Shown: piece by piece, positions 1 to 64,000 of the stretch
Numbering within the stretch: position 1 is the first letter of the stretch
Layout of the letters: every line of letters starts with the position of its first letter
DNA from: a bacterium
Lineage (GTDB): Bacteria; Armatimonadota; Zipacnadia; Zipacnadales; UBA11051
Length of the DNA: 64,000 bases
Direction: 5' to 3'
Assembly (NCBI GenBank): GCA_021372615.1
Contig: JAJFUB010000034.1
Location: 34,927 to 98,926, forward strand
Translations under genes and position numbers: made by a program
Notes under the pieces: generated by a model
What the model saw: the letters and a program-made list of their open reading frames with translations, nothing else
The model's database searches: none
What the model was told of the DNA's origin: nothing

Positions 1-1
1 C

Positions 2-532
2 AACGCCGACCAGGTCGCGTACATGAAGCGCTGCGTCGCGGCCTTCTGCGAGGTCTGCGTGCCGGACTTCATGACCTTCGGCGAGGACATGAGCTACAAC
101 CACGGGCCGATGATCGGCAAGGCCCAGTTCGATGAGTTCATGGCGCCCTACTACCGCGAGATCATCCCGGTCCTGCGCGCCCGCGACATCGTGTGCCTCA
201 TTGACAGCGACGGGCAGGTCGAGCCGCTGATCCCCTGGTTCGAGGAAGTCGGCCTGCAGGGCATCCTGCCGCTGGAGCGCATGGCCGGCGTGGACGTGAA
301 CCGCATCCGCCAAAGGCACCCGCAGTGGCGGATGATCGGGGGCTTTGACAAGACGGTCATGCACCTGGGCGAAGCAGCCATCCGGGCGGAGTTCGAGCGC
401 CTCATGCCGGCGGCGCGGGCGGGCTACTTCGTCCCCTCGGTGGATCACCAGACCCCGCCCGGCGTGTCGCTTCAGGACTACCGGCTGTACGTGCGGCTGC
501 TCAAAGACTTCATGGCGGAGGCGTGCCGATGA
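2..532 (+). CDS. URO-D family protein (uroporphyrinogen decarboxylase / MtaA-type methyltransferase fold), C-terminal part; 5' end lies outside the window
   Basis: Reading frame is open to the window edge (NADQVAY precedes the first Met). The translation (MSYNHGPMIGKAQFDEFMAPYYREIIPVL...GGFDKTVMHLGEA...FVPSVDHQTPPGV) resembles the C-terminal half of URO-D-fold proteins. Stop TGA 530-532 overlaps the ATG of the next gene (ATGA). Confidence 0.55.
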   Translation, partial: NADQVAYMKRCVAAFCEVCVPDFMTFGEDMSYNHGPMIGKAQFDEFMAPYYREIIPVLRARDIVCLIDSDGQVEPLIPWFEEVGLQGILPLERMAGVDVNRIRQRHPQWRMIGGFDKTVMHLGEAAIRAEFERLMPAARAGYFVPSVDHQTPPGVSLQDYRLYVRLLKDFMAEACR

Positions 533-1845
533 GCGCACCCATCAACCTGCGGCTACTGTGGACCTGGGATCACTGCATCCAGTGGACGGCGAGCCGCGCC
601 GGCGTGCACGACTGGGGCGCCTCCAACGAGTTCAGCGGCGACGCCGAGGACTTCGTGCGCGAGTGCAGCCTGATGCTGCGCTGGTGCGGGGCCCACGGGA
701 TCGAGGGGGTGGTCGTGTGGGGGCTCTTGCGCGACCAGCACGGCGGGGTGGACGCCGCGCGGCGGCTGTGCGACGTGGCCGCCGAGGCCGGCGTGAAGCT
801 GCTGGCCGGGGTGGGGCTCAATGCCTATGGCGGCGTGTACTATGACGGCGACTCGCCGTGGTCGCTGGACCGCCACCTGGAAGCCCACCCGGAGCTGCGC
901 GCCGTCAACGCGGCGGGCGAGCCGCATATCCTGCGGCCGGGACGCTTCATGCCGCGCCCGATGGACCATGCCTGCCCGTCGCGGCCCGAGAACATGGCCT
1001 ACTGCTGCGACGGGCTGCGCTGGCTGATGGAGACGGTGCCGCTGGCCGGCGTGCAGGTCGAGGCCGGCGACACGGGCGTGTGCCACTGCCCGCTGTGCCG
1101 CGCGCGGCGGCAGCACCCCGTGTCCTACCTGTCGTGGGAAGACATGGCGCTCATGTACGCCCCGGCGGCCGAGGCGGTCTTGTCCGTCCGTCCGGACGCG
1201 CTGGTGGTGCTGGAGACGTACTCCAACCCCACGCCGCATGAGGGCGAGGACGCCCCCGGCTTTGGCGGCGGCCTGCCCCACTGGGCCCCGGAGTGCATCG
1301 CGGAGTTCCCACGCGGGGGCCACATCCAGTGGGTCTGCGACGAGTACATCCCGCCGCGCAAGCAGCATGAGTGGACTGACGCCGGTACGGCCCCGGCAGG
1401 CTTTGCCGGCCACATCATGCGCTGCCACCTGGCGACGTGGTGGCGGGGCCGCGGCGAGGAAGTGGCGGCGGACTGGCTCGCCGTCATGGCGCAGCGGTGC
1501 ATCGCGACCGGCTTCAGCGGGACCTCCATGTTCGGCGAGAAGTCGGCCTTCCGCGCCGGCAGCGAACTGAACTATCTGGCGCTGGCCGACTATGGCTCGG
1601 CGGCCAATCCCGAGGCCGATCTGGACTCGTTCCTGGATCGGGTGGCGGGGCCATTGCTGGGCGGGGCGGAGCAGGCCCGGGAGTACCTGCGACTGGCGCG
1701 GCTGGTTGACGCGCCGGACGATTTGGCGCGCGCCATCGAGGCAGCGCAGCGACACGCCGCGCAGCTCGCCGGACGCCCGGCCGAGCGCTGGACGTGGCTG
1801 GCGTGGTATCTGAGCCGCTTCCGCCACGATCGTGACGAGCTGTGA
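529..1845 (+). CDS. Hypothetical protein with a Cys cluster (GVCHCPLCRARR) reminiscent of GH42/GHL10-type zinc-site motifs
   Basis: ATG 529 overlaps the upstream stop (ATGA coupling). Coding-like amino-acid composition over 438 aa. A CxCxxC motif follows a hydrophobic strand, as in CDS 6889-8874 and 46413-49148. The antisense ORF 553-1827 was rejected. Confidence 0.4.
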   Translation: MSAPINLRLLWTWDHCIQWTASRAGVHDWGASNEFSGDAEDFVRECSLMLRWCGAHGIEGVVVWGLLRDQHGGVDAARRLCDVAAEAGVKLLAGVGLNAYGGVYYDGDSPWSLDRHLEAHPELRAVNAAGEPHILRPGRFMPRPMDHACPSRPENMAYCCDGLRWLMETVPLAGVQVEAGDTGVCHCPLCRARRQHPVSYLSWEDMALMYAPAAEAVLSVRPDALVVLETYSNPTPHEGEDAPGFGGGLPHWAPECIAEFPRGGHIQWVCDEYIPPRKQHEWTDAGTAPAGFAGHIMRCHLATWWRGRGEEVAADWLAVMAQRCIATGFSGTSMFGEKSAFRAGSELNYLALADYGSAANPEADLDSFLDRVAGPLLGGAEQAREYLRLARLVDAPDDLARAIEAAQRHAAQLAGRPAERWTWLAWYLSRFRHDRDEL

Positions 1846-1946
1846 GAACGACGCCGTCTGGCCACAGCACAGGGGAAAGGGAAGAATGAGAGCCGGAGCG
1901 GGCAGCCGTTGCCCGGGCTGTCCGGCGCGGGACTCATCGCATCAAC

Positions 1947-3158
1947 ATGACTGAAGCTGCTTTGCAGTGGCCACGGCCGCCGGCCGGGCTCACGAATACG
2001 CCGGCGGCGCTGGCCGAGGTGTGCAATCACCTGGCTGCCGCGCGGGTGTTCGCCTTTGACACGGAGTTCCTGTCGGGGCGCACCTACCGGACGCGCCTGT
2101 GCCTGGTGCAGGTCGCGACCGACGAGCGGGTAGAGCTGATTGACCCGCTTTCCCTGCGCGATCTTGGGCCGCTGTGGGAGCTGCTGGCCGACCCGGCGGT
2201 CGAGAAGATCTGCCACGCGGGCGCGCAGGACCTGGCCGTGATCTGGCGAGCCGGGGGCCTGGCGCCGCAGCACGTGTTCGACTGCCAGATTGCGGCGGCG
2301 CTGGTCGGGATCGGCTATGAGATCGGCGTCCCGCAACTGGTTGAGATGGTGGCGGGCGTCCGGCTTTCCAAGGCGGACCAGTACTCGAACTGGGCGCGGC
2401 GGCCGCTTTCGGCCTCGCAGCTTGCCTACGCCGCCAACGATGTGCGCTATCTGCCGGCCGCGCACCGCCTGCTGCTGGAGCAGGTGCAGGCGAAGGGGCG
2501 CATGGCCTGGGTGCGCGACGCCTGCCGCGAGGCGTGCGAACGGGCCGCCCCCGACGGGGAGTTGGCGGCGACCTACACCCGCACGGGCCTGAAGTGGCGG
2601 CTGGAGCCCGAGCAACTGTCGGTGCTGTGGGAGTTGCTGCAATGGCGCGAGGCCCTGGCGGAGCAGCTCAACAGCGCACCCGGCAGCCTGCTCAAGGACG
2701 ACATGCTGGCGAGGCTGGCCGAGCGGTCGCCGGAGACGAAGCCTGAGCTTCGGCGCCTCAAGAGCATGACCGATGACGTCGTCGCGCGGTACGGTGACGA
2801 CCTGCTGCGCGCGGTCGGCCGCGGGAAGCAACTGCCGCCGGCGCGCCTGCCAGCTCTTCCACCGCCGGCGCCAGACACCGCCGAGACGCGGCGACTCATG
2901 GATGTCATCAAGGCCTCGGTCCAGTTGATCTGCCACGCGCAGCGGGTGTGGCCCAACGCCGTGGTGGATGCCGCCCAACTCGAGGAGTTGGTGCGGCTGC
3001 TCGCCGGCGGCCAGGACGTGTCCGGTCACGGGCTGATGCACGGCTGGCGGCGCGAGTGCCTGGGACAGGCGCTGCTGGACCTGCTGCAAGGCGAATCGCG
3101 CCTGACGCTGCAGGTGACGGACGGGCGGATGCGCGCGGAGTTCGCGCCGGGCACCTGA
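1947..3158 (+). CDS. rnd: Ribonuclease D (DEDDy 3'-5' exonuclease domain + HRDC domain)
   Basis: Translation FAFDTEFLSGRTYRTRLCLVQVAT...CHAGAQDL...DCQIAA...YAANDVRYL shows the exonuclease motifs and a C-terminal HRDC-like region. Length 403 aa fits RNase D. Confidence 0.8.
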   Translation: MTEAALQWPRPPAGLTNTPAALAEVCNHLAAARVFAFDTEFLSGRTYRTRLCLVQVATDERVELIDPLSLRDLGPLWELLADPAVEKICHAGAQDLAVIWRAGGLAPQHVFDCQIAAALVGIGYEIGVPQLVEMVAGVRLSKADQYSNWARRPLSASQLAYAANDVRYLPAAHRLLLEQVQAKGRMAWVRDACREACERAAPDGELAATYTRTGLKWRLEPEQLSVLWELLQWREALAEQLNSAPGSLLKDDMLARLAERSPETKPELRRLKSMTDDVVARYGDDLLRAVGRGKQLPPARLPALPPPAPDTAETRRLMDVIKASVQLICHAQRVWPNAVVDAAQLEELVRLLAGGQDVSGHGLMHGWRRECLGQALLDLLQGESRLTLQVTDGRMRAEFAPGT

Positions 3159-3218
3159 GCGATGGTGTGCCGGGCAAGCTCATGCCGACGGGGGGAGCCG
3201 TAAGACGAGAGCGGGGCA

Positions 3219-3290
3219 GTGGGAGCGGTCACCGACCGCGACCAGGCCGAGACGACAGTCGCAGTCGGTGGCCGCTCCCACCGACCGCGC
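3219..3290. repeat. Imperfect 23-bp-stem hairpin containing the 23-mer GGGAGCGGTCACCGACCGCGACC (3221-3243), shared in inverted orientation with 41592-41614
   Basis: Seen directly: arm tgggagcggtcaccgaccgcgac pairs with gtcgcagtcggtggccgctccca (2 mismatches) in the rnd-pheT intergenic region. Confidence 0.6.
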
Positions 3291-3315
3291 AGTATGACTT
3301 GGAGGCAGCGTTCGC

Positions 3316-5514
3316 ATGCGCGTACCGTATAGCTGGCTGATGGAGTTCCTGCAGGCTGACATCGCGGCGCCCGACTTGGCGCACGTGCTGACGATGGGCG
3401 GGCTCGAAGTGGAGGAGATCCGCGACTGGACCTCCGACGACGGCCAGGCGAGCGACCAGATCCTGGTCACGAAGGTCACCGCCAACCGCGGCGACATGCT
3501 GTCGATCCTGGGCGTGGCGCGGCAGGCCGCAGCGCTGCTGCAGACCACCTACAAGCTGCCCGACATCCCGTCGGACTCCATCACCGATCCGGTCGGCGGG
3601 GGGCTGCAGGCGAGCGACGGCCGCGTGACGATCGAGCTGGCCGATCCGGTCGGCTGCCCGCGCTACTCGGGGCTGCTGCTGGAGGGCATCAAACTGGCGC
3701 CCTCGCCCGCGTGGCTGTCCCACCGCCTCGAAGCCGCTGGCATGAGGCCGCTGATCAATGTCGTGGACTGCACCAACTATGTGATGCTGGAGCTGGGCCA
3801 GCCGCTGCACGCCTTCGACTTCAAGCTGCTGCGCCGGGGCCACATCATCGTCCGCCGCGCCACCGAGGGCGAGCAGATCCTGACCCTCGATCGCCAGTGG
3901 CGGACGCTGACGGCCGAGGACCTGCTCATCACCGACCCCTCGGGCCCGGCGGCGCTGGCGGGCGTCATGGGCGGAGCGGACACCGAGATCAACGACAAGT
4001 CCACGACCGTCCTGATCGAGAGCGCGCACTTCGACCCCACCACCATCCGCAAGACGTCCCTGCGCCTCGGCCTGTCCAGCGAGGCCAGCTACCGCTTCGA
4101 GCGGCACGTGGACCCCAACGGGACGCTGCGCGCCGTCGCCCGGGTGACCCAGCTTATCCGGCAGACCGCCGGCGGGGAGATCATCGGCAAGGCCCTCGAC
4201 GCCCGGGCCGAGGACTTCGCACCCCGGCCGATCACACTCAGGCCCGAGCGCTGCAACGCCATCCTGGGCACGAGCCTGACCGCCGAGGACATGTCCCGCT
4301 GCCTGAAGGCGATTGACTTCGGCGTCGAGGCCACGGGTGCCGCGTCGTGTGCGGCGGGGCCCGTGGCCGGGGCGGCGCAAGCAGCGGCGGGGCCCGGCGC
4401 ACACGACGCGCCACCCGCCGCCTTGACAGTGCGGGTCCCGCGCCTGCGCTGGGACATCGAGCGCGAGATTGACCTCATCGAGGAAGTCGCGATCATCTAC
4501 GGGTATGACAACCTGCCGATGACCGTGCCGGGCAAGCTGGCCCAGAGCGGGCTGTTCACGCGACGGCAGAAGCTGACACGTCAGGTGGGTGCGGTGCTGC
4601 GCGAGTGCGGCCTGAACGAGAGCTTCAGCTTCTCGGTGTCGTGCCCGGCCGATCTGGACCGCCTGGGCTTCGGCCCCGACGCCTCCGAGCGCACGATGCT
4701 GCCGCTGTCGAACCCGATGATTGACACACAGTCGCACATGCGCACGACACTGCTGCCCGCGATGCTGGAGGCAGCCGAGAACAACGTCCGCCAGCGCGTG
4801 ACGGATGTGGCCCTGTATGAGACCAACAAGGTCTTCGTGCCCGTGACCGGCGAGCCCCTCCCGCAGGAGCCGCAGCGCGTCGCCGGGATCATCATGGGCT
4901 CGGTGCTGACCGCCGACTGGAACGCCTCCGAGGAGCTGAAGCACCCGGACTTCTTCCTGGTCAAGGGGATCGTCGAGCAGGTCTGCGACAGCCTGGGCCT
5001 CACGGACGTGAGCTTCGCGCGCACCCAGCACCCCACGTTCCATCCCGGCCGTTGCGCGGCGCTGGTCATCGGCGGCCAGGCGGCAGGCGTGCTCGGCGAA
5101 GTTGCCGCGAGTGTGCAGGCGGCGTACGACCTGCCCGACCGCGCCTATGCCTTCGAGCTGGACCTGGAGGCCCTGCTGGCCGGGGCCTGCGACTTCAAGC
5201 CCTATGCTCCGCTGCCGCGCTTCCCGGCGGTGGGTCGCGACCTGGCGCTGGTGCTGCCCGATGACGACGCCCACACGGCGGCGCGGCTGGAGGAGATCAT
5301 CCGGGCGGCGGGCGGGGAGATGCTGCAGACGGTCGCGCCCTTCGACCTGTTCATGGACGCCCAGCGCCTGGGCGCGGGCGTCAAGAGCCTGGCGTTCAGT
5401 CTGGAGTTCCGCGCGCCGGACCGCACGCTGACGGACGACGAAGTGGACGCCGCCATGGCCGCCATCCGCGAGCGCGTGGCGACCGAGGCCGGAGCGAAGG
5501 TGCGGGACAGCTAG
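3316..5514 (+). CDS. pheT: Phenylalanine--tRNA ligase beta subunit (short form lacking N-terminal tRNA-binding domain)
   Basis: Translation MRVPYSWLMEFL... shows B3/4 and B5 domain motifs and a C-terminal FDX-ACB-like region typical of PheT; 732 aa. The antisense ORF 3229-5874 was rejected. Confidence 0.85.
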   Translation: MRVPYSWLMEFLQADIAAPDLAHVLTMGGLEVEEIRDWTSDDGQASDQILVTKVTANRGDMLSILGVARQAAALLQTTYKLPDIPSDSITDPVGGGLQASDGRVTIELADPVGCPRYSGLLLEGIKLAPSPAWLSHRLEAAGMRPLINVVDCTNYVMLELGQPLHAFDFKLLRRGHIIVRRATEGEQILTLDRQWRTLTAEDLLITDPSGPAALAGVMGGADTEINDKSTTVLIESAHFDPTTIRKTSLRLGLSSEASYRFERHVDPNGTLRAVARVTQLIRQTAGGEIIGKALDARAEDFAPRPITLRPERCNAILGTSLTAEDMSRCLKAIDFGVEATGAASCAAGPVAGAAQAAAGPGAHDAPPAALTVRVPRLRWDIEREIDLIEEVAIIYGYDNLPMTVPGKLAQSGLFTRRQKLTRQVGAVLRECGLNESFSFSVSCPADLDRLGFGPDASERTMLPLSNPMIDTQSHMRTTLLPAMLEAAENNVRQRVTDVALYETNKVFVPVTGEPLPQEPQRVAGIIMGSVLTADWNASEELKHPDFFLVKGIVEQVCDSLGLTDVSFARTQHPTFHPGRCAALVIGGQAAGVLGEVAASVQAAYDLPDRAYAFELDLEALLAGACDFKPYAPLPRFPAVGRDLALVLPDDDAHTAARLEEIIRAAGGEMLQTVAPFDLFMDAQRLGAGVKSLAFSLEFRAPDRTLTDDEVDAAMAAIRERVATEAGAKVRDS

Positions 5515-5574
5515 GGGGCAGGTTACGGGTTGCCGGAGCCGTTGCCGTCGGCCCCGAAGCGGCCCGCGTACGTA

Positions 5575-5594
5575 GCCACGGGCGTGAGCCCGTG
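5575..5594 (+). terminator. GC-rich hairpin downstream of pheT (ccacgggc-gtga-gcccgtgg)
   Basis: Perfect 8-bp inverted repeat with a 4-nt loop, about 60 nt after the pheT stop. No U-tract is present, which is common in high-GC genomes. Confidence 0.4.
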
Positions 5595-5719
5595 GACTCC
5601 CGGCCCTCCTCCTTTCCTCCTTCCCCTCTCCCCCGGCAGGTGCCACCCCGCCCCGTGGGGAACCGCGAACCATTGGATTCCACTGCCGCCCTGGCGGCCA
5701 TGATGAGGAGGGCCTTCGT

Positions 5720-6763
5720 ATGGCCAAGAAGCTACGTGTTGGTGTCATTGGTTCCGGTGCGATCTTCACCGGCGCCCATCTGCCCGGCTGGAAGGCGCTG
5801 AACGACGTTGAGATCGTCGCCATCGCCGACATCAAGAAGCCATCGCAGGAGACGGCCGCGGCCGCCATCGGCAACCCTGACCTGAAGATCTACGATGACT
5901 ACAAGAAGATGCTCAAAGAGATGCAGTTCGACATCGTGGACGTCTGCACCCCGAACTGCTTCCACTGCGCCCCGACCATCGCTGCCTTCGAGGCCGGCGC
6001 CCATGTCATCACCGAGAAGCCGTGCGCGACGTCTGTCGCGGAAGTCGAGAAGATGATCGCCGCCGGCAAGAAGGCCGGGACCTTGTTCATGGTCGCCCAG
6101 TCGCTGCGCTTCTCCGACGCGCACCTGGCTATGAAGCGCTGGGTGGAGGCCGGGCTCATCGGCGAAGTGTACTACGGCCGCCTGAGCCTCCTGCGCCCGC
6201 GCGGCGTGCCCTCCTGGGGTGACTTCATCGTCAAGGAGATGTCCGCCGGCGGCCCGTGCTATGACCTCGCGGTGCATATCCTCGATCTCGCGCTGTACCT
6301 GATGGGCCACCCCGAGCCCGTGTCGGTCTCGGCCAACTACTGGCTCAAGCTGTCCAACAAGCCCTCGGTCATGAAGCACGATCCGAAGCGCTACACCGTG
6401 CCCGACGAGTTGGCCGCCGGCTTCATCCGCTTCGCCAACGGCGCCAGCCTGGCGCTGGAGACGAGCTGGGCCGTCAACGCCCCGGAGGGCACGTACAACG
6501 TGTTCCTCGCCGGCGACAAGGGCGGCATGCAGAACAGCCCGCTGACGCTGGTGCGCGAGGAGGCCGGGTTGCTGACCAACACCACGGTGCAGGTCAACCC
6601 CGATGCGGGCGTCAAGCCCCACAGCGAGGAGATCCGCCGCTTCGTCGAGGCCGTCCGCAAGGGCCTCCCGTCGCCCGTGCCCGGCGAGCAGGCGCTCATG
6701 ACCCAGCGCATCCTCGACGGCATCTACAAGTCCGCCGAGAAGGGCAAGGAAGTCAAGGTGTAG
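5720..6763 (+). CDS. Gfo/Idh/MocA family NAD(P)-dependent oxidoreductase
   Basis: N-terminal Rossmann motif LRVGVIGSGAIFTGAHLP, an EKP motif (HVITEKP) and a C-terminal alpha/beta domain. The antisense ORF 5732-6790 was rejected. Confidence 0.8.
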   Translation: MAKKLRVGVIGSGAIFTGAHLPGWKALNDVEIVAIADIKKPSQETAAAAIGNPDLKIYDDYKKMLKEMQFDIVDVCTPNCFHCAPTIAAFEAGAHVITEKPCATSVAEVEKMIAAGKKAGTLFMVAQSLRFSDAHLAMKRWVEAGLIGEVYYGRLSLLRPRGVPSWGDFIVKEMSAGGPCYDLAVHILDLALYLMGHPEPVSVSANYWLKLSNKPSVMKHDPKRYTVPDELAAGFIRFANGASLALETSWAVNAPEGTYNVFLAGDKGGMQNSPLTLVREEAGLLTNTTVQVNPDAGVKPHSEEIRRFVEAVRKGLPSPVPGEQALMTQRILDGIYKSAEKGKEVKV

Positions 6764-6771
6764 GCGGGAGC

Positions 6772-6794
6772 GGCAAGTGGCAAGTGGCAAGTGG
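6772..6794. repeat. Tandem heptamer repeat (GGCAAGT x3)
   Basis: ggcaagtggcaagtggcaagtgg lies 9 nt after the stop of the Gfo gene. More caagg copies occur within the last codons of that gene. Confidence 0.6.
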
Positions 6795-6888
6795 CGGGCG
6801 GGACGCCGTTGCCGTAGCCGTCACCTCGGGGCCGCCGGCAGATGCTGGCGGCCCCGTATGCCAATCGGTCATGCCAGGAGGCAGTCCC

Positions 6889-8874
6889 ATGCGCGTCATG
6901 CTGCTGTTGTTGCCGGTGGTGCTCGCCAGCGCCGCCCATGCTCAGCCCGAGATGGTCTTCGGCAAGCTGCGCTACGCCATCTGCGGCGTGGGCGACAGGG
7001 AGACCATTCTCCGCAACCACATCAACCTGGCCCATCTGCACTGCCCGGCCAGCGGCGGGGCGTACAACGGCTTGCCCGCGCGCACCGAGTTCGACCGGCA
7101 GATGGCCGACTGGAAGAAGGGCGCCGACGCCCTGCGCGAGGCGGGAGTACACCCCATCACGTACATCGCCCCGGACATGTGGTACGGCGACCCCGAGAAG
7201 CGCACGCTGATCTTCGACTTCTACGACCAGCGCTGGGGGCAGTACGAGGACTTCCTGGGGCCCCGGCCCGCCGACCCCCTGGCCTGGGCGCAGCTCAAGC
7301 CCGACGGCACGCCCATCCCCTATGTGTACCACGACCAGAAGGGCTTCTACTGGTGCACGAACCAGCCCGCCTGCCGCCAGTACGTGCAGGGCGTCATCAA
7401 GATGCACGTGCAGTACGGCTCGCACGGCGTCTTCTTCGATGGCCCGTGCAACCATGGCTGCTACTGCCAGGAGTGCCAGAAACAGTTCCGCGAGTTCCTG
7501 CGCACGCAGTACCCCGACGCCGTCCGTGAGCGCCTCCTCAGCGGCGCGAAGCTCGACGAGGTCAAGCTCCCCACCGACAAGTCGAACCTGCCGCTGTGGG
7601 CGGCGCTGCGGCGGTTCCGCTGCGAGTCGCTGGCCCGGTTCCTGCACGACATGCGCGCCTGGGGGCGCAGCCTGTGCCCGGACTTTGTCCTGACCAACAA
7701 CTACTGCATGTGGGCCGGCGACGCCGGGGGCATGGTGGGCATCGGCGAGCACCCGGAGCTGTACGCCCGCGAGGTGGACATTCTCTTTGACGAGGCGGCC
7801 TACGGCGGCGGCTCGGTCATGCAAGACGACGGCACCCGCCTGTCGAACGGGTTCCACTATGACTACCTCGTCGCCGCGGCCGCGAGCAAGCCTGCCGTCT
7901 GCACATACCTGGGCGTCAAGGACGCACCCGCCGAGGCCAAGGGCAACCTGGCGTCGCTGGAGATCGCCGAGTCATGGGCCAGCCAGTGTGGCAAGATGCA
8001 GCAGACGTTCCGCGACCAGCCTATCGTGGACGCCTTCACGCAAGCGGGGGAATTCCAGGTCAGGAACCCGGAGCTGTTCACCCCGGCCAAGCCGCTGGCC
8101 GATGTGGGCGTGTGGGTGTCGCTGCAGCAGTCTGTCGTGGGCAGCCCCACCTACGGTCTGGCCATGCCGCGCCTGCTGTCCGACGCCGGGATCGCCTGCC
8201 GCATCCTGACCGATGGCGACGTCACGGCGGCCGGATTGAAGGGGCTGCGGTGCCTGGTCGTACCGGGTGTGGCGGCGGCGACCGAGGCGCAACTGGTGGC
8301 GCTGCGAGAGTTCGCGAAGAGCGGCGGCGGGCTGGTGGCCGTCGGCCCCACTGGGACGCTCGACGAGCACGCCCTGCCACGCGCGGCCGAGGCCGCACAG
8401 CCCTTCGGGGCCGGGCCCGAGACGGGGCAGACGCAGACGGAGGTCGGGAAGGGGCGGCTGGCGTGGCTGAGCAGTCGCGAGATCAGCGGTCTGCCCGGCT
8501 ACGCCCGCACGGCGGTGTCACCAGAGATCGGGAGCAAGGTCGCCGCCGCGGTGCGCTGGGCCGGACGCGAGCAACTGCTCCTGGCGCAGGCTCCGCCGCA
8601 GCCCTGTGAGATCCGCCTGTTCAGCGTCGCGCCGGACCGCTGGCGGATCTATCTCGTGAACTATGGCGTGACGAAGGCCGGGGCTGTCAACGCCATGCAA
8701 GACATGAGCTTCGCGCTGCGTCTGCCGGGGAAGATGAAGGTCGTTTCGGCGAAGGCGGACAGCACGGACTACGCCACGCCCCAGAACTTGGCCGTGACGC
8801 AGCAGGCGGGCGAGGCGACGCTGAAGCTCGGGACACTGCACATCTGGGCGGTGGTGGATGTGAAGCTGAAGTAG
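6889..8874 (+). CDS. Secreted GH42-like glycoside hydrolase (putative) with CYCQECQ zinc-site-like motif and C-terminal GH42-trimerisation-like (class I glutamine amidotransferase-like) domain
   Basis: ATG 6889 is preceded by AGGAGG and encodes a signal peptide MRVMLLLLPVVLASAAHA. The motif GVFFDGPCNHGCYCQECQKQFREFL resembles the GH42 Cys cluster. The segment VGVWVSLQQ...LRCLVVPG...FAKSGGGLVAVGPTG resembles the GH42 middle domain. The upstream in-frame extension from 6784 was rejected. Confidence 0.45.
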   Translation: MRVMLLLLPVVLASAAHAQPEMVFGKLRYAICGVGDRETILRNHINLAHLHCPASGGAYNGLPARTEFDRQMADWKKGADALREAGVHPITYIAPDMWYGDPEKRTLIFDFYDQRWGQYEDFLGPRPADPLAWAQLKPDGTPIPYVYHDQKGFYWCTNQPACRQYVQGVIKMHVQYGSHGVFFDGPCNHGCYCQECQKQFREFLRTQYPDAVRERLLSGAKLDEVKLPTDKSNLPLWAALRRFRCESLARFLHDMRAWGRSLCPDFVLTNNYCMWAGDAGGMVGIGEHPELYAREVDILFDEAAYGGGSVMQDDGTRLSNGFHYDYLVAAAASKPAVCTYLGVKDAPAEAKGNLASLEIAESWASQCGKMQQTFRDQPIVDAFTQAGEFQVRNPELFTPAKPLADVGVWVSLQQSVVGSPTYGLAMPRLLSDAGIACRILTDGDVTAAGLKGLRCLVVPGVAAATEAQLVALREFAKSGGGLVAVGPTGTLDEHALPRAAEAAQPFGAGPETGQTQTEVGKGRLAWLSSREISGLPGYARTAVSPEIGSKVAAAVRWAGREQLLLAQAPPQPCEIRLFSVAPDRWRIYLVNYGVTKAGAVNAMQDMSFALRLPGKMKVVSAKADSTDYATPQNLAVTQQAGEATLKLGTLHIWAVVDVKLK

Positions 8875-8895
8875 GACGATGGCCGGGGCGTCGTT

Positions 8896-8925
8896 GGAGG
8901 GGCCGGCTATCAGCCGGGCCGCCGT
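8896..8925. repeat. 30-nt palindromic repeat ggaggggccggctatcagccgggccgccgt (second copy 36521-36550)
   Basis: 29/30 identity with the copy inside the sialidase-like CDS. The core ggccggctatcagccggcc is a hairpin (8-bp stem, atc loop). Confidence 0.6.
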
Positions 8926-8965
8926 ACGGTGCTCCCGTTGCTTTGTGACATCCGTCCCCAACGGC

Positions 8966-8986
8966 GGGCCGGATGATATCCGGCCC
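8966..8986 (+). terminator. Perfect hairpin gggccggat-gat-atccggccc downstream of CDS 6889-8874
   Basis: 9-bp perfect stem with a 3-nt loop. No U-tract. Confidence 0.35.
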
Positions 8987-9066
8987 CTCCCAAGGCGACG
9001 GCCGCAGGTTCGCGACAGGCCGCTGCCGAACTGCCGTCTCACAGCAAAGACGCACGGAGGAACACT

Positions 9067-10083
9067 ATGGCCCTACGAGTTGGCTTTGTGGGTGTCGGCG
9101 GCATCGCCAAGCGGCACCTGGCGTACTGCAAGAACCGCGAGGATGTCGAACTGGTCGGCTATGCCGACGTGAACTTCGAGGGCGCGCAGAAGGTCGCCGC
9201 TGAGTTCGGCGGCAACGCCTACGACAGCTACGACAAGCTCTACAGCGCCGAGAAGCCGGACGCGATCGTCATCTGCACCCCGCCCTTCGCGCACGGCGAC
9301 ATCGAGGAGGCCGCGTGCGCGGCGAAGATCCCCTTCTTTGTCGAGAAACCCGTGGCCGTGAACATGGAGCTGGCCCACCGCGTGCAGAAGGCGGTGGAGC
9401 AGAGCGGCATCGCCACCCAGGTCGGCTATATGTTCCGCTTCTCCGAGCCGATCCGCAAGGTGCGGGAGATGCTACAGAAGCACCCGCTCGCCATGGTGCA
9501 GGCGCACTACTACATGCCGGGCCTGCCGCCGCCGGCGTGGTGGACGAGCATGGAACTCGGCGGCGGGCAGCTCATCGAGCAGGCCACGCACATGCTCGAC
9601 CTGGGGCGTTTCCTGGCCGGCGACGCCAAGACGGTCGTCGGCCGGGCCACGCGCACGCGCGACTGGACCCCGCCGCCCGGCTACGCGAGCGAGGGCATGC
9701 GGCTGTACGCCGCCGACATGGGCATCCCGGACACGACCGCGCTGGTCATCGAGTATGAGTGCGGCGCGCTCGGCACGCTGAGCTGCTCCATTGTGCCGCA
9801 GGCCAAGTGGGACGTGGGCTTCAAGGTCGTGGCCGAGGGGCTGCTCATCACGATTGACGGCGCAAACTGCTCATGGAGTGGCGACGAGGAGGGCAGCATG
9901 ACAGCCTCCCCGGACTGGACCGGAGCCGTTCTGGGCGAGCTGCTCGATGTCGTCAAGGCGGGCGGCACGCAGACCAGCGTCCCGTACCTCGAGGGCGTCA
10001 AGAGCCTGGCGATCTCGGTGGCGGGGTATGAGTCCATGAAACGGGGCGGAGGCCCCGTAGCGGTCAGCGAGCTGGTTGGGTGA
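9067..10083 (+). CDS. Gfo/Idh/MocA family oxidoreductase
   Basis: LRVGFVGVGGIAKRHL Rossmann motif and an EKP motif (FFVEKP). RBS GGAGG upstream. Confidence 0.8.
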   Translation: MALRVGFVGVGGIAKRHLAYCKNREDVELVGYADVNFEGAQKVAAEFGGNAYDSYDKLYSAEKPDAIVICTPPFAHGDIEEAACAAKIPFFVEKPVAVNMELAHRVQKAVEQSGIATQVGYMFRFSEPIRKVREMLQKHPLAMVQAHYYMPGLPPPAWWTSMELGGGQLIEQATHMLDLGRFLAGDAKTVVGRATRTRDWTPPPGYASEGMRLYAADMGIPDTTALVIEYECGALGTLSCSIVPQAKWDVGFKVVAEGLLITIDGANCSWSGDEEGSMTASPDWTGAVLGELLDVVKAGGTQTSVPYLEGVKSLAISVAGYESMKRGGGPVAVSELVG

Positions 10084-10120
10084 CGGCGAAGGCACCGGAG
10101 AACCGAACCGAAAAGCAACG

Positions 10121-10150
10121 ACGCCACCCCTGGCCTGGGGGTGGCGTTTT
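10121..10150 (+). terminator. Rho-independent terminator (acgccacccc-tggcct-ggggtggcgt-tttt)
   Basis: 10-bp GC-rich perfect stem, 6-nt loop and a T4 tract, 38 nt after the Gfo stop. It lies between convergent genes. Confidence 0.75.
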
Positions 10151-10164
10151 CTACTGGAGTCAGC

Positions 10165-10878
10165 TCAGTCGGGCCGCTCGGCCCGTGGCAGGCTGAACAT
10201 GAACGTGGCACCCTGGCCCGGCGCGCTGTCTACGCGGATGTCGCCGCCCATGGCGTGCAGCAGGTTTTGACACACCGATAGCCCCAGTCCGGCGCCTGGC
10301 TCGATGCCGCTGACCTCCAGCGCAACAAAGGGCTCGAAGATGCGCTCCTGGTCGTCCGGGGCGATACCCGGGCCCTGGTCATGCACCAGCGTCCAGACCA
10401 CGGTCTCTTCCGGGCGGGCCGTGATCGTCACCGTGCCCCCTGGGGGGCTGTAGCGGATGGCGTTGGCCAGCAGGTTGTGCAGGACCTGCAGGACGCGGCG
10501 CTCATCCGCGCGCGCCGCCAGGGCGGGATCCACCTCGGCCGCCAGCGCCAGGCGCTTCTCATGGGCCAGTCCGCGGGCAATGTGCACCGAACGCTCCACC
10601 ACCGCCGCCAGGGACAGTACCTCGATCTGCAGGTCGAGCTTGGCCATCTGCAGGCGGGAGAGGTCCAGGACGTCATTGATGAGCTGCAGGAGGTGCTCGG
10701 CGGCGCTGTGGATGTCCTGCGCAACCGACTTCTGGTCCGGGTTGAGGGGGCCGAAGGCCTCATCGGTCAGCAGTTCGGAGAAGCCGATGATGGCGTGGAG
10801 GGGGCTGCGGACCTCGTGGCTGAGGTCCGCCAGAAAGCGTGCGCGCAACGCGATGGGGCCATCAGGTTCCTGCGCCAT
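10165..10878 (-). CDS. Cytoplasmic histidine kinase core (HisKA + HATPase_c only, no sensor/TM domain)
   Basis: H-box LSHEVRSPLHAI, N-box LLANAIRYS, G1 DQGPGI and G2 GAGLGLS motifs; 237 aa. No response regulator is adjacent. Confidence 0.7.
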   Translation of the reverse strand: MAQEPDGPIALRARFLADLSHEVRSPLHAIIGFSELLTDEAFGPLNPDQKSVAQDIHSAAEHLLQLINDVLDLSRLQMAKLDLQIEVLSLAAVVERSVHIARGLAHEKRLALAAEVDPALAARADERRVLQVLHNLLANAIRYSPPGGTVTITARPEETVVWTLVHDQGPGIAPDDQERIFEPFVALEVSGIEPGAGLGLSVCQNLLHAMGGDIRVDSAPGQGATFMFSLPRAERPD

Positions 10879-11017
10879 AGGTCATGCCCCTGGTCGGTGC
10901 CGGCAGGTCAACGGCAGGAATGACGCGAAGCTTCTAGCCATTCGCCGTGTGGCTGGGCCGGACCTGCCGCCCCGCGGCAGTAGCCGACCCGGCCAGCTTT
11001 CCCGTGGAGGAACGACC

Positions 11018-13363
11018 ATGCATAGACTGTGGCTCATTGTCCTGTTGGCGGCAGTCGCCAGCAGCGCCTTCGGCTTCACCATCGCCCGAGACGGCAAGCC
11101 GCAGGTGGACATCATCGTGGCTGCCGAGGCCACGTTGCCCGAGCAGACCGCCGCGACCGAGCTGGGGGACTACCTGGGCAAGATCGTCGGCAGCCCCTTC
11201 ACCATCGTCAAGCCTGGTGAGGCGACCCAGATGGCCGCCCACATCTTCGTGGGCCAGACCGGAGCGGCCATTCGCGCAGGACTGCTGGCTGACAAGCTGG
11301 GGCCCGAGGAGTGGGTCATCCGCGCCTCCGGCCAGGACCTGATCGTGACCGGCGGCCGCCCGCGCGGCACGCTCTACGCCGTCTACCGCCTGCTCGAGGA
11401 CGTGCTGGGCGTGCACTGGTGGAACCCGTGGGAGGAGACGGTGCCGCCGGCGAAGACGCTGGCCCCGAAGATCACGGAGCTGCGCGGCAAGCCCGTCACC
11501 CCGTACCGCGACATCTACATGCTGTACGGCAATGACGGCGGGCGGTTCGCGGCGCGCAACCGGCTCAACCGCGACGGCGACGCACGGATGCAGGCGGAGT
11601 TCGGCGGCTGCCGCGACTACGGCCCGCCCTACCACGTCCACACCTTCAACCTGTACTTCCCGCCCAAGCAGTACGGGGCCGAGCACCCCGAGTGGTACTC
11701 GCTCATCAAGGGCCAGCGGGTCGTGGACACCTCGCAGCTCTGCCTGACGAACCCGGAACTGCGCCAGGCGTTTCTGGCGAAGCTGACCAACTTCATCGAG
11801 ACCACCGCCGCGGCCGCCAAGGCCGCCGGGGCGCCGCCGCCGGACGTCTTCAGCGTCTCGCAGAACGACTGGGACAACCACTGCACCTGCGATAGCTGCC
11901 AGGCGATCGCGACAGCCGAGGAGAGCGAGGCCGGGCCGCTACTGGACTTCGTGAACTTCCTGGCCGACAACATCAAGGACAAGTACCCCTGGGTGCACAT
12001 TGACACCCTCGCCTACCAGTACACGCAGAAGGCGCCCAAGCATATCAGGCCACGGGACAATGTCATCATCCGGCTGTGCGACACCGGCTCCGACCCCACC
12101 AAGCCCATCACCTCGGAAGACAACAAGGCCTTCCGCGAGCACCTGCTGAGCTGGGCGGCCATCGCCAAGAACCTGCGCGTGTGGGACTACGCGGTGACCT
12201 ACGCCAACCCCGCGGGGATGCCGCTGCCCACCACGCAGACCTATGACGATGACTTCAAGTTCTACCACGAGCACAATGTCGAGGGCGTGTTCACCGAGCA
12301 TGAGTACGGCATCATCGGCGATGCGCGCGACTTCAAGATCTGGATGATGATGAAGCTGCTCGAGGACCCGTACGCCAACACCGAGAAGCTGGCGCGGACC
12401 TTCACCGACGGCTTCTACGGCCCGGCGGCGGGGAAGCTCGTGCGCGACTACCTGGCGGCCCTGGAGGCCGAGATGATCGCGCGCCAGACGCACACCAACT
12501 GGGGCTCGACGCCGATGTCGCTCACGTACCTGAACCTCGGCTTCATCAACCGCGCCCAGAAGCTGTTCGACCAGGCTGAGCAGGCTGTCGGCAACGACGC
12601 CACGCTGCTACGGCGCGTGCGCCACGCGCGGCTGCCGCTGGACCGGGCGAGCGTGGTGGCCTACACCAAGCTCAACAGCGAGTGGCAGGCGCTGGGCCAG
12701 CCGGCCGACCAGGCCCCGCCCAGCCGCGATGCCGTCGCCCAGCGCGCCATGGCGACTTGGCTGGCCGAGGCCAAGCTGCGCATGAGTGAGGCCGGGCAGG
12801 CCAAGGAGAAGGCTGCGGCTGAGAAGGAGATGCGGCGCTACACGTCGCTGCCCGGCTCGGTGCCGCTGCCCGCCAGGTTCCGTGACCTGCCGCGCGGCAC
12901 GGTCTTTGACTACACCGCCGACATGACCCGCAACTGGGCGGACGTCGTCAAGGTCATCAAGGACCCCGAGGCCGAGAGCGGCTTCACCAACAAGCTGGAC
13001 CTCACCGCCCCGGAGACAACCAGCCAGGAGAAGTACGTGCTGCCGATGCCATGGGGCCTGTACGGGGTGCAGCAGAAGAAGTTCGTCGGTGGCGCCGCCA
13101 TCAAGGCCGAGGACATCACGGGGCCGGGCTACCACTGGTACAAGATGGGCGTCTTCCCCCTTGAGCCGTCGTACTACGCGTACTTCTTCTGGAGCTGGAT
13201 CATCCAGGTAGACATTGACAACGCCTACGACGCCGCCAAGCCCGACCAGAAGTTCGAGGTCTGGGCCAACATCAAGTTCACGGGCCCGCGCTTCCCGCAT
13301 GCCAAGGAGGGCGACAAGGACGCCATCTACGTGGAGCGGCTGGTGCTGGTGAAGACGCAGTAG
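11018..13363 (+). CDS. Secreted DUF4838-family glycoside-hydrolase-like protein
   Basis: ATG 11018 follows GGAGGAA and encodes a signal peptide MHRLWLIVLLAAVASSAFG. Length and motifs (WDNHCTCDSCQA, ...WDYAVTY...) fit DUF4838 proteins, which resemble GH20/GH67 catalytic domains. The upstream ORF extension to 10457 was rejected. Confidence 0.5.
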   Translation: MHRLWLIVLLAAVASSAFGFTIARDGKPQVDIIVAAEATLPEQTAATELGDYLGKIVGSPFTIVKPGEATQMAAHIFVGQTGAAIRAGLLADKLGPEEWVIRASGQDLIVTGGRPRGTLYAVYRLLEDVLGVHWWNPWEETVPPAKTLAPKITELRGKPVTPYRDIYMLYGNDGGRFAARNRLNRDGDARMQAEFGGCRDYGPPYHVHTFNLYFPPKQYGAEHPEWYSLIKGQRVVDTSQLCLTNPELRQAFLAKLTNFIETTAAAAKAAGAPPPDVFSVSQNDWDNHCTCDSCQAIATAEESEAGPLLDFVNFLADNIKDKYPWVHIDTLAYQYTQKAPKHIRPRDNVIIRLCDTGSDPTKPITSEDNKAFREHLLSWAAIAKNLRVWDYAVTYANPAGMPLPTTQTYDDDFKFYHEHNVEGVFTEHEYGIIGDARDFKIWMMMKLLEDPYANTEKLARTFTDGFYGPAAGKLVRDYLAALEAEMIARQTHTNWGSTPMSLTYLNLGFINRAQKLFDQAEQAVGNDATLLRRVRHARLPLDRASVVAYTKLNSEWQALGQPADQAPPSRDAVAQRAMATWLAEAKLRMSEAGQAKEKAAAEKEMRRYTSLPGSVPLPARFRDLPRGTVFDYTADMTRNWADVVKVIKDPEAESGFTNKLDLTAPETTSQEKYVLPMPWGLYGVQQKKFVGGAAIKAEDITGPGYHWYKMGVFPLEPSYYAYFFWSWIIQVDIDNAYDAAKPDQKFEVWANIKFTGPRFPHAKEGDKDAIYVERLVLVKTQ

Positions 13364-13378
13364 ACGTGCGATGCCGGA

Positions 13379-13562
13379 ACGGCGAACGGCTCCTCACCCC
13401 TCCCCCTCTCCCTCGCGCGGGATACAGCCCCGCGCTCCGGAGAGGGGTGTCGTCCGGCCACTTCGTGGCTGCGAAGTCATAGAGCAACATGCGACCGCCC
13501 CTCTCCGGAGCACAGCCGTATCGTGCGAGGGAGAGGGGGAGGGGTGAGGAGCCTTCGAGCCG
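13379..13562. repeat. Long nested palindrome (~180 bp) with 28-bp perfect terminal inverted repeats GCTCCTCACCCCTCCCCCTCTCCCTCGC (13389-13416 / 13525-13552); MITE/REP-like element
   Basis: Seen directly: perfect 28-bp arms, inner imperfect arms (ctccggagaggggtg / cgcccctctccggag) and a central small palindrome (acttcg...cgaagt). It lies in the intergenic region between CDS 11018-13363 and the HAD gene. Confidence 0.6.
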
Positions 13563-13579
13563 TCCTTCGCGAATCACAT

Positions 13580-14245
13580 ATGCCCACACGCACCATCACC
13601 GCCCTTCTCTTCGATCTGGATCAGACGCTCTACGCGCCGGAGACCGGCTTGCTGCCGGCCGGGGACCGGCGCATCACCGACTACCTTGCCCATCGCCTGA
13701 ACCTGCCGCGCGAGCAGGCCGACGCCGAGCGCCGGCGGCTCTGGCGCGAGTACGGCACGACCGCCCGCGGGGCGGAGATCGAGTACGGCCTGCCCCAGCG
13801 CGAGCTGTACCTCCACAGCCTGGAGGACCTCGACCCGCGCGAGTACCTGGGCCGTGACGAGGCGCTGGCGGGGATGCTGCAGGGCCTCGACGCCGACCGG
13901 TTCGTCGTCACCAATGCGGCGGGCAACTATGCCCGCCGCGTGCTGGCGGCGCTGGGGATTGACCACTGCTTCCAGCGCGTGTTCGACATCGAGGCCCTCG
14001 GCTGGCGCCCCAAGCCCGAGCACGCGGCCTACCAGTGCGTGCTGGACGCCCTCGGCCGCCCGGCGGCCGAGGTGGGGATGGTCGAGGACTTCCCGTGGAA
14101 CCTCGTCCCGGCGCAGGAGTTGGGGATGCTGACCGTCTACCTGGGCGCCGACGAGGCCGAGGCCGATGTGACGCTGACGAACCTGCTGGACCTGCCGGCG
14201 GCGCTGGCGGAGGCGGGGGTACGGCTCACCCACCCCCGGCGCTAG
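13580..14245 (+). CDS. HAD superfamily hydrolase (pyrimidine 5'-nucleotidase-like subfamily)
   Basis: Motif I LLFDLDQTLY directly after the ATG at 13580, a motif II-like VVTNAA and a C-terminal Asp motif region. The upstream extension from 13523 overlaps the palindromic element and was rejected. Confidence 0.65.
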   Translation: MPTRTITALLFDLDQTLYAPETGLLPAGDRRITDYLAHRLNLPREQADAERRRLWREYGTTARGAEIEYGLPQRELYLHSLEDLDPREYLGRDEALAGMLQGLDADRFVVTNAAGNYARRVLAALGIDHCFQRVFDIEALGWRPKPEHAAYQCVLDALGRPAAEVGMVEDFPWNLVPAQELGMLTVYLGADEAEADVTLTNLLDLPAALAEAGVRLTHPRR

Positions 14246-14251
14246 CGCGCC

Positions 14252-14276
14252 GACCCCTCCCCACAGGGGAGGGGTC
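14252..14276. repeat. Palindromic hairpin gacccctcccc-acag-gggaggggtc (CCCCTCCCC core)
   Basis: Perfect palindrome 6 nt after the HAD stop. Near-identical copy at 14391-14413. Confidence 0.6.
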
Positions 14277-14390
14277 CCGGGGCTCGACCGTTGGTCGGAT
14301 TCCCTGAAGCATGCCGGGGATGTGCTTCCGCCGGTTGCGGCAGGGGCCGACACTACCGGCATTGTAGTCACAACGCCATCGAACAGAGCA

Positions 14391-14413
14391 ACCCCTCCCC
14401 ACTGGGGAGGGGT
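14391..14413. repeat. Second copy of CCCCTCCCC-core hairpin acccctcccc-actg-gggaggggt
   Basis: Differs from the 14252 copy only in the loop. The two hairpins bracket a ~114-bp structured segment (gaagcat...atgtgcttc stem) upstream of the GH95 gene. Confidence 0.6.
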
Positions 14414-14457
14414 CGGCCCGCAGGGCCGGGGGTGGGTTGCCGTTCCGGGAGGCTTAC

Positions 14458-16695
14458 ATGAACACCACCATCTGGATGAACAAGCCCGCCGCCGACTGGC
14501 TCGAGGGCCTGCCCATCGGCACGGGGCGCCTGGCCGCGATGGTCCTCGGCGGCGTGAAGCGCGAGCAGGTGACGCTGAACCACGAGTGGCTCTGGACCGG
14601 TCGCAACCGCCAGCGCGACACAGAGCCCCGGGCCCACTTGCTCGAGCCCGTGCGGGAGTTGCTGCGGCAGGAGCGTTGGGAGGAGGCCGCGCAGGCTGCC
14701 AACGACGCCTTCGGCGGCGCGGGCGGCATCAGCGGCGTCCGGAACCGCGTGGACCCCTACCAGCCCGCTGCTGACCTGCTGCTCACCTTCAGCCACGGGC
14801 CATACCACCACTACCGCCGCAGCCTCGACCTGGAGAGCGGCATCGTGCGCGTGGAGTACGACGCCCAGCACGGCAACCGCATCACCCGCACCTACGTCGC
14901 CGACCTGAGCCACGACGCGATCTACGTGCACGTCGCGTTCGACGAGTACCCCCTCGAGTGCGTCGTGCAACTCGACCGCGGCTTCGACCCCGACTGCACG
15001 CTGACGCGCCGCGCCGCCGGCAGTCAACTCGACCTGCACGGCGCCATCCGCGACGGCATCGAGTTCCACGTACGCTGCCAGGCGGCGGTGCGTGAGGGCA
15101 CGGTACGGGCGAACGGCGACAACCGCCTGATCGTCAGCGGCGCGCGGGAGCTGCTGCTGGCGCTGGACCTGGGCACCAATGTGAAGCAGCCCGACGCGGC
15201 GGCCGAATGTGACGCGCCGCTGCCGAGCCTGGACGAGTGGCCGGACCTGGTGCGGGCGCACACGGAGACCTACCAGCGCGGGCGCGGGGGCTTCAGCCTG
15301 GAACTGGGCGACTTGCCGGACCGCGAGGCCATGCCGACGCCCGAGCGCATTCACCGCGCCCGCAATGGCGAGCCCGATCCCGGCCTGCCACTGCTGTACT
15401 TCAATCTGGCCCGCCACCTGATGCAGGCCAGCTCCGCGCTGGCCGACCTGCCGGCGAACCTGCAGGGCAAGTGGAACGAGGACCTGCGCCCGCCGTGGGA
15501 GTGCGACCTGCACCAGGACGTGAACCTGCAGATGAACTACTGGTTCGCCGAGCCGGCGGGCATGACGGAGTGCATCGAGGCGCTGTTCCGCCACATCGAG
15601 CGCTTCGTGCCGCACGCCCGCAAAGCCGCGCGCGACCTGTACGGCTGCCGCGGCGTGTGGTTCCCGATCCAGACCGACCCGTGGGGCCGCGCCACCCCGG
15701 AGTCCTACGGCTGGGCGGTGTGGATCGGTGCGGCGGCCTGGCTGGCGCAGCACTTCTGGTGGCGCTGGGACTTCGGCCGCGACCGGCAGTTCCTCGCCGA
15801 CCGCGCCTACCCGTTCATCAAGGACGTCGCGGCGTTCTACGAGGACTATCTCGTCGCGGACGCGGAGGGCGTCCTGCAAGTCATGCCCTCGCAGTCGCCC
15901 GAGAACCGCTTCGTTGGCAGCGGCAGTCGTTTCCCTGTCTCCATCGGCATCTCAGCGGCGATGGATGTGGAGCTGGCGCACGAGTGCCTCCGCCACGCGG
16001 TCGCGGCGTCCGAGGCCCTGGGCGTAGACGAGGACCTGCGCCGCACGTGGCAGGACATGCTGGGCCAGTTGCCGCCGCTGCAGGTCGGCTCGCGCGGACA
16101 ACTGCTTGAGTGGGACCGGGAGTTCGAGGAAGTCGAGCCCGGCCATCGGCACCTATCGCACCTGTACGCGCTCTATCCGGGCGACCAGATTGATCCACTG
16201 GACAGCCCGGAGCTGTTCACGGCGGCGCGGCGGTCACTGGAGATCCGACTGGAGAACTTCGGCGGCCACACCGGCTGGAGCCGCGCCTGGACGGCGTGCT
16301 GCTTCGCGCGCCTGGGTGACGCGGAGGCGGCGTGGGCGCACCTGATGCACCTGGCGACGGACTTCGTGACCGACGCACTGCTGGACCTGCACCCGCCGCG
16401 CATCTTCCAGATCGAGGGCAACTTCGGCGGAGCGGCGGCGATCCTGGAGATGCTGCTGCAGAGCCGCGGCGGGCGGCTGCATCTGCTGCCGGCCTTACCG
16501 GAGGTCTGGCCGAGTGGAGAGGTGAAGGGGCTGCGGGCGCGAGGAGGATTTGTGGTGGATATGAAGTGGGCGGCGGGGCGGCTGATGGAGGCAATTGTCA
16601 CCGCCCAGGAGACTGGTCCCTGCCGGATCATCCATGGGGATCAGGACCAGACGGTTACGTTGCAGGCCGGCGAGACCTACCAGGTGAACGGCTAG
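14458..16695 (+). CDS. Glycoside hydrolase family 95 (alpha-L-fucosidase type)
   Basis: N-terminus MNTTIWMNKPAADWLEGLPIGTGRLAAMVLGGV is the characteristic GH95 start. Length is 745 aa. ATG 14458 follows GGGAGG. The antisense ORF 14368-15879 and the TTG start at 14437 were rejected. Confidence 0.75.
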   Translation: MNTTIWMNKPAADWLEGLPIGTGRLAAMVLGGVKREQVTLNHEWLWTGRNRQRDTEPRAHLLEPVRELLRQERWEEAAQAANDAFGGAGGISGVRNRVDPYQPAADLLLTFSHGPYHHYRRSLDLESGIVRVEYDAQHGNRITRTYVADLSHDAIYVHVAFDEYPLECVVQLDRGFDPDCTLTRRAAGSQLDLHGAIRDGIEFHVRCQAAVREGTVRANGDNRLIVSGARELLLALDLGTNVKQPDAAAECDAPLPSLDEWPDLVRAHTETYQRGRGGFSLELGDLPDREAMPTPERIHRARNGEPDPGLPLLYFNLARHLMQASSALADLPANLQGKWNEDLRPPWECDLHQDVNLQMNYWFAEPAGMTECIEALFRHIERFVPHARKAARDLYGCRGVWFPIQTDPWGRATPESYGWAVWIGAAAWLAQHFWWRWDFGRDRQFLADRAYPFIKDVAAFYEDYLVADAEGVLQVMPSQSPENRFVGSGSRFPVSIGISAAMDVELAHECLRHAVAASEALGVDEDLRRTWQDMLGQLPPLQVGSRGQLLEWDREFEEVEPGHRHLSHLYALYPGDQIDPLDSPELFTAARRSLEIRLENFGGHTGWSRAWTACCFARLGDAEAAWAHLMHLATDFVTDALLDLHPPRIFQIEGNFGGAAAILEMLLQSRGGRLHLLPALPEVWPSGEVKGLRARGGFVVDMKWAAGRLMEAIVTAQETGPCRIIHGDQDQTVTLQAGETYQVNG

Positions 16696-16736
16696 GTGCT
16701 GCTTCCGGCGCAGCTCCTGCTGAGGAGTGGATTGGC

Positions 16737-17294
16737 ATGGCCAACAACGAGGTGGTGATGCCTTATGTGCAGCAGTGGGCGAACTACCTGGTTGGCGAGG
16801 GCTGCCGGCCGCCGGTCGTCAACGAGGGCAACAGGTGGCCCACGCGGCAGGAAGTGATCGCGGCCATCGAGGCAGAGGGCCTGCTGGCAGTGCCTCACGG
16901 CAGCGAAGAGGTCATCGTGCGGCCCCCTGCGGGCGCCCCGGAGGCAGTCGAGGGACTGCTGCGCCACGTGGTCGAGGTGCGGTGGGACGCGACAGGTGCG
17001 TTGGGGGAGGCAGGGCAGTCATCGTATCTCGTGATATTCCAGTGCCGGGACTGGGATCGCCTTGGGAACGATGATGTCGGCCTCTTCATCCATGGGCAGA
17101 ACTGGCCTCTAGAGGTCTTCCTGGTGCACCGTCTCGCCCAGGAATGCGGGCAACTTGTTCTGTACCCAAGCGGCGGCGGCGTCCCTCTCGTAGTCGGTCC
17201 CGACTCCGGCCCTGGCCAACTGGCCGGCCTCTGGCCGGAGGCTGATCGGAGAGAAGGCGGCTGCAAGTGGCTCTACGAGCAGATGAGCTGCTGA
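16737..17294 (+). CDS. Hypothetical protein (185 aa), no recognisable domain
   Basis: ATG 16737 is preceded by GAGGAG. Coding-like composition. Sits in a slightly lower-GC patch between GH95 and a URO-D-like gene. Confidence 0.4.
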   Translation: MANNEVVMPYVQQWANYLVGEGCRPPVVNEGNRWPTRQEVIAAIEAEGLLAVPHGSEEVIVRPPAGAPEAVEGLLRHVVEVRWDATGALGEAGQSSYLVIFQCRDWDRLGNDDVGLFIHGQNWPLEVFLVHRLAQECGQLVLYPSGGGVPLVVGPDSGPGQLAGLWPEADRREGGCKWLYEQMSC

Positions 17295-17347
17295 CGCAGC
17301 CACATCTGGTCGGCCCAAGAGAGAACCTCGAAGGAGATTCCACAGGT

Positions 17348-18394
17348 ATGGACAGCCGCCAGCGCGTTCTCGCCGCCATGAACTTCACCGGGCCGGACCG
17401 CTGCCCCATCCACCACTACTGCTTCCCCGGCGCGATCTGGCGCCACGGGCAGAGGCTACTCGACCTCGTCGAGAAGTACCCCGACGATTTCGACAACGAG
17501 AACATCAAGGCCAACGCGCAGGCCCACCAACTCGCGGCCAACGAGAGCGCCGAGGACATCATCGAGTGGGTGGATGGCTGGGGCACGACGTGGCGGCGGA
17601 TGCGCGGCTATACCTCGGGCGAGGTCCACCAGCCCGCCCTGCCCGACTGGGACGCCTGGCGTGGCTACGAGTTCCCCCCACTGCCCGATGACAAGCACTT
17701 CGCGGACTTCGCGGCCTCCGTCCAGCCGCGGCAGGAGGCCGGGGAGTTCGTGCGCGCCGGCGGCGGCCCGTTCTTCCAACACATGCAGCATCTGCGCGGC
17801 AACGCCAACTACTACGTAGACCTGGCCGAGGATAACGAGGGGGTCAACGAACTGGCCGACCGCATGGTCGCCTACAACCTGTACTCCATCGAGCGCTATG
17901 TGCAGATGGGCGTGGACTGCATCGCCTTCGGCGACGACTGGGGCGCCCAGCACGCCCTGCTCATCCACCCGGACATGTGGCGCCGGTTCTTCAAGCCCCG
18001 CTATGCCAGGATGTTCGCCCCTGCCCGCGAGCACGGGATCCAGGTCTGGTTCCATTCGGACGGGTGGATCCTGGAGATCATCGAGGACCTCATCGAGATC
18101 GGCGTGACGCTGCTGAACCCCCAGCATGACATCATGGGCACGCGGCGCGTGGGGGAGATCGTCCGGGGCCGCTGCTGCATCCGCACCGACATCAGCCGCC
18201 AGACGGTCATCCCCTTCGGCACGCCCAACGACATTCGCGCGGCGGTCAGGGAAGCCCTCGAGGCCTTCAGCACCGACGCCGGCGGCTGCATGCTCCACGG
18301 TGAGATCGGCCAGGAAGTCCCCTTCGAGAACATCGAGGCGCTGTATGCAGCGTTCTATGAGTACGGGCAGTACCCGATGGAGTGGCGGAGGTAG
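17348..18394 (+). CDS. URO-D family protein (uroporphyrinogen decarboxylase / methylcobamide methyltransferase MtaA-like fold)
   Basis: ATG 17348 is preceded by AAGGAG. Translation (...FFQHMQHLRGNANYYVDLAED...GVDCIAFGDDWGAQHALLIHPDMWRRFFKPRYARMF...HSDG...) fits the URO-D TIM-barrel family. 348 aa. Confidence 0.65.
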   Translation: MDSRQRVLAAMNFTGPDRCPIHHYCFPGAIWRHGQRLLDLVEKYPDDFDNENIKANAQAHQLAANESAEDIIEWVDGWGTTWRRMRGYTSGEVHQPALPDWDAWRGYEFPPLPDDKHFADFAASVQPRQEAGEFVRAGGGPFFQHMQHLRGNANYYVDLAEDNEGVNELADRMVAYNLYSIERYVQMGVDCIAFGDDWGAQHALLIHPDMWRRFFKPRYARMFAPAREHGIQVWFHSDGWILEIIEDLIEIGVTLLNPQHDIMGTRRVGEIVRGRCCIRTDISRQTVIPFGTPNDIRAAVREALEAFSTDAGGCMLHGEIGQEVPFENIEALYAAFYEYGQYPMEWRR

Positions 18395-18397
18395 CCC

Positions 18398-18808
18398 ATG
18401 AGTTCATCCAAGGCCTCACCGCTGGGGATCATCCTGCTCATCGGGCTGATGGTCGTCTTCTTCAGCCCGGCGCGCTCGACCATCCCCCAGCAGGAAGCGG
18501 ACGCCATCCGCGCCCGGTTCGGCGTCCGCCCCGGTGCGGTAGTCGTCTTCCAGAACCCTGGGTGAGGGGCCTGCACCATGCTCTTTGAGCAGCTCGATGC
18601 CGTGGGCATCAGCTATGTGCCGGTCAATGTCACCGCCTCAGAACGCGCCATCCAAACGCTGCGGGACCTGGGGAAGAACAGCTTCGGCATGACGACACGG
18701 ATGCCGACACCGACGACGCTGGTGGGGAGGCGAGTCATCCGGGGAGCGGATGTGAAGAGGATCCAGCAGGCCCTGATCGAGGAGCGGAAGGGTAGCTCAA
18801 CTCGCTGA
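18398..18808 (+). CDS. Putative selenoprotein: membrane-anchored glutaredoxin/NrdH-like thioredoxin-fold protein with in-frame TGA (18563-18565) read as Sec in a U-G-A-C (CxxC-type) redox motif
   Basis: ATG 18398, 4 nt after the URO-D stop, opens a 55-codon ORF (MSSSKASPLGIILLIGLMVVFFSP...GAVVVFQNPG) ending at TGA. The same frame continues GACTMLFEQLDAVGISYVPVNV... (track ORF 18578-18808). Joined, the sequence AVVVFQNPG-U-GAC-TMLFEQLDAVGISY aligns residue for residue with the glutaredoxin pattern VVIY-x3-CPYC-x10-GVxY. The downstream RMPTPTTLVGRRVIRGADVKRI matches the cis-Pro TVPxIFIxGxxIGGxDD region. Neither half has a complete fold on its own. Confidence 0.55.
18591..18614 (+). promoter_or_regulatory. 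Candidate bacterial SECIS-like hairpin downstream of the in-frame UGA
   Basis: agctc-gatgcc-GUG-ggcatc-agct forms a ~10-bp stem with one bulge and a GUG apical loop whose G lies ~37 nt after the UGA. A smaller hairpin tgctc-ttt-gagca starts 11 nt after the UGA. Consistent with bSECIS geometry but not diagnostic. Confidence 0.3.
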
Positions 18809-19768
18809 ATCCATGTTCTTCGTCTTGAGCACGCGCAGCAACGTCTGCATGTTCTCCTGGAAGCTGCCGGTCGTGAAGTCCATCGCCTGATCGCCCTCTC
18901 GCAGCGGCGTGCCGCCGGGGGCCGCGCCACCGTCTGCGGCTGGCCCGATGGTGACCGGTACAACCATGCCGCCCTGTTCGAGGGCATACTTGTACTCGTA
19001 TTCGACCCACTCTGATCTAAGGCCGGCCTCGCTCACGAAGAGCAGGATGAAACCCTCGGCCGCAGCGGTCTCGATGCTACGCCGCATGATCCCGGCCAGG
19101 TCCACGCCCGCAGCGTCATCATCGTCGAAGTAGACCCGGTATTCGTGCTGCCTGAGAGCCTCGGCAATGGGTCTGACGAGTTCCTGATCTTCCCGCGAAT
19201 AGGCCATGTAGATCGTCACACGCCGCGAGAGCCCTGTGACCGCCGCGAGTTGCTCGTCCCAGTCGTGCGTCAGATCCACGTTCGCCGTGTATTTGCCCGG
19301 AAGCCCCCTGATGTACTCCAGCTCCATCTGCACCCACTTGGAGTTGCGCGCGTTGGGGCTGTCACAGAGCAGGAACCACGTGCGCGCCTCGATCTCGCGC
19401 CTGATCAGGTCATCCAGCTCGGCGTTGTCGTCCAGGCAGCGCAGGAAGAACAGCAAGGGATTGTGTCCCTTGGCCTCCAGTGCATTGCGGACACGGCGGA
19501 CCTCTTCAAGATCCCGGTGCGAATGGGAAACAAAGATCCACGCGCCTTCGGGGGCGGGTTCGCCCGGCCCGCCCTCTGCACGCGCCGAGGGGGCGGGGGC
19601 CAGGCCCGTGGGCCCGTCAACGGCCAGCTTGTCTCGCACGAGACCATGGCGCACGTCCTGTGCTAGCTCGAGGTCGTCGTCCACTGCGCCCACTAGCTCG
19701 CTGTTGCTGAGGTGGCCGCGAGCGTTGAGTAGCTGGAGGACCTTGCTCGACGCCTGCTCGATGTTCAC
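18797..19768 (-). CDS. Tandem TIR-domain protein (two Toll/interleukin-1 receptor-like domains) with short N-terminal helical (wHTH-like) region
   Basis: GTG start 19768 preceded by AGGAGA. Domain 1 reads IFVSHSHRDLEEV...LLFFLRC...SKWVQMELEYI. Domain 2 reads IYMAYSREDQELV...ILLFVSEAGLRSEWVEYEYKYA. Both carry a conserved Glu in the WxxxE position. Local GC is below the window average. The 3' end overlaps the selenoprotein candidate by 12 nt, and only 11 nt separate it from the GH127 stop. Confidence 0.6.
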   Translation of the reverse strand: MNIEQASSKVLQLLNARGHLSNSELVGAVDDDLELAQDVRHGLVRDKLAVDGPTGLAPAPSARAEGGPGEPAPEGAWIFVSHSHRDLEEVRRVRNALEAKGHNPLLFFLRCLDDNAELDDLIRREIEARTWFLLCDSPNARNSKWVQMELEYIRGLPGKYTANVDLTHDWDEQLAAVTGLSRRVTIYMAYSREDQELVRPIAEALRQHEYRVYFDDDDAAGVDLAGIMRRSIETAAAEGFILLFVSEAGLRSEWVEYEYKYALEQGGMVVPVTIGPAADGGAAPGGTPLREGDQAMDFTTGSFQENMQTLLRVLKTKNMDSAS

Positions 19769-19779
19769 GCCTCGGTCTC

Positions 19780-21687
19780 CTACGTAACCTCGCGGTCGGC
19801 CTTACTCGCCACCCACACCCGCATCGCCGCCGGGCCGCGATTGGCCCAGGCGTAGTAGGGGATGGCGGTGATGTGCGCCGGCACCTGGCCGGTCTTGTAG
19901 CCCTGGGCGACCGCCGCATACAGCGGCCGTTCGGTCGGCACGCAGCCAAAGCCAGGCCCCTCGATGACGACGACCCCGCCGAGCAGATCCTCGCGCCAGA
20001 CAGCCTCCCAACTCGCCGGCAGGCCCTCACCCGGGGTCACCGACACCGACAGCTCTGCCACCGGCGTCCGGTGATCCACGCTCTCCACACAGTACACGAT
20101 CGGTCCGCGCTTGAGCGCCACGGCACCCCGGTCCTCGGTGACGTTGGGATGGGCCTCGAGCGCCTCCAGTGCCATCGGCAGGTCAAGCTGCACCACGTCA
20201 CCCGGCTGCCACTGCCGCTGGATGACGAGGTAGGTGCCCGGCTCGCCCGCCAGGGGCTGAGCCCCGCCGACGAAAGCCGCCGCGCCATCGGCCCACGTGG
20301 GGATGCGCAGGTGCAGCGCGAAGTCCGCGGCCTCGTCGAGCCCGACCGTGATCGTGATGCCCCCGTCCCACGGGTAGCGCGTCTCGATCTTCAGGCGCAC
20401 CGGGCCCACGCCCGGCACGTCCACTGCGGCCTCCAGCGCATCGTACAGGTGCACGTGCACCTCGCGCTCGGCGACGGTGACGAAGTAGCCGGGCAGCGAG
20501 GCGAGCAGGCGCTGGACGTTCGGCGGGCAGCAGGTGCAGCCGTGCCATGTGCTGCGCTGCGTGGGCGGCACGCGGTGCCCGGTGGCCGATACGGATTCCT
20601 TCCCGTCGTGGGCGAGTGGATTCATGTAGAAGTACTGGTAGCCGTCCAGGTCCACGCCGCTGCGCAGACCGTTGTAGAGGATCCACTCCATCGCCTCCGC
20701 GTACTGGCCTTCGCCGGTGAGCAGGAGCATGCGGAAGGCCCACATGAAGTGGCCGATCTGGGCGCACGTCTCGGCGTAGGCGCGCGCGTTGGGCAGCTCG
20801 TACGGCTCGCCGAAGGCCTCGCCCTCGTAGCGGGCTCCGACGCCGCCGGTCACGTAGATCTTGCCGCCGACGAGGTCCTGCCACAGGCGCTGCAGGTTGG
20901 CCATCATCTCCGGGTCGCCCGTCTCCATTACGAGGTCAGCCCCCCCGCAACAGATGTACGACGACCGCACGGCGTGGCCGATGAGGCTCTCGCGCTGGGC
21001 GATGGGCGGGAGGTTGGCGTGTGACTGCGGGCGGCTCAGCAGGAAGGCAGCCAGGTCGAGGTAGCGCCGCTCGCGGGTGTGGCGGTATAGCTCGATGAGC
21101 GCCAGCTCGACTTCGGGGTGGCCGTCGGTCGTGCCGTTTCTGCCGGGGCCGAAGACGCTGTCGAGGTGGTCGGCGAAGCGACAGGCGACCTGCAGCAGCG
21201 TGTCATCGCCGGTGGCGCGGGCGACCGCCACGGCGCCCTGCATCAGGTGGCCGGCGCAGTACATCTCGTGCGAGTACTCCAGGTGCTGGTAGCGCTCGCC
21301 GGCCCGCTCCTCGATGAAGTAGGTGCTCAGGTAGCCGTCGTCGCCCTGGGCCGCGGCGATGTCGGCGATGTCGGCCTCCAGGAGGCTGCGCAGGTCCGGG
21401 TGGTCCTCGGTCTGCAGCACATAGCCGGCGGCCTCGATCCACTTGTAGAGGTCCGAGTCGGTGAAGAGCGGGCCCCGGCGCGCCACGTCCTTGCCGGCGA
21501 GGCGGCGGAAGTTGTCCATGTGGCCGTTCTCTTCGAGCAGGCCATGCAAGCGCGGGAGGCCGTTCTCGACATTGCCCCGGCGCAGGGGCGTCCAGAAGGC
21601 GTCGTCGGCCAGGCGCACGGCGGGCAGGGGCACGGTGTGCAGGCGCACATGGGGGCTGTGTGAGGTGTCGAGAATCGGGGTAGCCAT
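19780..21687 (-). CDS. Glycoside hydrolase family 127 (beta-L-arabinofuranosidase HypBA1-like, DUF1680)
   Basis: 635 aa. Contains the GH127 Cys-rich zinc motif STWHGCTCCPPN and a conserved region around EYSHEMYCAGHLMQG. Antisense ORFs 19873-21024 and 21118-21663 were rejected. Confidence 0.75.
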   Translation of the reverse strand: MATPILDTSHSPHVRLHTVPLPAVRLADDAFWTPLRRGNVENGLPRLHGLLEENGHMDNFRRLAGKDVARRGPLFTDSDLYKWIEAAGYVLQTEDHPDLRSLLEADIADIAAAQGDDGYLSTYFIEERAGERYQHLEYSHEMYCAGHLMQGAVAVARATGDDTLLQVACRFADHLDSVFGPGRNGTTDGHPEVELALIELYRHTRERRYLDLAAFLLSRPQSHANLPPIAQRESLIGHAVRSSYICCGGADLVMETGDPEMMANLQRLWQDLVGGKIYVTGGVGARYEGEAFGEPYELPNARAYAETCAQIGHFMWAFRMLLLTGEGQYAEAMEWILYNGLRSGVDLDGYQYFYMNPLAHDGKESVSATGHRVPPTQRSTWHGCTCCPPNVQRLLASLPGYFVTVAEREVHVHLYDALEAAVDVPGVGPVRLKIETRYPWDGGITITVGLDEAADFALHLRIPTWADGAAAFVGGAQPLAGEPGTYLVIQRQWQPGDVVQLDLPMALEALEAHPNVTEDRGAVALKRGPIVYCVESVDHRTPVAELSVSVTPGEGLPASWEAVWREDLLGGVVVIEGPGFGCVPTERPLYAAVAQGYKTGQVPAHITAIPYYAWANRGPAAMRVWVASKADREVT

Positions 21688-21699
21688 GGGTTCCTCCGT

Positions 21700-22125
21700 C
21701 TATTCGTCGGCAATCCGGTAGAACTGCCGGTGAGCGTCGTCGGCATACTCCACCCGGCCCTCCTTGAGGACCAGGCACAGGTTCCGTGCGTCGTACAGCA
21801 GGCTCACATCGGTGGCGGGGTCGCCGGACACGACGAGCAGGTCGGCTAGCTTGCCCGGCTCCAGTGTGCCGAGGGAAGGGAGCTTTCGATAGGCGGCGGC
21901 ATTTACCTGCGTCGCGGCGGTGAGGGCCTCCAGGGGCGACAGGCCGCAGGCCACCAGCTCCTGTAGCTCAACCAGTGTGCGGTCGCCCAGGCGCCAGGTG
22001 CGGGGCGTCCCCGGATAGTCGGTGCCGACCCTGGTCGGTAGCGATAGGCAGGGCATTCGGGGCCGTCGCGGCATGACGGAGGTTTCACCACACCGGAGGC
22101 GGGGGCCTGCCCGGCGCCTGGGCAT
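21700..22125 (-). pseudogene. Amidohydrolase-family C-terminal fragment (N-terminal ~300 aa of a normal amidohydrolase missing)
   Basis: Translation ...VGTDYPGTPRTW...LSPLEALTAATQVNAAAYRKLPSLGTLEPGKLADLLVVSGDPATDVSLLYDARNLCLVLKEGRV matches the metal-dependent amidohydrolase C-terminus (GSLEVGKxADLVVLDxNP...V). Only ~110 alignable residues remain before the unrelated divergent promoter at 22126-22196. Confidence 0.45.
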
Positions 22126-22178
22126 CCGTTCTTGCCGTTCTCTTGCGGATCAGGTAGGTACAGGATGTGATATCTTCT

Positions 22179-22193
22179 GTATCGCTATGATAC
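22179..22193. promoter_or_regulatory. Inverted repeat GTATC-N5-GATAC in AT-rich divergent promoter region (candidate operator)
   Basis: gtatcgctatgatac lies in the unusually AT-rich stretch 22141-22200. It is immediately upstream of the HTH-thioredoxin fusion gene, at -42 to -28 if GTG 22221 is the true start. Confidence 0.35.
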
Positions 22194-22196
22194 GGT

Positions 22197-22793
22197 ATGA
22201 CACGCAGGAGGGTGACTCCAGTGGATGAGCTTCTGTCCCTCGCCGAGGCCGCTGAGACTCTCAACGTTAGCGAGATCACGGTCAAGCGCTACATCTACGC
22301 CGGGAAGCTCAAGTCCCACAAGCTGCCCGGCGGCCGACACCGCATCCCCCGGTCGGAACTGACGCGTCTGCTGGAGGGTGGGGCGGCCCCGCCGGCCCCC
22401 GAGGAGGTCGTGACCGGCCTCGAAGCCCGGGTGGACGAGCTGGAGGCGGCCCTGGAGCACATCTCGGCGGAGCTGCAGGTGCTGGCGGCCTGGTGCGCGC
22501 GCCGCCAGGAGGAGCTGCCCGAGACGGAGGCGCCGGCCGCGACACAACGCGTCGTCGAGGTGCTCGGGCCCGGCTGCACCAAGTGCCGCAAGCTGCACGC
22601 GACGGTCCTGGAAGTGGTGGGGGAGTCATTCGCCGAGACCTTCCAGGTTGCGCATGTGACCGACCTGGACCACATCACGGCCTATGGGCCGCTCCTGACG
22701 CCTGCCCTCGTCATTGACGGCAAGGTTGTCTCAGCGGGACGAGTGCTGCTGGCCGATGAGGTGCAGCGGCTGTTGGCCAAGGCGCTTCAATAG
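22197..22793 (+). CDS. Fusion protein: N-terminal excisionase/MerR-type HTH (HTH_17-like) + C-terminal small thioredoxin-like domain (redox-active disulfide protein 2 / Thioredoxin_3 family, CxxC = GCTKC)
   Basis: The N-terminus LLSLAEAAETLNVSEITVKRYIYAGKLKSHKLPGGRHRIPRSEL matches the excisionase-family DNA-binding helix. A Pro/Ala/Glu linker follows. The C-terminus VVEVLGPGCTKCRKLHATVLEVV...GPLLTPALVIDGKVVSAGRV matches the TM0983-like thioredoxin family. An alternative GTG start at 22221 has a better AGGAGG spacing. Confidence 0.6.
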   Translation: MTRRRVTPVDELLSLAEAAETLNVSEITVKRYIYAGKLKSHKLPGGRHRIPRSELTRLLEGGAAPPAPEEVVTGLEARVDELEAALEHISAELQVLAAWCARRQEELPETEAPAATQRVVEVLGPGCTKCRKLHATVLEVVGESFAETFQVAHVTDLDHITAYGPLLTPALVIDGKVVSAGRVLLADEVQRLLAKALQ

Positions 22794-22811
22794 GCACTCC
22801 GGAGGCACGAA

Positions 22812-23252
22812 GTGAGCAATCGCTGCACATCGCAGGCCCGTCCGTCGGTTGCCCTGCTGGGCTGTAGTGGCATCGGGCAGCTCATGTCCACTGTCGTGCG
22901 CCGTGCCTGCCTCCGCGTGGCGGAGCAACACCCCGAGGTCGTGCTGCTGTCGGTCGGCGCGCTGACCGGCGACGTGCCGGAGGTGCTGCAGCAAGGCCGG
23001 GCATTGCCTGTCATCCTCGTGGACGGCTGCCGCGAGCACTGCGGCACGATCCTGTGCGAAGCCAAGGGCCTCAACGTCGTCTCGAAGCTGTTTGCGCTCA
23101 CACTGGTCCAGAGGGACCATATGCGGCTGGCGGGTGAGGACCGCGCGAACCTGGGCGAGATCGGGCTGGCGGCGGTCGCCGACGTGGCCGCCGGGATCAG
23201 CGCCGAGGTGCGCCGGCTGCAGGACGATCTAACCGCCGAGGAGGTGGCATGA
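22812..23252 (+). CDS. DGC-domain protein (putative zinc-binding, PF08859-like)
   Basis: Contains the motif PVILVDGCREHCGTILCEAKG that gives the family its name, plus N-terminal LLGCSGIGQL. 146 aa. Confidence 0.5.
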   Translation: MSNRCTSQARPSVALLGCSGIGQLMSTVVRRACLRVAEQHPEVVLLSVGALTGDVPEVLQQGRALPVILVDGCREHCGTILCEAKGLNVVSKLFALTLVQRDHMRLAGEDRANLGEIGLAAVADVAAGISAEVRRLQDDLTAEEVA

Positions 23253-23653
23253 TGCCCGATCGGGTCTGCCTGCAGCCCTGCCTGGGCAGCACCAGCGCCG
23301 CCGCGACGGTAGGCCGACAGGCTACCTACGCCGCCCTGGCCGAGTTGGGGCGGGCCGCCGACCTCGGCTGCGCCCCGGCGCTGTTCGCCGAAGTCCCCGA
23401 GGACGTCATCTTCGTCCAGCAGGACTATGTCATCGCCATCGAGTCATGCGACAGGCTCTGTGCCAATCACCTCGTCGCGCAGAAGGGCTATCCCGTGCAC
23501 GCGACCGTGCGCGTGGATGAGGTCCTCAGCGGTGCGGGCATTGACAGCGCGGTCCTGCCGGCGGAGACCATCCCGCTGGATCATCCGGCCGTGGTCGCCG
23601 TGTGCGCGGAGATCGTGCGCGTGGCGCGGCAGCTACTGGAGGGGATGGCGTGA
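23249..23653 (+). CDS. Cys-rich DGC-like paralogue (DGC replaced by ESC: VIAIESCDRLCANHL)
   Basis: Overlaps the upstream gene by 4 nt (ATGA). Similar size and Cys spacing to the preceding DGC protein. Confidence 0.4.
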   Translation: MMPDRVCLQPCLGSTSAAATVGRQATYAALAELGRAADLGCAPALFAEVPEDVIFVQQDYVIAIESCDRLCANHLVAQKGYPVHATVRVDEVLSGAGIDSAVLPAETIPLDHPAVVAVCAEIVRVARQLLEGMA

Positions 23654-24498
23654 GGAGCCGGCTCTGCGCCGAGATGTTCGCCGAAGCCGCGGGCTCGTAC
23701 GTCCTGTGCTTCTTCGGGCCTGGCGCGGTGGCCGTCTCGGTCCTGATGGGCGGGCACACGGGCCTCTGGCAGGTGGCCTCCGTCTGGGGCTTTGCCATCG
23801 CGCTGGCGATCTACGCCGTGGGCTCGGTCTCCGGGGCGCACCTGAACCCGGCGGTGACGCTGGCGATGGCCGTGTACCGCAAGTTCCCGGCCGGCAAGGT
23901 GCTGCCGTACGTGCTGGCGCAGATGGCCGGCGGCGTTTTGGCGGCGGCCACGCTGCTGGTGCTCTTCAACGGTACGTGCCTGCACTTCGAGGCCACGCAT
24001 CACATCGTGCGCGGGATGCCCGGCAGCCAGCTCTCGGCCATGTGGTTCGGCGAGTACTTCCCCAACCCCGCGGTCTACGGCACCGACGCCGAGGCCTTCG
24101 TGCAAGTCGGCGTGAAGACCGCCTTCCTGGCCGAGGCCGTGGGCACGGCGTTCCTGCTGTTCTTCATCATGGCGCTGACGGACCCCCGCAACGACGCGTC
24201 CGCCGGCAGGGCGAACCTGCATCCCCTCCTCATCGGCTTTGCGGTGGCCATCATCATCAGCATCGTGGCCCCCCTGACCCAGGCAGGACTGAACCCCATG
24301 CGCGACTTCGCCCCGCGCATCGTGGCGTACTTCGCCGGGTGGGGGACCATCGCCATCCCCGGCCCGCGCCGCGTGGACGTCTGGGTCTACATCCTCGCCC
24401 CGCTGGTGGGCGGCCTGGCGGGCGCCGGGGCATACCAGGCGCTCATCCATGCCGGACGCCTGGCCATGGCCCCGGGCTCCCAGGCCGAGGCGGCCTGA
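23650..24498 (+). CDS. MIP-family channel, aquaglyceroporin (GlpF-like); first NPA intact (HLNPAVT), second motif NPM (GLNPMRDFAPR)
   Basis: Six TM segments inferred from hydrophobicity. The GlpF-like signatures AGGVLAA and GLNPMRDFAPRIVAYFAGWG are present. A GTG start at 23650 overlaps the upstream stop (GTGA); the alternative ATG at 23674 (MFAEAAGSYVL) is also plausible. Confidence 0.75.
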   Translation: MRSRLCAEMFAEAAGSYVLCFFGPGAVAVSVLMGGHTGLWQVASVWGFAIALAIYAVGSVSGAHLNPAVTLAMAVYRKFPAGKVLPYVLAQMAGGVLAAATLLVLFNGTCLHFEATHHIVRGMPGSQLSAMWFGEYFPNPAVYGTDAEAFVQVGVKTAFLAEAVGTAFLLFFIMALTDPRNDASAGRANLHPLLIGFAVAIIISIVAPLTQAGLNPMRDFAPRIVAYFAGWGTIAIPGPRRVDVWVYILAPLVGGLAGAGAYQALIHAGRLAMAPGSQAEAA

Positions 24499-24546
24499 GA
24501 CACGAGCCCTCCTCACGGACCACGGCCGTCTCCCACCCCCTGTGAC

Positions 24547-24585
24547 CATAACCTCACCTTAACACGCGCCTAACCCCCACTTAAC
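24547..24585 (+). promoter_or_regulatory. Pho-box-like array: four direct repeats C-N-TAAC (CATAAC, CTTAAC, CCTAAC, CTTAAC) at exact 11-bp spacing
   Basis: Seen directly at 24547, 24558, 24569 and 24580, about 80-115 nt upstream of the porin-pstSCAB-phoU cluster. The 11-bp periodicity matches PhoB/PhoP-type tandem binding sites. Confidence 0.5.
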
Positions 24586-24662
24586 CGCCCCGGGATAAGG
24601 TAACCACAGCGTCTGGTACCGACGGTCGTGAGACTCCTACGGGGGAATCCAACGATCCATAG

Positions 24663-25664
24663 GTGGTTGCCTTGAGGAACAAGCAACTCGCCGGCTTCGT
24701 GGGGCTGGCGGCATGTCTGGTGGCGTGCGTGTCGGGGGCTCATGCAGAATGGAAGATCAGTGGGTACACCCAGGCACGCTACAATGTCTGGGACGACGCC
24801 GTGGACGATGACGCGTTCGATCTGCGGCGGGTACGGGTCAAGCTGGAGGGGCCGGTCGGCGAGGTGGGCGAAATCAAGCTGCAGGTGGACCTGGCGGGGC
24901 TGGACGATGACAATGGCGAGATCGAGCTGAAGGACGCGCTGATCACTCGCCCGCTGAATGGGACGTGCAAGGCGGCCGTGGGCTTCACCTCCGTCCCCTT
25001 CGGGTACGAAGTACCGGTCTCCAGCTCCAAGCGCTTGGCGCTGGAGCGCAGCGAGGCGGCGCGGCGGCTCTTCCCTGGCGAGCGCGCCACCGGCGTGTGG
25101 TTCATGGTCCGGCCACCCGAGGGCAAGCCGAGCCAGCCGCAAGTGGACCTGGGCCTGACCAACGGCATGTCCAAGTGGTATGACGAGGACAGCAGCGGCA
25201 ACGCCGACAGCGACAGCTTCGCCTTCCTCGGGCGCGCGCAGTGGTCCGTCCTCAATACCGGCGTGGCCGGGGTAAGCTACATGGGCGCCACACGAAAGCG
25301 GGACCTCGCCGGCGTGTCCACCGACTGGGGAAGCGAGAACGTCTTGGGCCTGCATGCCCGTGTGCCGCTGGCCCGTCGACTTACCCTCCAGGGCGAGTAC
25401 TACACGGGAGACTACAACAACACCGACGCCGACGGCTGGTATGGGACGCTGGAGTACGCGATTCCCGAGACGACGGCCACGGTCTTCTATCGCTATGACG
25501 AGTTCGACCGAGGGGCGACGAACGACTACACCCGCCACACCGCCGGCGTGGCGTGGGACGTGAGCAGCAACGAGCGCCTGACGCTGCAGGGCGAGGCGCT
25601 GGAGGACTACGCCGGCGACAAGATCACGAACTTCGCCCTGCAATACCAGGTCAAGTATCCCTGA
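24663..25664 (+). CDS. Phosphate-selective porin O/P family outer-membrane protein
   Basis: Signal peptide or lipobox (GLAACLVACVSGAHA). Beta-strand-rich sequence with alternating hydrophobic residues ending ...ALQYQVKYP. Sits upstream of pstS, as oprO/oprP do in Pho regulons. The start is GTG 24663 or TTG 24672. Confidence 0.55.
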   Translation: MVALRNKQLAGFVGLAACLVACVSGAHAEWKISGYTQARYNVWDDAVDDDAFDLRRVRVKLEGPVGEVGEIKLQVDLAGLDDDNGEIELKDALITRPLNGTCKAAVGFTSVPFGYEVPVSSSKRLALERSEAARRLFPGERATGVWFMVRPPEGKPSQPQVDLGLTNGMSKWYDEDSSGNADSDSFAFLGRAQWSVLNTGVAGVSYMGATRKRDLAGVSTDWGSENVLGLHARVPLARRLTLQGEYYTGDYNNTDADGWYGTLEYAIPETTATVFYRYDEFDRGATNDYTRHTAGVAWDVSSNERLTLQGEALEDYAGDKITNFALQYQVKYP

Positions 25665-25687
25665 GCACAAGAGAGGGCAATCAGACA

Positions 25688-26629
25688 ATGAAAACGGTAA
25701 CTGCCGTGGCAGTATTGGGTGCGGTGTTGGCAGCGTGGCTGTGCTGCACCGGGTGCAGCCGCCCGCCGGACCAGTCCGCCGTGGCGCCGCCCATGCCGGG
25801 AACCGAGGCCCAGCCGGGCCCACAGGCCGCCGGCGCCACCGTCAGCCAGGTCGGCTCCACCACCGTGCTGCCGCTGGCCGAGAAGTGGCGCGACGCGTTC
25901 AACCAGCAGCGCCCGGAAGTGAACCTGGCCGTCTCGGGTGGCGGCTCGGGCGCGGGGATCGAGGCGCTCAGCAACAAGTCGGCCCAGATCGCCAACGCCT
26001 CCCGCGAGATCAAGGCCAGGGAGAAGGAGAGCGCCGCCGCCAAGGGCGTCAACCCGGTCGAGCACCTGGTCGCCTACGACGGCATAGCGGTCATCGTCTC
26101 CAGGGATAACCCGCTCACGGAGATCTCCGTGCAGAAGCTCTCGGACATCTACACCGGGAAGATCACGAAGTGGGACGAGGTGGGCGCGAAGGGCCTCGGG
26201 GCCATCCAGCTCGTGAACCGCGACTCCGCCTCGGGCACCTATGACGCCTTCAAGGAGATGGTCGTGCAGCTCGGCGGCAAGGACAAGCAGCGCGATTACG
26301 CCGCCGGCACGATGAACCAGACCTCGAACGAGGCCGTCAAGACGACCGTGGCCCAGGGCAGGGGCGCCATCGGCTACGTCGGCCTGGGCTATGTGGACGA
26401 CACGATCAAGACGCTGAAGGTCATCGGGCTCAAGGGCGGCGCGGCAGTGGCGCCGAGCGTGGACACGGTCATGAACAAGTCCTATCCGATCTCCCGTGCC
26501 CTGTACATGTACACCGATGGCGAGCCGAGTGGCGCCATCAAGGACTACCTGGACTACGTGAAGAGCGACGCCGGCCAGGCCATCGTCGTGCAGCTCGGGT
26601 TCGTACCCATCCGCAAGCTGTCCCGGTGA
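25688..26629 (+). CDS. pstS: Phosphate ABC transporter substrate-binding protein PstS (lipoprotein)
   Basis: Signal/lipobox MKTVTAVAVLGAVLAAWLCCTGC. PstS-family motifs SGGGSGAGIEAL, ...ANASREIK..., SASGTYDAF and GAIGYVGLGYV. Confidence 0.85.
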   Translation: MKTVTAVAVLGAVLAAWLCCTGCSRPPDQSAVAPPMPGTEAQPGPQAAGATVSQVGSTTVLPLAEKWRDAFNQQRPEVNLAVSGGGSGAGIEALSNKSAQIANASREIKAREKESAAAKGVNPVEHLVAYDGIAVIVSRDNPLTEISVQKLSDIYTGKITKWDEVGAKGLGAIQLVNRDSASGTYDAFKEMVVQLGGKDKQRDYAAGTMNQTSNEAVKTTVAQGRGAIGYVGLGYVDDTIKTLKVIGLKGGAAVAPSVDTVMNKSYPISRALYMYTDGEPSGAIKDYLDYVKSDAGQAIVVQLGFVPIRKLSR

Positions 26630-26641
26630 TGGCTGGAGGCT

Positions 26642-26699
26642 GTCCAGTAGGGCGGGCGGCTCGCCTGCCCGCGCGGGCGGGCCGCCCGCGCTACTGGGA
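26642..26699 (+). terminator. Large imperfect intercistronic hairpin between pstS and pstC (possible partial terminator/attenuator)
   Basis: tccagtagggcgggcggc...gccgcccgcgctactggga form ~19-bp arms with 2 mismatches, 13 nt after the pstS stop. Confidence 0.35.
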
Positions 26700-26823
26700 C
26701 CATATAGCCAATCGCGGGACACAACACTAGCACAGCCGTACCCTCCCGGCGGCAGGAGCGGCTCGGCGTGGGCACCATCCACGAGCCGCTCTTGTCGCAC
26801 GAGCGCAGACCGAAGGTCGGGGC

Positions 26824-27720
26824 ATGAGGAAGACCACGCAGCGGATACAGGAATGGGTCATGGAGCGCACGATCACCCTCGCCGGGATCGCGGCGATCGT
26901 GTTCGTGCTGCTGATCTTCGGCTTCCTGCTGCGCGACTCGCTGCCCCTGCTGCACACGGCGTCACCCGCGGCGCTGCTGACCGACACGCGCTGGCTGCCG
27001 ACCTCCGAGCCCCCCCGCTTTGGGTTGCTGCCGCTGCTGCTCGGGTCGCTGTACGTGACCTTCGGGGCGCTGGTGCTGGCGGTGCCGCTGGGGCTGGGGT
27101 GCGCCGTGTTCATCGCCGAAGTGGCCCCGCCACGCTGGCGCGAATGGCTGAAGCCCGCCGTGGAGCTGCTCGCCGCTGTCCCCTCGGTGGTTTTCGGGTT
27201 CGTCGGGATGCTCATGGTGGGGCCGTGGCTGGCAGAGAGGCTCCAACTGCCCATCGGGCAGTTCGCCGCCCTGGGGTCGCTGCTGCTGGCCTTCATGGCG
27301 ATCCCGACCATCGTGTCGGTGGCCGAGGACGCCCTGACCGCCGTGCCACGGGCGCTGCGCGACAACTCGCTGGCGATGGGCGCGACCGAGTGGCAGACAA
27401 TCTCGCGCATCACCGTGCCGGCGGCGCGCTCGGGCATCATCGCCGCCTGCCTGCTGGGCCTGGGCCGGGCCATCGGGGAGACGATGACCGTGCTGATGGT
27501 CACGGGCAACGCGGCCGTCATCCCCCACGGCCTGGCGGGCTTCATGCAGCCGGTGCGGACCATGACCGCCACGATCGCCGCCGAGATGGGGGAGACGGCG
27601 TACCACACGCCGCACTACTACGCCCTGTTCATGGTCGGGCTGTTGCTGTTTGGCATCACGCTGGTGACGAACATGATCGCGGATGTCATCGTGCACCGGG
27701 CCGGAGGGGTGAAGCTATGA
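26824..27720 (+). CDS. pstC: Phosphate ABC transporter permease PstC
   Basis: Multiple TM helices and the EAA-like motif region (AMGATEWQTISRITVPAARSGII). Standard order after pstS. Confidence 0.85.
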   Translation: MRKTTQRIQEWVMERTITLAGIAAIVFVLLIFGFLLRDSLPLLHTASPAALLTDTRWLPTSEPPRFGLLPLLLGSLYVTFGALVLAVPLGLGCAVFIAEVAPPRWREWLKPAVELLAAVPSVVFGFVGMLMVGPWLAERLQLPIGQFAALGSLLLAFMAIPTIVSVAEDALTAVPRALRDNSLAMGATEWQTISRITVPAARSGIIAACLLGLGRAIGETMTVLMVTGNAAVIPHGLAGFMQPVRTMTATIAAEMGETAYHTPHYYALFMVGLLLFGITLVTNMIADVIVHRAGGVKL

Positions 27721-28553
27721 GGCTGCCCCCCGGCCTCGTGCAGAGGCTGGCCTTCGCCGCCCTCACCGGGGCGATGATCGTGGTTGCGCTACCGGTCGTC
27801 GGCATCGTCACCATGATGATCGTCAAGGGCGCGCCGGGGCTGACGGCCAAGCTGTTCTTCCAGGGCTCCCAGGCCCTGTTGCCGGCCATCGTCGGCACGG
27901 TGTATCTGGTGCTACTGACGGCCGCCATCGCCGCGCCGGTGGGGATCCTGGCGGCGGTCTACCTGAGCGAATACGCCCGGCAGGGCCCGCTGGTGCGGGC
28001 CATCCGGCTGGCGATCGTGAACCTGGCGGGCGTGCCCTCGGTCGTGTACGGTCTGTTCGGGCTGGCGCTGTTCGTGATGATGCTGAAGTTCGGCCGGTGC
28101 CTGCTGTCGGGCAGCGCGACACTGGCGCTGCTCGTGCTGCCGCTGATCATCAGCGCCTCGGAAGAGGCGCTGCGGCAGGTGCCGCGGCGGCTGCGGGATG
28201 GCTCGCTGGCCCTGGGGGCCACCAAGTGGCAGACGGTGCGGCGCGTGGTGCTGCCCAACGCCTTGCCGGGGATCATCACCGGCCTGATCCTGGCCATCAG
28301 CCGCGCCGCGGGAGAGACGGCTCCGATCCTGTTCACGGCCGCCTTCTTCTCCCTGACCCACCCGTATCCCAAGTCCGTCTTCTACCCGGTCCTGGCCCTG
28401 CCGTACCAGCTCTTCGTCATGTCCACGGAGATGCCGGAGGTCACGACCACGAGCAAATGGGCCGCGGCCCTCGTACTGGTCGTTCTCGTCTTGGGGATTA
28501 ACGCCGGGGCCATCGTGTACCGGGCCCGGCTGCGGAGGAAGCAACGGTGGTAG
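27717..28553 (+). CDS. pstA: Phosphate ABC transporter permease PstA
   Basis: ATG overlaps the pstC stop (ATGA). EAA motif [25 protein letters not shown]-rich. Confidence 0.85.
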
Positions 28554-29374
28554 AACCTGCGACCATTCAGGCGGGGGCGGAGGCCATCCGCCCGCCGGAG
28601 GTCATTGTCCGGCCGCCCGGAGAGATCCGGCTGGCGACCCACGACCTGCACATGCGCTACGGGTCGTTCCATGCCCTCAAGGGCATCAGCATGGCGGTGC
28701 CCGCGCGGCAGATCACGGCCCTGATCGGGCCGTCGGGATGCGGCAAGTCGTCGTTCCTGCGCTGCTTCAACCGCATGAACGACGTGATTGACGGCGTGCG
28801 CATCGAGGGTGACGTACTGCTCGACGGGGAGGACATCAACCGGCCGGGGCTCGACGTAGCCGAGCTGCGCAAGCGTGTGGGGATGGTCTTCCAGGCGCCG
28901 AACCCCTTCCCGATGAGCATCTACGACAACATCGCCTACGGCCCGCGCCTGCACGGCAGCCCGGGTCGCGAGGAGCTGGACCAACTGGTCGAGGAGAGCC
29001 TGCGGGGCGCGGCGCTGTGGGACGAAGTGAAGGACAAGCTGCGGCAGTCGGCGCTGGGACTGTCGGGCGGGCAGCAGCAGCGGCTGTGCATCGCCCGCGT
29101 GCTGGCTGTGCGACCCGAGGTGCTGCTGATGGACGAGCCCGCCAGCGCCCTCGACCCGACCGCCACTTTCCACATTGAGGAGCTGATGCTGCGCCTCAAG
29201 GACCAGTACACGATCGTCATCGTGACCCACAACATGTACCAGGCCTCGCGTGTCTCGACGTACACCGGCTTCTTTCTGCTGGGCGAGCTGGTGGAGTACG
29301 GCCCGACCGAGCGCATCTTCGAGAATCCCGTGGACCGGCGCACTGATGACTACGTGCGCGGCCGCTTTGGGTAG
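28547..29374 (+). CDS. pstB: Phosphate ABC transporter ATP-binding protein PstB
   Basis: Walker [13 protein letters not shown] signature LSGGQQQRL and Walker [15 protein letters not shown] start overlaps the pstA end. Confidence 0.9.
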
Positions 29375-29380
29375 GCCCCC

Positions 29381-30085
29381 ATGGATAACGGCACCATGCG
29401 CACCCGCCAGTCTTTCGACGAAGAACTGCACCAGCTCGAGCAGCGCCTGCTGCAGTTCGGCTCGTACGTGGAGGGCATGCTCGAGCAGGCCACACGCGCC
29501 CTCGTGGGACAGGACCTGAACCTCGCCCGCCAGGTCGTCGCCGCGGACGACCGGGCCGACGAGATGGATCTGGAGATCGAGCACACCTGCATGCGCCTGC
29601 TGGCCCTGCAGCAGCCGATGGCGCGTGACCTGCGCATGATCGGCACCGTGATGAAGATCATCGTGGATGTCGAACGCATCGGCGACTACTCGGTGGACAT
29701 CGCCAAGGCCGCGCTGAGCCTGGCCGACACGGCGTACTTCAAGCCGCTGGTGGACCTGCCGAGGATGAGCGAGCTGGTGCGCGGCCTGCTCCGCTGCGCG
29801 CTGGAGGCGCTCGTGAAGCGCGACTTGGACCTGGCGCGGGAGTGTGGGGAGATGGACAACGCCGTGGACGCCATGTGGAAGAGCCTGCGCGCCGAGTTGG
29901 AGGGGATCATGCAGCAACACCCCGAGGTCGTGCCGCAGGCCGTGGCGCTGATCCTCGTGACGCGCTACCTCGAGCGCATCGCTGATCATGCCGTCAACGT
30001 CGCCGAGCGCGTCACGTACATCGAGACAGGCCACGTGGAGACGCTGGTGCGCCGCCACAGCGGGGACGCCAGCGAGGCCACGTAG
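29381..30085 (+). CDS. phoU: Phosphate signalling complex protein PhoU
   Basis: Two PhoU repeats (DDRADEMDLEIE..., ERIGDYSVDIAKAA / ERIADHAVNVAERV). 234 aa. Confidence 0.85.
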   Translation: MDNGTMRTRQSFDEELHQLEQRLLQFGSYVEGMLEQATRALVGQDLNLARQVVAADDRADEMDLEIEHTCMRLLALQQPMARDLRMIGTVMKIIVDVERIGDYSVDIAKAALSLADTAYFKPLVDLPRMSELVRGLLRCALEALVKRDLDLARECGEMDNAVDAMWKSLRAELEGIMQQHPEVVPQAVALILVTRYLERIADHAVNVAERVTYIETGHVETLVRRHSGDASEAT

Positions 30086-30086
30086 C

Positions 30087-30142
30087 GGCGCGATTCATCG
30101 CGCCGTCCTCATGCCGCACGGAGGGTGCGATGAATCGCACCC
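30087..30142. terminator. Pair of GC-rich hairpins sharing a CGATTCATCG/CGATGAATCG core (bidirectional terminator between convergent phoU and DUF58 genes)
   Basis: cggcgcga-ttca-tcgcgccg (30087-30106) and gggtgcgat-gaa-tcgcaccc (30123-30142) are seen directly. The DUF58 gene stop is at 30143. Confidence 0.5.
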
Positions 30143-31453
30143 CTACAGGCGGCCCCGGGCCTTCAACCCCAGGTACTCGTTGACCGCCGCCACCGTCAGC
30201 TTCTCCGGCAGCGCATCCAGCACCATCACCCCGCGTTGCCGCAGCACCGCCAACGCCGCCTCACGGTCGTGCAGCACCTGCGCCGCCAGGGCCCGCTCGT
30301 AAGTCTCGGCCACATCGCCGGGCTGGCGCTCGGCGACGTACTGCAAGTCGCGGTCGCGCAGCGTGATCAGCAGCGGCAGATGGTGCGGGGCCAGGGCGGT
30401 GAGGTGCCCCAGCAGGCGGCTGGAGGCCTCCACATCCACCAGGTCGGTGAAGCACGCCACCAGCGCCCGTTTGCGCGCGCGGGAGGAGAGCACCGAGAAC
30501 GCCTCGGCATAGTCCGGCTCCACGAGGGCCGGCTGCAGGTCGTACAGCGCCTCGGTGATGAGGCCCACCTGGCGATGGCCCTTGCGTGGCGGCACGAAGG
30601 CCTTCACGTCGTCAGCGAAGGCGATCAGGCCCACGGCGTCATCGCGCTCCACGGCGACGTAGGCGAACATGAGCGCGGCATTGAGCGCATAGTCCAGGCG
30701 CGACAGGTCGCCCACGAGCGTGCTCATCATGCGCCCGGCGTCCACCATGATGACGACCGTCTGGCTGCGCTCGGTCTCATACTGACGACTGACGGGGCGG
30801 TGGCGGCGCGCCGTGGCCTTCCAGTCAATGCTGCGGAACTCATCATCGGGGCTGTACTCGCGCAGGCTCTCGAACTCCGTGCCCTGCCCCAGCCGCCGCG
30901 TCAGCCGGAAGCCGGCCTGGCGCAGCCGGTCCGACCGGGCCAGCAGTTGGTAGCGCCGCACCTCGAGCAAGTTCGGGTAGACCGCCACCTCGGCCGCGGC
31001 CGGGAAGCGGCGCTGCCAGGCGCTCAGGCCCAGGCGCGAGCGCCCCCGCACGTGCAGATCGCCGAAGGCATAGCGCCCGCGCGCCAGGGGGCGGACATGG
31101 TACGCGACGGTGCCCTGGTCATACGGCGCGAGCGTCAGGTTGAAGGTGCGGCGGTCCACGGCGAAGCCGGCGGGGGGATCGTCCTTGATGAGCAGCAACA
31201 GTTTCAGGGGGCAACGGTTGCGGACGCGGATCTCGACGCGGTTCTCGGCGCCGAGGCTGAGCTTGTCTTCGGTGATGCGCTCCAGCTCCAGCACGGCGAG
31301 GCGGCGGCTGGCCAGATGGTCCAGGGCGATGAGCAGTACGATGGCCACCAACGCCAGGGGGCCCAGCGTCCCCGCCCACGGCACCAGCTCCCTGACCAGC
31401 GAGATCAGGGCCGGCACGAGCAGCAGCGCCAGCGCCAGCGGCGTGAGGGGCAT
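30143..31453 (-). CDS. DUF58 domain protein (vWA-like, MoxR-associated family) with N-terminal TM segment
   Basis: ATG 31453 encodes MPLTPLALALLLVPALISL (TM). The DUF58 core EFESLREYSPDDEFRSIDWKATARRHRP...VVIMVDAGRMM is present. The in-frame upstream extension to 31714 was rejected as low-complexity Arg/Pro/Ser. Confidence 0.6.
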   Translation of the reverse strand: MPLTPLALALLLVPALISLVRELVPWAGTLGPLALVAIVLLIALDHLASRRLAVLELERITEDKLSLGAENRVEIRVRNRCPLKLLLLIKDDPPAGFAVDRRTFNLTLAPYDQGTVAYHVRPLARGRYAFGDLHVRGRSRLGLSAWQRRFPAAAEVAVYPNLLEVRRYQLLARSDRLRQAGFRLTRRLGQGTEFESLREYSPDDEFRSIDWKATARRHRPVSRQYETERSQTVVIMVDAGRMMSTLVGDLSRLDYALNAALMFAYVAVERDDAVGLIAFADDVKAFVPPRKGHRQVGLITEALYDLQPALVEPDYAEAFSVLSSRARKRALVACFTDLVDVEASSRLLGHLTALAPHHLPLLITLRDRDLQYVAERQPGDVAETYERALAAQVLHDREAALAVLRQRGVMVLDALPEKLTVAAVNEYLGLKARGRL

Positions 31454-31505
31454 GGGGGAGAAGTTCGCAGCGCGCCCCGGCCGCACCTGCCCCGGGCCGG
31501 ACGCC

Positions 31506-32606
31506 TTAGGGCAGCGGCAGTGCGATGACCTCGCGGCGCGCGCTAGACAGGACGGCCGCCTGGGCCAACTCCACTGCCCGCAGGCCGGCATCGTCGAACA
31601 GGTCGGCGTTAGCCGTGTCGGTGAACGTCCCGTTGGCCTGCGCCACCATGGCCCGGAACTCGTCGGCCACCAGCTCGCGCAGGAAGAGCGGCACGTCCTC
31701 ATCGGGCCGGCCATGCACGCGGCCCTTGGTCATCAGACCATAGGCCTCATCGGACGACTGCTGCTCCTCCGGGTCGTCGTACATCGCCCGCACCTCCTCA
31801 CCCGACTTGCCGGCGATGGTCAGCTTCCCGGCCTGCCAGTGGATGATGATCGTGCCCTCCGAGCCGTGGATCGTCATGCAGTGCTCCCGGCGGCGATAGG
31901 CCGAGCCCAGCTCGAACGTCCCCAGCGCACCGGACCGGAAGCGCACGGCGAGCTGCACGACATCATCCTCCGCCTCGGGCCCGTCGGCCTGGTGGGCCAG
32001 GTTCGCCATCTGCGCGACGACGGTGTCGTAGTCGCCCAGCAGCCAGCGTGCGGTACACAACTCGTGCATGTGGTGGAACAGGTGGCCGCCGGATAGCTCG
32101 CGCTTCATCTTCCAGCTCGGCGACGGCCCGCGCAGGTCCACCCAGAAGATGCGTTCGCAGCGCATGGCCACGGGCGTGCCGATCTCCCCGGCCACGATGG
32201 CCTCGCGCGCGGCCCGCACGCCGTCCATGAAGCGCTGCGGGTGGCCGAGGAAGAGCATGACCCCGGCGGCGCGCGCGGCAGCCATCATTGCGCGGCAGTC
32301 GGCCACGTTCAGTGCCATCGGCTTTTCCAGGAAGATGTGCTTGCCCGCCCGCGCGGCCTGCAGCACCGGCTCCAGGTGCGCATGGTTGGCGGTCGCGACG
32401 ACGACAGCATTGACCTCGCCATCGGCCAGCAGCGCCTCGACCGAGGCGAAGTGCCGGCAGCCCAACTGCTGCGCCAGCGCCGCCGCCGTATCGGCGGTGC
32501 GGTTCCACACGCCCACCAGCGAGCAGCCCGGCACACGCTGCGCCAGCCGCGCCTCCAGCTTGCCCATGTAGCCTGTGCCGATGATGCCGAAACGTAGTTC
32601 GTTCAT
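31506..32606 (-). CDS. Gfo/Idh/MocA family oxidoreductase
   Basis: ATG 32606 follows GAGGT. Rossmann LRFGIIGTGYMG and FLEKP motif. The 5' extension to 32702 was rejected. Confidence 0.75.
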   Translation of the reverse strand: MNELRFGIIGTGYMGKLEARLAQRVPGCSLVGVWNRTADTAAALAQQLGCRHFASVEALLADGEVNAVVVATANHAHLEPVLQAARAGKHIFLEKPMALNVADCRAMMAAARAAGVMLFLGHPQRFMDGVRAAREAIVAGEIGTPVAMRCERIFWVDLRGPSPSWKMKRELSGGHLFHHMHELCTARWLLGDYDTVVAQMANLAHQADGPEAEDDVVQLAVRFRSGALGTFELGSAYRRREHCMTIHGSEGTIIIHWQAGKLTIAGKSGEEVRAMYDDPEEQQSSDEAYGLMTKGRVHGRPDEDVPLFLRELVADEFRAMVAQANGTFTDTANADLFDDAGLRAVELAQAAVLSSARREVIALPLP

Positions 32607-32760
32607 GTTGACCTCGTCCGTCTGGCCGTGTCGCCCGCGAAGGCCGGCATCTTCCCGCCATCCCCCGCAGGGACCTCCCGCCCAGTCACTTGCCCTCCCC
32701 AAACATCAGAGCCACCCTCGGGGGAGGGTGGCTCTGTGGGTCAACCATGGCGTCGGCCGG

Positions 32761-34011
32761 CTAGCGTCGCCGACTCGCCCGGCGCGGCGTCAGGCGCCCG
32801 CCGGTGCGCGCGCCGCCGGACCACGAACTCGGTGTGGACGCGGGGCGGCCGTTCCGGCCCACCGCGGGAGCCTGGAAGGTCGGCCGCCCGTAGTCGAAGC
32901 CCTCGATCTCGCGCACGGTGATCGGCTTGCCGAGCGCCTTCTCGATGTCGCGCACGGCCTCGCGGTCGTCAGCCGTGACGAGCGTCAGCGCGTCGCCGGT
33001 GTGCTCGGCGCGGCCGGTGCGGCCGATGCGGTGGATGTAGGCATCCGCGCAATCGGGCATGTCGTAGTTGATGACATGCGAGATGCCCGCCACGTCAATG
33101 CCGCGGGCGGCGATATCGGTGGCTACGAGCGTCTTGAACTTGCCCTCGCGGAAGCCGTCGAGTGCCCGCTGCCGCTGGCCCTGCGACTTGTTCGAGTGCA
33201 GCACCGCGGCCTGATGGCCGTTGCGCTCGATCTGCGCGGCCACACGGTCGGCGCGGTGCTTGGTGCGGGTGAAGATCAGCACCGAGCGCGCCTCGGTCCG
33301 CTCCAGCAGATGCAACAACAGCTCGGTCTTGCGCTCCTGAGGCACCGGGCACAGCGTATGCTCGACCGTCTGTGCCGGGGCCGCGATCGCCACGCCGATG
33401 CGCTCAGGCCGGTGCATGATCTCGCTTGCCAGCCGGTTCAGCTCGGGGGCGAAGGTCGCCGAGAACAGCATCGTCTGGCGGCGGCGCTCCGTCGCCTGGC
33501 AGATGCGGCGCACGGGCGGCAGGAAGCCCATGTCGAGCATCCGGTCGGCCTCGTCGAGCACGAGGACCTCCACGTGCTCCAGCTTGGCGTTGCCCCGCTG
33601 GACGTGGTCCAGCAGGCGGCCCGGGCAGGCCACGATGATCTCGGTGCCCTGGCGCAGCGCCTTCTCCTGGGCCGGGAAGCCCACGCCGCCGTACACGGTG
33701 GCGGACTTGATCTTGGTGAACTTGGCGAGCTGCTTGATGGCGGCATGAATCTGCTCGGCCAGCTCGCGGGTGGGGGTGACGATCAGGGCTCGCGTCCGTC
33801 CGCGCGGGGCAGGGGTCGTGAGCAGCGACTGCAGAATGGGCAGCACGAAGGCTGCGGTCTTGCCGGTGCCGGTCTGGGCGGTGCCGATGATGTCATGGCC
33901 CTCCAGGCACGGCGGGATGGCGGCAGTCTGAATGGGAGTCGGCTCGGCATAGCCGGCCGCCTCGACGGCGCGCAACAGGCGCTCGTCCAGTGTGAAACTA
34001 CTGAAACTCAT
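32761..34011 (-). CDS. DEAD-box ATP-dependent RNA helicase
   Basis: Q-motif, AQTGTGKT (motif I), PTRELA, the DEAD box (VLDEADRMLDMGF), SAT and HRIGRTGR motifs. Arg-rich C-terminal tail. Confidence 0.85.
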   Translation of the reverse strand: MSFSSFTLDERLLRAVEAAGYAEPTPIQTAAIPPCLEGHDIIGTAQTGTGKTAAFVLPILQSLLTTPAPRGRTRALIVTPTRELAEQIHAAIKQLAKFTKIKSATVYGGVGFPAQEKALRQGTEIIVACPGRLLDHVQRGNAKLEHVEVLVLDEADRMLDMGFLPPVRRICQATERRRQTMLFSATFAPELNRLASEIMHRPERIGVAIAAPAQTVEHTLCPVPQERKTELLLHLLERTEARSVLIFTRTKHRADRVAAQIERNGHQAAVLHSNKSQGQRQRALDGFREGKFKTLVATDIAARGIDVAGISHVINYDMPDCADAYIHRIGRTGRAEHTGDALTLVTADDREAVRDIEKALGKPITVREIEGFDYGRPTFQAPAVGRNGRPASTPSSWSGGARTGGRLTPRRASRRR

Positions 34012-34377
34012 AGGGTCTCTTTCTTATCGCCAGCACACGATGATCTGTAGACCGCAGGGTTCGGCGATGCTGGTCCCGATACGCCAAATCCTGCACCCAC
34101 GCTAGTGGGTGCGCTCAGCGCATGCCGAAGGTCGCACGGCGACCTGCCTGCGGCGGCGTGCATTCATCGAGTAGCGGCTTGTAGAGGGGGCGCACAGGGG
34201 GTAGTGCGGGGGGAGATACCCAATCCATTGCCAAATCCAACAACACGTCCATACTCAACAAATGCCTACGGGGCCGCGAATGCGACACCCGTATCAGTAG
34301 TATACACAGGTCATGCGCCGAGCGCAAGGGCCGTTGCGTCCGCAGGACGCTTGGCGGTGCCGAGCACCGCCCCTCAG

Positions 34378-34397
34378 CCCGGCGCTTCAGCGCCGGG
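34378..34397 (-). terminator. Hairpin cccggcgc-ttca-gcgccggg 10 nt downstream of the DUF4352-like gene stop
   Basis: Perfect 8-bp stem. No U-tract. Confidence 0.35.
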
Positions 34398-34406
34398 GGA
34401 GGTAGC

Positions 34407-35192
34407 CTACTTCTCATCATCCCACGGCGCCTCGCCTTTGGGCTGCGGCGTCGGCGGCGTGTACTGCCCCGCCGGCACCACCGCCGACTTCGGATCCACC
34501 CGCCGCACCTTCACTGTCGCCGGCATCTGGAGTTGCCAGTCGGCGCTGATGCGGCTGTATACGCGCGGGATCATGTACGCCGTCTGGCCCTGCACGCGCC
34601 CGCCGGGGGCCAGCGTCGTGGCCGTCAGGAAGGGCAGGCCGTTGATGACCGCATCGGCCGTCGAGAACTGGTCGGAGCGGTAGATGCGGTTGTCCACGTT
34701 CAGCGTGAAGGCGTTGTTGTCCACCGGCACGTTCTCAGTGCAGTCGTTCCAGATCTGGATGCCCATCGCCACGAACTGGTAGCCAGGCATCTGGTTCTGT
34801 ATCTGCACCCCGAGAATGGAGGGCGTGACGGGATAGAGCTGCCAGGCCCAGGTGACGGTGCCGGAGGGTTGCGGCTTCTGGGGCTGGGGCGGAGCCTGGG
34901 CCAGGGGCGCCTGCGGCTGGGGCGTCACTTGCGTCTGCGGCAGGGCCGCGCTCGGGGCGTCCTCAACCTTCTTCTCCGGCAGCGCCGGGCCCTTGGGGAG
35001 GTCCGGCAGTTGCACCTGCGGCGCCGCCGGCAACTCCGGCTGGGGCCGGACGTAGTTGAAGTACACGAGCACCGCGATGGCGACGATGAGCAGGCCGATC
35101 ACGATGAGGGCGATCCATGCATACAGCGGCAGACCCGCGCGCGGCTTCTTGCCCGGCGACGGCGCCGCGGCGGCCGAGAAACGCTTGCCCAT
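34407..35192 (-). CDS. Membrane-anchored protein with Pro/Gln-rich linker and C-terminal DUF4352-like beta-sandwich domain
   Basis: N-terminal TM helix LYAWIALIVIGLLIVAIAVLVYF. A PQPQAP linker region follows, then C-terminal ...NQMPGYQFVAMGIQIWNDCTENVPV...TLNVDNRIYRSD.... Confidence 0.45.
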   Translation of the reverse strand: MGKRFSAAAAPSPGKKPRAGLPLYAWIALIVIGLLIVAIAVLVYFNYVRPQPELPAAPQVQLPDLPKGPALPEKKVEDAPSAALPQTQVTPQPQAPLAQAPPQPQKPQPSGTVTWAWQLYPVTPSILGVQIQNQMPGYQFVAMGIQIWNDCTENVPVDNNAFTLNVDNRIYRSDQFSTADAVINGLPFLTATTLAPGGRVQGQTAYMIPRVYSRISADWQLQMPATVKVRRVDPKSAVVPAGQYTPPTPQPKGEAPWDDEK

Positions 35193-35384
35193 GTGCCTTC
35201 ACCTCACACCGTAGAACATTCGACCGGGGGGTGTTCGTTCCTCCTGGCAGGGAGGTCTGGACGAGCCAAGGTGCGAAGCGACTGCCCGCAACTGCCACGT
35301 GGGCGGGTGCGTCCCCGCACCCGCGACCGTGTGGGTTCGAGGACGAACCCACCCACGCGACCTCGACGAAGGAGACAGACCCCC

Positions 35385-36938
35385 ATGCGCTACGACTTCA
35401 CCACCATGCGCCCCGGCGCCCTGCCCGCAGGCTTCAGCGGGGAGGGCTGGCAACTGGCGTCCGTCGCGCGCCACCCGCGCAACACGACCGCCATCAAGGC
35501 CGTGGACTCCCCCGACTACCATGTCGCCTTCCCCAGCATCTGCAAGGCGCAGAGCGGCGACCTGCTGGTCGTGTACCGCGAGGGCTTCACGCACGCGGTG
35601 AGTGAGGACCCGCACGACGGCAAAGTCGCCCTCATCCGCTCGACCGATGGCGGACGTACGTGGGGCGAGCGCGTCATCATCATGGACGGCGACGACTATG
35701 ACGACCGCAACGCCGCCATCGCCTGCGCGCTCCCCGCGTGCCAGCAGGATGCTGGCGCTCCTACGGCGCAGTTGCTCGTGTGCTGGGACAAGTGGAAGCC
35801 GAGCAAACACCGCGGGGCCTACGCCATGCTCAGCGACGACGAGGGGCACACGTGGAGCGCCCCGATCCGCCTGCAGCCCGTCGAGGATGTGCACACGCGG
35901 TCAGCGTCGCTCATGCTCAGCGACGGCCACTGGCTCATCCCGCTGGCCGAGGGTGAGGGCGACGGGCAGGCGGCATATGCCACGATCCTGGACCCGCGCA
36001 CGGGGCAGTCCGAGATGATCCCCATCACACCGGTGGGCGATCAGAACCTCGCCGACGAGGTCTGCGTCGCCCGCGCGGCGGACGGCTCGCTGGTGGCGCT
36101 GGGCCGTGCGGTGCGCGACCGGTACCTGTGGCAGACGCGCTCGCGCGACGAGGGACGCACGTGGGAGACGCCGTGGCTGTCGTCCATCCCCTCGCAGTAC
36201 ACGCCGGGCGATGTCATCGCCCTGGACAACGGTTGGCTGCTATGCAGCTTCTCGTTCCGCGAACGGCGCAATGAGCGGCTGGTGCTGTCCAAGGACCACG
36301 GGGAGACATGGGAGGTCGAGAACTCGATTGATGTCTTCGACGGCACCATGGCCGTGGGCGGCGACCGCTCGTATCCCGCGTCGGTACAGATTGACGCGGA
36401 CACGATCGGCACGGTGCTGTATGAGACGCAGGCCCATCCCGCGGGCGGGGCGATCTACTTCGTGACCAGCAAGCTCAGCGAGTTTGACCGCGCGCCGGTG
36501 ACGGCGCTCTACGCGCCGATGGAGGGGCCGGCTATCAGCCGGCCCGCCGTCACTGTCGCCCTCCCACCAGCCGCACAGGAGATCCGCTTCCGCTACCGCT
36601 TCACCGGCCGCTTCGGCGACGCCCCGAACCGGCTGGAGGTGAGCCTCGACGACCTCACTTTCGCCTACCAGATGGGCGCCACGCCCGACCGCAAGGGCGC
36701 GATCAACTACGTCCAGGCCAGCGGCCTGACGGCCAACGGCGAGGAGCACGAGGCGGTCGGCGATTGGTTCGACGACGGCAACGAGCACGAGCTGACCCTC
36801 CGCCGCGGCGCTGGCGGCTGGACGATGAGCCTCGACGGCCACGAGCAGATCACGGCCGCCGGGCCAGAGGCACCGGCGGCCGTGACGATTACGGCGGTGC
36901 GCGCGGGGATCGCCGTCTACGAGCTGGAGATCGCGTAG
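35385..36938 (+). CDS. BNR/Asp-box repeat exo-alpha-sialidase-like protein (GH33-like) with C-terminal lectin-like domain
   Basis: ATG 35385 follows AAGGAG. Four Asp-box motifs: STDGGRTW, SDDEGHTW, SRDEGRTW and SKDHGETW. The upstream extension to 34533 was rejected. Confidence 0.6.
   Translation: MRYDFTTMRPGALPAGFSGEGWQLASVARHPRNTTAIKAVDSPDYHVAFPSICKAQSGDLLVVYREGFTHAVSEDPHDGKVALIRSTDGGRTWGERVIIMDGDDYDDRNAAIACALPACQQDAGAPTAQLLVCWDKWKPSKHRGAYAMLSDDEGHTWSAPIRLQPVEDVHTRSASLMLSDGHWLIPLAEGEGDGQAAYATILDPRTGQSEMIPITPVGDQNLADEVCVARAADGSLVALGRAVRDRYLWQTRSRDEGRTWETPWLSSIPSQYTPGDVIALDNGWLLCSFSFRERRNERLVLSKDHGETWEVENSIDVFDGTMAVGGDRSYPASVQIDADTIGTVLYETQAHPAGGAIYFVTSKLSEFDRAPVTALYAPMEGPAISRPAVTVALPPAAQEIRFRYRFTGRFGDAPNRLEVSLDDLTFAYQMGATPDRKGAINYVQASGLTANGEEHEAVGDWFDDGNEHELTLRRGAGGWTMSLDGHEQITAAGPEAPAAVTITAVRAGIAVYELEIA
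36521..36550. repeat. Second copy of 30-nt palindromic repeat (ggaggggccggctatcagccggcccgccgt), here inside the sialidase-like CDS
   Basis: 29/30 identical to 8896-8925. Encodes MEGPAISRPAV in the CDS frame. Confidence 0.6.
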
Positions 36939-37765
36939 TCGTCGGGGTCCACGCCGACGGCGATATGCCCCAGGCAGTCGTACCAGTGGATGAAGGGGAC
37001 GCCATCCACGACGAGCCGTTGCGCGTCGGGCAGGTGCTCATCCCACGGCCCGCGATCGGCGTAGACCTTGTTACCATGCCCCCAGAGGCGGCCGTTGTAA
37101 CGCCGGCAGATGATGAGCCGCCCGTCGTCCGGGCGCACGAAGCACTCCATCAGCGCGTCCCGCTCGGTCGGCTGCGCCGGCACGTCAATGACATGCACGC
37201 ACTCGAACTTCCGCTCACCCACGGTCAGCTTCGCCATGCCCAGCACGCCTGCCCTGTCATCGGGGTCGTCCGGCGTGTGACGTTGGGCCAGCGCGCCGTC
37301 CGCCTGCCGGGCGAAGCGTCCCGTGTCGCGTAGTACGAGGGCGAAGCTGCCCCAGTCGTCATCGAAGCCCTCATCCAGGAAGGTGCGCAGCACACGCACG
37401 CCCCGTCGCCGGCGGTCGGTCCCCAGCCAGCGGCCCTGCTCGGCCGTTGCGGCGATGAAGGTCCACGACCGGCTGACTTGCCAGTCGCGTTCGTGGTCGT
37501 ACTCATCGTCCTGCAGCTCCAGGCCCTCGACGCCGTGCAGCTCGACCTTGCCGATCATGTGCACGTCCATCAGGTAGGTCAGCCGCCAGTCCGGCGGGTC
37601 GTACATCGTCCACATCGTGTGGTCACCGATCTGCAGCCGGCTGAACCCGTTGCGCACTTCCCGCCAGTGCAGCTCCGGCGCCGGCCGGTCGAGCGGCTCG
37701 ACCCGAAGGTCCGGCCGCAGCTCGGGGAACGGCTGCGGCTTCCCGCCAATCGTGAACAGACTCAT
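36917..37765 (-). CDS. Hypothetical protein (282 aa) translationally coupled downstream of ECF sigma factor; no recognisable anti-sigma features
   Basis: The sigma stop and this ATG are arranged as TGAGACATG. No TM helix and no HxxxCxxC zinc motif. The 3' end overlaps the convergent sialidase gene by 22 nt. Confidence 0.45.
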   Translation of the reverse strand: MSLFTIGGKPQPFPELRPDLRVEPLDRPAPELHWREVRNGFSRLQIGDHTMWTMYDPPDWRLTYLMDVHMIGKVELHGVEGLELQDDEYDHERDWQVSRSWTFIAATAEQGRWLGTDRRRRGVRVLRTFLDEGFDDDWGSFALVLRDTGRFARQADGALAQRHTPDDPDDRAGVLGMAKLTVGERKFECVHVIDVPAQPTERDALMECFVRPDDGRLIICRRYNGRLWGHGNKVYADRGPWDEHLPDAQRLVVDGVPFIHWYDCLGHIAVGVDPDDYAISSS

Positions 37766-37768
37766 GTC

Positions 37769-38314
37769 TCATGCCTCCTCGTCCAGCCCGAGCGTCCGCC
37801 GCATGTGTCGTCGCGCCTCGTGCAGTCGCCGCTTGACGGTGCCGGCAGGACACTGCAGTTGCCGCGCGATCTCGGCGATGGACCAGCCCTCGGCGTAGAA
37901 CAGCTCCGCGGCCTCGCGCAGCGGCGGGCGCACCTGCCGCAGCGCCTCCTGCGCCGCCTCGACCTGCTCGTCGGCGCGGCCCGCCGCGCGCCCGTAGCGA
38001 TTGGCGGCAACCTCCAGGTGCTCCGCGGCCAGTGGTACGGTGGCCCGTCCCTGCGCCTTCCAGCAGTCGCGGCAGCGGTTGCGCGCGATCTGCAGCAGCC
38101 AGGCTCGTACGCGCCCGGCCTCCTGCAGCTTGCCGATATCCCGCCAGGCGTGCAGCAGCGTCTCTTGCAGGAGATCCTCCACGTCCTCGGGCCGTTCGAG
38201 CAGCCGCCGCAGCAGGGCGACGACGGGCCGCCCGTGCCGCTGCATCAACTCCGCGAAGGCAGCGCCCTCGCCCCGCGCACTACGGCTCACCAGTTCGGCA
38301 TCATCCGGCTGCAT
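37769..38314 (-). CDS. ECF (sigma-70 family, group IV) RNA polymerase sigma factor
   Basis: Region 2 LLQETLLHAWRDIGKL and region 4 HTH ...EGWSIAEIARQLQCPAGTVKRRLHEARRHMR. 181 aa. ATG 38314. The upstream extension to 39019 was rejected as low complexity. Confidence 0.8.
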   Translation of the reverse strand: MQPDDAELVSRSARGEGAAFAELMQRHGRPVVALLRRLLERPEDVEDLLQETLLHAWRDIGKLQEAGRVRAWLLQIARNRCRDCWKAQGRATVPLAAEHLEVAANRYGRAAGRADEQVEAAQEALRQVRPPLREAAELFYAEGWSIAEIARQLQCPAGTVKRRLHEARRHMRRTLGLDEEA

Positions 38315-38391
38315 GGGCACGCTCTCGGGCTGTTGATGAGAGAGTGGAGAAGGCGGGGAGCAAAAGGTTCGGCGCCTACGCCGGGGAGCGA

Positions 38392-40284
38392 CTACGGCGC
38401 CGGGGTCACGGTCGTGGTCAACTCCCAGGCCGCCGCGGGGGCGGCGGTCCGCGCGACCACACAGGTATGCATGAAGTCCCAACCGTTGTCCTTCTTCCCC
38501 AGGCACACCGTGTTGTCGGGCAGCTTCTCCTGTGTGACCTGCAGCGGCACGGAGCTGCTCAGGCTCAGCTTCCCCTCCGGCCACGCAACCTCCCAGGTCG
38601 TGCCGTCTCCGGTGATGGCAGCCACCTCGGCAGTGCCCAGGTGCCAGCGGAAGCACGTGACCGCGGGCTGTGCCGGGCCCTGCACGGTGTCGGCGACGCG
38701 CAGAGCGGCGGCGTCCCACGTCACGTGCCGCTGCCAGCGCTGCAGGCCGGGGTAGCAGGCCGTAGGCTCCACGATGAGGTCCCCGCCCTCGGCCGTCAGG
38801 CGGCTGACCGCCATCGGCGCCACGGCCTTCCTGGGCTTTGCGTCCGCCACGTCGAGTACATTGTGCCCCACGACCGTTGAGTAGAGCGTGTGGATGGTTG
38901 GGTTGTCGTAGCCGGGCGTCCCCGCCTCGATGAGCAGGGGCTTGCCGCGGGCGATGAAGTTCACGTGTCCCCGGTCGTAGTGGTCGTGGCCGTCGAGCGG
39001 ATGCCCGCCCCGCACCCACAGCCCGGTTGCGTCGTCAGCCCAGCTATCGCGCCAGTTGACGCGCCGCGCCGGCCCGTTGTAGAACGCGAACAGCGGCGGG
39101 GCCTGCGGCGGGACCGTCGCGGTGCGGGCCAGCAGGCCGATCAGGTCATCGGTCGGGCCGTCGTAGAGCGTGTCCAGCGCCCAGCGCGCAGCCGAGCTGC
39201 CCGCGAACACCGTCAGCGTCCCCAGCAGCCCCCGGGCGCCGCCGTCGTTGCGCCCGGTCTTGGCGCCACCGGCGTCGAAGCAGTTGACCCGCAGCCGCCC
39301 CGGCTGCAGGTGGTGGACCGCCCACGTCGGGAAGCCGCGCAGGAAGGGGTGATCGAGCGCCCGCGTGTCGCCGTGGGCCGCCATGGCATGCGCCGCCGCC
39401 AGCATCGACCCAACCGTGAACATCGCGTAGCCGATCCCCTCGTTGAACTCCCCCTGCTGCCCCTGCACGTCCATCGCCCGCAGCAGGTTCGTCACGCCCA
39501 GTTCGTACTCAGCCGCGAACTGGTCCTTGCCCAGCAGGAGACAGGCGCGGATGAGGCCTTCGGTCGGCAGCACCCACTGGTTGGTCTGTGGGTGGCCATT
39601 GCCCGACCGGAACCACCCGCGGCGCAAGCGCCAGTCGTCGCCGATCGTCTTGATCTCCCCGCGCAGCAGGCCGTGCACCTGCGCGACCAGCTCCGGCGGC
39701 AGGCTTCCAGCCGGCATCAGCTCCAGCGTGTCCGCAATCCCCCGGATGCCCTGGCCCGTGGCCAGCCAACTGCCGTCCCAGTAGCCGGCCGGCACGGGAT
39801 CGGGCGCGGGTGTGCAGAGCTGCCAGCCAGGCCGTTGCAGCGGCGACCATGTCGCCGTCTCCGCCAGTTGGCTGATGATCCGCGCGCGGAAGACCTCCTC
39901 GCCGGTGCAGCGGTACGCCAGGGCGAGCAGGGGCAACTCATTGAGAACCGTGCCGGCAGCCGCGAAGTCCGACATCGCCAGCCCGAACACTCCCTGCCGG
40001 GGCTGGCGGTCCATGAACTTCGCCCGCCCATCCAGCCACGTGCGGTTCTGGCCGATGTCGGCATACCGGTACACGCGCTTGACGATGGGCGTGGCAGCGA
40101 TCTTGCGCGCCCGCTCGACGATGGTCTGCAGCGGCGCCGCCAGTTCCGGCCGCTGCCGGACGGCATCGGCCATCGCGCCCCAGTCGCGCGCCGGGGCGCT
40201 GACTTGCCCCGAGGCCGGCAGGGACGACAGCGCGACGACCGCGAGGAGTGCCAGCGACAGCAGGCCACAGGCTGGGACAGTCAT
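38392..40284 (-). CDS. Secreted heparinase II/III-like polysaccharide lyase family protein
   Basis: Signal peptide MTVPACGLLSLALLAVVALSSLPASG. The C-terminal region GHDHYDRGHVNFIARGKPLLIEAGTPGY matches the heparinase II/III-like domain. RBS GGAGG upstream. Confidence 0.55.
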   Translation of the reverse strand: MTVPACGLLSLALLAVVALSSLPASGQVSAPARDWGAMADAVRQRPELAAPLQTIVERARKIAATPIVKRVYRYADIGQNRTWLDGRAKFMDRQPRQGVFGLAMSDFAAAGTVLNELPLLALAYRCTGEEVFRARIISQLAETATWSPLQRPGWQLCTPAPDPVPAGYWDGSWLATGQGIRGIADTLELMPAGSLPPELVAQVHGLLRGEIKTIGDDWRLRRGWFRSGNGHPQTNQWVLPTEGLIRACLLLGKDQFAAEYELGVTNLLRAMDVQGQQGEFNEGIGYAMFTVGSMLAAAHAMAAHGDTRALDHPFLRGFPTWAVHHLQPGRLRVNCFDAGGAKTGRNDGGARGLLGTLTVFAGSSAARWALDTLYDGPTDDLIGLLARTATVPPQAPPLFAFYNGPARRVNWRDSWADDATGLWVRGGHPLDGHDHYDRGHVNFIARGKPLLIEAGTPGYDNPTIHTLYSTVVGHNVLDVADAKPRKAVAPMAVSRLTAEGGDLIVEPTACYPGLQRWQRHVTWDAAALRVADTVQGPAQPAVTCFRWHLGTAEVAAITGDGTTWEVAWPEGKLSLSSSVPLQVTQEKLPDNTVCLGKKDNGWDFMHTCVVARTAAPAAAWELTTTVTPAP

Positions 40285-40327
40285 GCGGAGCCTCCAGGGG
40301 CCAGACGCAACATGCGGGTGGTTGACG

Positions 40328-41443
40328 CTACAACCCCGCCTCCAGCCTCACACCCGCCCCCACGAAGCGTGGCGTGTTCACCTCTACCACCACATTGCCA
40401 CTCGACCCCACCACCAGGACTGTTTTCTCCGGCGCCGTGTAGTACAGCCCCGTGCCACGCGGCGTTCCCGCGCCGCGCAGGGCATTGCCGGTCACGACCA
40501 CCATGCCCGTGCCATGCGTCACCGACACCGCGAGGTAGCGATAGGTCGAGGCTGGCTGCTTCTCGCCGCCGAAGTTGAGGATGCGGTTGTGGGCGATGGT
40601 GGAAGCTGCGCCGCCCTGCACGATGGCCTCGATGCCGCACCACGCCCCCGCCTCGTCCGTCTCGCCGAACCCCTCGATGTAGTTGTCACAGATCGAGGTG
40701 CCGAAGAGCCGGTGGGCATAGATGGCCGTGTGCGGCACCCCGTAGATGTGGTTGCGCTCGACCACCCAGCCGGCGGCGTTGTCCATGTGGATGCCGTCGG
40801 CGCCCGAGCTGGCGATCCAGTTGTCGCTCAGGATCCAGTCGGTCACGGAGTTCCCCGGGTCCTCGATGAAGATACCGTGCCGCCCCGAGTTCTCGATGAA
40901 GTTGCCGGAGATGCGCCCGTTCACCTGCGAGTTCTTGAGCCCGACGCCCTTGGCGCTGCGGCTGGTAAGCCGCAAGCCGTCCCCGCCCATGCTCGTGATG
41001 CAGACGTCCTCAACCACGCTCAGCCACGAGCGCAGGACCAGGCCGGCGGTCTGAGCCCCCGGGTTGCCCTTGCGGTTGCCGTTCAGCGTCAGGTGCCGCA
41101 CGGCCACGGGTGTGCCGGTCCACGGCGCGTCATCCAGGTACCCCGCGGAGGCGACGAGCGCGCCAAGGTTCGCCCCGTCCGCCTGCTTGAGGACCGTGCC
41201 CGTACGGCTCTCACCGCGCAGCGACCGCTGCCCGAGCAGGCGGATGGTCTGGTTGACGAGGAACGCCCCGCGGAGCACGACTTCGCTGCCCTCCGGGCTG
41301 GCGGCGATGGCCGCGTTAATGGCGGCGGCATCGGCAGGCGTGCTCGTGCCCACGACGATGATCGGCTCGGCCGCCCGCACGGCCTCCGCCCCCGCACCCC
41401 ACAGGAGAAAGCCGATCAGCGCCAGCCCTCGCCATGTCATCAT
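40328..41443 (-). CDS. Secreted right-handed parallel beta-helix repeat protein (pectate-lyase/GH28-like fold)
   Basis: Signal peptide MMTWRGLALIGFLLWGAGAEA. Repeated NxxGxxI/V motifs (GNFIENSGRHGIFIED, DNWIASSGADGIHMDN, ERNHIYG). Confidence 0.5.
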   Translation of the reverse strand: MMTWRGLALIGFLLWGAGAEAVRAAEPIIVVGTSTPADAAAINAAIAASPEGSEVVLRGAFLVNQTIRLLGQRSLRGESRTGTVLKQADGANLGALVASAGYLDDAPWTGTPVAVRHLTLNGNRKGNPGAQTAGLVLRSWLSVVEDVCITSMGGDGLRLTSRSAKGVGLKNSQVNGRISGNFIENSGRHGIFIEDPGNSVTDWILSDNWIASSGADGIHMDNAAGWVVERNHIYGVPHTAIYAHRLFGTSICDNYIEGFGETDEAGAWCGIEAIVQGGAASTIAHNRILNFGGEKQPASTYRYLAVSVTHGTGMVVVTGNALRGAGTPRGTGLYYTAPEKTVLVVGSSGNVVVEVNTPRFVGAGVRLEAGL

Positions 41444-41575
41444 CGCACCGTCCCTTCGCCTGCCGTTGGAGCGCGGGCTTTCCAGCCCGCGAGCCGTTGT
41501 CGTTGCCGTCCTGCAGGAGAGGGCAGAGCCGGGAGGCCCGCCTCACGTGCGCCGGCCCCTTCGGGACGAACGGCT

Positions 41576-41616
41576 GTGGGAGCGGTCACCCGGTCGCGGT
41601 CGGTGACCGCTCCCAC
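41576..41616. repeat. Perfect 14-bp-stem hairpin gtgggagcggtcac-N13-gtgaccgctcccac containing the 23-mer GGGAGCGGTCACCGACCGCGACC in inverted orientation (41592-41614)
   Basis: Seen directly. It shares the 23-mer exactly with 3221-3243. Intergenic, between the beta-helix gene and the Gfo gene. Confidence 0.6.
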
Positions 41617-41649
41617 ACCCTCCTCATCCCCTCATCCCGCCATCCCGCC

Positions 41650-42648
41650 CTACCTCAGCCGCACCGGTCGCCCCTCTGCCGCCGAGCGGATGAGCGCGTG
41701 CGCCACTTCCAGCGAGGCGAGCACTTCCTCGTGCGTCGGCACCTCGACCGGCAGGCCATGCGTCACGCAGCGCACGAAGTAGCCGATCTCGTCGCGCAGA
41801 GCGCCGACGGTCGCGCCGTAGATCTCCGGCCAGTACGACGTGTCCGGCGTCGTCACCCGGTCCTCCAGCCAGAACCCCAGCCCGTTCCCCGGGACTTCCA
41901 GTAATGCCGTCCCCTTGGTCCCGATCACCTCGCCGAGGATGTGGCCCCGCCACGGGGTCGAGTCGGGCAGCAGCCAGGCCGTCTCCACCACGCCCACCGA
42001 GCCGTCGTCCATCGTGATGATCCCCCAGAACAGGTCATCGCCGAGCCCGCCGACATCGGCGGTGCGCATGTAGACCTCCACCGGCCGGCGGTCGCCGAAG
42101 TACCACAGGATCAGGTCAATGTCGTGGATGCCGGTGGTGTAGAGGAGATTGGACTTGGTGAACTTCGCGCGCATCGCGAGGCTCTGGTTGCGACGGCCGT
42201 AGACGCTGACGACCTTCCCCAGCTCGCCCCGGTCAATGCTCCCCTTGATGGCGGCGCAACGGGTGTCGAAGCGCAGGAGGTGGCCGACCATCATCCGCCG
42301 CCCCAGCTCCCGCGCGCGGGCCACCATCCGCCGCGCCTCGTCCATGTCGTGGCTGAGGGGCTTTTCGACGAAGACATCGCATCCGGCCTCCAGCGCGGCC
42401 ATCACGGGCGCGAAGTGCCGGTTGTCATCGGTGACGACATGGACCGCGTCCAGCTCCACGGCGGCCAACATCGCGTCCACGTCGGGGAAGACGTGCGGCA
42501 CGCCGTAGCGGTCGGCCAGCTCGCGGGCGCGGGCCTCGGTGCGCGACACGAGCGCCACGACCTCAGCGCCGTCGAGCCCGGACAGGACGTCCAGATGCCG
42601 GGCCCCGAAGTCCCCGGCGCCAATGACGGCGAAGCGTTTGCGTTGCAT
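41650..42648 (-). CDS. Gfo/Idh/MocA family oxidoreductase
   Basis: Rossmann FAVIGAGDFGARHL and FVEKP motif. RBS AGGAGG. Confidence 0.8.
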   Translation of the reverse strand: MQRKRFAVIGAGDFGARHLDVLSGLDGAEVVALVSRTEARARELADRYGVPHVFPDVDAMLAAVELDAVHVVTDDNRHFAPVMAALEAGCDVFVEKPLSHDMDEARRMVARARELGRRMMVGHLLRFDTRCAAIKGSIDRGELGKVVSVYGRRNQSLAMRAKFTKSNLLYTTGIHDIDLILWYFGDRRPVEVYMRTADVGGLGDDLFWGIITMDDGSVGVVETAWLLPDSTPWRGHILGEVIGTKGTALLEVPGNGLGFWLEDRVTTPDTSYWPEIYGATVGALRDEIGYFVRCVTHGLPVEVPTHEEVLASLEVAHALIRSAAEGRPVRLR

Positions 42649-42662
42649 GTGGAGGGTGCCTC

Positions 42663-42710
42663 CTACAGGTGCTTCCGGAAGAACTCATGCGCCCGGTTGT
42701 CGGCAAGCAT
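42663..42710 (-). pseudogene. Relic A of esterase 3' end (encodes MLADNRAHEFFRKHL*)
   Basis: Protein-level and ~75% DNA similarity to the last 15 codons of the esterase 49334-50371 (FANNKAHEFFGKYL*). Lies between the APH stop and the Gfo start, and contains the Gfo RBS. Confidence 0.5.
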
Positions 42711-42727
42711 CGGCGGCTGCGCGGTGA

Positions 42728-43690
42728 CTAACCCGGCCCCGCCGCTTCCGGCAGGTAGGCATGGAGGCGCTCGCGCAGGACGCCGAGCTGCTGGTTGATG
42801 AACTCGTCATCCGTTGGGCGTCCGGTGAAGCGTGGCCAGTGTGTCGCAAAGACGGCCATGCGCCACACCTGGCGGGCCACGATGAACCAGGGGAGAGCCG
42901 CGAGCGTGGCCTCGGGCAACGGTCGGATCTCCCGGTAAGCCTGGCAGAAGCCGGCCCACAGGCTCTCGGTCTGGCAGAACAGGCGGCAGACCGCCAGGTC
43001 GTAGGCCCGCCAGCCTGGCCCACCGCAGTCGAAGTCGAACACCCACAGCGTGCCGTCTGTATCCCGGCGGAGGTTGCCGCCGTGGAAGTCGGCGTGGCAG
43101 AACCCCCACTCCAGTGTCGGGGCTTGCGACGCCAGGCCCGTGCGCAATGCCGCCACGGCTTCCGCCACGAAAGCCGCGTCCGTCGGGCGGTGTGCCAGGA
43201 GGCGCAGCACCACCGCGAGTGGCTGGTCGAGCAGGTGCCCCAGATCGAGGCGGAAGCGCTCGTGAGGGCAAGTGAAGCCGTCGGTGTGGCGGTGGATCAG
43301 CGCCATGGTGCGGCCACAGGCACGCAGGGCTTCGGGGTTGGTCAGGTCGGGCGGCTCGCCAGGAGCGTACGGGAACAGCACTGCTGCGCGCGGCCCGTCA
43401 TCGGCCTCAACAACAGTCTGAGCCGCGCCATCGCGCCGGGCGATCGGGCCACAGACCGCGAGCCCGCCCGTCGCCAGGTGGCTGAGCACCGCCAGTTCGT
43501 AGGCGATGTCGGCCGGCGTGCGCCAGCCGCGACGGTACAGCCGCAGCACGTACCGGCCCTGCAGCGACTCGATGAGGTAGTGCGTGTTCAGGCCGTCCTG
43601 GATCAGTTGACAGCTCGCGTTCCTGGCGAGCGGGTAGTGAGGCTGGAGGGCCTCGACCAGGGAGTCCGGACTGGGCGGAGCGTCGGACAT
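42728..43690 (-). CDS. Phosphotransferase enzyme family protein (APH / homoserine-kinase type II-like)
   Basis: ATG 43690 follows GGAG. Brenner-type catalytic motif FCHADFHGGNL and the WVFDFDCGGPG (DFD) motif. The upstream extension to 43807 was rejected. Confidence 0.6.
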   Translation of the reverse strand: MSDAPPSPDSLVEALQPHYPLARNASCQLIQDGLNTHYLIESLQGRYVLRLYRRGWRTPADIAYELAVLSHLATGGLAVCGPIARRDGAAQTVVEADDGPRAAVLFPYAPGEPPDLTNPEALRACGRTMALIHRHTDGFTCPHERFRLDLGHLLDQPLAVVLRLLAHRPTDAAFVAEAVAALRTGLASQAPTLEWGFCHADFHGGNLRRDTDGTLWVFDFDCGGPGWRAYDLAVCRLFCQTESLWAGFCQAYREIRPLPEATLAALPWFIVARQVWRMAVFATHWPRFTGRPTDDEFINQQLGVLRERLHAYLPEAAGPG

Positions 43691-43709
43691 GATGAGAGGC
43701 TCCATTGAG

Positions 43710-43803
43710 CTACAGGTACTCCCGGAAGAACGCATGCGCCTTGCTGTCGGCGAAGGCGTGCTCGCCGGGGTGGACATCGTGCCAGAGGTTCTTGCCGGCG
43801 CCG
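43710..43803 (-). pseudogene. Relic B of esterase 3' end (…LWHDVHPGEHAFADSKAHAFFREYL*)
   Basis: Homologous to esterase C-terminus DLWADIHPGEHMFANNKAHEFFGKYL*. Begins 1 nt after the stop of the LVIVD gene and ends 19 nt before the APH start. Confidence 0.5.
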
Positions 43804-45954
43804 TCACCGCACAGGCTCACGGCTAACCCAGAGCCCGTCGTAACCGGCGGGCAATAGCGCATGGCCTCGGTGCTCAGCCATCAGGCAGGGGTTGCCGGCG
43901 ATAGTGAACTCATCCAGGAGCCGCGGCTGCTTCGGCTCGCCAAGATCCACGATGGTCACGTGGCCTTCAGCGCGGTCAGTCAGGTACAGGGTGTTTCCGA
44001 CCACGACCGGCTTGCCGGTCAGCCGGTGGCCCGCGAGGCCATGGTGCGGCAGCTGTCCCAGGGGACGACGGTCACCCCGCGTGATGATCGTGTACTGACC
44101 GTGAGGTTCGGTGAGCAGCCCGTGGACACCATCGGGCATCACGGCCAGGCCGTTGGTGGGATGCATGGGACCGGGCAGGACGTCGCCCGAGAAGACCGGC
44201 TGGGGGCCGCCGGTCAGGTCAAACCAGTGCGTTCCGCTCACATGCCAGGTGCAGGCCGCGTAGCGCCCCTCGAACAGGCCGTCGGTGATGTTATAGCCGT
44301 AGAGCAGGCCAAGGCGCTGGTCGTGGAACACCTCGCGCGGGTGAGCGGGATCGCTGACATCAAGGATGACCAAGGTGTTCGCGCCCACGTCAATCAGCGC
44401 GAGGGCAAGGCCCGGCGGGACGACCACCTGTTTGACGGACCTGCCCGGCACAGTGAAGCGCCCCTGCAACGCCAACTCCCCGCCGGCCCCGATGCGCCAG
44501 ATTGACAACCCACCGCGCCCCTCGGCCACATAGAGCAGACCGCCGCGCTGTTTGGCGTCTACCGCGAACCCCTCCGTCGGGTAGACCGCTAGTCGCTTGA
44601 GCTCGGGCCACAGGCTGACCCGGTGCAGTCCGGCAACGCCGCACGCGACGAAGGCGTAGTCATCCCGAGCCGTCACGGCGAAGACCTGACCCTCCGGTTG
44701 GTAAATGCTCCAGCCATCGCGCTGCGGTGGCGTGGCCGGGGGAATCTGAACGGCGAGACCAGGCTGCGGGGCGACCGGCCGCGCCATCGGGGCCTCGAGC
44801 ACGTGCAGATCGGTCCACAGCCCGGCCGCATAGACGACGCCCTGGCCGATGGCGAACCCACCGATGGGGGCGGTGTCTTGCCGTTGCTCGATGTAGGGCA
44901 GACGATGGTGGGCCACCACTCGCGGATGGGCCGGGTCCTTCACCTCAATGACGAACAGGCCGCCGTGGTTATCTCCCACATAGACGAACTCACCGGAAAG
45001 CTGCGCATCCCACATGTCCACGCGCAGGCGGTAGAAAGGCGGAAACGGCACCCGCGCGACCGTCTTGGGCTGGCGCGCATCGCTGACATCGAGCACTTCC
45101 AGACCGTGGCCCGCGCCGTAGCGCGGATCGTCGTTGCTGCTGGGCCTCCCCGTGCCGTGGTGATGGCCGGTCGCGGCGAAGCAATGGCCGCCGCGCACAT
45201 CCAGCCCGTCGCCGTAACCGCCAAGCGGCGCATGGGACACGACGGTGGGCAGCCGGGGGTTGCCGACGTCGCAGATCACGACCTCCCGTGTGCCCCATAC
45301 CCCCACGTACAGCATGCAGCCGCGCACGACGCATGACTGCGCCTCGCCGGTCCTGACCGTGCTCAAGTGGCGGGGCTGCGCAGGATCGCGCACGTCCACC
45401 AACTCGACGCCGTAGTGCCGGCAGGCGACGTACACGATCGACCCGCTGACCTCCAGCCCGGTGGCGAGTTCAATCGTGTTGTAGTGGCTGATCAGCCGCG
45501 GCGCCGCCGCGTCCGACGCGTCGATGATGAACAGACCATCCTCGCGGGCAGTGACGAACACACGGTCGCCGCGAACCACGATCTGCCGGTTGTTGCCGAG
45601 ATTGTCGAGACTGCCCAGCACCCTGGGGTGTTGGGGGTCAGACACGCTGCAGACCCACAGGCGCTGCGGCCCGATCACGTAGAGCTTGTCGCCCGCGAGG
45701 GCTGCGTCCATGCAGGGCCCGATCCCGACAGTCCCCACCTCGCGCAGCGGAGGCCCGTAGAGGGAGGAGCTGATCTCGCCCAGGGGCGTGGACTGAGGGT
45801 AGGCGACCATCGTGCCGACACCTCCACACAGCAGCATCGCATAGAGGCAGCGGGCGAGGGCTCGTCGTCGCACACCCGACGTGTTGTGACTGCGCCCCAC
45901 CTTGGTGGCCGTGCGCCCTGTCTCGTCTGAGCTCAGGTCACAAGCCGCTGCCAT
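43804..45954 (-). CDS. LVIVD-repeat beta-propeller protein (secreted/cell-surface, function unknown)
   Basis: Repeated LVIVD-type strands (LYVIG, VYVAC, LYVGV, VYVGD, LFVIEV, AFVACG, LLYVAE, LVILDVSDPAHP). ATG 45954 (second Met of the track ORF) overlaps the stop of relic C. Confidence 0.55.
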   Translation of the reverse strand: MAAACDLSSDETGRTATKVGRSHNTSGVRRRALARCLYAMLLCGGVGTMVAYPQSTPLGEISSSLYGPPLREVGTVGIGPCMDAALAGDKLYVIGPQRLWVCSVSDPQHPRVLGSLDNLGNNRQIVVRGDRVFVTAREDGLFIIDASDAAAPRLISHYNTIELATGLEVSGSIVYVACRHYGVELVDVRDPAQPRHLSTVRTGEAQSCVVRGCMLYVGVWGTREVVICDVGNPRLPTVVSHAPLGGYGDGLDVRGGHCFAATGHHHGTGRPSSNDDPRYGAGHGLEVLDVSDARQPKTVARVPFPPFYRLRVDMWDAQLSGEFVYVGDNHGGLFVIEVKDPAHPRVVAHHRLPYIEQRQDTAPIGGFAIGQGVVYAAGLWTDLHVLEAPMARPVAPQPGLAVQIPPATPPQRDGWSIYQPEGQVFAVTARDDYAFVACGVAGLHRVSLWPELKRLAVYPTEGFAVDAKQRGGLLYVAEGRGGLSIWRIGAGGELALQGRFTVPGRSVKQVVVPPGLALALIDVGANTLVILDVSDPAHPREVFHDQRLGLLYGYNITDGLFEGRYAACTWHVSGTHWFDLTGGPQPVFSGDVLPGPMHPTNGLAVMPDGVHGLLTEPHGQYTIITRGDRRPLGQLPHHGLAGHRLTGKPVVVGNTLYLTDRAEGHVTIVDLGEPKQPRLLDEFTIAGNPCLMAEHRGHALLPAGYDGLWVSREPVR

Positions 45955-46223
45955 CACAGGTACTTCCCAACAAACTCATGCGCCTTGTTGTTCGCGAACA
46001 TGTGCTCTCCGGGATGGATGTCCACCCACAGGTCCTCCTCTACCCCCGCCGCCGCGTAGATCCTCTGGAGCGCCTCAAACCCCGCGAGCTGGTCCTCAAT
46101 GAAGAAGCAGGTGTCGTACACGCCCATCTCGATCAGCAGGGGCCGCGGGGCGATCAGCCCGGCGATGTCGTGCACATCGAAGTACTTGTAGATCTGGGGG
46201 ACTGTCGGGCGATGTGACGACAA
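45954..46223 (-). pseudogene. Relic C: 5'-truncated duplicate of esterase gene 3' end (89 codons, ~90% nt identity to 49334-49600)
   Basis: Translation ...VPQIYKYFDVHDIAGLIAPRPLLIEMGVYDTCFFIEDQLAGFEALQRIYAAAGVEEDLWVDIHPGEHMFANNKAHEFVGKYL is near-identical to the esterase C-terminus. Homology breaks at ~46200. Confidence 0.7.
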
Positions 46224-46310
46224 TAGTTGAGATCACCCCGGTGCGACTGCACCTACCGGCGAGATCCTGCAGCGGACACAGTAACCGCCACTAGCAGCAC
46301 GTCGGCTGCG

Positions 46311-46375
46311 GGTACTCTCCCACGAACCTATGCGCCTCGTCTTCCGCGGACCGGGTGCATGTCGTGCTCTGCAGG
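46311..46375 (-). pseudogene. Relic E: frameshifted decayed copy of esterase 3' end (…EHDMHP… / …AEDEAHRFVGEY…)
   Basis: DNA ggtactctcccacgaacctatgcgcctcgtcttccgcggaccgggtgcatgtcgtgctctgcagg aligns with the esterase 3' end gatacttcccaaagaactcatgcgccttgttgttggcgaacatgtgctcaccggg. Lies just downstream of the GHL10 stop. Confidence 0.4.
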
Positions 46376-46412
46376 CGTTACCCCTCCGCCAAGAAGGCTA
46401 TGGACTATGGCG

Positions 46413-49148
46413 CTACTGCTGGCCCCGACCAGCAGACAGATACTCCCTGCTGCGGACCATGAACGCCTGGCTCGTGCCATCCACAAAGACCATCGCCCCC
46501 GCCGCAGCCACGCGCTGGCCGCCTCCATCTGCAGTTGCCGTCAACCGCACCGTCGCGCTCTTGCCCGGAGCCGGCAGTTCGCCCAGATCGGCCAGCTTCC
46601 TGCCCCCCATGTCCTGCAACTGCAGCCGCCCACTGAAGCTCTTGACTGCCTGGCGGTGCTGGCCCGGCCCGACGACCGTGACCCTCACCCCCCCACCCGC
46701 CACGTCCTCGAAACGCAAATGGGGCCCGTTTTGCGGGATGCTCGCGGGTTTTGAGGTGATCCCTTCCGCGAACTTAGGCAGGCCCTGCATCGCGAGGTCG
46801 TTGCCCATGTTGAAGAGAGCGAAACCGTCAGCGCCGAGGTTCCGCCCCATCTCCATCTGGCCCACAACCGCCTCATCGGGATTGATGAACGAGCCGATTC
46901 CAGGATACAGCGGCACCGTCGCGCCAAGCAGGCTCAGTTGCCCGCGCACCACTGTCTGGAAGGTCTCGTCGTTCACTTCGTAGTCCATCGGGCAGACGAA
47001 ATCCAGGTACCCCTGCTTGCACCACAGCACCCAGTCCTGCCCCAATCTGTCTCTGCAGGCGGGGTAGTCACCGATGGCTGCGGCCGACAACTTGATCCAC
47101 GGCTTGAGCCGGTGAGCAGCCTCCGAGACTGCTTTCACCAGCCGGGTAATCTGGTCGCAACGGAACTGGCGATACTCGGCCTTCAGCGGTCCGCTGTAGC
47201 AGTCCTCCGGCCACTTGGCGATCTTGGCGCCATGCACTGCCTCGAAGCGTTCACGGCAGCCGTCGCAGTAGCAGCTTTCCTCGTCGGGATAGCGGATGTA
47301 GTCGAACTGGAGGCCGTCCATGTCATAGTTGCGCAGCACCTCGAGCAACGCGTCCCGCTCGAGTTCGAAGTTCTTGGGGTGCGAAGGGCATAGCCAGAGA
47401 ATCTCCTCGCCCTTGGCATTGGCCTGCAGGCGGTGCTCAGCGCGCATGCGGCCCACGAAGCTCTCAGGCCCGTCCGGCAAGTACATCACACTCCAACATA
47501 CCTTCCACACATGCACCTCCAGGCCGTACTTCTTGCCTGCCGCCACACACTGGGCGATCTGGTCCCCCTTCTCCTTGAAGTCATCCGAGTGTGGCAGGAG
47601 CTTGCTGTCGTAGTGCGCGAAGCCGCCACCCAGCATGTTGGGCACTACTGTGTTGAAGCCCGCCGCCTTCAGTCGCCGCATCGCCGTGTCCCAGGCGCCA
47701 CAGTCTCCGGTGCCGGAAGCGTTCCAGACGGCGCGGAATTCCACCGTGCGCGACTTGTGGGCCACGAAGTACGCCTCGGCAAGCGCGTCATGGAACTTCT
47801 CTGCCGCCGCTTGCGCCTCTGGATAGCGCTTGTCCGCGAGCAGTCGCCGGGCCGTCGCCTCGGCCACAGTGGCCTGCGCCAATGCCGCCTTCACTTTCGC
47901 GGCAAACGCAGGGTCTTTCTGCGCTGTAGCGACAAAGGCGTCGAACTCGGCCGGGGTCTTGAAGGGGCGTATGTTCCGCGCCTTGGCCAGGTCGCCACTC
48001 ACGACGGCCTCCCATGCCTCGGGTACAAAATGGCCGACCAGCGCCCTTACGAAGGCCAGTTTGGATGCCATTGGCTCCGCGTCAGCCAGTATCTGGCCCA
48101 TGAAGGCCCCATTGTCGCTCACGAGGACTGCGGGGCCTTGGTCCTGCCCTTTCTTGTCGCGCCAGATGCCGATCACGCGGGCGTTGTGTGTCGGCCCCGC
48201 CGCGAAACTCATCTTGCACATCGAGTTCTGAACCATGCTGCTAGGCAGGCCGGGGAGGGCATCGGGCGTGAAGGCTATCTCTGCGAAGTCGTCACGCTTC
48301 ATCCGCTGCGCAAACGAGCGGTTGGCGAGACCAAGCAAGTCCGCCACAGCATCCGGCGCTGCGAAGGCGAACATCACCTTCCCGCCGCCCGCCACGAAGC
48401 CCCTGATCTGCTCAACTGCCTTGTCGCTGAGTTCAGGGCTGAAGGGGAAGATTGCCAGCTTCTGGCCGTGAAGTGTGCCGCTCTCGAGGTCGGTCTCCCC
48501 GATCACATCATGCGCCACGCCGACCTTGGTGAGGAGCCCGCGAAGCATCGTCTCGGCCCACTTGGCCCCGCCAGTGCCTCTGACGCCCTTCATCGAGCCG
48601 GAGATCACGACGACGTCATCCCAACGTGCCTGCAGGTTATCCAGCGCGCAGAAGGTATCCGCAGCATGGGTATCGAGGGGCCAGATGCTGATACGGATGG
48701 CATCCACCGTGTCCCATCCGCCGACATTCCCCTGGGGGAAGAACATGCTCTTGTCCAGCACCACATGCTTCCAGCCCTTGGTCGGGATGAACCAGCCGTG
48801 GTACCAAGCCTGTCCGCTGCGGAAATACAGAGTGCCGCTCTTTACGACCGTCGGGTCGTCGCAGTAGAGGTCGAAGGTGATGGTGCGGGCGCGCGACAGG
48901 TCGAGCTTGACCTGCTTGTCAAACGACCCGCGCTCCAATCCTGGGTCGGTGAAGGGGCAGGGCAGCTTCAAGGCCATACCGTCGTCATGGGGCATGATCT
49001 CGGCCGGGCGCGAGCCATTCGCGTCCACCCAGGCGGCCCGCAAGGCCGCGACATCCGGGTAGTTGAAGTCATCAATGGTGCTGACTTCGGCTGCCAGACA
49101 TCCCCCGGCCATCGCCAGCAAGGAGAGCCCGAGCAATGTCGTGCGCAT
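46413..49148 (-). CDS. Secreted glycoside-hydrolase-like family 10 (GHL10 / DUF187, PF02638-like) TIM-barrel protein with N-terminal accessory domains
   Basis: ATG 49148 follows AGGAGG and encodes signal peptide MRTTLLGLSLLAMAGGCLAA. GHL10 hallmark YDMDGLQFDYIRYPDEESCYCDGCRERFE. The upstream extension to 49241 and antisense ORF 47433-49274 were rejected. Confidence 0.6.
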   Translation of the reverse strand: MRTTLLGLSLLAMAGGCLAAEVSTIDDFNYPDVAALRAAWVDANGSRPAEIMPHDDGMALKLPCPFTDPGLERGSFDKQVKLDLSRARTITFDLYCDDPTVVKSGTLYFRSGQAWYHGWFIPTKGWKHVVLDKSMFFPQGNVGGWDTVDAIRISIWPLDTHAADTFCALDNLQARWDDVVVISGSMKGVRGTGGAKWAETMLRGLLTKVGVAHDVIGETDLESGTLHGQKLAIFPFSPELSDKAVEQIRGFVAGGGKVMFAFAAPDAVADLLGLANRSFAQRMKRDDFAEIAFTPDALPGLPSSMVQNSMCKMSFAAGPTHNARVIGIWRDKKGQDQGPAVLVSDNGAFMGQILADAEPMASKLAFVRALVGHFVPEAWEAVVSGDLAKARNIRPFKTPAEFDAFVATAQKDPAFAAKVKAALAQATVAEATARRLLADKRYPEAQAAAEKFHDALAEAYFVAHKSRTVEFRAVWNASGTGDCGAWDTAMRRLKAAGFNTVVPNMLGGGFAHYDSKLLPHSDDFKEKGDQIAQCVAAGKKYGLEVHVWKVCWSVMYLPDGPESFVGRMRAEHRLQANAKGEEILWLCPSHPKNFELERDALLEVLRNYDMDGLQFDYIRYPDEESCYCDGCRERFEAVHGAKIAKWPEDCYSGPLKAEYRQFRCDQITRLVKAVSEAAHRLKPWIKLSAAAIGDYPACRDRLGQDWVLWCKQGYLDFVCPMDYEVNDETFQTVVRGQLSLLGATVPLYPGIGSFINPDEAVVGQMEMGRNLGADGFALFNMGNDLAMQGLPKFAEGITSKPASIPQNGPHLRFEDVAGGGVRVTVVGPGQHRQAVKSFSGRLQLQDMGGRKLADLGELPAPGKSATVRLTATADGGGQRVAAAGAMVFVDGTSQAFMVRSREYLSAGRGQQ

Positions 49149-49333
49149 GGTTCGCCTCCTGTGGTATGGGCCAGCCGCACTTCCGTGGCAGGGAAGCCCA
49201 ACCTGCCAACAAACAGAAGCCGACCCATCGGGCTCCGGCAAGTTGGGGCGGGGCGGAGGCGAATTCTACCGTGAGAATGGTCTCCCAATCCGTTGTCGCC
49301 AAAGGCCATTCCCGCAGGCCATAGCCGCCTCAC

Positions 49334-50371
49334 CTACAGATACTTCCCAAAGAACTCATGCGCCTTGTTGTTGGCGAACATGTGCTCACCGGGGTGGATG
49401 TCCGCCCACAAGTCCTCCTCGGCCCCCGCCGCCGCGTAGATCTTCTTCAGCGCCTCCCAGCCCGCAAGCTGGTCCTCAATGAAGAAGCACGTGTCGTATA
49501 CGCCCATCTCGATCAGCAGGGGCCGCGGGGCGATGAGACCGGCGATGTCGTGCACATCGAAGTACTTGTAGATCTGCGGCACCATCTGGCTGCCGCACCA
49601 GTTGGCTCGGTTGATCGCGAACCCCTGCCACGGGTTCAGGTAGCCGATGATGTCGGCGCACTTGATCCGCGGCTCGGCGGCCGTGGCGAAGGTCGTCATC
49701 GTCCCGCCCTGGCTCAGGCCCATCATCCCGATGCGGTCTGGGTCCACCTCTGCCCGCGTCTGCAGGTAGTCCACGCAGCACTTCATGTCCCAGATGTTGA
49801 GCATCAGCGTGTAGACGCCGAACATCGCGCCGCGCAGGAAGTGGACATTGCACTTGTCGCGGCCGGGGTACGGGTTGTTGCCGTCGGCCCGCTCGCCGAA
49901 GACCCGCAGGTCCGGGCTGATCGTCAGGTAGCCATCCAGGGCCATGATCTCGCCGTAGTTGTAGTTGTGCTGGGTGATGCTGGCGGCCATGTCGGGCGTG
50001 GTGCGGTTGCCCGCGACGGGCTCCTTGCCGTACAGGCCGTGCCCGTGGCTGCACAGGATCGCGGGGTTGCTCCCATCGGTCGGCATGTCCTTGTGGCGCA
50101 GGACGATGCAGGGCACGGACATGTGCTCTTCGGAGTCGAAGATGACCCGCTCGCGGACCAGTCCGCTGGGCTCCTCGACGCTGAAGATGACCTCGGGCTC
50201 AGGGTCCACCGGCTCGGGGAAATCCCCGAGCAGCTCGAAGAACTTCTCACTGGCCTTGGCCTGCCAGTCCTCGAACTCAGCCAGGCTCGAGCCCCGGAAG
50301 GTGAGCAGCGGCGTCCAGTTCTCCGCCATCTTGTTGAAGTATGCGATCATCGAGAAGTTGCGCTTGGCCAT
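49334..50371 (-). CDS. Alpha/beta-hydrolase fold esterase (dienelactone hydrolase / acetyl-xylan-esterase-like)
   Basis: Nucleophile elbow GLSQGG with acid/His region ...DTCFFIED...HPGEHMF. ATG 50371 (MAKRNF...) has better RBS spacing than GTG 50380. Confidence 0.6.
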   Translation of the reverse strand: MAKRNFSMIAYFNKMAENWTPLLTFRGSSLAEFEDWQAKASEKFFELLGDFPEPVDPEPEVIFSVEEPSGLVRERVIFDSEEHMSVPCIVLRHKDMPTDGSNPAILCSHGHGLYGKEPVAGNRTTPDMAASITQHNYNYGEIMALDGYLTISPDLRVFGERADGNNPYPGRDKCNVHFLRGAMFGVYTLMLNIWDMKCCVDYLQTRAEVDPDRIGMMGLSQGGTMTTFATAAEPRIKCADIIGYLNPWQGFAINRANWCGSQMVPQIYKYFDVHDIAGLIAPRPLLIEMGVYDTCFFIEDQLAGWEALKKIYAAAGAEEDLWADIHPGEHMFANNKAHEFFGKYL

Positions 50372-50412
50372 CTGCGGCACTCCCTTTCGCCTCGGGTTGG
50401 CAGTATGTCACA

Positions 50413-51516
50413 TCATCGCGTCATCTGCGGGTTGCACATCTCGCCGACGGCCGCGACCATCGCCCGGAAGTTCTCGGGCGGGATAGGCGGGTTGATCTCG
50501 CTGGAGGTGGCGACGAACATGCCGCCGGTGCGCAGGGCGTCGGTCTCGCGGATATGCCGCAGCACCTCGGCCCGGACCTGCTCGGGCGTGCCGCGCTCCA
50601 TCAGGTCCACCCCGTCCACACCGCCGGCCCACACCATCTGCGGCCACGCCTGCTTGAGCCCCACGATCTCCATGCCCACCCCCGGCTCCAGGCAGTAGAA
50701 GCCGTCCACGCCGCAGGCCATCAGGTCCGGCAGGGCCTTCCGGTAGTTGCCGTCGCTGTGGTACAGCACCTTCACCCCGGCCGCGTGCCAGGCGGCGGTC
50801 ACCTGCTCCACGTACGGGTAGTGGAAGCGGGCCAGGAAGTCCGGCGGGAAGATGGGGCCCTGCTTGGTGGCGAAGTCCTCGGCGAGGAGGATGACCGGCG
50901 ACAGCTCGCCGTCCGCGACCGCTCGCACCCACTCCAGGCGCCGCGCTCCGCTGGCCGCCATGTACCGCGCGAAGACCTCGGGGTAGTCGTAGGTGAAGTA
51001 CGAGAACAGCTCCAGGCCCATCGCATCATAGGCGGAACAGAAGCCCACGTCGTGGTACTTGAGGATCACGGTCTCACCGATCTGCGCTTGCAGGCCGGTC
51101 ATGTAGCGGCGCCACTCCGCGCGGGCCGGGGCCGGCTCGATCACCTGGGCCTCGAGCGCCTCGGTCCGTCGCACCAGCCAATCCCGCGCCCCCTCGGTCG
51201 TGTCGAAGGGACGGCTTACGCGCCACGCCGTCCAGTTGTCGTTCTGGTACACGAAGCCGTCTTCCGTCGTGACGCGCCCCGTGCCGCGGGGCGCCACCGG
51301 CGGCATGATGAGGTCGGTGGTCTGGCGGATCACCGCGCAGATGTCCTGCACGGTGTAGTCGAAGCCCTCGATCGTTCTGCCGGTCCAGTCGGCGATGACC
51401 CGCGGGTTGTAGCTGAGCTGCTCCAGGATCGGCACGCGGTCCACCGGCTGCAGGTTCAGGGCGGCCTCGACCCGCTCACGCTTGGACATGACATCGGTGG
51501 GGAAGAGGCGTTCCAT
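50413..51516 (-). CDS. URO-D family protein (third paralogue in window)
   Basis: ATG 51516 follows GGAGG. Translation MERLFPTDVMSKRERVEAALNLQPVDRVPILEQL...YHSDGNYRKALPDLMACGVDGFYCLEP... is typical of URO-D/MtaA TIM-barrel proteins. The upstream extension to 51744 was rejected. Confidence 0.6.
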   Translation of the reverse strand: MERLFPTDVMSKRERVEAALNLQPVDRVPILEQLSYNPRVIADWTGRTIEGFDYTVQDICAVIRQTTDLIMPPVAPRGTGRVTTEDGFVYQNDNWTAWRVSRPFDTTEGARDWLVRRTEALEAQVIEPAPARAEWRRYMTGLQAQIGETVILKYHDVGFCSAYDAMGLELFSYFTYDYPEVFARYMAASGARRLEWVRAVADGELSPVILLAEDFATKQGPIFPPDFLARFHYPYVEQVTAAWHAAGVKVLYHSDGNYRKALPDLMACGVDGFYCLEPGVGMEIVGLKQAWPQMVWAGGVDGVDLMERGTPEQVRAEVLRHIRETDALRTGGMFVATSSEINPPIPPENFRAMVAAVGEMCNPQMTR

Positions 51517-51566
51517 GGGGCGGGGCCTCCACAGGGATGGGAGCGCGGCTGCCAGCGGTCCCGGGG

Positions 51567-52673
51567 CTACCACTTCGCGGGCGCGTAGGCGACTTCGAGG
51601 CGGCTCGTGAGGCCGGGGCGCCCGCAGACATTCACGGGCCGGACCTCCAGCACGTTTTCCCCTTCGCGCAGCGGCCAGTCGAGCGTGGCGGGGCGCGTCT
51701 GCCACACGCCGCCATCCACGCGCGTCTCGAAGTGGTCGAACCACGGCATGCAGTGCTCCAGTGACACGGTCAGGTTCGGCCCGTCGGCCCAGGCAGCCTG
51801 CGCGGACAGGCGCACCATGTTCACCGTCCAGTACAGGTCATCGGGGTTGTCGGTCAGCACGCCCGTGCCGCCAGGGGCGAAGTGGCTGACGAAGCCGGGC
51901 AGGCAGCGCCGGTCGAGCCACGTCCAGCGCCCTACGGTCAGGCGCGCGTAGTAGTCGAGCGCGCGGTGGCGGACGAAGCGCCGGCACAGGTGTGCCGCCT
52001 CCTGCTCGCTGAAGTGGTCCATGTTCGGCATGAGCTTGCTGACCAGCCCGACGTGCTCGCCCACCGGGAGCGTGAACGGGGGCTCCTCCTGCACTACCGT
52101 CACCGCCTCGGCCTCGTGGGCCAGCCACGCCTCGTGTATCTCCAGCGCCGACAGGGGCACGCCGTCGCGCTCGTAGTGCAGGTTGAGGTCCGGGTCGAGG
52201 AGGACCCACTTGCGGTACTGGTTGGACCAGATCTCCGGCACGCTGTGGCCGACGTTGCCGACATTGTGCCCGCGCGGGAAGGCGCTGTCCCGCACACCGA
52301 TGCTCAGCGGCCGCGCCACCCAACCCAGCGCCCGGGCGCCTTCCACGAAGACCCGGCTATAGAAGCCGCAGTTGAAGTGCTCCCCGCGGTCGGCCTCATG
52401 CAGGATGTCCAGGGCATCCCGGACGGTGTTGAAGCATAGCGACCAGCCATGATCCCAGCGCGACCGCACCCACCGCTGTAGCGTGCGCTGGGCCTCAAAC
52501 TCAGTCGCGTAGCCGGCCACGACGTCGTCGAGGCCGTACTCCTCGCGCACCTGCATCGTGCGCGGGGCCAGCGGGTCGCCGTAGTCCATCTGCGTGAAGT
52601 CGCCGACGAAGGCCGGCAGGTCGCAGCGGATGATCTCGAAGTCGCCGGGGATGCCGTGCCTGTCTTCGCTCAT
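51567..52673 (-). CDS. Transglutaminase-like (Cys-His-Asp papain-like) domain protein
   Basis: RBS AAGGAG. Core motif GEHFNCGFYSRVFVEGARALGWVARPL (nucleophile Cys) followed by GHNVGNVGHSVPEIW...VLLDPD (His and Asp). Confidence 0.5.
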   Translation of the reverse strand: MSEDRHGIPGDFEIIRCDLPAFVGDFTQMDYGDPLAPRTMQVREEYGLDDVVAGYATEFEAQRTLQRWVRSRWDHGWSLCFNTVRDALDILHEADRGEHFNCGFYSRVFVEGARALGWVARPLSIGVRDSAFPRGHNVGNVGHSVPEIWSNQYRKWVLLDPDLNLHYERDGVPLSALEIHEAWLAHEAEAVTVVQEEPPFTLPVGEHVGLVSKLMPNMDHFSEQEAAHLCRRFVRHRALDYYARLTVGRWTWLDRRCLPGFVSHFAPGGTGVLTDNPDDLYWTVNMVRLSAQAAWADGPNLTVSLEHCMPWFDHFETRVDGGVWQTRPATLDWPLREGENVLEVRPVNVCGRPGLTSRLEVAYAPAKW

Positions 52674-52701
52674 CGGTCGCTCCTTCCGGGGGCGTCGGGC
52701 C

Positions 52702-53652
52702 TCAGTACGCGTTCAGCCGGTCGGCCTCGGCGTGCAACTCCGCCATGCTGCAGGGGGTCAACGCCAGCCCCAGCTTCTCCGCCAGGGCATACGCGACCTC
52801 GATGGTCGTCTCGACGGCCCGGCGGCGGCCGCTGGCGCGGTCACCCACGTCCCAGGTGTTGTGGGTCGGGTGGTGCAGGAGCAGCACCGGGTGATCGCGC
52901 CGGATCTGGTCCCGCACGCTGGCTTCGCAGATCGCCATGGTGTCAGCGAAGCTCAGCTCGTTCTCGGCCCGGCAGTCCCGTACGGTCCAGGTGTCCGGCT
53001 GCGAGGCGGGGAGGGGCTCCAGACCCCGCGTCAGGGTGAACTCGTACAGGTCCAGGTCGCCGGGGACCAGGCGCGACTTGCTGCTGGCGTGGTGGGGATG
53101 GGGGAAGGCGCCGTGCCACAGGTGGCCCACTTCCGGGTGGGGGTTCCAGCGCCCCGGCGCCGAGCAGTAGCTCTGCCGGAAGCCCAGCTCGGCCAGGATC
53201 GGGAAGGTGTAGTCATTGGCCTGGGCGCAGCACGCCCCGAAGCTGTCGGCGGCCAGGCCCAAGGCTTGCTCCCAGTCGTCCCTGGCGATGGTGAGGACCT
53301 CCCGCTGCTCGTCGTAGTCGTACCAGGTCAGCGGCCGCTGCCAGTCGTAGTCCTCCGTCGCGCCCGGCGGGCGATAGCCGCGCACCTGGAAGTGCAGGGC
53401 CTGCCAACAGCCATGCGCGGCCATTTCGCGGAACAGGTCCGGCTGCCGCCGGGCCACCTCCGGCTCCGAGCAAAAGCCCAGGCAGCGCTGCAGACCACGC
53501 TCGGCGAACAGCTCATGGAGCCCCCGCACGGCCAGCTCGGCGACCTCCCACGTCTGGTCCCGCCCTCCGCCGGGCTTCTGGGGCGTCTGGCAGTCCATGA
53601 AGTAGATGAAGAAGAGCTGCGAGCGGTTCTTCTCGGTCAGCTGGGGCTTCAT
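52702..53652 (-). CDS. Hypothetical protein, paralogue B of 56383-57264 (TxDxET motif; possibly polysaccharide deacetylase/ArnD-like CE4 superfamily)
   Basis: ATG 53652 follows AGGAGG. N-terminus LFFIYFMDCQTPQ parallels LFVTWTMDCETIQ of paralogue A. A His-containing segment ALHFQ lies downstream. The assignment to the deacetylase fold rests on weak motif resemblance to ArnD (RIDVDT...GLHAWDHH). Confidence 0.35.
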   Translation of the reverse strand: MKPQLTEKNRSQLFFIYFMDCQTPQKPGGGRDQTWEVAELAVRGLHELFAERGLQRCLGFCSEPEVARRQPDLFREMAAHGCWQALHFQVRGYRPPGATEDYDWQRPLTWYDYDEQREVLTIARDDWEQALGLAADSFGACCAQANDYTFPILAELGFRQSYCSAPGRWNPHPEVGHLWHGAFPHPHHASSKSRLVPGDLDLYEFTLTRGLEPLPASQPDTWTVRDCRAENELSFADTMAICEASVRDQIRRDHPVLLLHHPTHNTWDVGDRASGRRRAVETTIEVAYALAEKLGLALTPCSMAELHAEADRLNAY

Positions 53653-53698
53653 GGCTCGCCTCCTCGTGCAGGCCGGCAGGATGCCGGCGCTCCTACGG

Positions 53699-55078
53699 CT
53701 ACAGCGGCCAGCGCCACGACAGGCGGCGCAAGATGCGGCTCGAGACGGCATGCAGCACATCGCGCGTGCGGTAGCGGTCGTCGGGCCGGACGTGTCCGTA
53801 GCAAGCCCAGCCCAGCGCCACCAACCCCGCCGCCAGCGCGAACAGGACCGCATGGGTGTCCACCGTCACCCAGCCCAACGACACGCGCCAGTCGCCCCAC
53901 GCCTGTAGCAGCGCCCCGGCCAGCAGCGGCGCCATCCCGCCCACCAGCCCGATCCAGGCGTAGTAGAGTGCCGTGTAGGCGGTGTTCTTGTGGGGCGGGA
54001 CGACGTCATTGTACAGCAGGCGGCCCGCTCCCAGCGCAGCCCCGTTGAAGGCCATGCCATGCGCCAGATACAGCAGGCCGCACCACATCACCAGGTGCGG
54101 CGCCTGGCGCGGCATCAGCAGCCAGCCCACGGGGATGAGGAGGGTCAGCGCGGCCCCGGTCATCAGCACCGGACGGCTGCCCACGCGGTCGGCCGCGTAG
54201 CCCCACAGCAGCGCCGCGAGCGCCCCGCCGACCATGACCAGCGACTCTAGCGTCACCACGACCCCCGGGGCCAGCCCCAGCGCCTGCTTGACGAACAGGG
54301 GCAGGAACGACAGGTACAGAAGTGTCCCGACCGTGATGCAACCGATCCCCGCCAGATAGACCACGAAGTTGCGATCCCGCAGCGCCTGGCGCATGTTCGC
54401 CAGGTGTCCCGCGCCGGGCGCCTCCTGCGACTGTGGCTGCCCGCCCTGCACCGGGATCACGGCGGCCACGCCCACCAGGCCGAACACGACGCCGACAGCG
54501 ATCAGGAGCAGGAAACGGTCCAGCCCCTCGCCCCCCTTGATGACTTGCCCGGCCGCCGCCAGCGTGAGGCACGTGGCCAGCGTGATCATCAGCGTGGACA
54601 TCGCGCCGAAGCGGCCCCGGACACGATCGGGGACCACCTCCTGCATCCATGGGTACCAGGCCGACTCCGCCAGCGAGCGCAGGGCGGCGAACAGGGCTAC
54701 GACCACGATGAGGTGCACCAGGCCCCCGGCATGGCCAAAGCGGTGCATCACCCAGGGCAGCAGCAGCAGCCCGGCGACGGCGAGCTTGCGTGCCGTCCAG
54801 CACGCCAGGAACACCCGCCGCCGCCCCAGGCGCGTGGCGATGGGGGCGGCCCACAGGGCCAGCACGCCCGCAAAGGGCAACAGCGAGAGCAGCAGGCCGA
54901 TCTGCGCCTTGGGCAGCCCCAACTCGTCGAGGAACAGCAGGAAGACCGGGCCGAACACGGTCAGGTACGCGAAGACCGCATTCAGCGCGTTCTGCGTCAC
55001 CAGCCAGGGAAGACCCCTGAGCTGCACGTCCTCGGGTAGCTCACACACGCCCTCAGGCAGCGGCTCGGCGCGCCCCAT
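53699..55078 (-). CDS. MFS transporter (12 TM)
   Basis: Hydrophobic 12-helix pattern with MFS signature-like loop GRLGRRRVF between TM2 and TM3. ATG 55078 is preferred over GTG 55084. Confidence 0.7.
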   Translation of the reverse strand: MGRAEPLPEGVCELPEDVQLRGLPWLVTQNALNAVFAYLTVFGPVFLLFLDELGLPKAQIGLLLSLLPFAGVLALWAAPIATRLGRRRVFLACWTARKLAVAGLLLLPWVMHRFGHAGGLVHLIVVVALFAALRSLAESAWYPWMQEVVPDRVRGRFGAMSTLMITLATCLTLAAAGQVIKGGEGLDRFLLLIAVGVVFGLVGVAAVIPVQGGQPQSQEAPGAGHLANMRQALRDRNFVVYLAGIGCITVGTLLYLSFLPLFVKQALGLAPGVVVTLESLVMVGGALAALLWGYAADRVGSRPVLMTGAALTLLIPVGWLLMPRQAPHLVMWCGLLYLAHGMAFNGAALGAGRLLYNDVVPPHKNTAYTALYYAWIGLVGGMAPLLAGALLQAWGDWRVSLGWVTVDTHAVLFALAAGLVALGWACYGHVRPDDRYRTRDVLHAVSSRILRRLSWRWPL

Positions 55079-55099
55079 CGTCACAGCCCTTCCATCCGG

Positions 55100-56380
55100 C
55101 TACGGCTTGTCCGCGAGGTCGTCGAGCCGTTCCATCACCTTGCGCATGGCGGCGGCGACCTCGGTCAGGGACTCGCGCGTCACATCAATGAAGCCCGGCA
55201 GCGAGATCAGGCGCCGGTTAAGACTCTCGGCCACGGGCAGCGTGGGCCGGGCCGGCGGTTCCGGGCGCGTCGGGTCGTAGAAGCAACCGCCCAGCTCCCG
55301 CCGGTCCACAGTCGTAAACAGCGGCGCGGCGTGCAGCAGCCCGTACGTGAAGTTCAGGTCGGAGTAGCGGTCGGCGGTGACGGGTGCGCCCTCGGCCTGC
55401 ATGGCGCCGACGATGCGCTCGCGTTCGACCCTCTGCACGGCCCCGGGGGTCAGCTTGAACTTGTACTCCAGGTAGCCCCCGCGCGTGGCCCCGGGCAGCG
55501 CCTCAATGACCTCCAGCCCCGGGCAGTCACGCAGCTGGTCATTCAGGTATTCCACGTTCGCCGTGCGCCTCTCGTTCAGTTCCGGCAGGCGCTGCAGGCC
55601 CACCCGCGCCATGGCGATGGCCCATGGATGGGGCCGGTACTTCGCCCCCAGGCTCATGTCGCCGATGGCGTTGACGACCTCCACCGCGCCCTGCCGCGGA
55701 CGCCCGAAGTGGCCCAGCAACACCATGCGGTCCAGGAGCGCCGGATCGTCGGTCACGGCGACTCCCGACTCGCCGCCGCTGACCGCCTTGGAGCCCTGCA
55801 TGGAGAAGCAACCGATCTGCCCGAAGCTGCCCACGGGCTGGCCTCGCCACAGCGCCCCATGGGCGTGGCTGGCGTCCTCGATCAGGGCCAGATGGTGCCG
55901 CCGGGCGATGTCGCACAGGCGGTCCATGTCGCAGACATTGCCGAACACATGCACGACGCACAGGGCCTTCGTGCGCTCCGTGACGCGGCGCTCGACGTCG
56001 TCGGGGTCAATCGTCAGCGACTCGGGGCGGATGTCGCAGAAAACCGGCGTGGCGGCGCAATGGATGATCGGTGTCGCGCTGGCGTGCCAGGTGTAGGCGG
56101 GGACAAGCACCTCGTCCCCCGGCCTCACGCCGACCGCGAAGTACGCGCTGTGCAGTGTTGCCGTGCCGCTGTTCATCGCCAGGGCGTAGCGACTGCCGGT
56201 CATCGCGGCGAAGTCTGCCTCGAACTCGCCGATCACGCCCCGAGGGCCGCCGATGGAGATGACGCCCTGGTCCATCAGGGCGTTGACCGCGGCCTTGACC
56301 TCGTCGTTGACCTGCACCCACTGCTCGCGCGGTGGGGTGGTGACGGCCTTCGGGCCACCGAGCAGAGCCAGAGCACTCAT
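55100..56380 (-). CDS. DegT/DnrJ/EryC1/StrS family PLP-dependent aminotransferase (ArnB-like sugar aminotransferase)
   Basis: Family motifs including SGTATLHSAY, ...DEVLVPAYTW... and the PLP-lysine region FSMQGSKAVSGGESG. Starts 2 nt after the paralogue A stop. Confidence 0.8.
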   Translation of the reverse strand: MSALALLGGPKAVTTPPREQWVQVNDEVKAAVNALMDQGVISIGGPRGVIGEFEADFAAMTGSRYALAMNSGTATLHSAYFAVGVRPGDEVLVPAYTWHASATPIIHCAATPVFCDIRPESLTIDPDDVERRVTERTKALCVVHVFGNVCDMDRLCDIARRHHLALIEDASHAHGALWRGQPVGSFGQIGCFSMQGSKAVSGGESGVAVTDDPALLDRMVLLGHFGRPRQGAVEVVNAIGDMSLGAKYRPHPWAIAMARVGLQRLPELNERRTANVEYLNDQLRDCPGLEVIEALPGATRGGYLEYKFKLTPGAVQRVERERIVGAMQAEGAPVTADRYSDLNFTYGLLHAAPLFTTVDRRELGGCFYDPTRPEPPARPTLPVAESLNRRLISLPGFIDVTRESLTEVAAAMRKVMERLDDLADKP

Positions 56381-56382
56381 GG

Positions 56383-57264
56383 CTACACCTCACAGCTCGC
56401 GGCGGCGCGGACCTCCGCCAGCGTCGCCGGCGTCAGCTCCAGGCCGCACTCCTCCGCCGTCGCCGTGATGGCCTCGGCGATCAGCTCGAGGTTGCGGCGG
56501 TACGGGTCAGTGGGATCATCGTAGCAGCGCGTATTGTGGGTCATCACGACTACGGACTTGAGCCACCAGTCGTGCTCCACCTGCCGGCGCACGACCTCGC
56601 GGATGAGCCCGGGCCCCCAGTCGGCGAGGCCGTCGCGCTCCAGGCGCAGATGGCGCGGGTCGCAGGGGGCCTCGCGATGCGGGCCGATGTCGTCGGGCGC
56701 TGCGGCGGTGGGCAGTTCCAGGAAGCGCCGCCCGGCGCCCCCCGGTCGCCAGTGGGCGAAGGGCACGTCGTTGACCCACACCGCGCCGACGGCCGGGCTG
56801 TTGCGTCCCGGCAACGTGACACTGCCCTGCGTGAAGCCGAGGTCGGTCAGGAGCGGGAAGGTCTCCCAGGTGGCCGAGAAGCAGCCGGAGCGGTAGCTGG
56901 TCGGGGCCTGCCCGGTGACCGCCGCCACGCGGTCGCGGCCCTGTTGCAGCAGTTCCCGCTGCCTCTGGGGCGGCAGGTGCCCCAGGTGGCGGTCGCAGCC
57001 GAGGTCGGTGGTCTGGGGGTGCATGTGCAGCCCCAGGTCGGCCCCGGCTGCGCCCAGTTCGCAGACGACTCCCGGCAGGCCCTCGGCCAGCCGCGGAATG
57101 AGGAACAGCGTGGTCCGGTGCCCGCGCGCAACCAGGCTCTCCACGTAGCCGCGCATGGCCCGCTCCGCCAGCTCCCAGGTCGCCGGGCCGCCGGTGACCG
57201 GCGACTCCTCCTGGATCGTCTCGCAGTCCATCGTCCACGTGACGAACAGTCGCGCCGCGCTCAC
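56383..57264 (-). CDS. Hypothetical protein, paralogue A (TxDxET motif; possibly deacetylase/ArnD-like)
   Basis: GTG start 57264 is preceded by GAAGGAG. Sequence LFVTWTMDCETIQ...ADLGLHMHPQ. Lies between the two DegT genes. Confidence 0.35.
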   Translation of the reverse strand: MSAARLFVTWTMDCETIQEESPVTGGPATWELAERAMRGYVESLVARGHRTTLFLIPRLAEGLPGVVCELGAAGADLGLHMHPQTTDLGCDRHLGHLPPQRQRELLQQGRDRVAAVTGQAPTSYRSGCFSATWETFPLLTDLGFTQGSVTLPGRNSPAVGAVWVNDVPFAHWRPGGAGRRFLELPTAAAPDDIGPHREAPCDPRHLRLERDGLADWGPGLIREVVRRQVEHDWWLKSVVVMTHNTRCYDDPTDPYRRNLELIAEAITATAEECGLELTPATLAEVRAAASCEV

Positions 57265-57279
57265 CGTGTGCTCCTTCGC

Positions 57280-58590
57280 CTACCGGCCCAACGTCGTGGC
57301 CCGCTCGAGCTTCTGGTCGCTCGTCATGCCTTGGAGCTGGTCAAGGTTCGTCAGCACCTTGACGTACGCCGCGGCGAGCTGGTCCAGGTACGCCTCGTCA
57401 TAGCGGATCATCCGCGGCACGTGGATCAGGCGCGTGACGATCTGCTCGGCCACGGGACAGTCGCCGGGGCCCTGTCGCACGTCGCGCGAGAAGGCAATGC
57501 GCGTGGGCTTGCCGTCGCCGTAGACGTCGCACTCGTTCCAGAAGGGATGCAGGTGGTGGCAGAAGTAGCCGCCGGGGCTGGCGGACGCGCCTTCGGCCCG
57601 GATGGCCTCGGCGATGACCGCCACCGGCGCCTGGCTGATGATCTCATCCCCCAGGATCAGCATCTGCCAGTACGAGGCGCCGACCGTCACGTTCGGGTCG
57701 TGCAGCGGGTAGTTGCAGTCCACGCCGGGCACGGCGCACACCTGCGAAAAGAACCGCTCCATAGCCTTGACGCCGGGGGCGCGGTACTCGTCGTAGTGGC
57801 GCAACTGCACCCGCGCCATGGCCGAGGTCATCTGGTGCATCCGGTACTTGTAGCCGCCCCACGGCAGCGGCGCGAAGCGCTTGTACTCGGGGTTCTGCAC
57901 GAACGAGTGGTGGTCGCCATGGCCAAACATGACAGCCCGCTCGTAGATGTCCTGGTCGTTGGTGTTCATCATGCCGCCCTCGCCGGTGGCCAGGGGCTTG
58001 CCGGACATGATCGAGGCCGCGCCGACATGGCCGATGGAGCCGACCTTGCGGCCCTTCCAGGTGCTCGCGTGCGAGTGCGAGTAGTCCTCGAGGATCTTCA
58101 CGCCCCGGCGGGCGGCGATGTCCATGAAGGCATCCATGTTGGCGGCATAGCCGCCCATCTGCACGACGATGATGGCCTTGGTGCGGTCGGTGATGCGCCG
58201 CTCGGCATCGGCCGGATCGGGGCAGAGGCTGTGGGGGTCGAGGTCGCAGAAGACCGGCGTGGCGCCCAGGTTCAGCAGTTGGGTGTGCGTCGCCCAGAAG
58301 GTCCACGTTGGGGTGATGACCTCATCGCCCCGGCCGATGCCGAGGCCGTACATGGCGCAGTGAATGGCCGAGGTGCCGTTGTTGCAGGCCAGGGCATACT
58401 GGCTGCCCTCCCAGGCCGCGTACTCCTTCTCCAGTTCGAGCGTGACATCCGTGCCCGACATGCTCCGGGCGTGCAGGACCTCCAGGATCGCCCGCTCGTC
58501 TTCCGCGGTCACGATCGGCCAGGTGCTCAGGTCCGGGCATTCCAGAGTGACCGTTTTGGGACCGCCGTTGATTGCCAACTTGCTGCTCAT
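57280..58590 (-). CDS. DegT/DnrJ/EryC1/StrS family PLP-dependent aminotransferase (second copy)
   Basis: ATG 58590 follows AAGGAG. Translation MSSKLAINGGPKTV...YALACNNGTSAIHCAMYGLGIGRGDEVITPTWTF...IMSGKPLATGEGGMM. The upstream extension to 58860 was rejected. Confidence 0.8.
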   Translation of the reverse strand: MSSKLAINGGPKTVTLECPDLSTWPIVTAEDERAILEVLHARSMSGTDVTLELEKEYAAWEGSQYALACNNGTSAIHCAMYGLGIGRGDEVITPTWTFWATHTQLLNLGATPVFCDLDPHSLCPDPADAERRITDRTKAIIVVQMGGYAANMDAFMDIAARRGVKILEDYSHSHASTWKGRKVGSIGHVGAASIMSGKPLATGEGGMMNTNDQDIYERAVMFGHGDHHSFVQNPEYKRFAPLPWGGYKYRMHQMTSAMARVQLRHYDEYRAPGVKAMERFFSQVCAVPGVDCNYPLHDPNVTVGASYWQMLILGDEIISQAPVAVIAEAIRAEGASASPGGYFCHHLHPFWNECDVYGDGKPTRIAFSRDVRQGPGDCPVAEQIVTRLIHVPRMIRYDEAYLDQLAAAYVKVLTNLDQLQGMTSDQKLERATTLGR

Positions 58591-58712
58591 CGCCAACTCC
58601 TTTGCGACCATGTCGCCGCGTGATTCAGGTGGGCGGGCACCCCCGCCTGCCCCCGGATGGTCCGGTCTCGGTACGCACACCCCTCCGGTTCGGGATGCGC
58701 CGCCCGCAGACC

Positions 58713-58751
58713 TTGTCCGGCGGCCTACAGCTTCCTCCCCGCGCCGGACAA
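58713..58751. promoter_or_regulatory. Perfect 10-bp inverted repeat TTGTCCGGCG-N19-CGCCGGACAA in divergent promoter region
   Basis: Seen directly in the 238-bp intergenic region between the head of the minus-strand gene array (58590) and the SDR gene (58829). Confidence 0.35.
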
Positions 58752-58828
58752 TCCTGCGCTTGTCACCGGCGACGCGGTGTTCTACACTCGGGCTGCCCAA
58801 CCCTTCGTGTCGGGCAGGAGGGACCGTC

Positions 58829-59593
58829 ATGCGCCTGCAGGACAGGACCGCCATCATCACCGGGGCCGGTCAGGGCATCGGCCGGGCCATCGCCGAACGC
58901 TTCGCCGCCGAGGGGGCGCAGGTCATCGTGGCCGACATCGCCGCGGACACGGGCGGGGAGACCGTGGAGCTGATCCGCTCGCGCGGGCAGCGGGCCCACC
59001 TGTGCGTGTGCGATGTCACCTCCGAGGAGCAGGTGCAGGCGGTCGCCGAGTTCGCGACCCGCGAGTTGGGGCGCATTGACATCCTGGTCAACAACGCCAT
59101 CTGTGGCGTGGAGCTGGTGCACGGCAACTCCTGGCGGGTCGTTGAGGTCGCCCTGGGCGGGGCATGGCACTGCACGCAGGCGGTGCTGCCGACGATGCTC
59201 CAGCAGGGCTCGGGCAGCATCATCAACGTCTCCTCGGTCAATGCGCTCATGGGCTTCGGGCCCGAGCATCTCTACACCGCTGCCAAGGGCGCCCTCGTCA
59301 GCCTCACGCGTTCGCTCGCGGCGGTGTATGGCCCACGCGGCCTCCGCGTGAACGCCCTGTGCCCGGGCAGCACCGACACCGAGCACTGGGAGCCGATCAA
59401 GCAGGCCAATCCGGGGGTGGTGGCGACCGTGTCGAAGCTGTACCCCCTGGGGCGCATCGCTCAGCCGGCGGAGGTCGCCAACGCCGCGCTCTTCCTCGCC
59501 TCGGATGAGGCTTCGTTCGTGACGGGCGCGGTCCTGGTCGTGGACGGCGGCATCACCGCCAGCCAGATGGCCTTCCGCAAGACCGACGACTAA
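58829..59593 (+). CDS. Short-chain dehydrogenase/reductase (SDR) family oxidoreductase
   Basis: TGAGQGIGRA cofactor motif, NNAI motif and catalytic YTAAK. RBS CAGGAGGG. Confidence 0.8.
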   Translation: MRLQDRTAIITGAGQGIGRAIAERFAAEGAQVIVADIAADTGGETVELIRSRGQRAHLCVCDVTSEEQVQAVAEFATRELGRIDILVNNAICGVELVHGNSWRVVEVALGGAWHCTQAVLPTMLQQGSGSIINVSSVNALMGFGPEHLYTAAKGALVSLTRSLAAVYGPRGLRVNALCPGSTDTEHWEPIKQANPGVVATVSKLYPLGRIAQPAEVANAALFLASDEASFVTGAVLVVDGGITASQMAFRKTDD

Positions 59594-59624
59594 CGGCACA
59601 GCCTGTGGCCATGGGGTGGGGTAC

Positions 59625-59644
59625 GCCCGACACTCCTGTCGGGC
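59625..59644 (+). terminator. Hairpin gcccgaca-ctcc-tgtcgggc after SDR gene
   Basis: Perfect 8-bp stem ~30 nt after the stop, followed by cttcgcg (weak T content). Confidence 0.35.
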
Positions 59645-59680
59645 TTCGCGGGCTACATCCAACTCCAGGGGATTACATCC

Positions 59681-62467
59681 ATGAAGCTGTACGCATCCCT
59701 GCTGGCCGGCCTCGTGCTGTGTCTGGCCCCCGTGCAAGCTGACGAGTGGCAGTGGACGCCGCTGCGCCAGTCGCTGCCCGGCAAGCCGGTCGGCTCGGTG
59801 GTGGCGAGCCAGCCGGTCACGGTGGGCAACCCGCTGCTGCAGACGATCTGCGAGAAGCTCTACGAGGTGCCGTGGGCGCCGGGGGAGGCGATCCTGCTGC
59901 AGCCCCGTCCGGGCACCGGGGGGCTGAGCGCCTTCGGCTTCTGGCACAACGCGCGCGCGTACATGCTCCTGGTGCGCCAGGGCGCGCGCTGGCGGCTGCT
60001 GACCCCGGCGGGGGAGACGGCCCCCAAGGAGCCGCGACTGGCCTACTTCGGCCACGACGCCTCCGGCCAGCCGGTGAAATGGACCGGCCCGGCGCAGATC
60101 ATCGCCGTGGGTGCGGGTGGTCCGGCGGCCCTGCAGATCACCCGCGTGCCGCTGTTCGAGGCCGGGTGTACGCTGATGACCCTGGAGCGGGGCGAGCGGG
60201 AGTTGCGCCAGGCCCGCGACTGCCTCGGCTGGATGAAGCCGCCGGCGGACGGTGTGGTCCGGCGCGTGGCCGACTGCCAGGCCCGCATAGACGCCACCCG
60301 CGCCCGGTTGCGGCAGGAGACGCAAGGCCTCCTGGACACCTACCAGGCCCTGCCCGAGCCGCGCTACGCGCTGGAGAACCTGGCGTTCTTCAGCCGCCTG
60401 TACCAGCGCAGCAAAGGCTTCGAGAAGATCGGCGACCCGGAGCTGTGGACGCGGGTGTTCTACGGCCGGCCGGAGTTCGCGCCCTGCGTCGAAGCGCGGC
60501 GGGCGGCCCAGGAGGCGCTGTGGGCGCAGCGGCCCGCCACTCTGGCGGCCGAGGTGGGGCGGGTCTTCGGCTCGCAGGCGACCTTCGGGGCCTCCCTCAC
60601 GCATGGGCTGGCCAAGTTCCGCCGTGACCGTCCCTTCCCCGAACCGCTGCGCACCGGCTATCGGATGACCCTCGGCCGCGAGGAGCACGAGTCCTTCCAG
60701 GTCGCCGTGGCGGCGCTGGGGCAGCCCCTGCAGAACGTCAACGTGAGCGTCACCTGGGAAGGCCCCGGGCCGCACCCCGAGGTGGTCCTGCGGCCGGTCG
60801 GCTATGTGGAGACGAAGCCCGACCCGGACAATCTGGCCGAGTACATCGGCTGGTGGCCCGATCCGCTCCTGCCTCCGGGGCCGGTGGACGTGGCGGCCGG
60901 ACAGACGCAACCTGTCTGGGGCACTGTCCACGCCACGAAGCAGACGCCGGCGGGCGAGCACACGGCCACCGTCACCGTCCAGGCCGACGGCCAACCGCCC
61001 CTGAAGCTCAAGTTCACCGCCCGCGTGCTGGACTTCAACCTCGGCTTCACTCACTTGCCCAGCCTGCTATCTCTGCGGCTCGCCTCCATCCAGCAGTTCT
61101 ACCAGCTGGACACCGTCTCACAGGAGATCAAGCGCCGCTGGTACGACTTCTGCCTGCAGTACCGGATGAACCCCAACGACATCTACCGCCCCGAGGCCAT
61201 CCCCGAGGAGGAGGACCTGGACTTCTGCCTGGCGCGGGGCTTCAACGCCATGGTCATCACGACCCCGCCGCTGCGCCGCACCACCCGCAACAACGCCGAC
61301 AACCTGCAGGTGTGGGTGAGCGACGACAACCAGACCTTCCGCCAGGTCCCGGCCGGCTACACCGTCACCCACGATGACGAGGGCAGCCTCGTCGTGGGCG
61401 GCCTGGATGTGACGGCCCGCTATGTGAAGCTGCACAGCACGCTGGCCGACGAGGCCTACGAGTTCTCGCTCAAGACCCTCGAGCGCGACCGCATCGTGGT
61501 CTACGGCGGCGACCAGCCTGCCACCGGCCCGGCGGCCTACGTGGGCACCGAGGATGGCACCAAGCCACTCCTGGCCTTCGACGCCAAGTGGGGCGCGGCC
61601 CTGGACTACAAGCGCAGCAGCCTCGGCGTGGACCTGGGCCAGCCGCGCCATGCCACGAAGCTCGTGCTGCGCGGGGCCTATGCCGCCACCCGGGAGCGCG
61701 TCAAACGCTTCTACGAGGTCGCCAGGGCCCACGGGATGGGCGATCGCGCCTATGTCTACGGCTTCGACGAGTGGAGCGACGTGGCGCGCTACGGGGACAT
61801 CAAGCAGACCTACGAGGAGTTGAAGGCCGTCGCTCCGGGCATCAAGGCCTCCAGCACAGTCGTCCACCCCGTGCCGCCCATTGATCGCACCATTGATGCC
61901 TGGTGCCCGGCCCTGTGCTACGAGTTCCCCGAGTACAAGCAGGCCCGGGAGCGCGGGCAGGAGGTCTGGACGTACGAGGGCGGCTGCCCGTACGACCCGT
62001 ACCCCACGCACGAACTGCTGGACGTGCCGGCGGTGGAGGCACGGGCGTTTTTCTGGGTGATCTGGCGGTACCAGTACACCGGCTGGCTGCACTGGGAGCT
62101 GAACGTGTGGAGCGGCAACATGGGCGGGGACAAGCGCTGGCCCGAGGTGCCGTGGAACCCCGCGCGCGGCGGCGTGCGCAATGGCGAGGTGGGGCGCATC
62201 TACCCCGGCCCGAACGCCACGCCGCTACCCTCGGTGCGCCTGGAGAACATGCGCGACGGGATCGAGGACTACGACCTGCTGTGGCTGCTGCGAGATCGAG
62301 CCCGGAAGCTGCCGGCGGGCAGCAAGCAGCGCCTGGCGACCGAGAAGCTGATAACCGACACGGCCCGGGCGCTGTGCCAGTCGCGGGCGCATTTCGAGCG
62401 CGACCCCGCCCGCGTGTTGGCCCTGCACGAGCAGTTGGGCCTGGCCCTCGAGCGGCTCAGCCGCTGA
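59681..62467 (+). CDS. Secreted DUF4091-domain protein (GH123-like glycoside hydrolase C-terminal domain)
   Basis: Signal peptide [20 protein letters not shown]. The C-terminal region ...[48 protein letters not shown]...[15 protein letters not shown] matches DUF4091. Antisense ORFs 58763-61054 and 61118-62092 were rejected. Confidence 0.5.
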
Positions 62468-63950
62468 TCCAGTCGCGGGCCCGCACTACGGCGCGGCGCC
62501 AGCCGGCCAGCAGCTCCTGGCGCCGCTCGTCGGCCATGGCCGGCTCGAAACGCCGATCCAGCGCCCACTGGCCGGCCAGCGTGTCCTGGTCGGGCCAGCA
62601 CCCCACCGCCAGCCCCGCCAGATAGGCCGCGCCCAGCGCCGTCGTCTCCAGCACCCGGGGCCGCACGACCGGTACGCCCAGCACGTCGGCCTGGAACTGC
62701 AGCAGGAAGTCATTGGCTGCCGCCCCGCCGTCTACCCGCAGCTCCGTGAGCGGCGCCCCCCGGTCTGCCGCCATGGCCTGCAGCACATCCGCCGTCTGGT
62801 AGGCCACAGCCTCCAGGGCGGCGCGCACGATGTGCGCCCGCTCCGTCCCCCGCGTCAGTCCCACCAGCGTCCCGCGCGCCCGGTCATCCCAGTGCGGCGC
62901 CCCCAGCCCCACGAACGCCGGGACGAAGTAGACGCCGCCGGTGTCGGGCACGCTCTGCGCCACGGCCTCGCTCTCCGGCGCCGTCTGGATCAGGCCAAGC
63001 TGGTCGCGCAACCACTGCACGGCGGCCCCGGCCACGAAGACGCTCCCCTCCAGCGCATACTCCACCGTGCCGCCGACCGACCAGCCCACGGTCGAGAGCA
63101 GGCCATGGTGTGACGGCACGGGCCGCGCCCCGGTGTTCATCAACAGGAAGCAGCCGGTCCCGTAGGTGCTCTTGGCCATGCCGGGCGCGAAGCAGGCCTG
63201 GCCGAAGAGCGCCGCCTGCTGGTCGCCGATGGCCGCCGTGAGCGGAACGGCGGCCCCCAGCACGTCCGGCTGCAGCTCCCCCAGCTCCCCGCTGGAGGGG
63301 CATACCTGCGGCAGCATCGTCGGCGGAATGTCCAGCGCCGCCAGTATCTCCTCATCCCACTGCCGCGTATGCAGGTTCAGCAGCATCGTCCGCGAGGCAT
63401 TGGAGACATCGGTCACGTGGCGGCGGCCGTCGGTTAGGTTCCACAGGAGCCAGGTGTCCACCGTGCCGAACAGCAGCTCGCCCCGCTCGGCCCGCGCCCG
63501 CGCCCCCTCCACCTCGTTCAGAATCCACTGGAGCTTCGTGGCCGAGAAGTACGGATCAATCACCAGGCCGGTGTGCTCGCGGATGAAGTCGTCGCCCAGT
63601 TGCGCGCGCAACTGCTCGCACAGCCCGGCGGTGCGGCGGCACTGCCAGACGATAGCCGGAGCCACTGGCCGCCCGGTCGCGCGCTCCCACACGAGGGTCG
63701 TCTCGCGCTGGTTGGCGATGCCGACTGCGGCCAGATCGCCCGCAGCCAGACCGGCGGCCTGCAGCGCCTCGCGCGCCGCCTCGACCTGCCCGGTCGCAAT
63801 CTCCTGCGGGTCCTGCTCCACCCAGCCGGAGGCCGGGTAGTGACAGGTCAGGGGACGGCGGGCGACGCCGACCGTCCGGCCCTCGCGGTCGAAGATGAGG
63901 GCCCGCGAGCTGGTCGTGCCCTGGTCGAGGGCCATGATGTAGTCGGCCAC
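62457..63950 (-). CDS. glpK: Glycerol kinase
   Basis: N-terminus [17 protein letters not shown], ...[10 protein letters not shown]..., IVWQCRRTA and the C-terminal FGGY-family ATPase motifs. 497 aa. Stop overlaps the end of the convergent DUF4091 gene by 11 nt. Confidence 0.9.
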
Positions 63951-64000
63951 GGTGACAGTCTCTCCTGTGTCTGGCTAGGCCCCGACGACCTGCATCGCGA

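What the first reader, a model, noticed from the sequence alone, without database searches (positions are those of the whole stretch)
42663..50371. Serial relics of one esterase gene 3' end scattered behind consecutive minus-strand genes
The alpha/beta-hydrolase esterase at 49334-50371 ends ...EDLWADIHPGEHMFANNKAHEFFGKYL*. Four further copies of this 3' end occur downstream on the same strand, each directly behind a different gene. Relic E (~46311-46375, frameshifted) and relic C (45954-46223, 89 codons, ~90% nt identity) follow GHL10. Relic B (43710-43803, ...HDVHPGEHAFADSKAHAFFREYL*) follows the LVIVD gene. Relic A (42663-42710, MLADNRAHEFFRKHL*) follows the APH gene. Each relic stops within 0-19 nt of the next start codon; relic C stop overlaps the LVIVD ATG, and relic A contains the Gfo RBS. 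Divergence increases with distance from the intact gene. Two scenarios fit. One is successive site-specific insertions of single-gene cassettes into the esterase 3' end, each displacing the old 3' end (integrative-element-like accretion, but with no recombinase visible). The other is an ancestral tandem array of esterase-X gene pairs in which all but one esterase were deleted, leaving 3' ends that now provide RBS or coupling signals.
Basis: seen in the sequence. Interest (0 to 1): 0.65.

Follow-up and report, generated by a model that had tools for sequence, protein, structure and literature searches.

The report
Esterase-tail relics mark serial gene insertions
Behind a conserved esterase gene of an uncultured Armatimonadota bacterium, three foreign genes have been inserted one after another, each leaving a leftover copy of the esterase's last codons; related strains carry different genes or none at the same spot, so it is a gene-collecting hotspot that resembles an integron but has no visible recombinase.

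Summary
Three copies of the esterase 3' end are statistically solid: relic C (nhmmer E=7e-78), relic B (4e-19) and relic A (4e-8). Relic E is marginal. All copies end in register at the esterase stop codon.

Comparative data settle what this is. A 97%-identical relative (L082) has esterase directly followed by Gfo, with the same stop/RBS/start junction as relic A plus Gfo. Another 97% relative (L081) has three different cassettes at this site, two of them followed by their own relics. At least five more Armatimonadia loci carry other cassettes behind esterase-tail relics, including toxin-antitoxin, Imm26, DUF6891, RsgA, methyltransferase and FGE-sulfatase genes.

- Cassette genes are compact and co-oriented with the esterase.
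- Their GC3 is lower than that of the resident esterase in 13 of 13 cases.
- Relic C diverged under purifying selection (dN/dS 0.1), so it came from a functional esterase of another lineage. Relics B and A are decaying.

I found no recombinase in the 64 kb window, no attC-like folding, and variable relic lengths.

Best reading: serial insertion at the esterase tail, driven by recombination anchored in tail homology, with deletion trimming the redundant esterase copies. A recombinase acting in trans is not excluded. I rate this a new variant of a known kind, comparable to icd/e14, SCC and integron arrays.

The parts
50413..51504 (-). URO-D-like gene. This is the conserved upstream neighbour of the esterase and forms the left flank of the hotspot.
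   Evidence: Pfam URO-D. It is 93-98% identical and in the same position in L081 and L082. GC3 is 0.945.
49334..50371 (-). Intact alpha/beta-hydrolase (carbohydrate-esterase-like) gene. Its last ~260 nt are the repeated unit.
   Evidence: Pfam Abhydrolase_7, GCE_fung and AXE1. It is 97% identical to the L081 and L082 esterases. GC3 is 0.936. Against L082, the tail has dS 0.30 versus 0.15 for the 5' part, and the C-terminus is FFGKYL rather than FFRKYL.
46413..49241 (-). Cassette 1 (newest): GHL10-family glycoside-hydrolase-like gene. The likely start is the ATG near 49148.
   Evidence: Pfam GHL10. GC3 is 0.81, against 0.91-0.95 for the flanking genes. It is absent from L081 and L082.
46311..46375 (-). 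Relic E: a doubtful, heavily decayed copy of the esterase tail with an internal deletion and no stop codon.
   Evidence: nhmmer E=0.83. Smith-Waterman p of about 0.003-0.02.
46204..46275 (-). Non-esterase flank abutting relic C. It contains the motif CAACTATTGYYGT...GAC, which is shared with L167 and, in inverted orientation, with L028.
   Evidence: Smith-Waterman score against the L167 flank is 31, versus shuffles of 14.4 +/- 2.2. The motif is found only at esterase breakpoints in three loci.
45954..46210 (-). Relic C: esterase codons 267-348 plus the stop codon. The reading frame is intact.
   Evidence: blastn 89.8% (E=6e-97); tblastn 92.7%. dN 0.037 and dS 0.389 against the window's esterase. 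NCBI annotates the ORF as an 89-aa alpha/beta hydrolase (P0121).
43804..45957 (-). Cassette 2: LVIVD-repeat beta-propeller gene. The true start is probably near 45873.
   Evidence: Pfam LVIVD. GC3 is 0.83. The best homologues are 64-67% identical and lie in other contexts without an esterase. The C-terminus aligns to the last residue, so the cassette ends at the gene's native stop codon.
43710..43803 (-). Relic B: the last 30 esterase codons plus the stop. It starts 0-2 nt after the LVIVD stop codon.
   Evidence: nhmmer E=4e-19, matching profile positions 180-272. It is closest to the L085-type tail (dN 0.105, dS 0.33).
42728..43702 (-). Cassette 3 (oldest): APH-family phosphotransferase gene.
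   Evidence: Pfam APH. GC3 is 0.85. A GGAG motif lies 9 nt before the ATG, 19 nt after the relic B stop.
42663..42710 (-). Relic A: the last 15 esterase codons plus the stop. This is the displaced original esterase end. Its stop overlaps the Gfo ribosome-binding site (TAGGAGG).
   Evidence: nhmmer E=4e-8. It is colinear with the L082 esterase tail, 14-nt spacer and Gfo start. dN/dS is about 0.7 against L082.
41650..42648 (-). Gfo/Idh/MocA oxidoreductase gene. This is the native downstream neighbour of the esterase and forms the right flank of the hotspot.
   Evidence: Pfam. It is 96% identical and directly follows the esterase in L082, and 87% identical in L008. GC3 is 0.92.

Best explanation
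The esterase 3' end is a strain-variable gene-insertion hotspot in one Armatimonadia subclade. In the window's lineage the ancestral order was urod-esterase-Gfo-beta-helix. Three horizontally acquired, promoterless genes, all co-oriented with the esterase, were then added between esterase and Gfo: APH first, then LVIVD, then GHL10. Each event recombined inside the esterase tail. A complete esterase was kept upstream of the newcomer, and a copy of the former tail was left downstream of it. The relics therefore form a stratigraphic series: A is the original end, C the most recent.

The most likely mechanism, which is inferred and not shown, is host recombination anchored in esterase homology. 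One route is single-crossover (Campbell-type, or unequal) integration of DNA that carries an esterase tail next to a foreign gene. The other is homology-facilitated illegitimate recombination from relatives whose esterase has a different downstream neighbour. The redundant esterase sequence is then trimmed by deletion. That trimming cannot run into the upstream cassette, or into the stop/RBS region that serves the next gene. Once a cassette is flanked by two tails, it can be lost, moved or exchanged between strains by recombination between tails.

Shown: the insertion polarity, the foreign origin of the cassettes, recurrence in relatives, and recombination within tails. Inferred: the enzymology, and the absence of any dedicated recombinase.
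For: - **Empty site.** L082 (esterase 97% identical) has esterase immediately followed by Gfo (96%). Its sequence ...gagttcttccggaagtacctgTAGgaggcaccctccacATG equals relic A plus the Gfo start.
- **Different cassettes at the same site.** L081 (97%) has an unknown 289-aa gene, RsgA and DUF6891, with relics of 187 and 96 nt behind the first two. L083/L001 have a DUF4258 plus zinc-ribbon toxin-antitoxin pair and a 96-nt relic. L085 has Imm26 and an unknown gene with 80- and 58-nt relics. L006, L008, L167 and L169 have others.
- **Restricted distribution.** Among 141 loci with a full-length esterase, relics occur only in this subclade.
- **Foreign composition.** 13 of 13 cassette genes have lower GC3 than the esterase of the same locus.
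- **Orientation and expression.** All cassette genes are co-oriented with the esterase. No promoter-like or terminator-like site lies between esterase and Gfo on the coding strand.
- **Relic C came from a working gene.** Its dN/dS is 0.10, the same as between functional esterases. Relics B and A have ratios of 0.3-0.7.
- **Relics derive from different esterase lineages** (NJ tree).
- **The same cassette moves independently of its upstream tail.** The RsgA cassette is about 92% identical between L081 (second position) and L086 (directly after the esterase) from the stop codon onward. The tails in front of it are only about 77% identical.
- **Mosaic relics.** In L081_r1 the last 56 nt are identical to the resident tail, while 21 of the 127 nt upstream differ. 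L085_r1 and L081_r2 behave similarly. This points to crossover or gene conversion inside the tails.
- **Deletion erosion seen directly** in L167_r, L168_r and L169.
- **No recombinase or transposase** among about 40 of the 44 predicted genes in the window. No recombinase is consistently linked in the other long loci.
- **No attC-like fold**.
Against: - No donor genome with esterase-GHL10, esterase-LVIVD or esterase-APH adjacency was found. The best LVIVD homologues are 64-67% identical and are not next to an esterase.
- Cassettes are very compact. In 5 of 8 the gene's stop codon lies 17 nt or less from the relic boundary, which random illegitimate joints do not predict.
- Relic 5' boundaries cluster at two positions. 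Esterase codon 266/267 is seen in four relics, one truncated esterase and two contig ends. Position -96 is seen in four relics. That hints at site preference.
- Three 97%-identical strains carry 0, 3 and at least 3 wholly different cassettes. This implies a turnover rate that is high for rare illegitimate events.
- The shortest relic (48 nt at 82% identity) is a poor substrate for RecA.
- L082 is a 3-kb metagenome contig. An assembly short-circuit through the repeat is unlikely but cannot be excluded.
Confidence: 0.6

Rival explanations
1. An integron- or SCC-like system in which a dedicated site-specific recombinase, encoded elsewhere in the genome, uses a site within the esterase tail. Circular single-gene cassettes, each carrying a tail copy, are integrated and excised by it.
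For: - The units are compact, promoterless and co-oriented, each holding one gene or one toxin-antitoxin pair and bounded by the same repeat.
- The cargo is typical of cassette arrays: toxin-antitoxin, Imm26, DUF6891 and unknown genes.
- Turnover at strain level is high.
- The same cassette sits in different array positions, with the boundary exactly at the repeat's end.
- Relic boundaries recur at the same positions.
- A 10-bp palindrome, CTTCCGGAAG, lies in the shared core.
- L006 has a large serine recombinase gene 150 nt upstream of its esterase.
Against: - There is no recombinase in the 64 kb window, and none is consistently linked in L167, L169 or L081-L085.
- Repeat lengths vary from 48 to 257 nt.
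- Single-strand folding is no better than shuffles, with z from -0.7 to +1.7.
- The terminal 30 nt of the relics are not more conserved than the rest (p=0.85).
- The L006 recombinase sits on the 5' side of the esterase, at the edge of a prophage-like segment.
- No esterase tail was found in viral contigs.
Confidence: 0.25
2. An ancestral tandem array of esterase-X gene pairs. All but one esterase were deleted, and the 3' ends were kept because they carry RBS or translational-coupling signals. No new insertions occurred.
For: - Tandem full-length esterase pairs exist (L015, 70% identical to each other).
- Deletion-type junctions are seen in L167, L168 and L169.
- The stop codon of relic A overlaps the Gfo RBS.
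Against: - There is an empty site in one 97% relative and entirely different cassettes in another.
- Cassette GC3 is foreign in 13 of 13 cases.
- Relics stem from different esterase lineages than the resident gene.
- At least 13 distinct cassettes would each need an ancestral esterase partner.
- The relics carry no internal indels, as random erosion of full copies would produce.
Confidence: 0.07
3. The relics are remnants of larger integrative or transposable elements that target the esterase gene, in the manner of e14 in icd. These elements would have carried a replacement 3' end, and later lost their integrase and most of their genes.
For: - The architecture matches icd/icdC: the target gene's 3' end is duplicated with mostly synonymous differences (PMC13626634).
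- A shared 26-33-nt motif abuts the esterase 3' part in the window (46204-46229) and in L167.
- The same motif abuts the esterase 5' fragment in L028 in inverted orientation, like terminal inverted repeats of one element inserted at codon 266/267.
Against: - No integrase or transposase debris lies in any of more than 15 cassettes.
- The motif accompanies only two of about 14 relics, and no second end was found in the window or in L167.
- L028 shows no transposase within 8 kb of the break.
- The other relic boundaries have no shared flank.
Confidence: 0.06

Closest known systems
icd / icdC with prophage e14 (and phage 21) in E. coli
   Same: An insertion into the 3' part of a protein-coding gene supplies a new functional 3' end. 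The old end is left as a C-terminal pseudogene fragment on the far side of the insert. Differences between the two ends are mostly synonymous. Recombination between the two copies restores a chimeric gene (PMC13626634; compare relic C at dN/dS 0.1).
   Different: e14 is a 15-kb element with its own integrase and a single fixed att core. Here the inserts are single genes without a recombinase. Up to four relics are stacked, and their lengths differ.
Integron cassette arrays (including integrase-less CALIN arrays) and rAID-1 arrays of Bacteroidales
   Same: These are arrays of compact, promoterless, co-oriented single-gene cassettes separated by a recurring sequence. The cargo is rich in toxin-antitoxin, immunity and unknown genes, the GC content is skewed, and the content varies between strains (10.1101/471110).
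   Different: The recurring sequence here is the 3' end of a protein-coding gene, not a structured attC. No IntI- or XerD-type recombinase is adjacent, and no hairpin is predicted.
SCC elements at the 3' end of rlmH (orfX) in staphylococci (from my own knowledge, not checked in a paper here)
   Same: Elements accrete in tandem at the 3' end of a conserved gene. Each junction is marked by a direct repeat derived from that gene's end. Some units lack recombinase genes and depend on recombinases supplied in trans.
   Different: SCC repeats are about 15-18 bp with a fixed crossover by CcrAB. The elements are kilobases long and hold many genes. Here the repeats are 48-257 nt, and the only large serine recombinase seen (L006) lies on the other side of the esterase.
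Rhs / CdiA orphan arrays of displaced 3' tips (from my own knowledge)
   Same: Successive acquisitions displace the previous 3' end of a conserved gene. The displaced ends pile up downstream as a historical series.
   Different: There, the displaced piece encodes a variable toxin tip plus its immunity gene, and the repeat is an internal conserved motif. Here the repeat is the invariant extreme C-terminus, and the new material lies after the stop codon.
Homology-facilitated illegitimate recombination, or additive integration with a one-sided anchor (described for naturally transformable bacteria; hits, papers not read)
   Same: A conserved gene serves as the homology anchor that lets non-homologous neighbouring DNA enter. 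No dedicated recombinase is needed.
   Different: It is known mainly from laboratory crosses. Serial natural arrays that leave a stack of anchor-gene tails have not, to my knowledge, been described. The microhomology joints could not be tested here because no donors were found.

Membership tests
Integron | An intI tyrosine recombinase with attI next to the array | tested here: not met
   Pfam scans of about 40 of the 44 predicted genes in the 64-kb window found no integrase, recombinase or transposase.
Integron | attC sites: imperfect inverted repeats that fold as single strands, with RYYYAAC / GTTRRRY cores | tested here: not met
   DNA folding of four relics on both strands gave z-scores from -0.7 to +1.7 against shuffles. 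By inspection, the tail has no GTTRRRY core.
Integron | Compact, promoterless, co-oriented cassettes, each bounded by the recombination site, with content that varies between strains | tested here: met
   All cassette genes in 8 loci are co-oriented with the esterase. Spacers are mostly under 25 nt. The 97% relatives have different content.
Integrative element with 3'-end replacement (e14/icd type) | A direct duplication of the target gene's 3' end flanks the insert, and the upstream copy completes a functional gene | tested here: met
Integrative element with 3'-end replacement (e14/icd type) | The element encodes its own integrase next to one att site | tested here: not met
   The cassettes hold one gene or one toxin-antitoxin pair, and none is a recombinase.
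Integrative element with 3'-end replacement (e14/icd type) | A single fixed crossover core, so that the repeats are of equal length | tested here: inconclusive
   Boundaries lie at -257, -243, -187, -96 (four times), -80, -58 and -48. Two positions recur, while the others are scattered.
SCC-like accretion by large serine recombinases | A Ccr-type large serine recombinase, acting in cis or in trans | tested here: inconclusive
   None is present in the window. L006 has a Resolvase+Recombinase protein directly 5' of its esterase, at the edge of a prophage-like region. No link to the tail site has been shown.
Homology-anchored (HFIR or Campbell-type) additive integration | Crossover within the anchor homology, producing mosaic anchor copies | tested here: met
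   L081_r1 has 0 of 56 mismatches at its 3' end against 21 of 127 upstream. L085_r1 (p=3e-4) and L081_r2 (p=5e-3) behave similarly. The window's esterase tail has dS 0.30 against 0.15 for its 5' part.
Homology-anchored (HFIR or Campbell-type) additive integration | An illegitimate joint with microhomology to donor sequence at the non-anchored end | not testable with these tools
   No donor with 90% or higher identity to any window cassette was found. The collection scans were exhausted.
Tandem duplication followed by pseudogene decay | The intervening genes are native (host composition) and the array is shared by close relatives | tested here: not met
   Cassette GC3 is 0.69-0.90 against 0.85-0.96 for the resident esterase of the same locus, lower in 13 of 13 cases. 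L082 is empty and L081 differs.

The most novel reading that the evidence does not exclude
The esterase tail is the recombination site of a previously undescribed gene-capture platform. It would work like an integron, in that single-gene cassettes (toxin-antitoxin, immunity genes, enzymes) are inserted, excised and exchanged among Armatimonadia strains. Its 'att' site, however, is the 3' end of a protein-coding gene that each event rebuilds. The platform would be driven either by an unlinked recombinase or by tail-to-tail homologous recombination alone. The recurrent boundaries at codon 266/267 and at -96, and the inverted-repeat motif at esterase breakpoints, would be its mechanistic footprints.
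Probability: 0.25. Interest if true: 0.8.

Novelty: new variant of a known kind. Interest (0 to 1): 0.6.

Why it matters
**A rare readable record.** The order, the origin (another esterase lineage) and the relative age of successive horizontal gene gains can all be read directly from displaced gene ends at this one site.

**A simple route to an integron-like array.** If the mechanism is ordinary recombination anchored in a conserved gene tail, then integron-like cassette arrays can arise without any dedicated machinery. That would offer a general route for building operon-embedded accessory gene arrays. The carbohydrate-active genes added here to a glycan-degradation operon are an example.

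**A possible new system.** If a recombinase is involved instead, this would be a new integration system in a barely studied phylum.

**Practical consequences.** Such relics are annotated as small 'alpha/beta hydrolase family proteins'. They also break metagenome contigs, so recognising them improves both annotation and assembly interpretation.

Tried and rejected
- **Exact-protein lookup of the esterase.** It is not on record.
- **attC-like folding of the relics.** No better than shuffles.
- **Extra conservation of the terminal 30 nt of relics**, as a sign of a core site. None found.
- **A promoter inside the esterase tail** that could explain retention of the relics. No sigma-70-like site in 42600-50500.
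- **Known RNA families in 41000-52000.** None.
- **Esterase or esterase tail on viral contigs**, as evidence for a phage attP. None. The inverted-repeat motif is also absent from viral contigs.
- **Donor search through LVIVD homologues.** The closest are 64-67% identical, in unrelated contexts and without esterase tails.
- **The flank of relic C as a fragment of the urod 5' end** (as in L168). Nucleotide alignment to the window's urod is not significant. The idea holds only for L168.
- **The long relics as one inherited relic lineage.** Rejected, because they branch with different functional esterase lineages.
- **Assembly chimera as an explanation.** Rejected for three reasons. Relic boundaries join non-homologous sequence. 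The relics differ from the resident tails. The same structures recur in independent assemblies (L001/L083 and L169/L170).
- **Literature on Armatimonadota and integrons.** Nothing relevant.
Full report

The window has 68.7% G+C. Positions 38.4-52.7 kb carry a run of minus-strand genes. In order these are transglutaminase-like, URO-D-like ('urod'), an alpha/beta-hydrolase esterase (49334-50371), GHL10, LVIVD, APH, Gfo/Idh/MocA, a beta-helix protein and a heparinase-like protein.

Searching the esterase against the whole window finds three further copies of its 3' end and nothing else.
- Relic C (45954-46210): 255 nt at 89.8% (E=6e-97); 82 codons at 92.7%.
- Relic B (43710-43803): 83% over 65 nt (E=7e-14).
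- Relic A (42663-42710): 82% over 49 nt (E=7e-8).

A profile of the last 273 nt of 16 esterase genes gives E=7e-78, 4e-19 and 4e-8 for these three. Relic E (46311-46375) reaches only E=0.83 with that profile, and p of about 0.003-0.02 in a Smith-Waterman/shuffle test. It is plausible as a decayed copy but is not established.

All copies are in register without indels, and their homology stops exactly at the stop codon.

The claim that every relic abuts the next start codon holds for B to APH (19 nt) and A to Gfo (14 nt, with TAGGAGG overlapping the stop). For LVIVD, three things place the start about 80-240 nt downstream. These are the homologue alignments, a signal-peptide-like N-terminus, and the NCBI annotation of this very protein (P0001, 635 aa).

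**2. What the relatives show**

Esterase homologues were collected from reference genomes (L001-L080) and from metagenomes (L081-L160). The closest belong to Armatimonadia / 'Candidatus Zipacnadia' MAGs.

- **L082 (esterase 97% identical)** has urod, esterase, Gfo (96%) and the beta-helix gene with nothing inserted. Its esterase end, stop, 14-nt spacer and Gfo start match relic A plus the Gfo start of the window almost base for base. Relic A is therefore the displaced original esterase end.
- **The window's present esterase end** is FFGKYL, followed by TAGgtgagg. This differs from the FFRKYL type of L082, L081 and relic A. The last 246 nt of the window's esterase are twice as diverged from L082 at synonymous sites as the first 789 nt (dS 0.30 against 0.15).
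- **L081 (also 97%)** has at the same place a 289-aa unknown gene, a 187-nt relic, an RsgA GTPase, a 96-nt relic and a DUF6891 gene.
- **L083/L001 (90%)** have a DUF4258 plus zinc-ribbon toxin-antitoxin pair and a 96-nt relic.
- **L085 (84%)** has Imm26, an 80-nt relic, an unknown gene and a 58-nt relic.
- **L008** has a toxin-antitoxin pair and an eroded relic before Gfo.
- **L006** has two cassettes (an unknown 407-aa gene and an FGE-sulfatase), each followed by a relic, and then an LRR gene.
- **L167** has a methyltransferase and a relic.
- **L169** has a 785-aa gene between two relics.

When each of 141 loci was searched with its own esterase tail, relics appeared only in this subclade.

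**3. Properties of the inserts**

- All cassette genes are co-oriented with the esterase.
- Spacers are short. In 5 of 8 cassettes the gene's stop codon lies within 17 nt of the following relic. The LVIVD protein aligns to homologues through its last residue, and relic B begins 0-2 nt later.
- On the coding strand, no sigma-70-like promoter or intrinsic terminator is predicted from the esterase through to Gfo. No Rfam family matches.
- GC3 of the window's cassettes is 0.81-0.85, against 0.91-0.95 for urod, esterase, Gfo, the beta-helix and the heparinase genes.
- Across seven loci, 13 of 13 cassette genes have lower GC3 than the resident esterase.

**4. Properties of the relics**

- Relic C differs from the window's esterase at 23 of its 246 coding positions, but at only 6 of 82 residues. 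dN is 0.037 and dS 0.389, a ratio of 0.10, the same as between functional esterases. It therefore diverged as part of a working gene in another lineage and has hardly decayed since.
- Relic B is closest to an L085-type tail (ratio about 0.3).
- Relic A has a ratio of about 0.7 against L082 and is decaying.
- Long relics do not form a clade of their own. Each branches with a different functional esterase lineage. L169_r2 lies far from the resident L169 esterase.
- Several relics are mosaics. L081_r1 is identical to the resident tail over its last 56 nt but differs at 21 of the 127 positions upstream. L085_r1 and L081_r2 behave similarly.
- The RsgA cassette is about 92% identical between L081 (second in the array) and L086 (directly after the esterase) from the stop codon onward. 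The tails in front of it are only about 77% identical.

Tails therefore recombine, and a cassette can change its upstream tail.

**5. Mechanism**

No integrase, recombinase or transposase was found among about 40 of the 44 predicted genes of the window. None is consistently linked in the other long loci. L006 has a large serine recombinase, but on the 5' side of its esterase, at the edge of a prophage-like segment. L169 has a DDE_3 transposase beyond the array.

The relics do not fold better than shuffled sequence. Their last 30 nt are not more conserved than the rest. Their lengths vary from 48 to 257 nt. These results speak against a classical integron or a single fixed att core.

Deletion is clearly at work:
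- L167's relic lacks its 3' end and is fused to the C-terminal part of an HTH gene.
- L168 has lost most of urod and esterase through a deletion. It joined urod codon 20 to esterase codon 267 at a shared valine-proline (VP) codon pair.
- L169's esterase is frameshifted.
- L015 carries two full-length tandem esterases.

I therefore favour recombination anchored in esterase homology. This could be Campbell-type or unequal integration of DNA carrying a tail plus a foreign gene, or homology-facilitated illegitimate recombination. Deletion then trims the redundant esterase copy, and cassettes are later exchanged or lost by tail-to-tail recombination.

My confidence that this is a serial insertion hotspot is about 0.85. 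My confidence in the homology-driven mechanism is about 0.45. The overall figure I report is 0.6.

**6. What does not fit**

Relic 5' boundaries cluster.
- Esterase codon 266/267 is the boundary of relic C, L167_r, L168_r and L169_r2. The truncated esterase of L028 ends there, and so do two metagenome contigs (L137, L139).
- Position -96 is the boundary of relic B, L081_r2, L083_r1 and L169_r1.

A 26-33-nt motif (CAACTATTGYYGTTAGGTGACYWGAC) abuts the esterase 3' part in the window (46204-46229) and in L167. It abuts the esterase 5' fragment of L028 in inverted orientation, as the two ends of one inserted element would. I found no complete copy, no transposase next to it and no match in viral contigs.

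These observations, the tight cassette boundaries and the very fast turnover among 97% relatives keep two rival explanations alive. One is a recombinase acting in trans; the other is a target-specific mobile element.

**7. Comparison with known systems**

The architecture is that of icd/icdC around prophage e14 (PMC13626634), repeated serially and without an integrase. The organisation and cargo resemble integron and rAID-1 arrays (10.1101/471110), but without attC or an adjacent recombinase. The accretion at a gene's 3' end resembles SCC elements at rlmH, and the displaced-end logic resembles Rhs/CdiA orphan arrays (both from my own knowledge). I found no description of such arrays in Armatimonadota.

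I rate it a new variant of a known kind, with interest 0.6.

Noticed in passing
window 46204-46275 (minus strand); L167 4035-4092; L028 10790-10815: A motif CAACTATTGYYGTTAGGTGACYWGAC sits at esterase breakpoints. It is direct, in front of the esterase 3' part, in the window and in L167. It is inverted, behind the esterase 5' fragment, in L028. This looks like the terminal inverted repeats of a mobile element that inserts at esterase codon 266/267. No complete element was found.
   Followed up: partly
est codon 266/267 (window ~49580; L028 10788; ends of L137 and L139; L168 1097; L169 9040): The same position in the esterase gene is a breakpoint in at least seven independent sequences. They comprise relic starts, one truncated esterase, one deletion joint to urod, and two contig ends in esterases only 58-61% identical to the window's. 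The cause is not explained.
   Followed up: partly
L006 2665-9853: A prophage-like, low-GC3 segment lies immediately 5' of the esterase in another Armatimonadia MAG. It carries a DNA methyltransferase and a large serine recombinase (Resolvase+Recombinase domains). The same MAG also holds the truncated esterase of L028.
   Followed up: partly
window 21700-22125 (minus strand): A 141-aa ORF matches only the C-terminal end of the amidohydrolase profile (positions 268-343 of 345). It ends 13 nt before the GH127 gene (19780-21687). This may be another gene-tail fragment left in front of an inserted gene.
   Followed up: no
window 18797-19768 (minus strand): A TIR-domain (ThsB-like) protein with low GC3 (0.80) lies directly downstream of GH127, among glycan-degradation genes. 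It is possibly an acquired defence gene. L169 also has a TIR-ankyrin gene right after an esterase relic.
   Followed up: no
window 8888-8925 / 36513-36550; 8961-8990; 3219-3246 / 41589-41616; 14218-14275 / 14391-14446; hairpin 41572-41620: Short intergenic repeats (28-58 nt, 86-96% identical), some in inverted pairs, are scattered over the window. They resemble REP-like or terminator hairpin elements. One lies between Gfo and the beta-helix gene.
   Followed up: no
window 45954-46223 (minus strand): The public annotation of this contig calls the relic C ORF an 89-aa 'alpha/beta hydrolase family protein' (P0121). About 20 similar short relic or partial ORFs exist in the protein collection.
   Followed up: partly
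window 23-532, 17267-18394, 50413-51504; 5720-6763, 9067-10083, 31506-32702, 41650-42648: The window holds three URO-D-like paralogues and four Gfo/Idh/MocA paralogues. They are interspersed with GH95, GH127, DUF4838, GH123-like, BNR-sialidase-like and heparinase-like genes. The region is a large glycan-utilisation neighbourhood with much paralogy.
   Followed up: no
window 55904-56054 vs 58114-58264: There is a 150-nt stretch of 72% similarity between two DegT/DnrJ/EryC1 aminotransferase genes (55100-56380 and 57280-58860). They are neighbouring paralogues.
   Followed up: no
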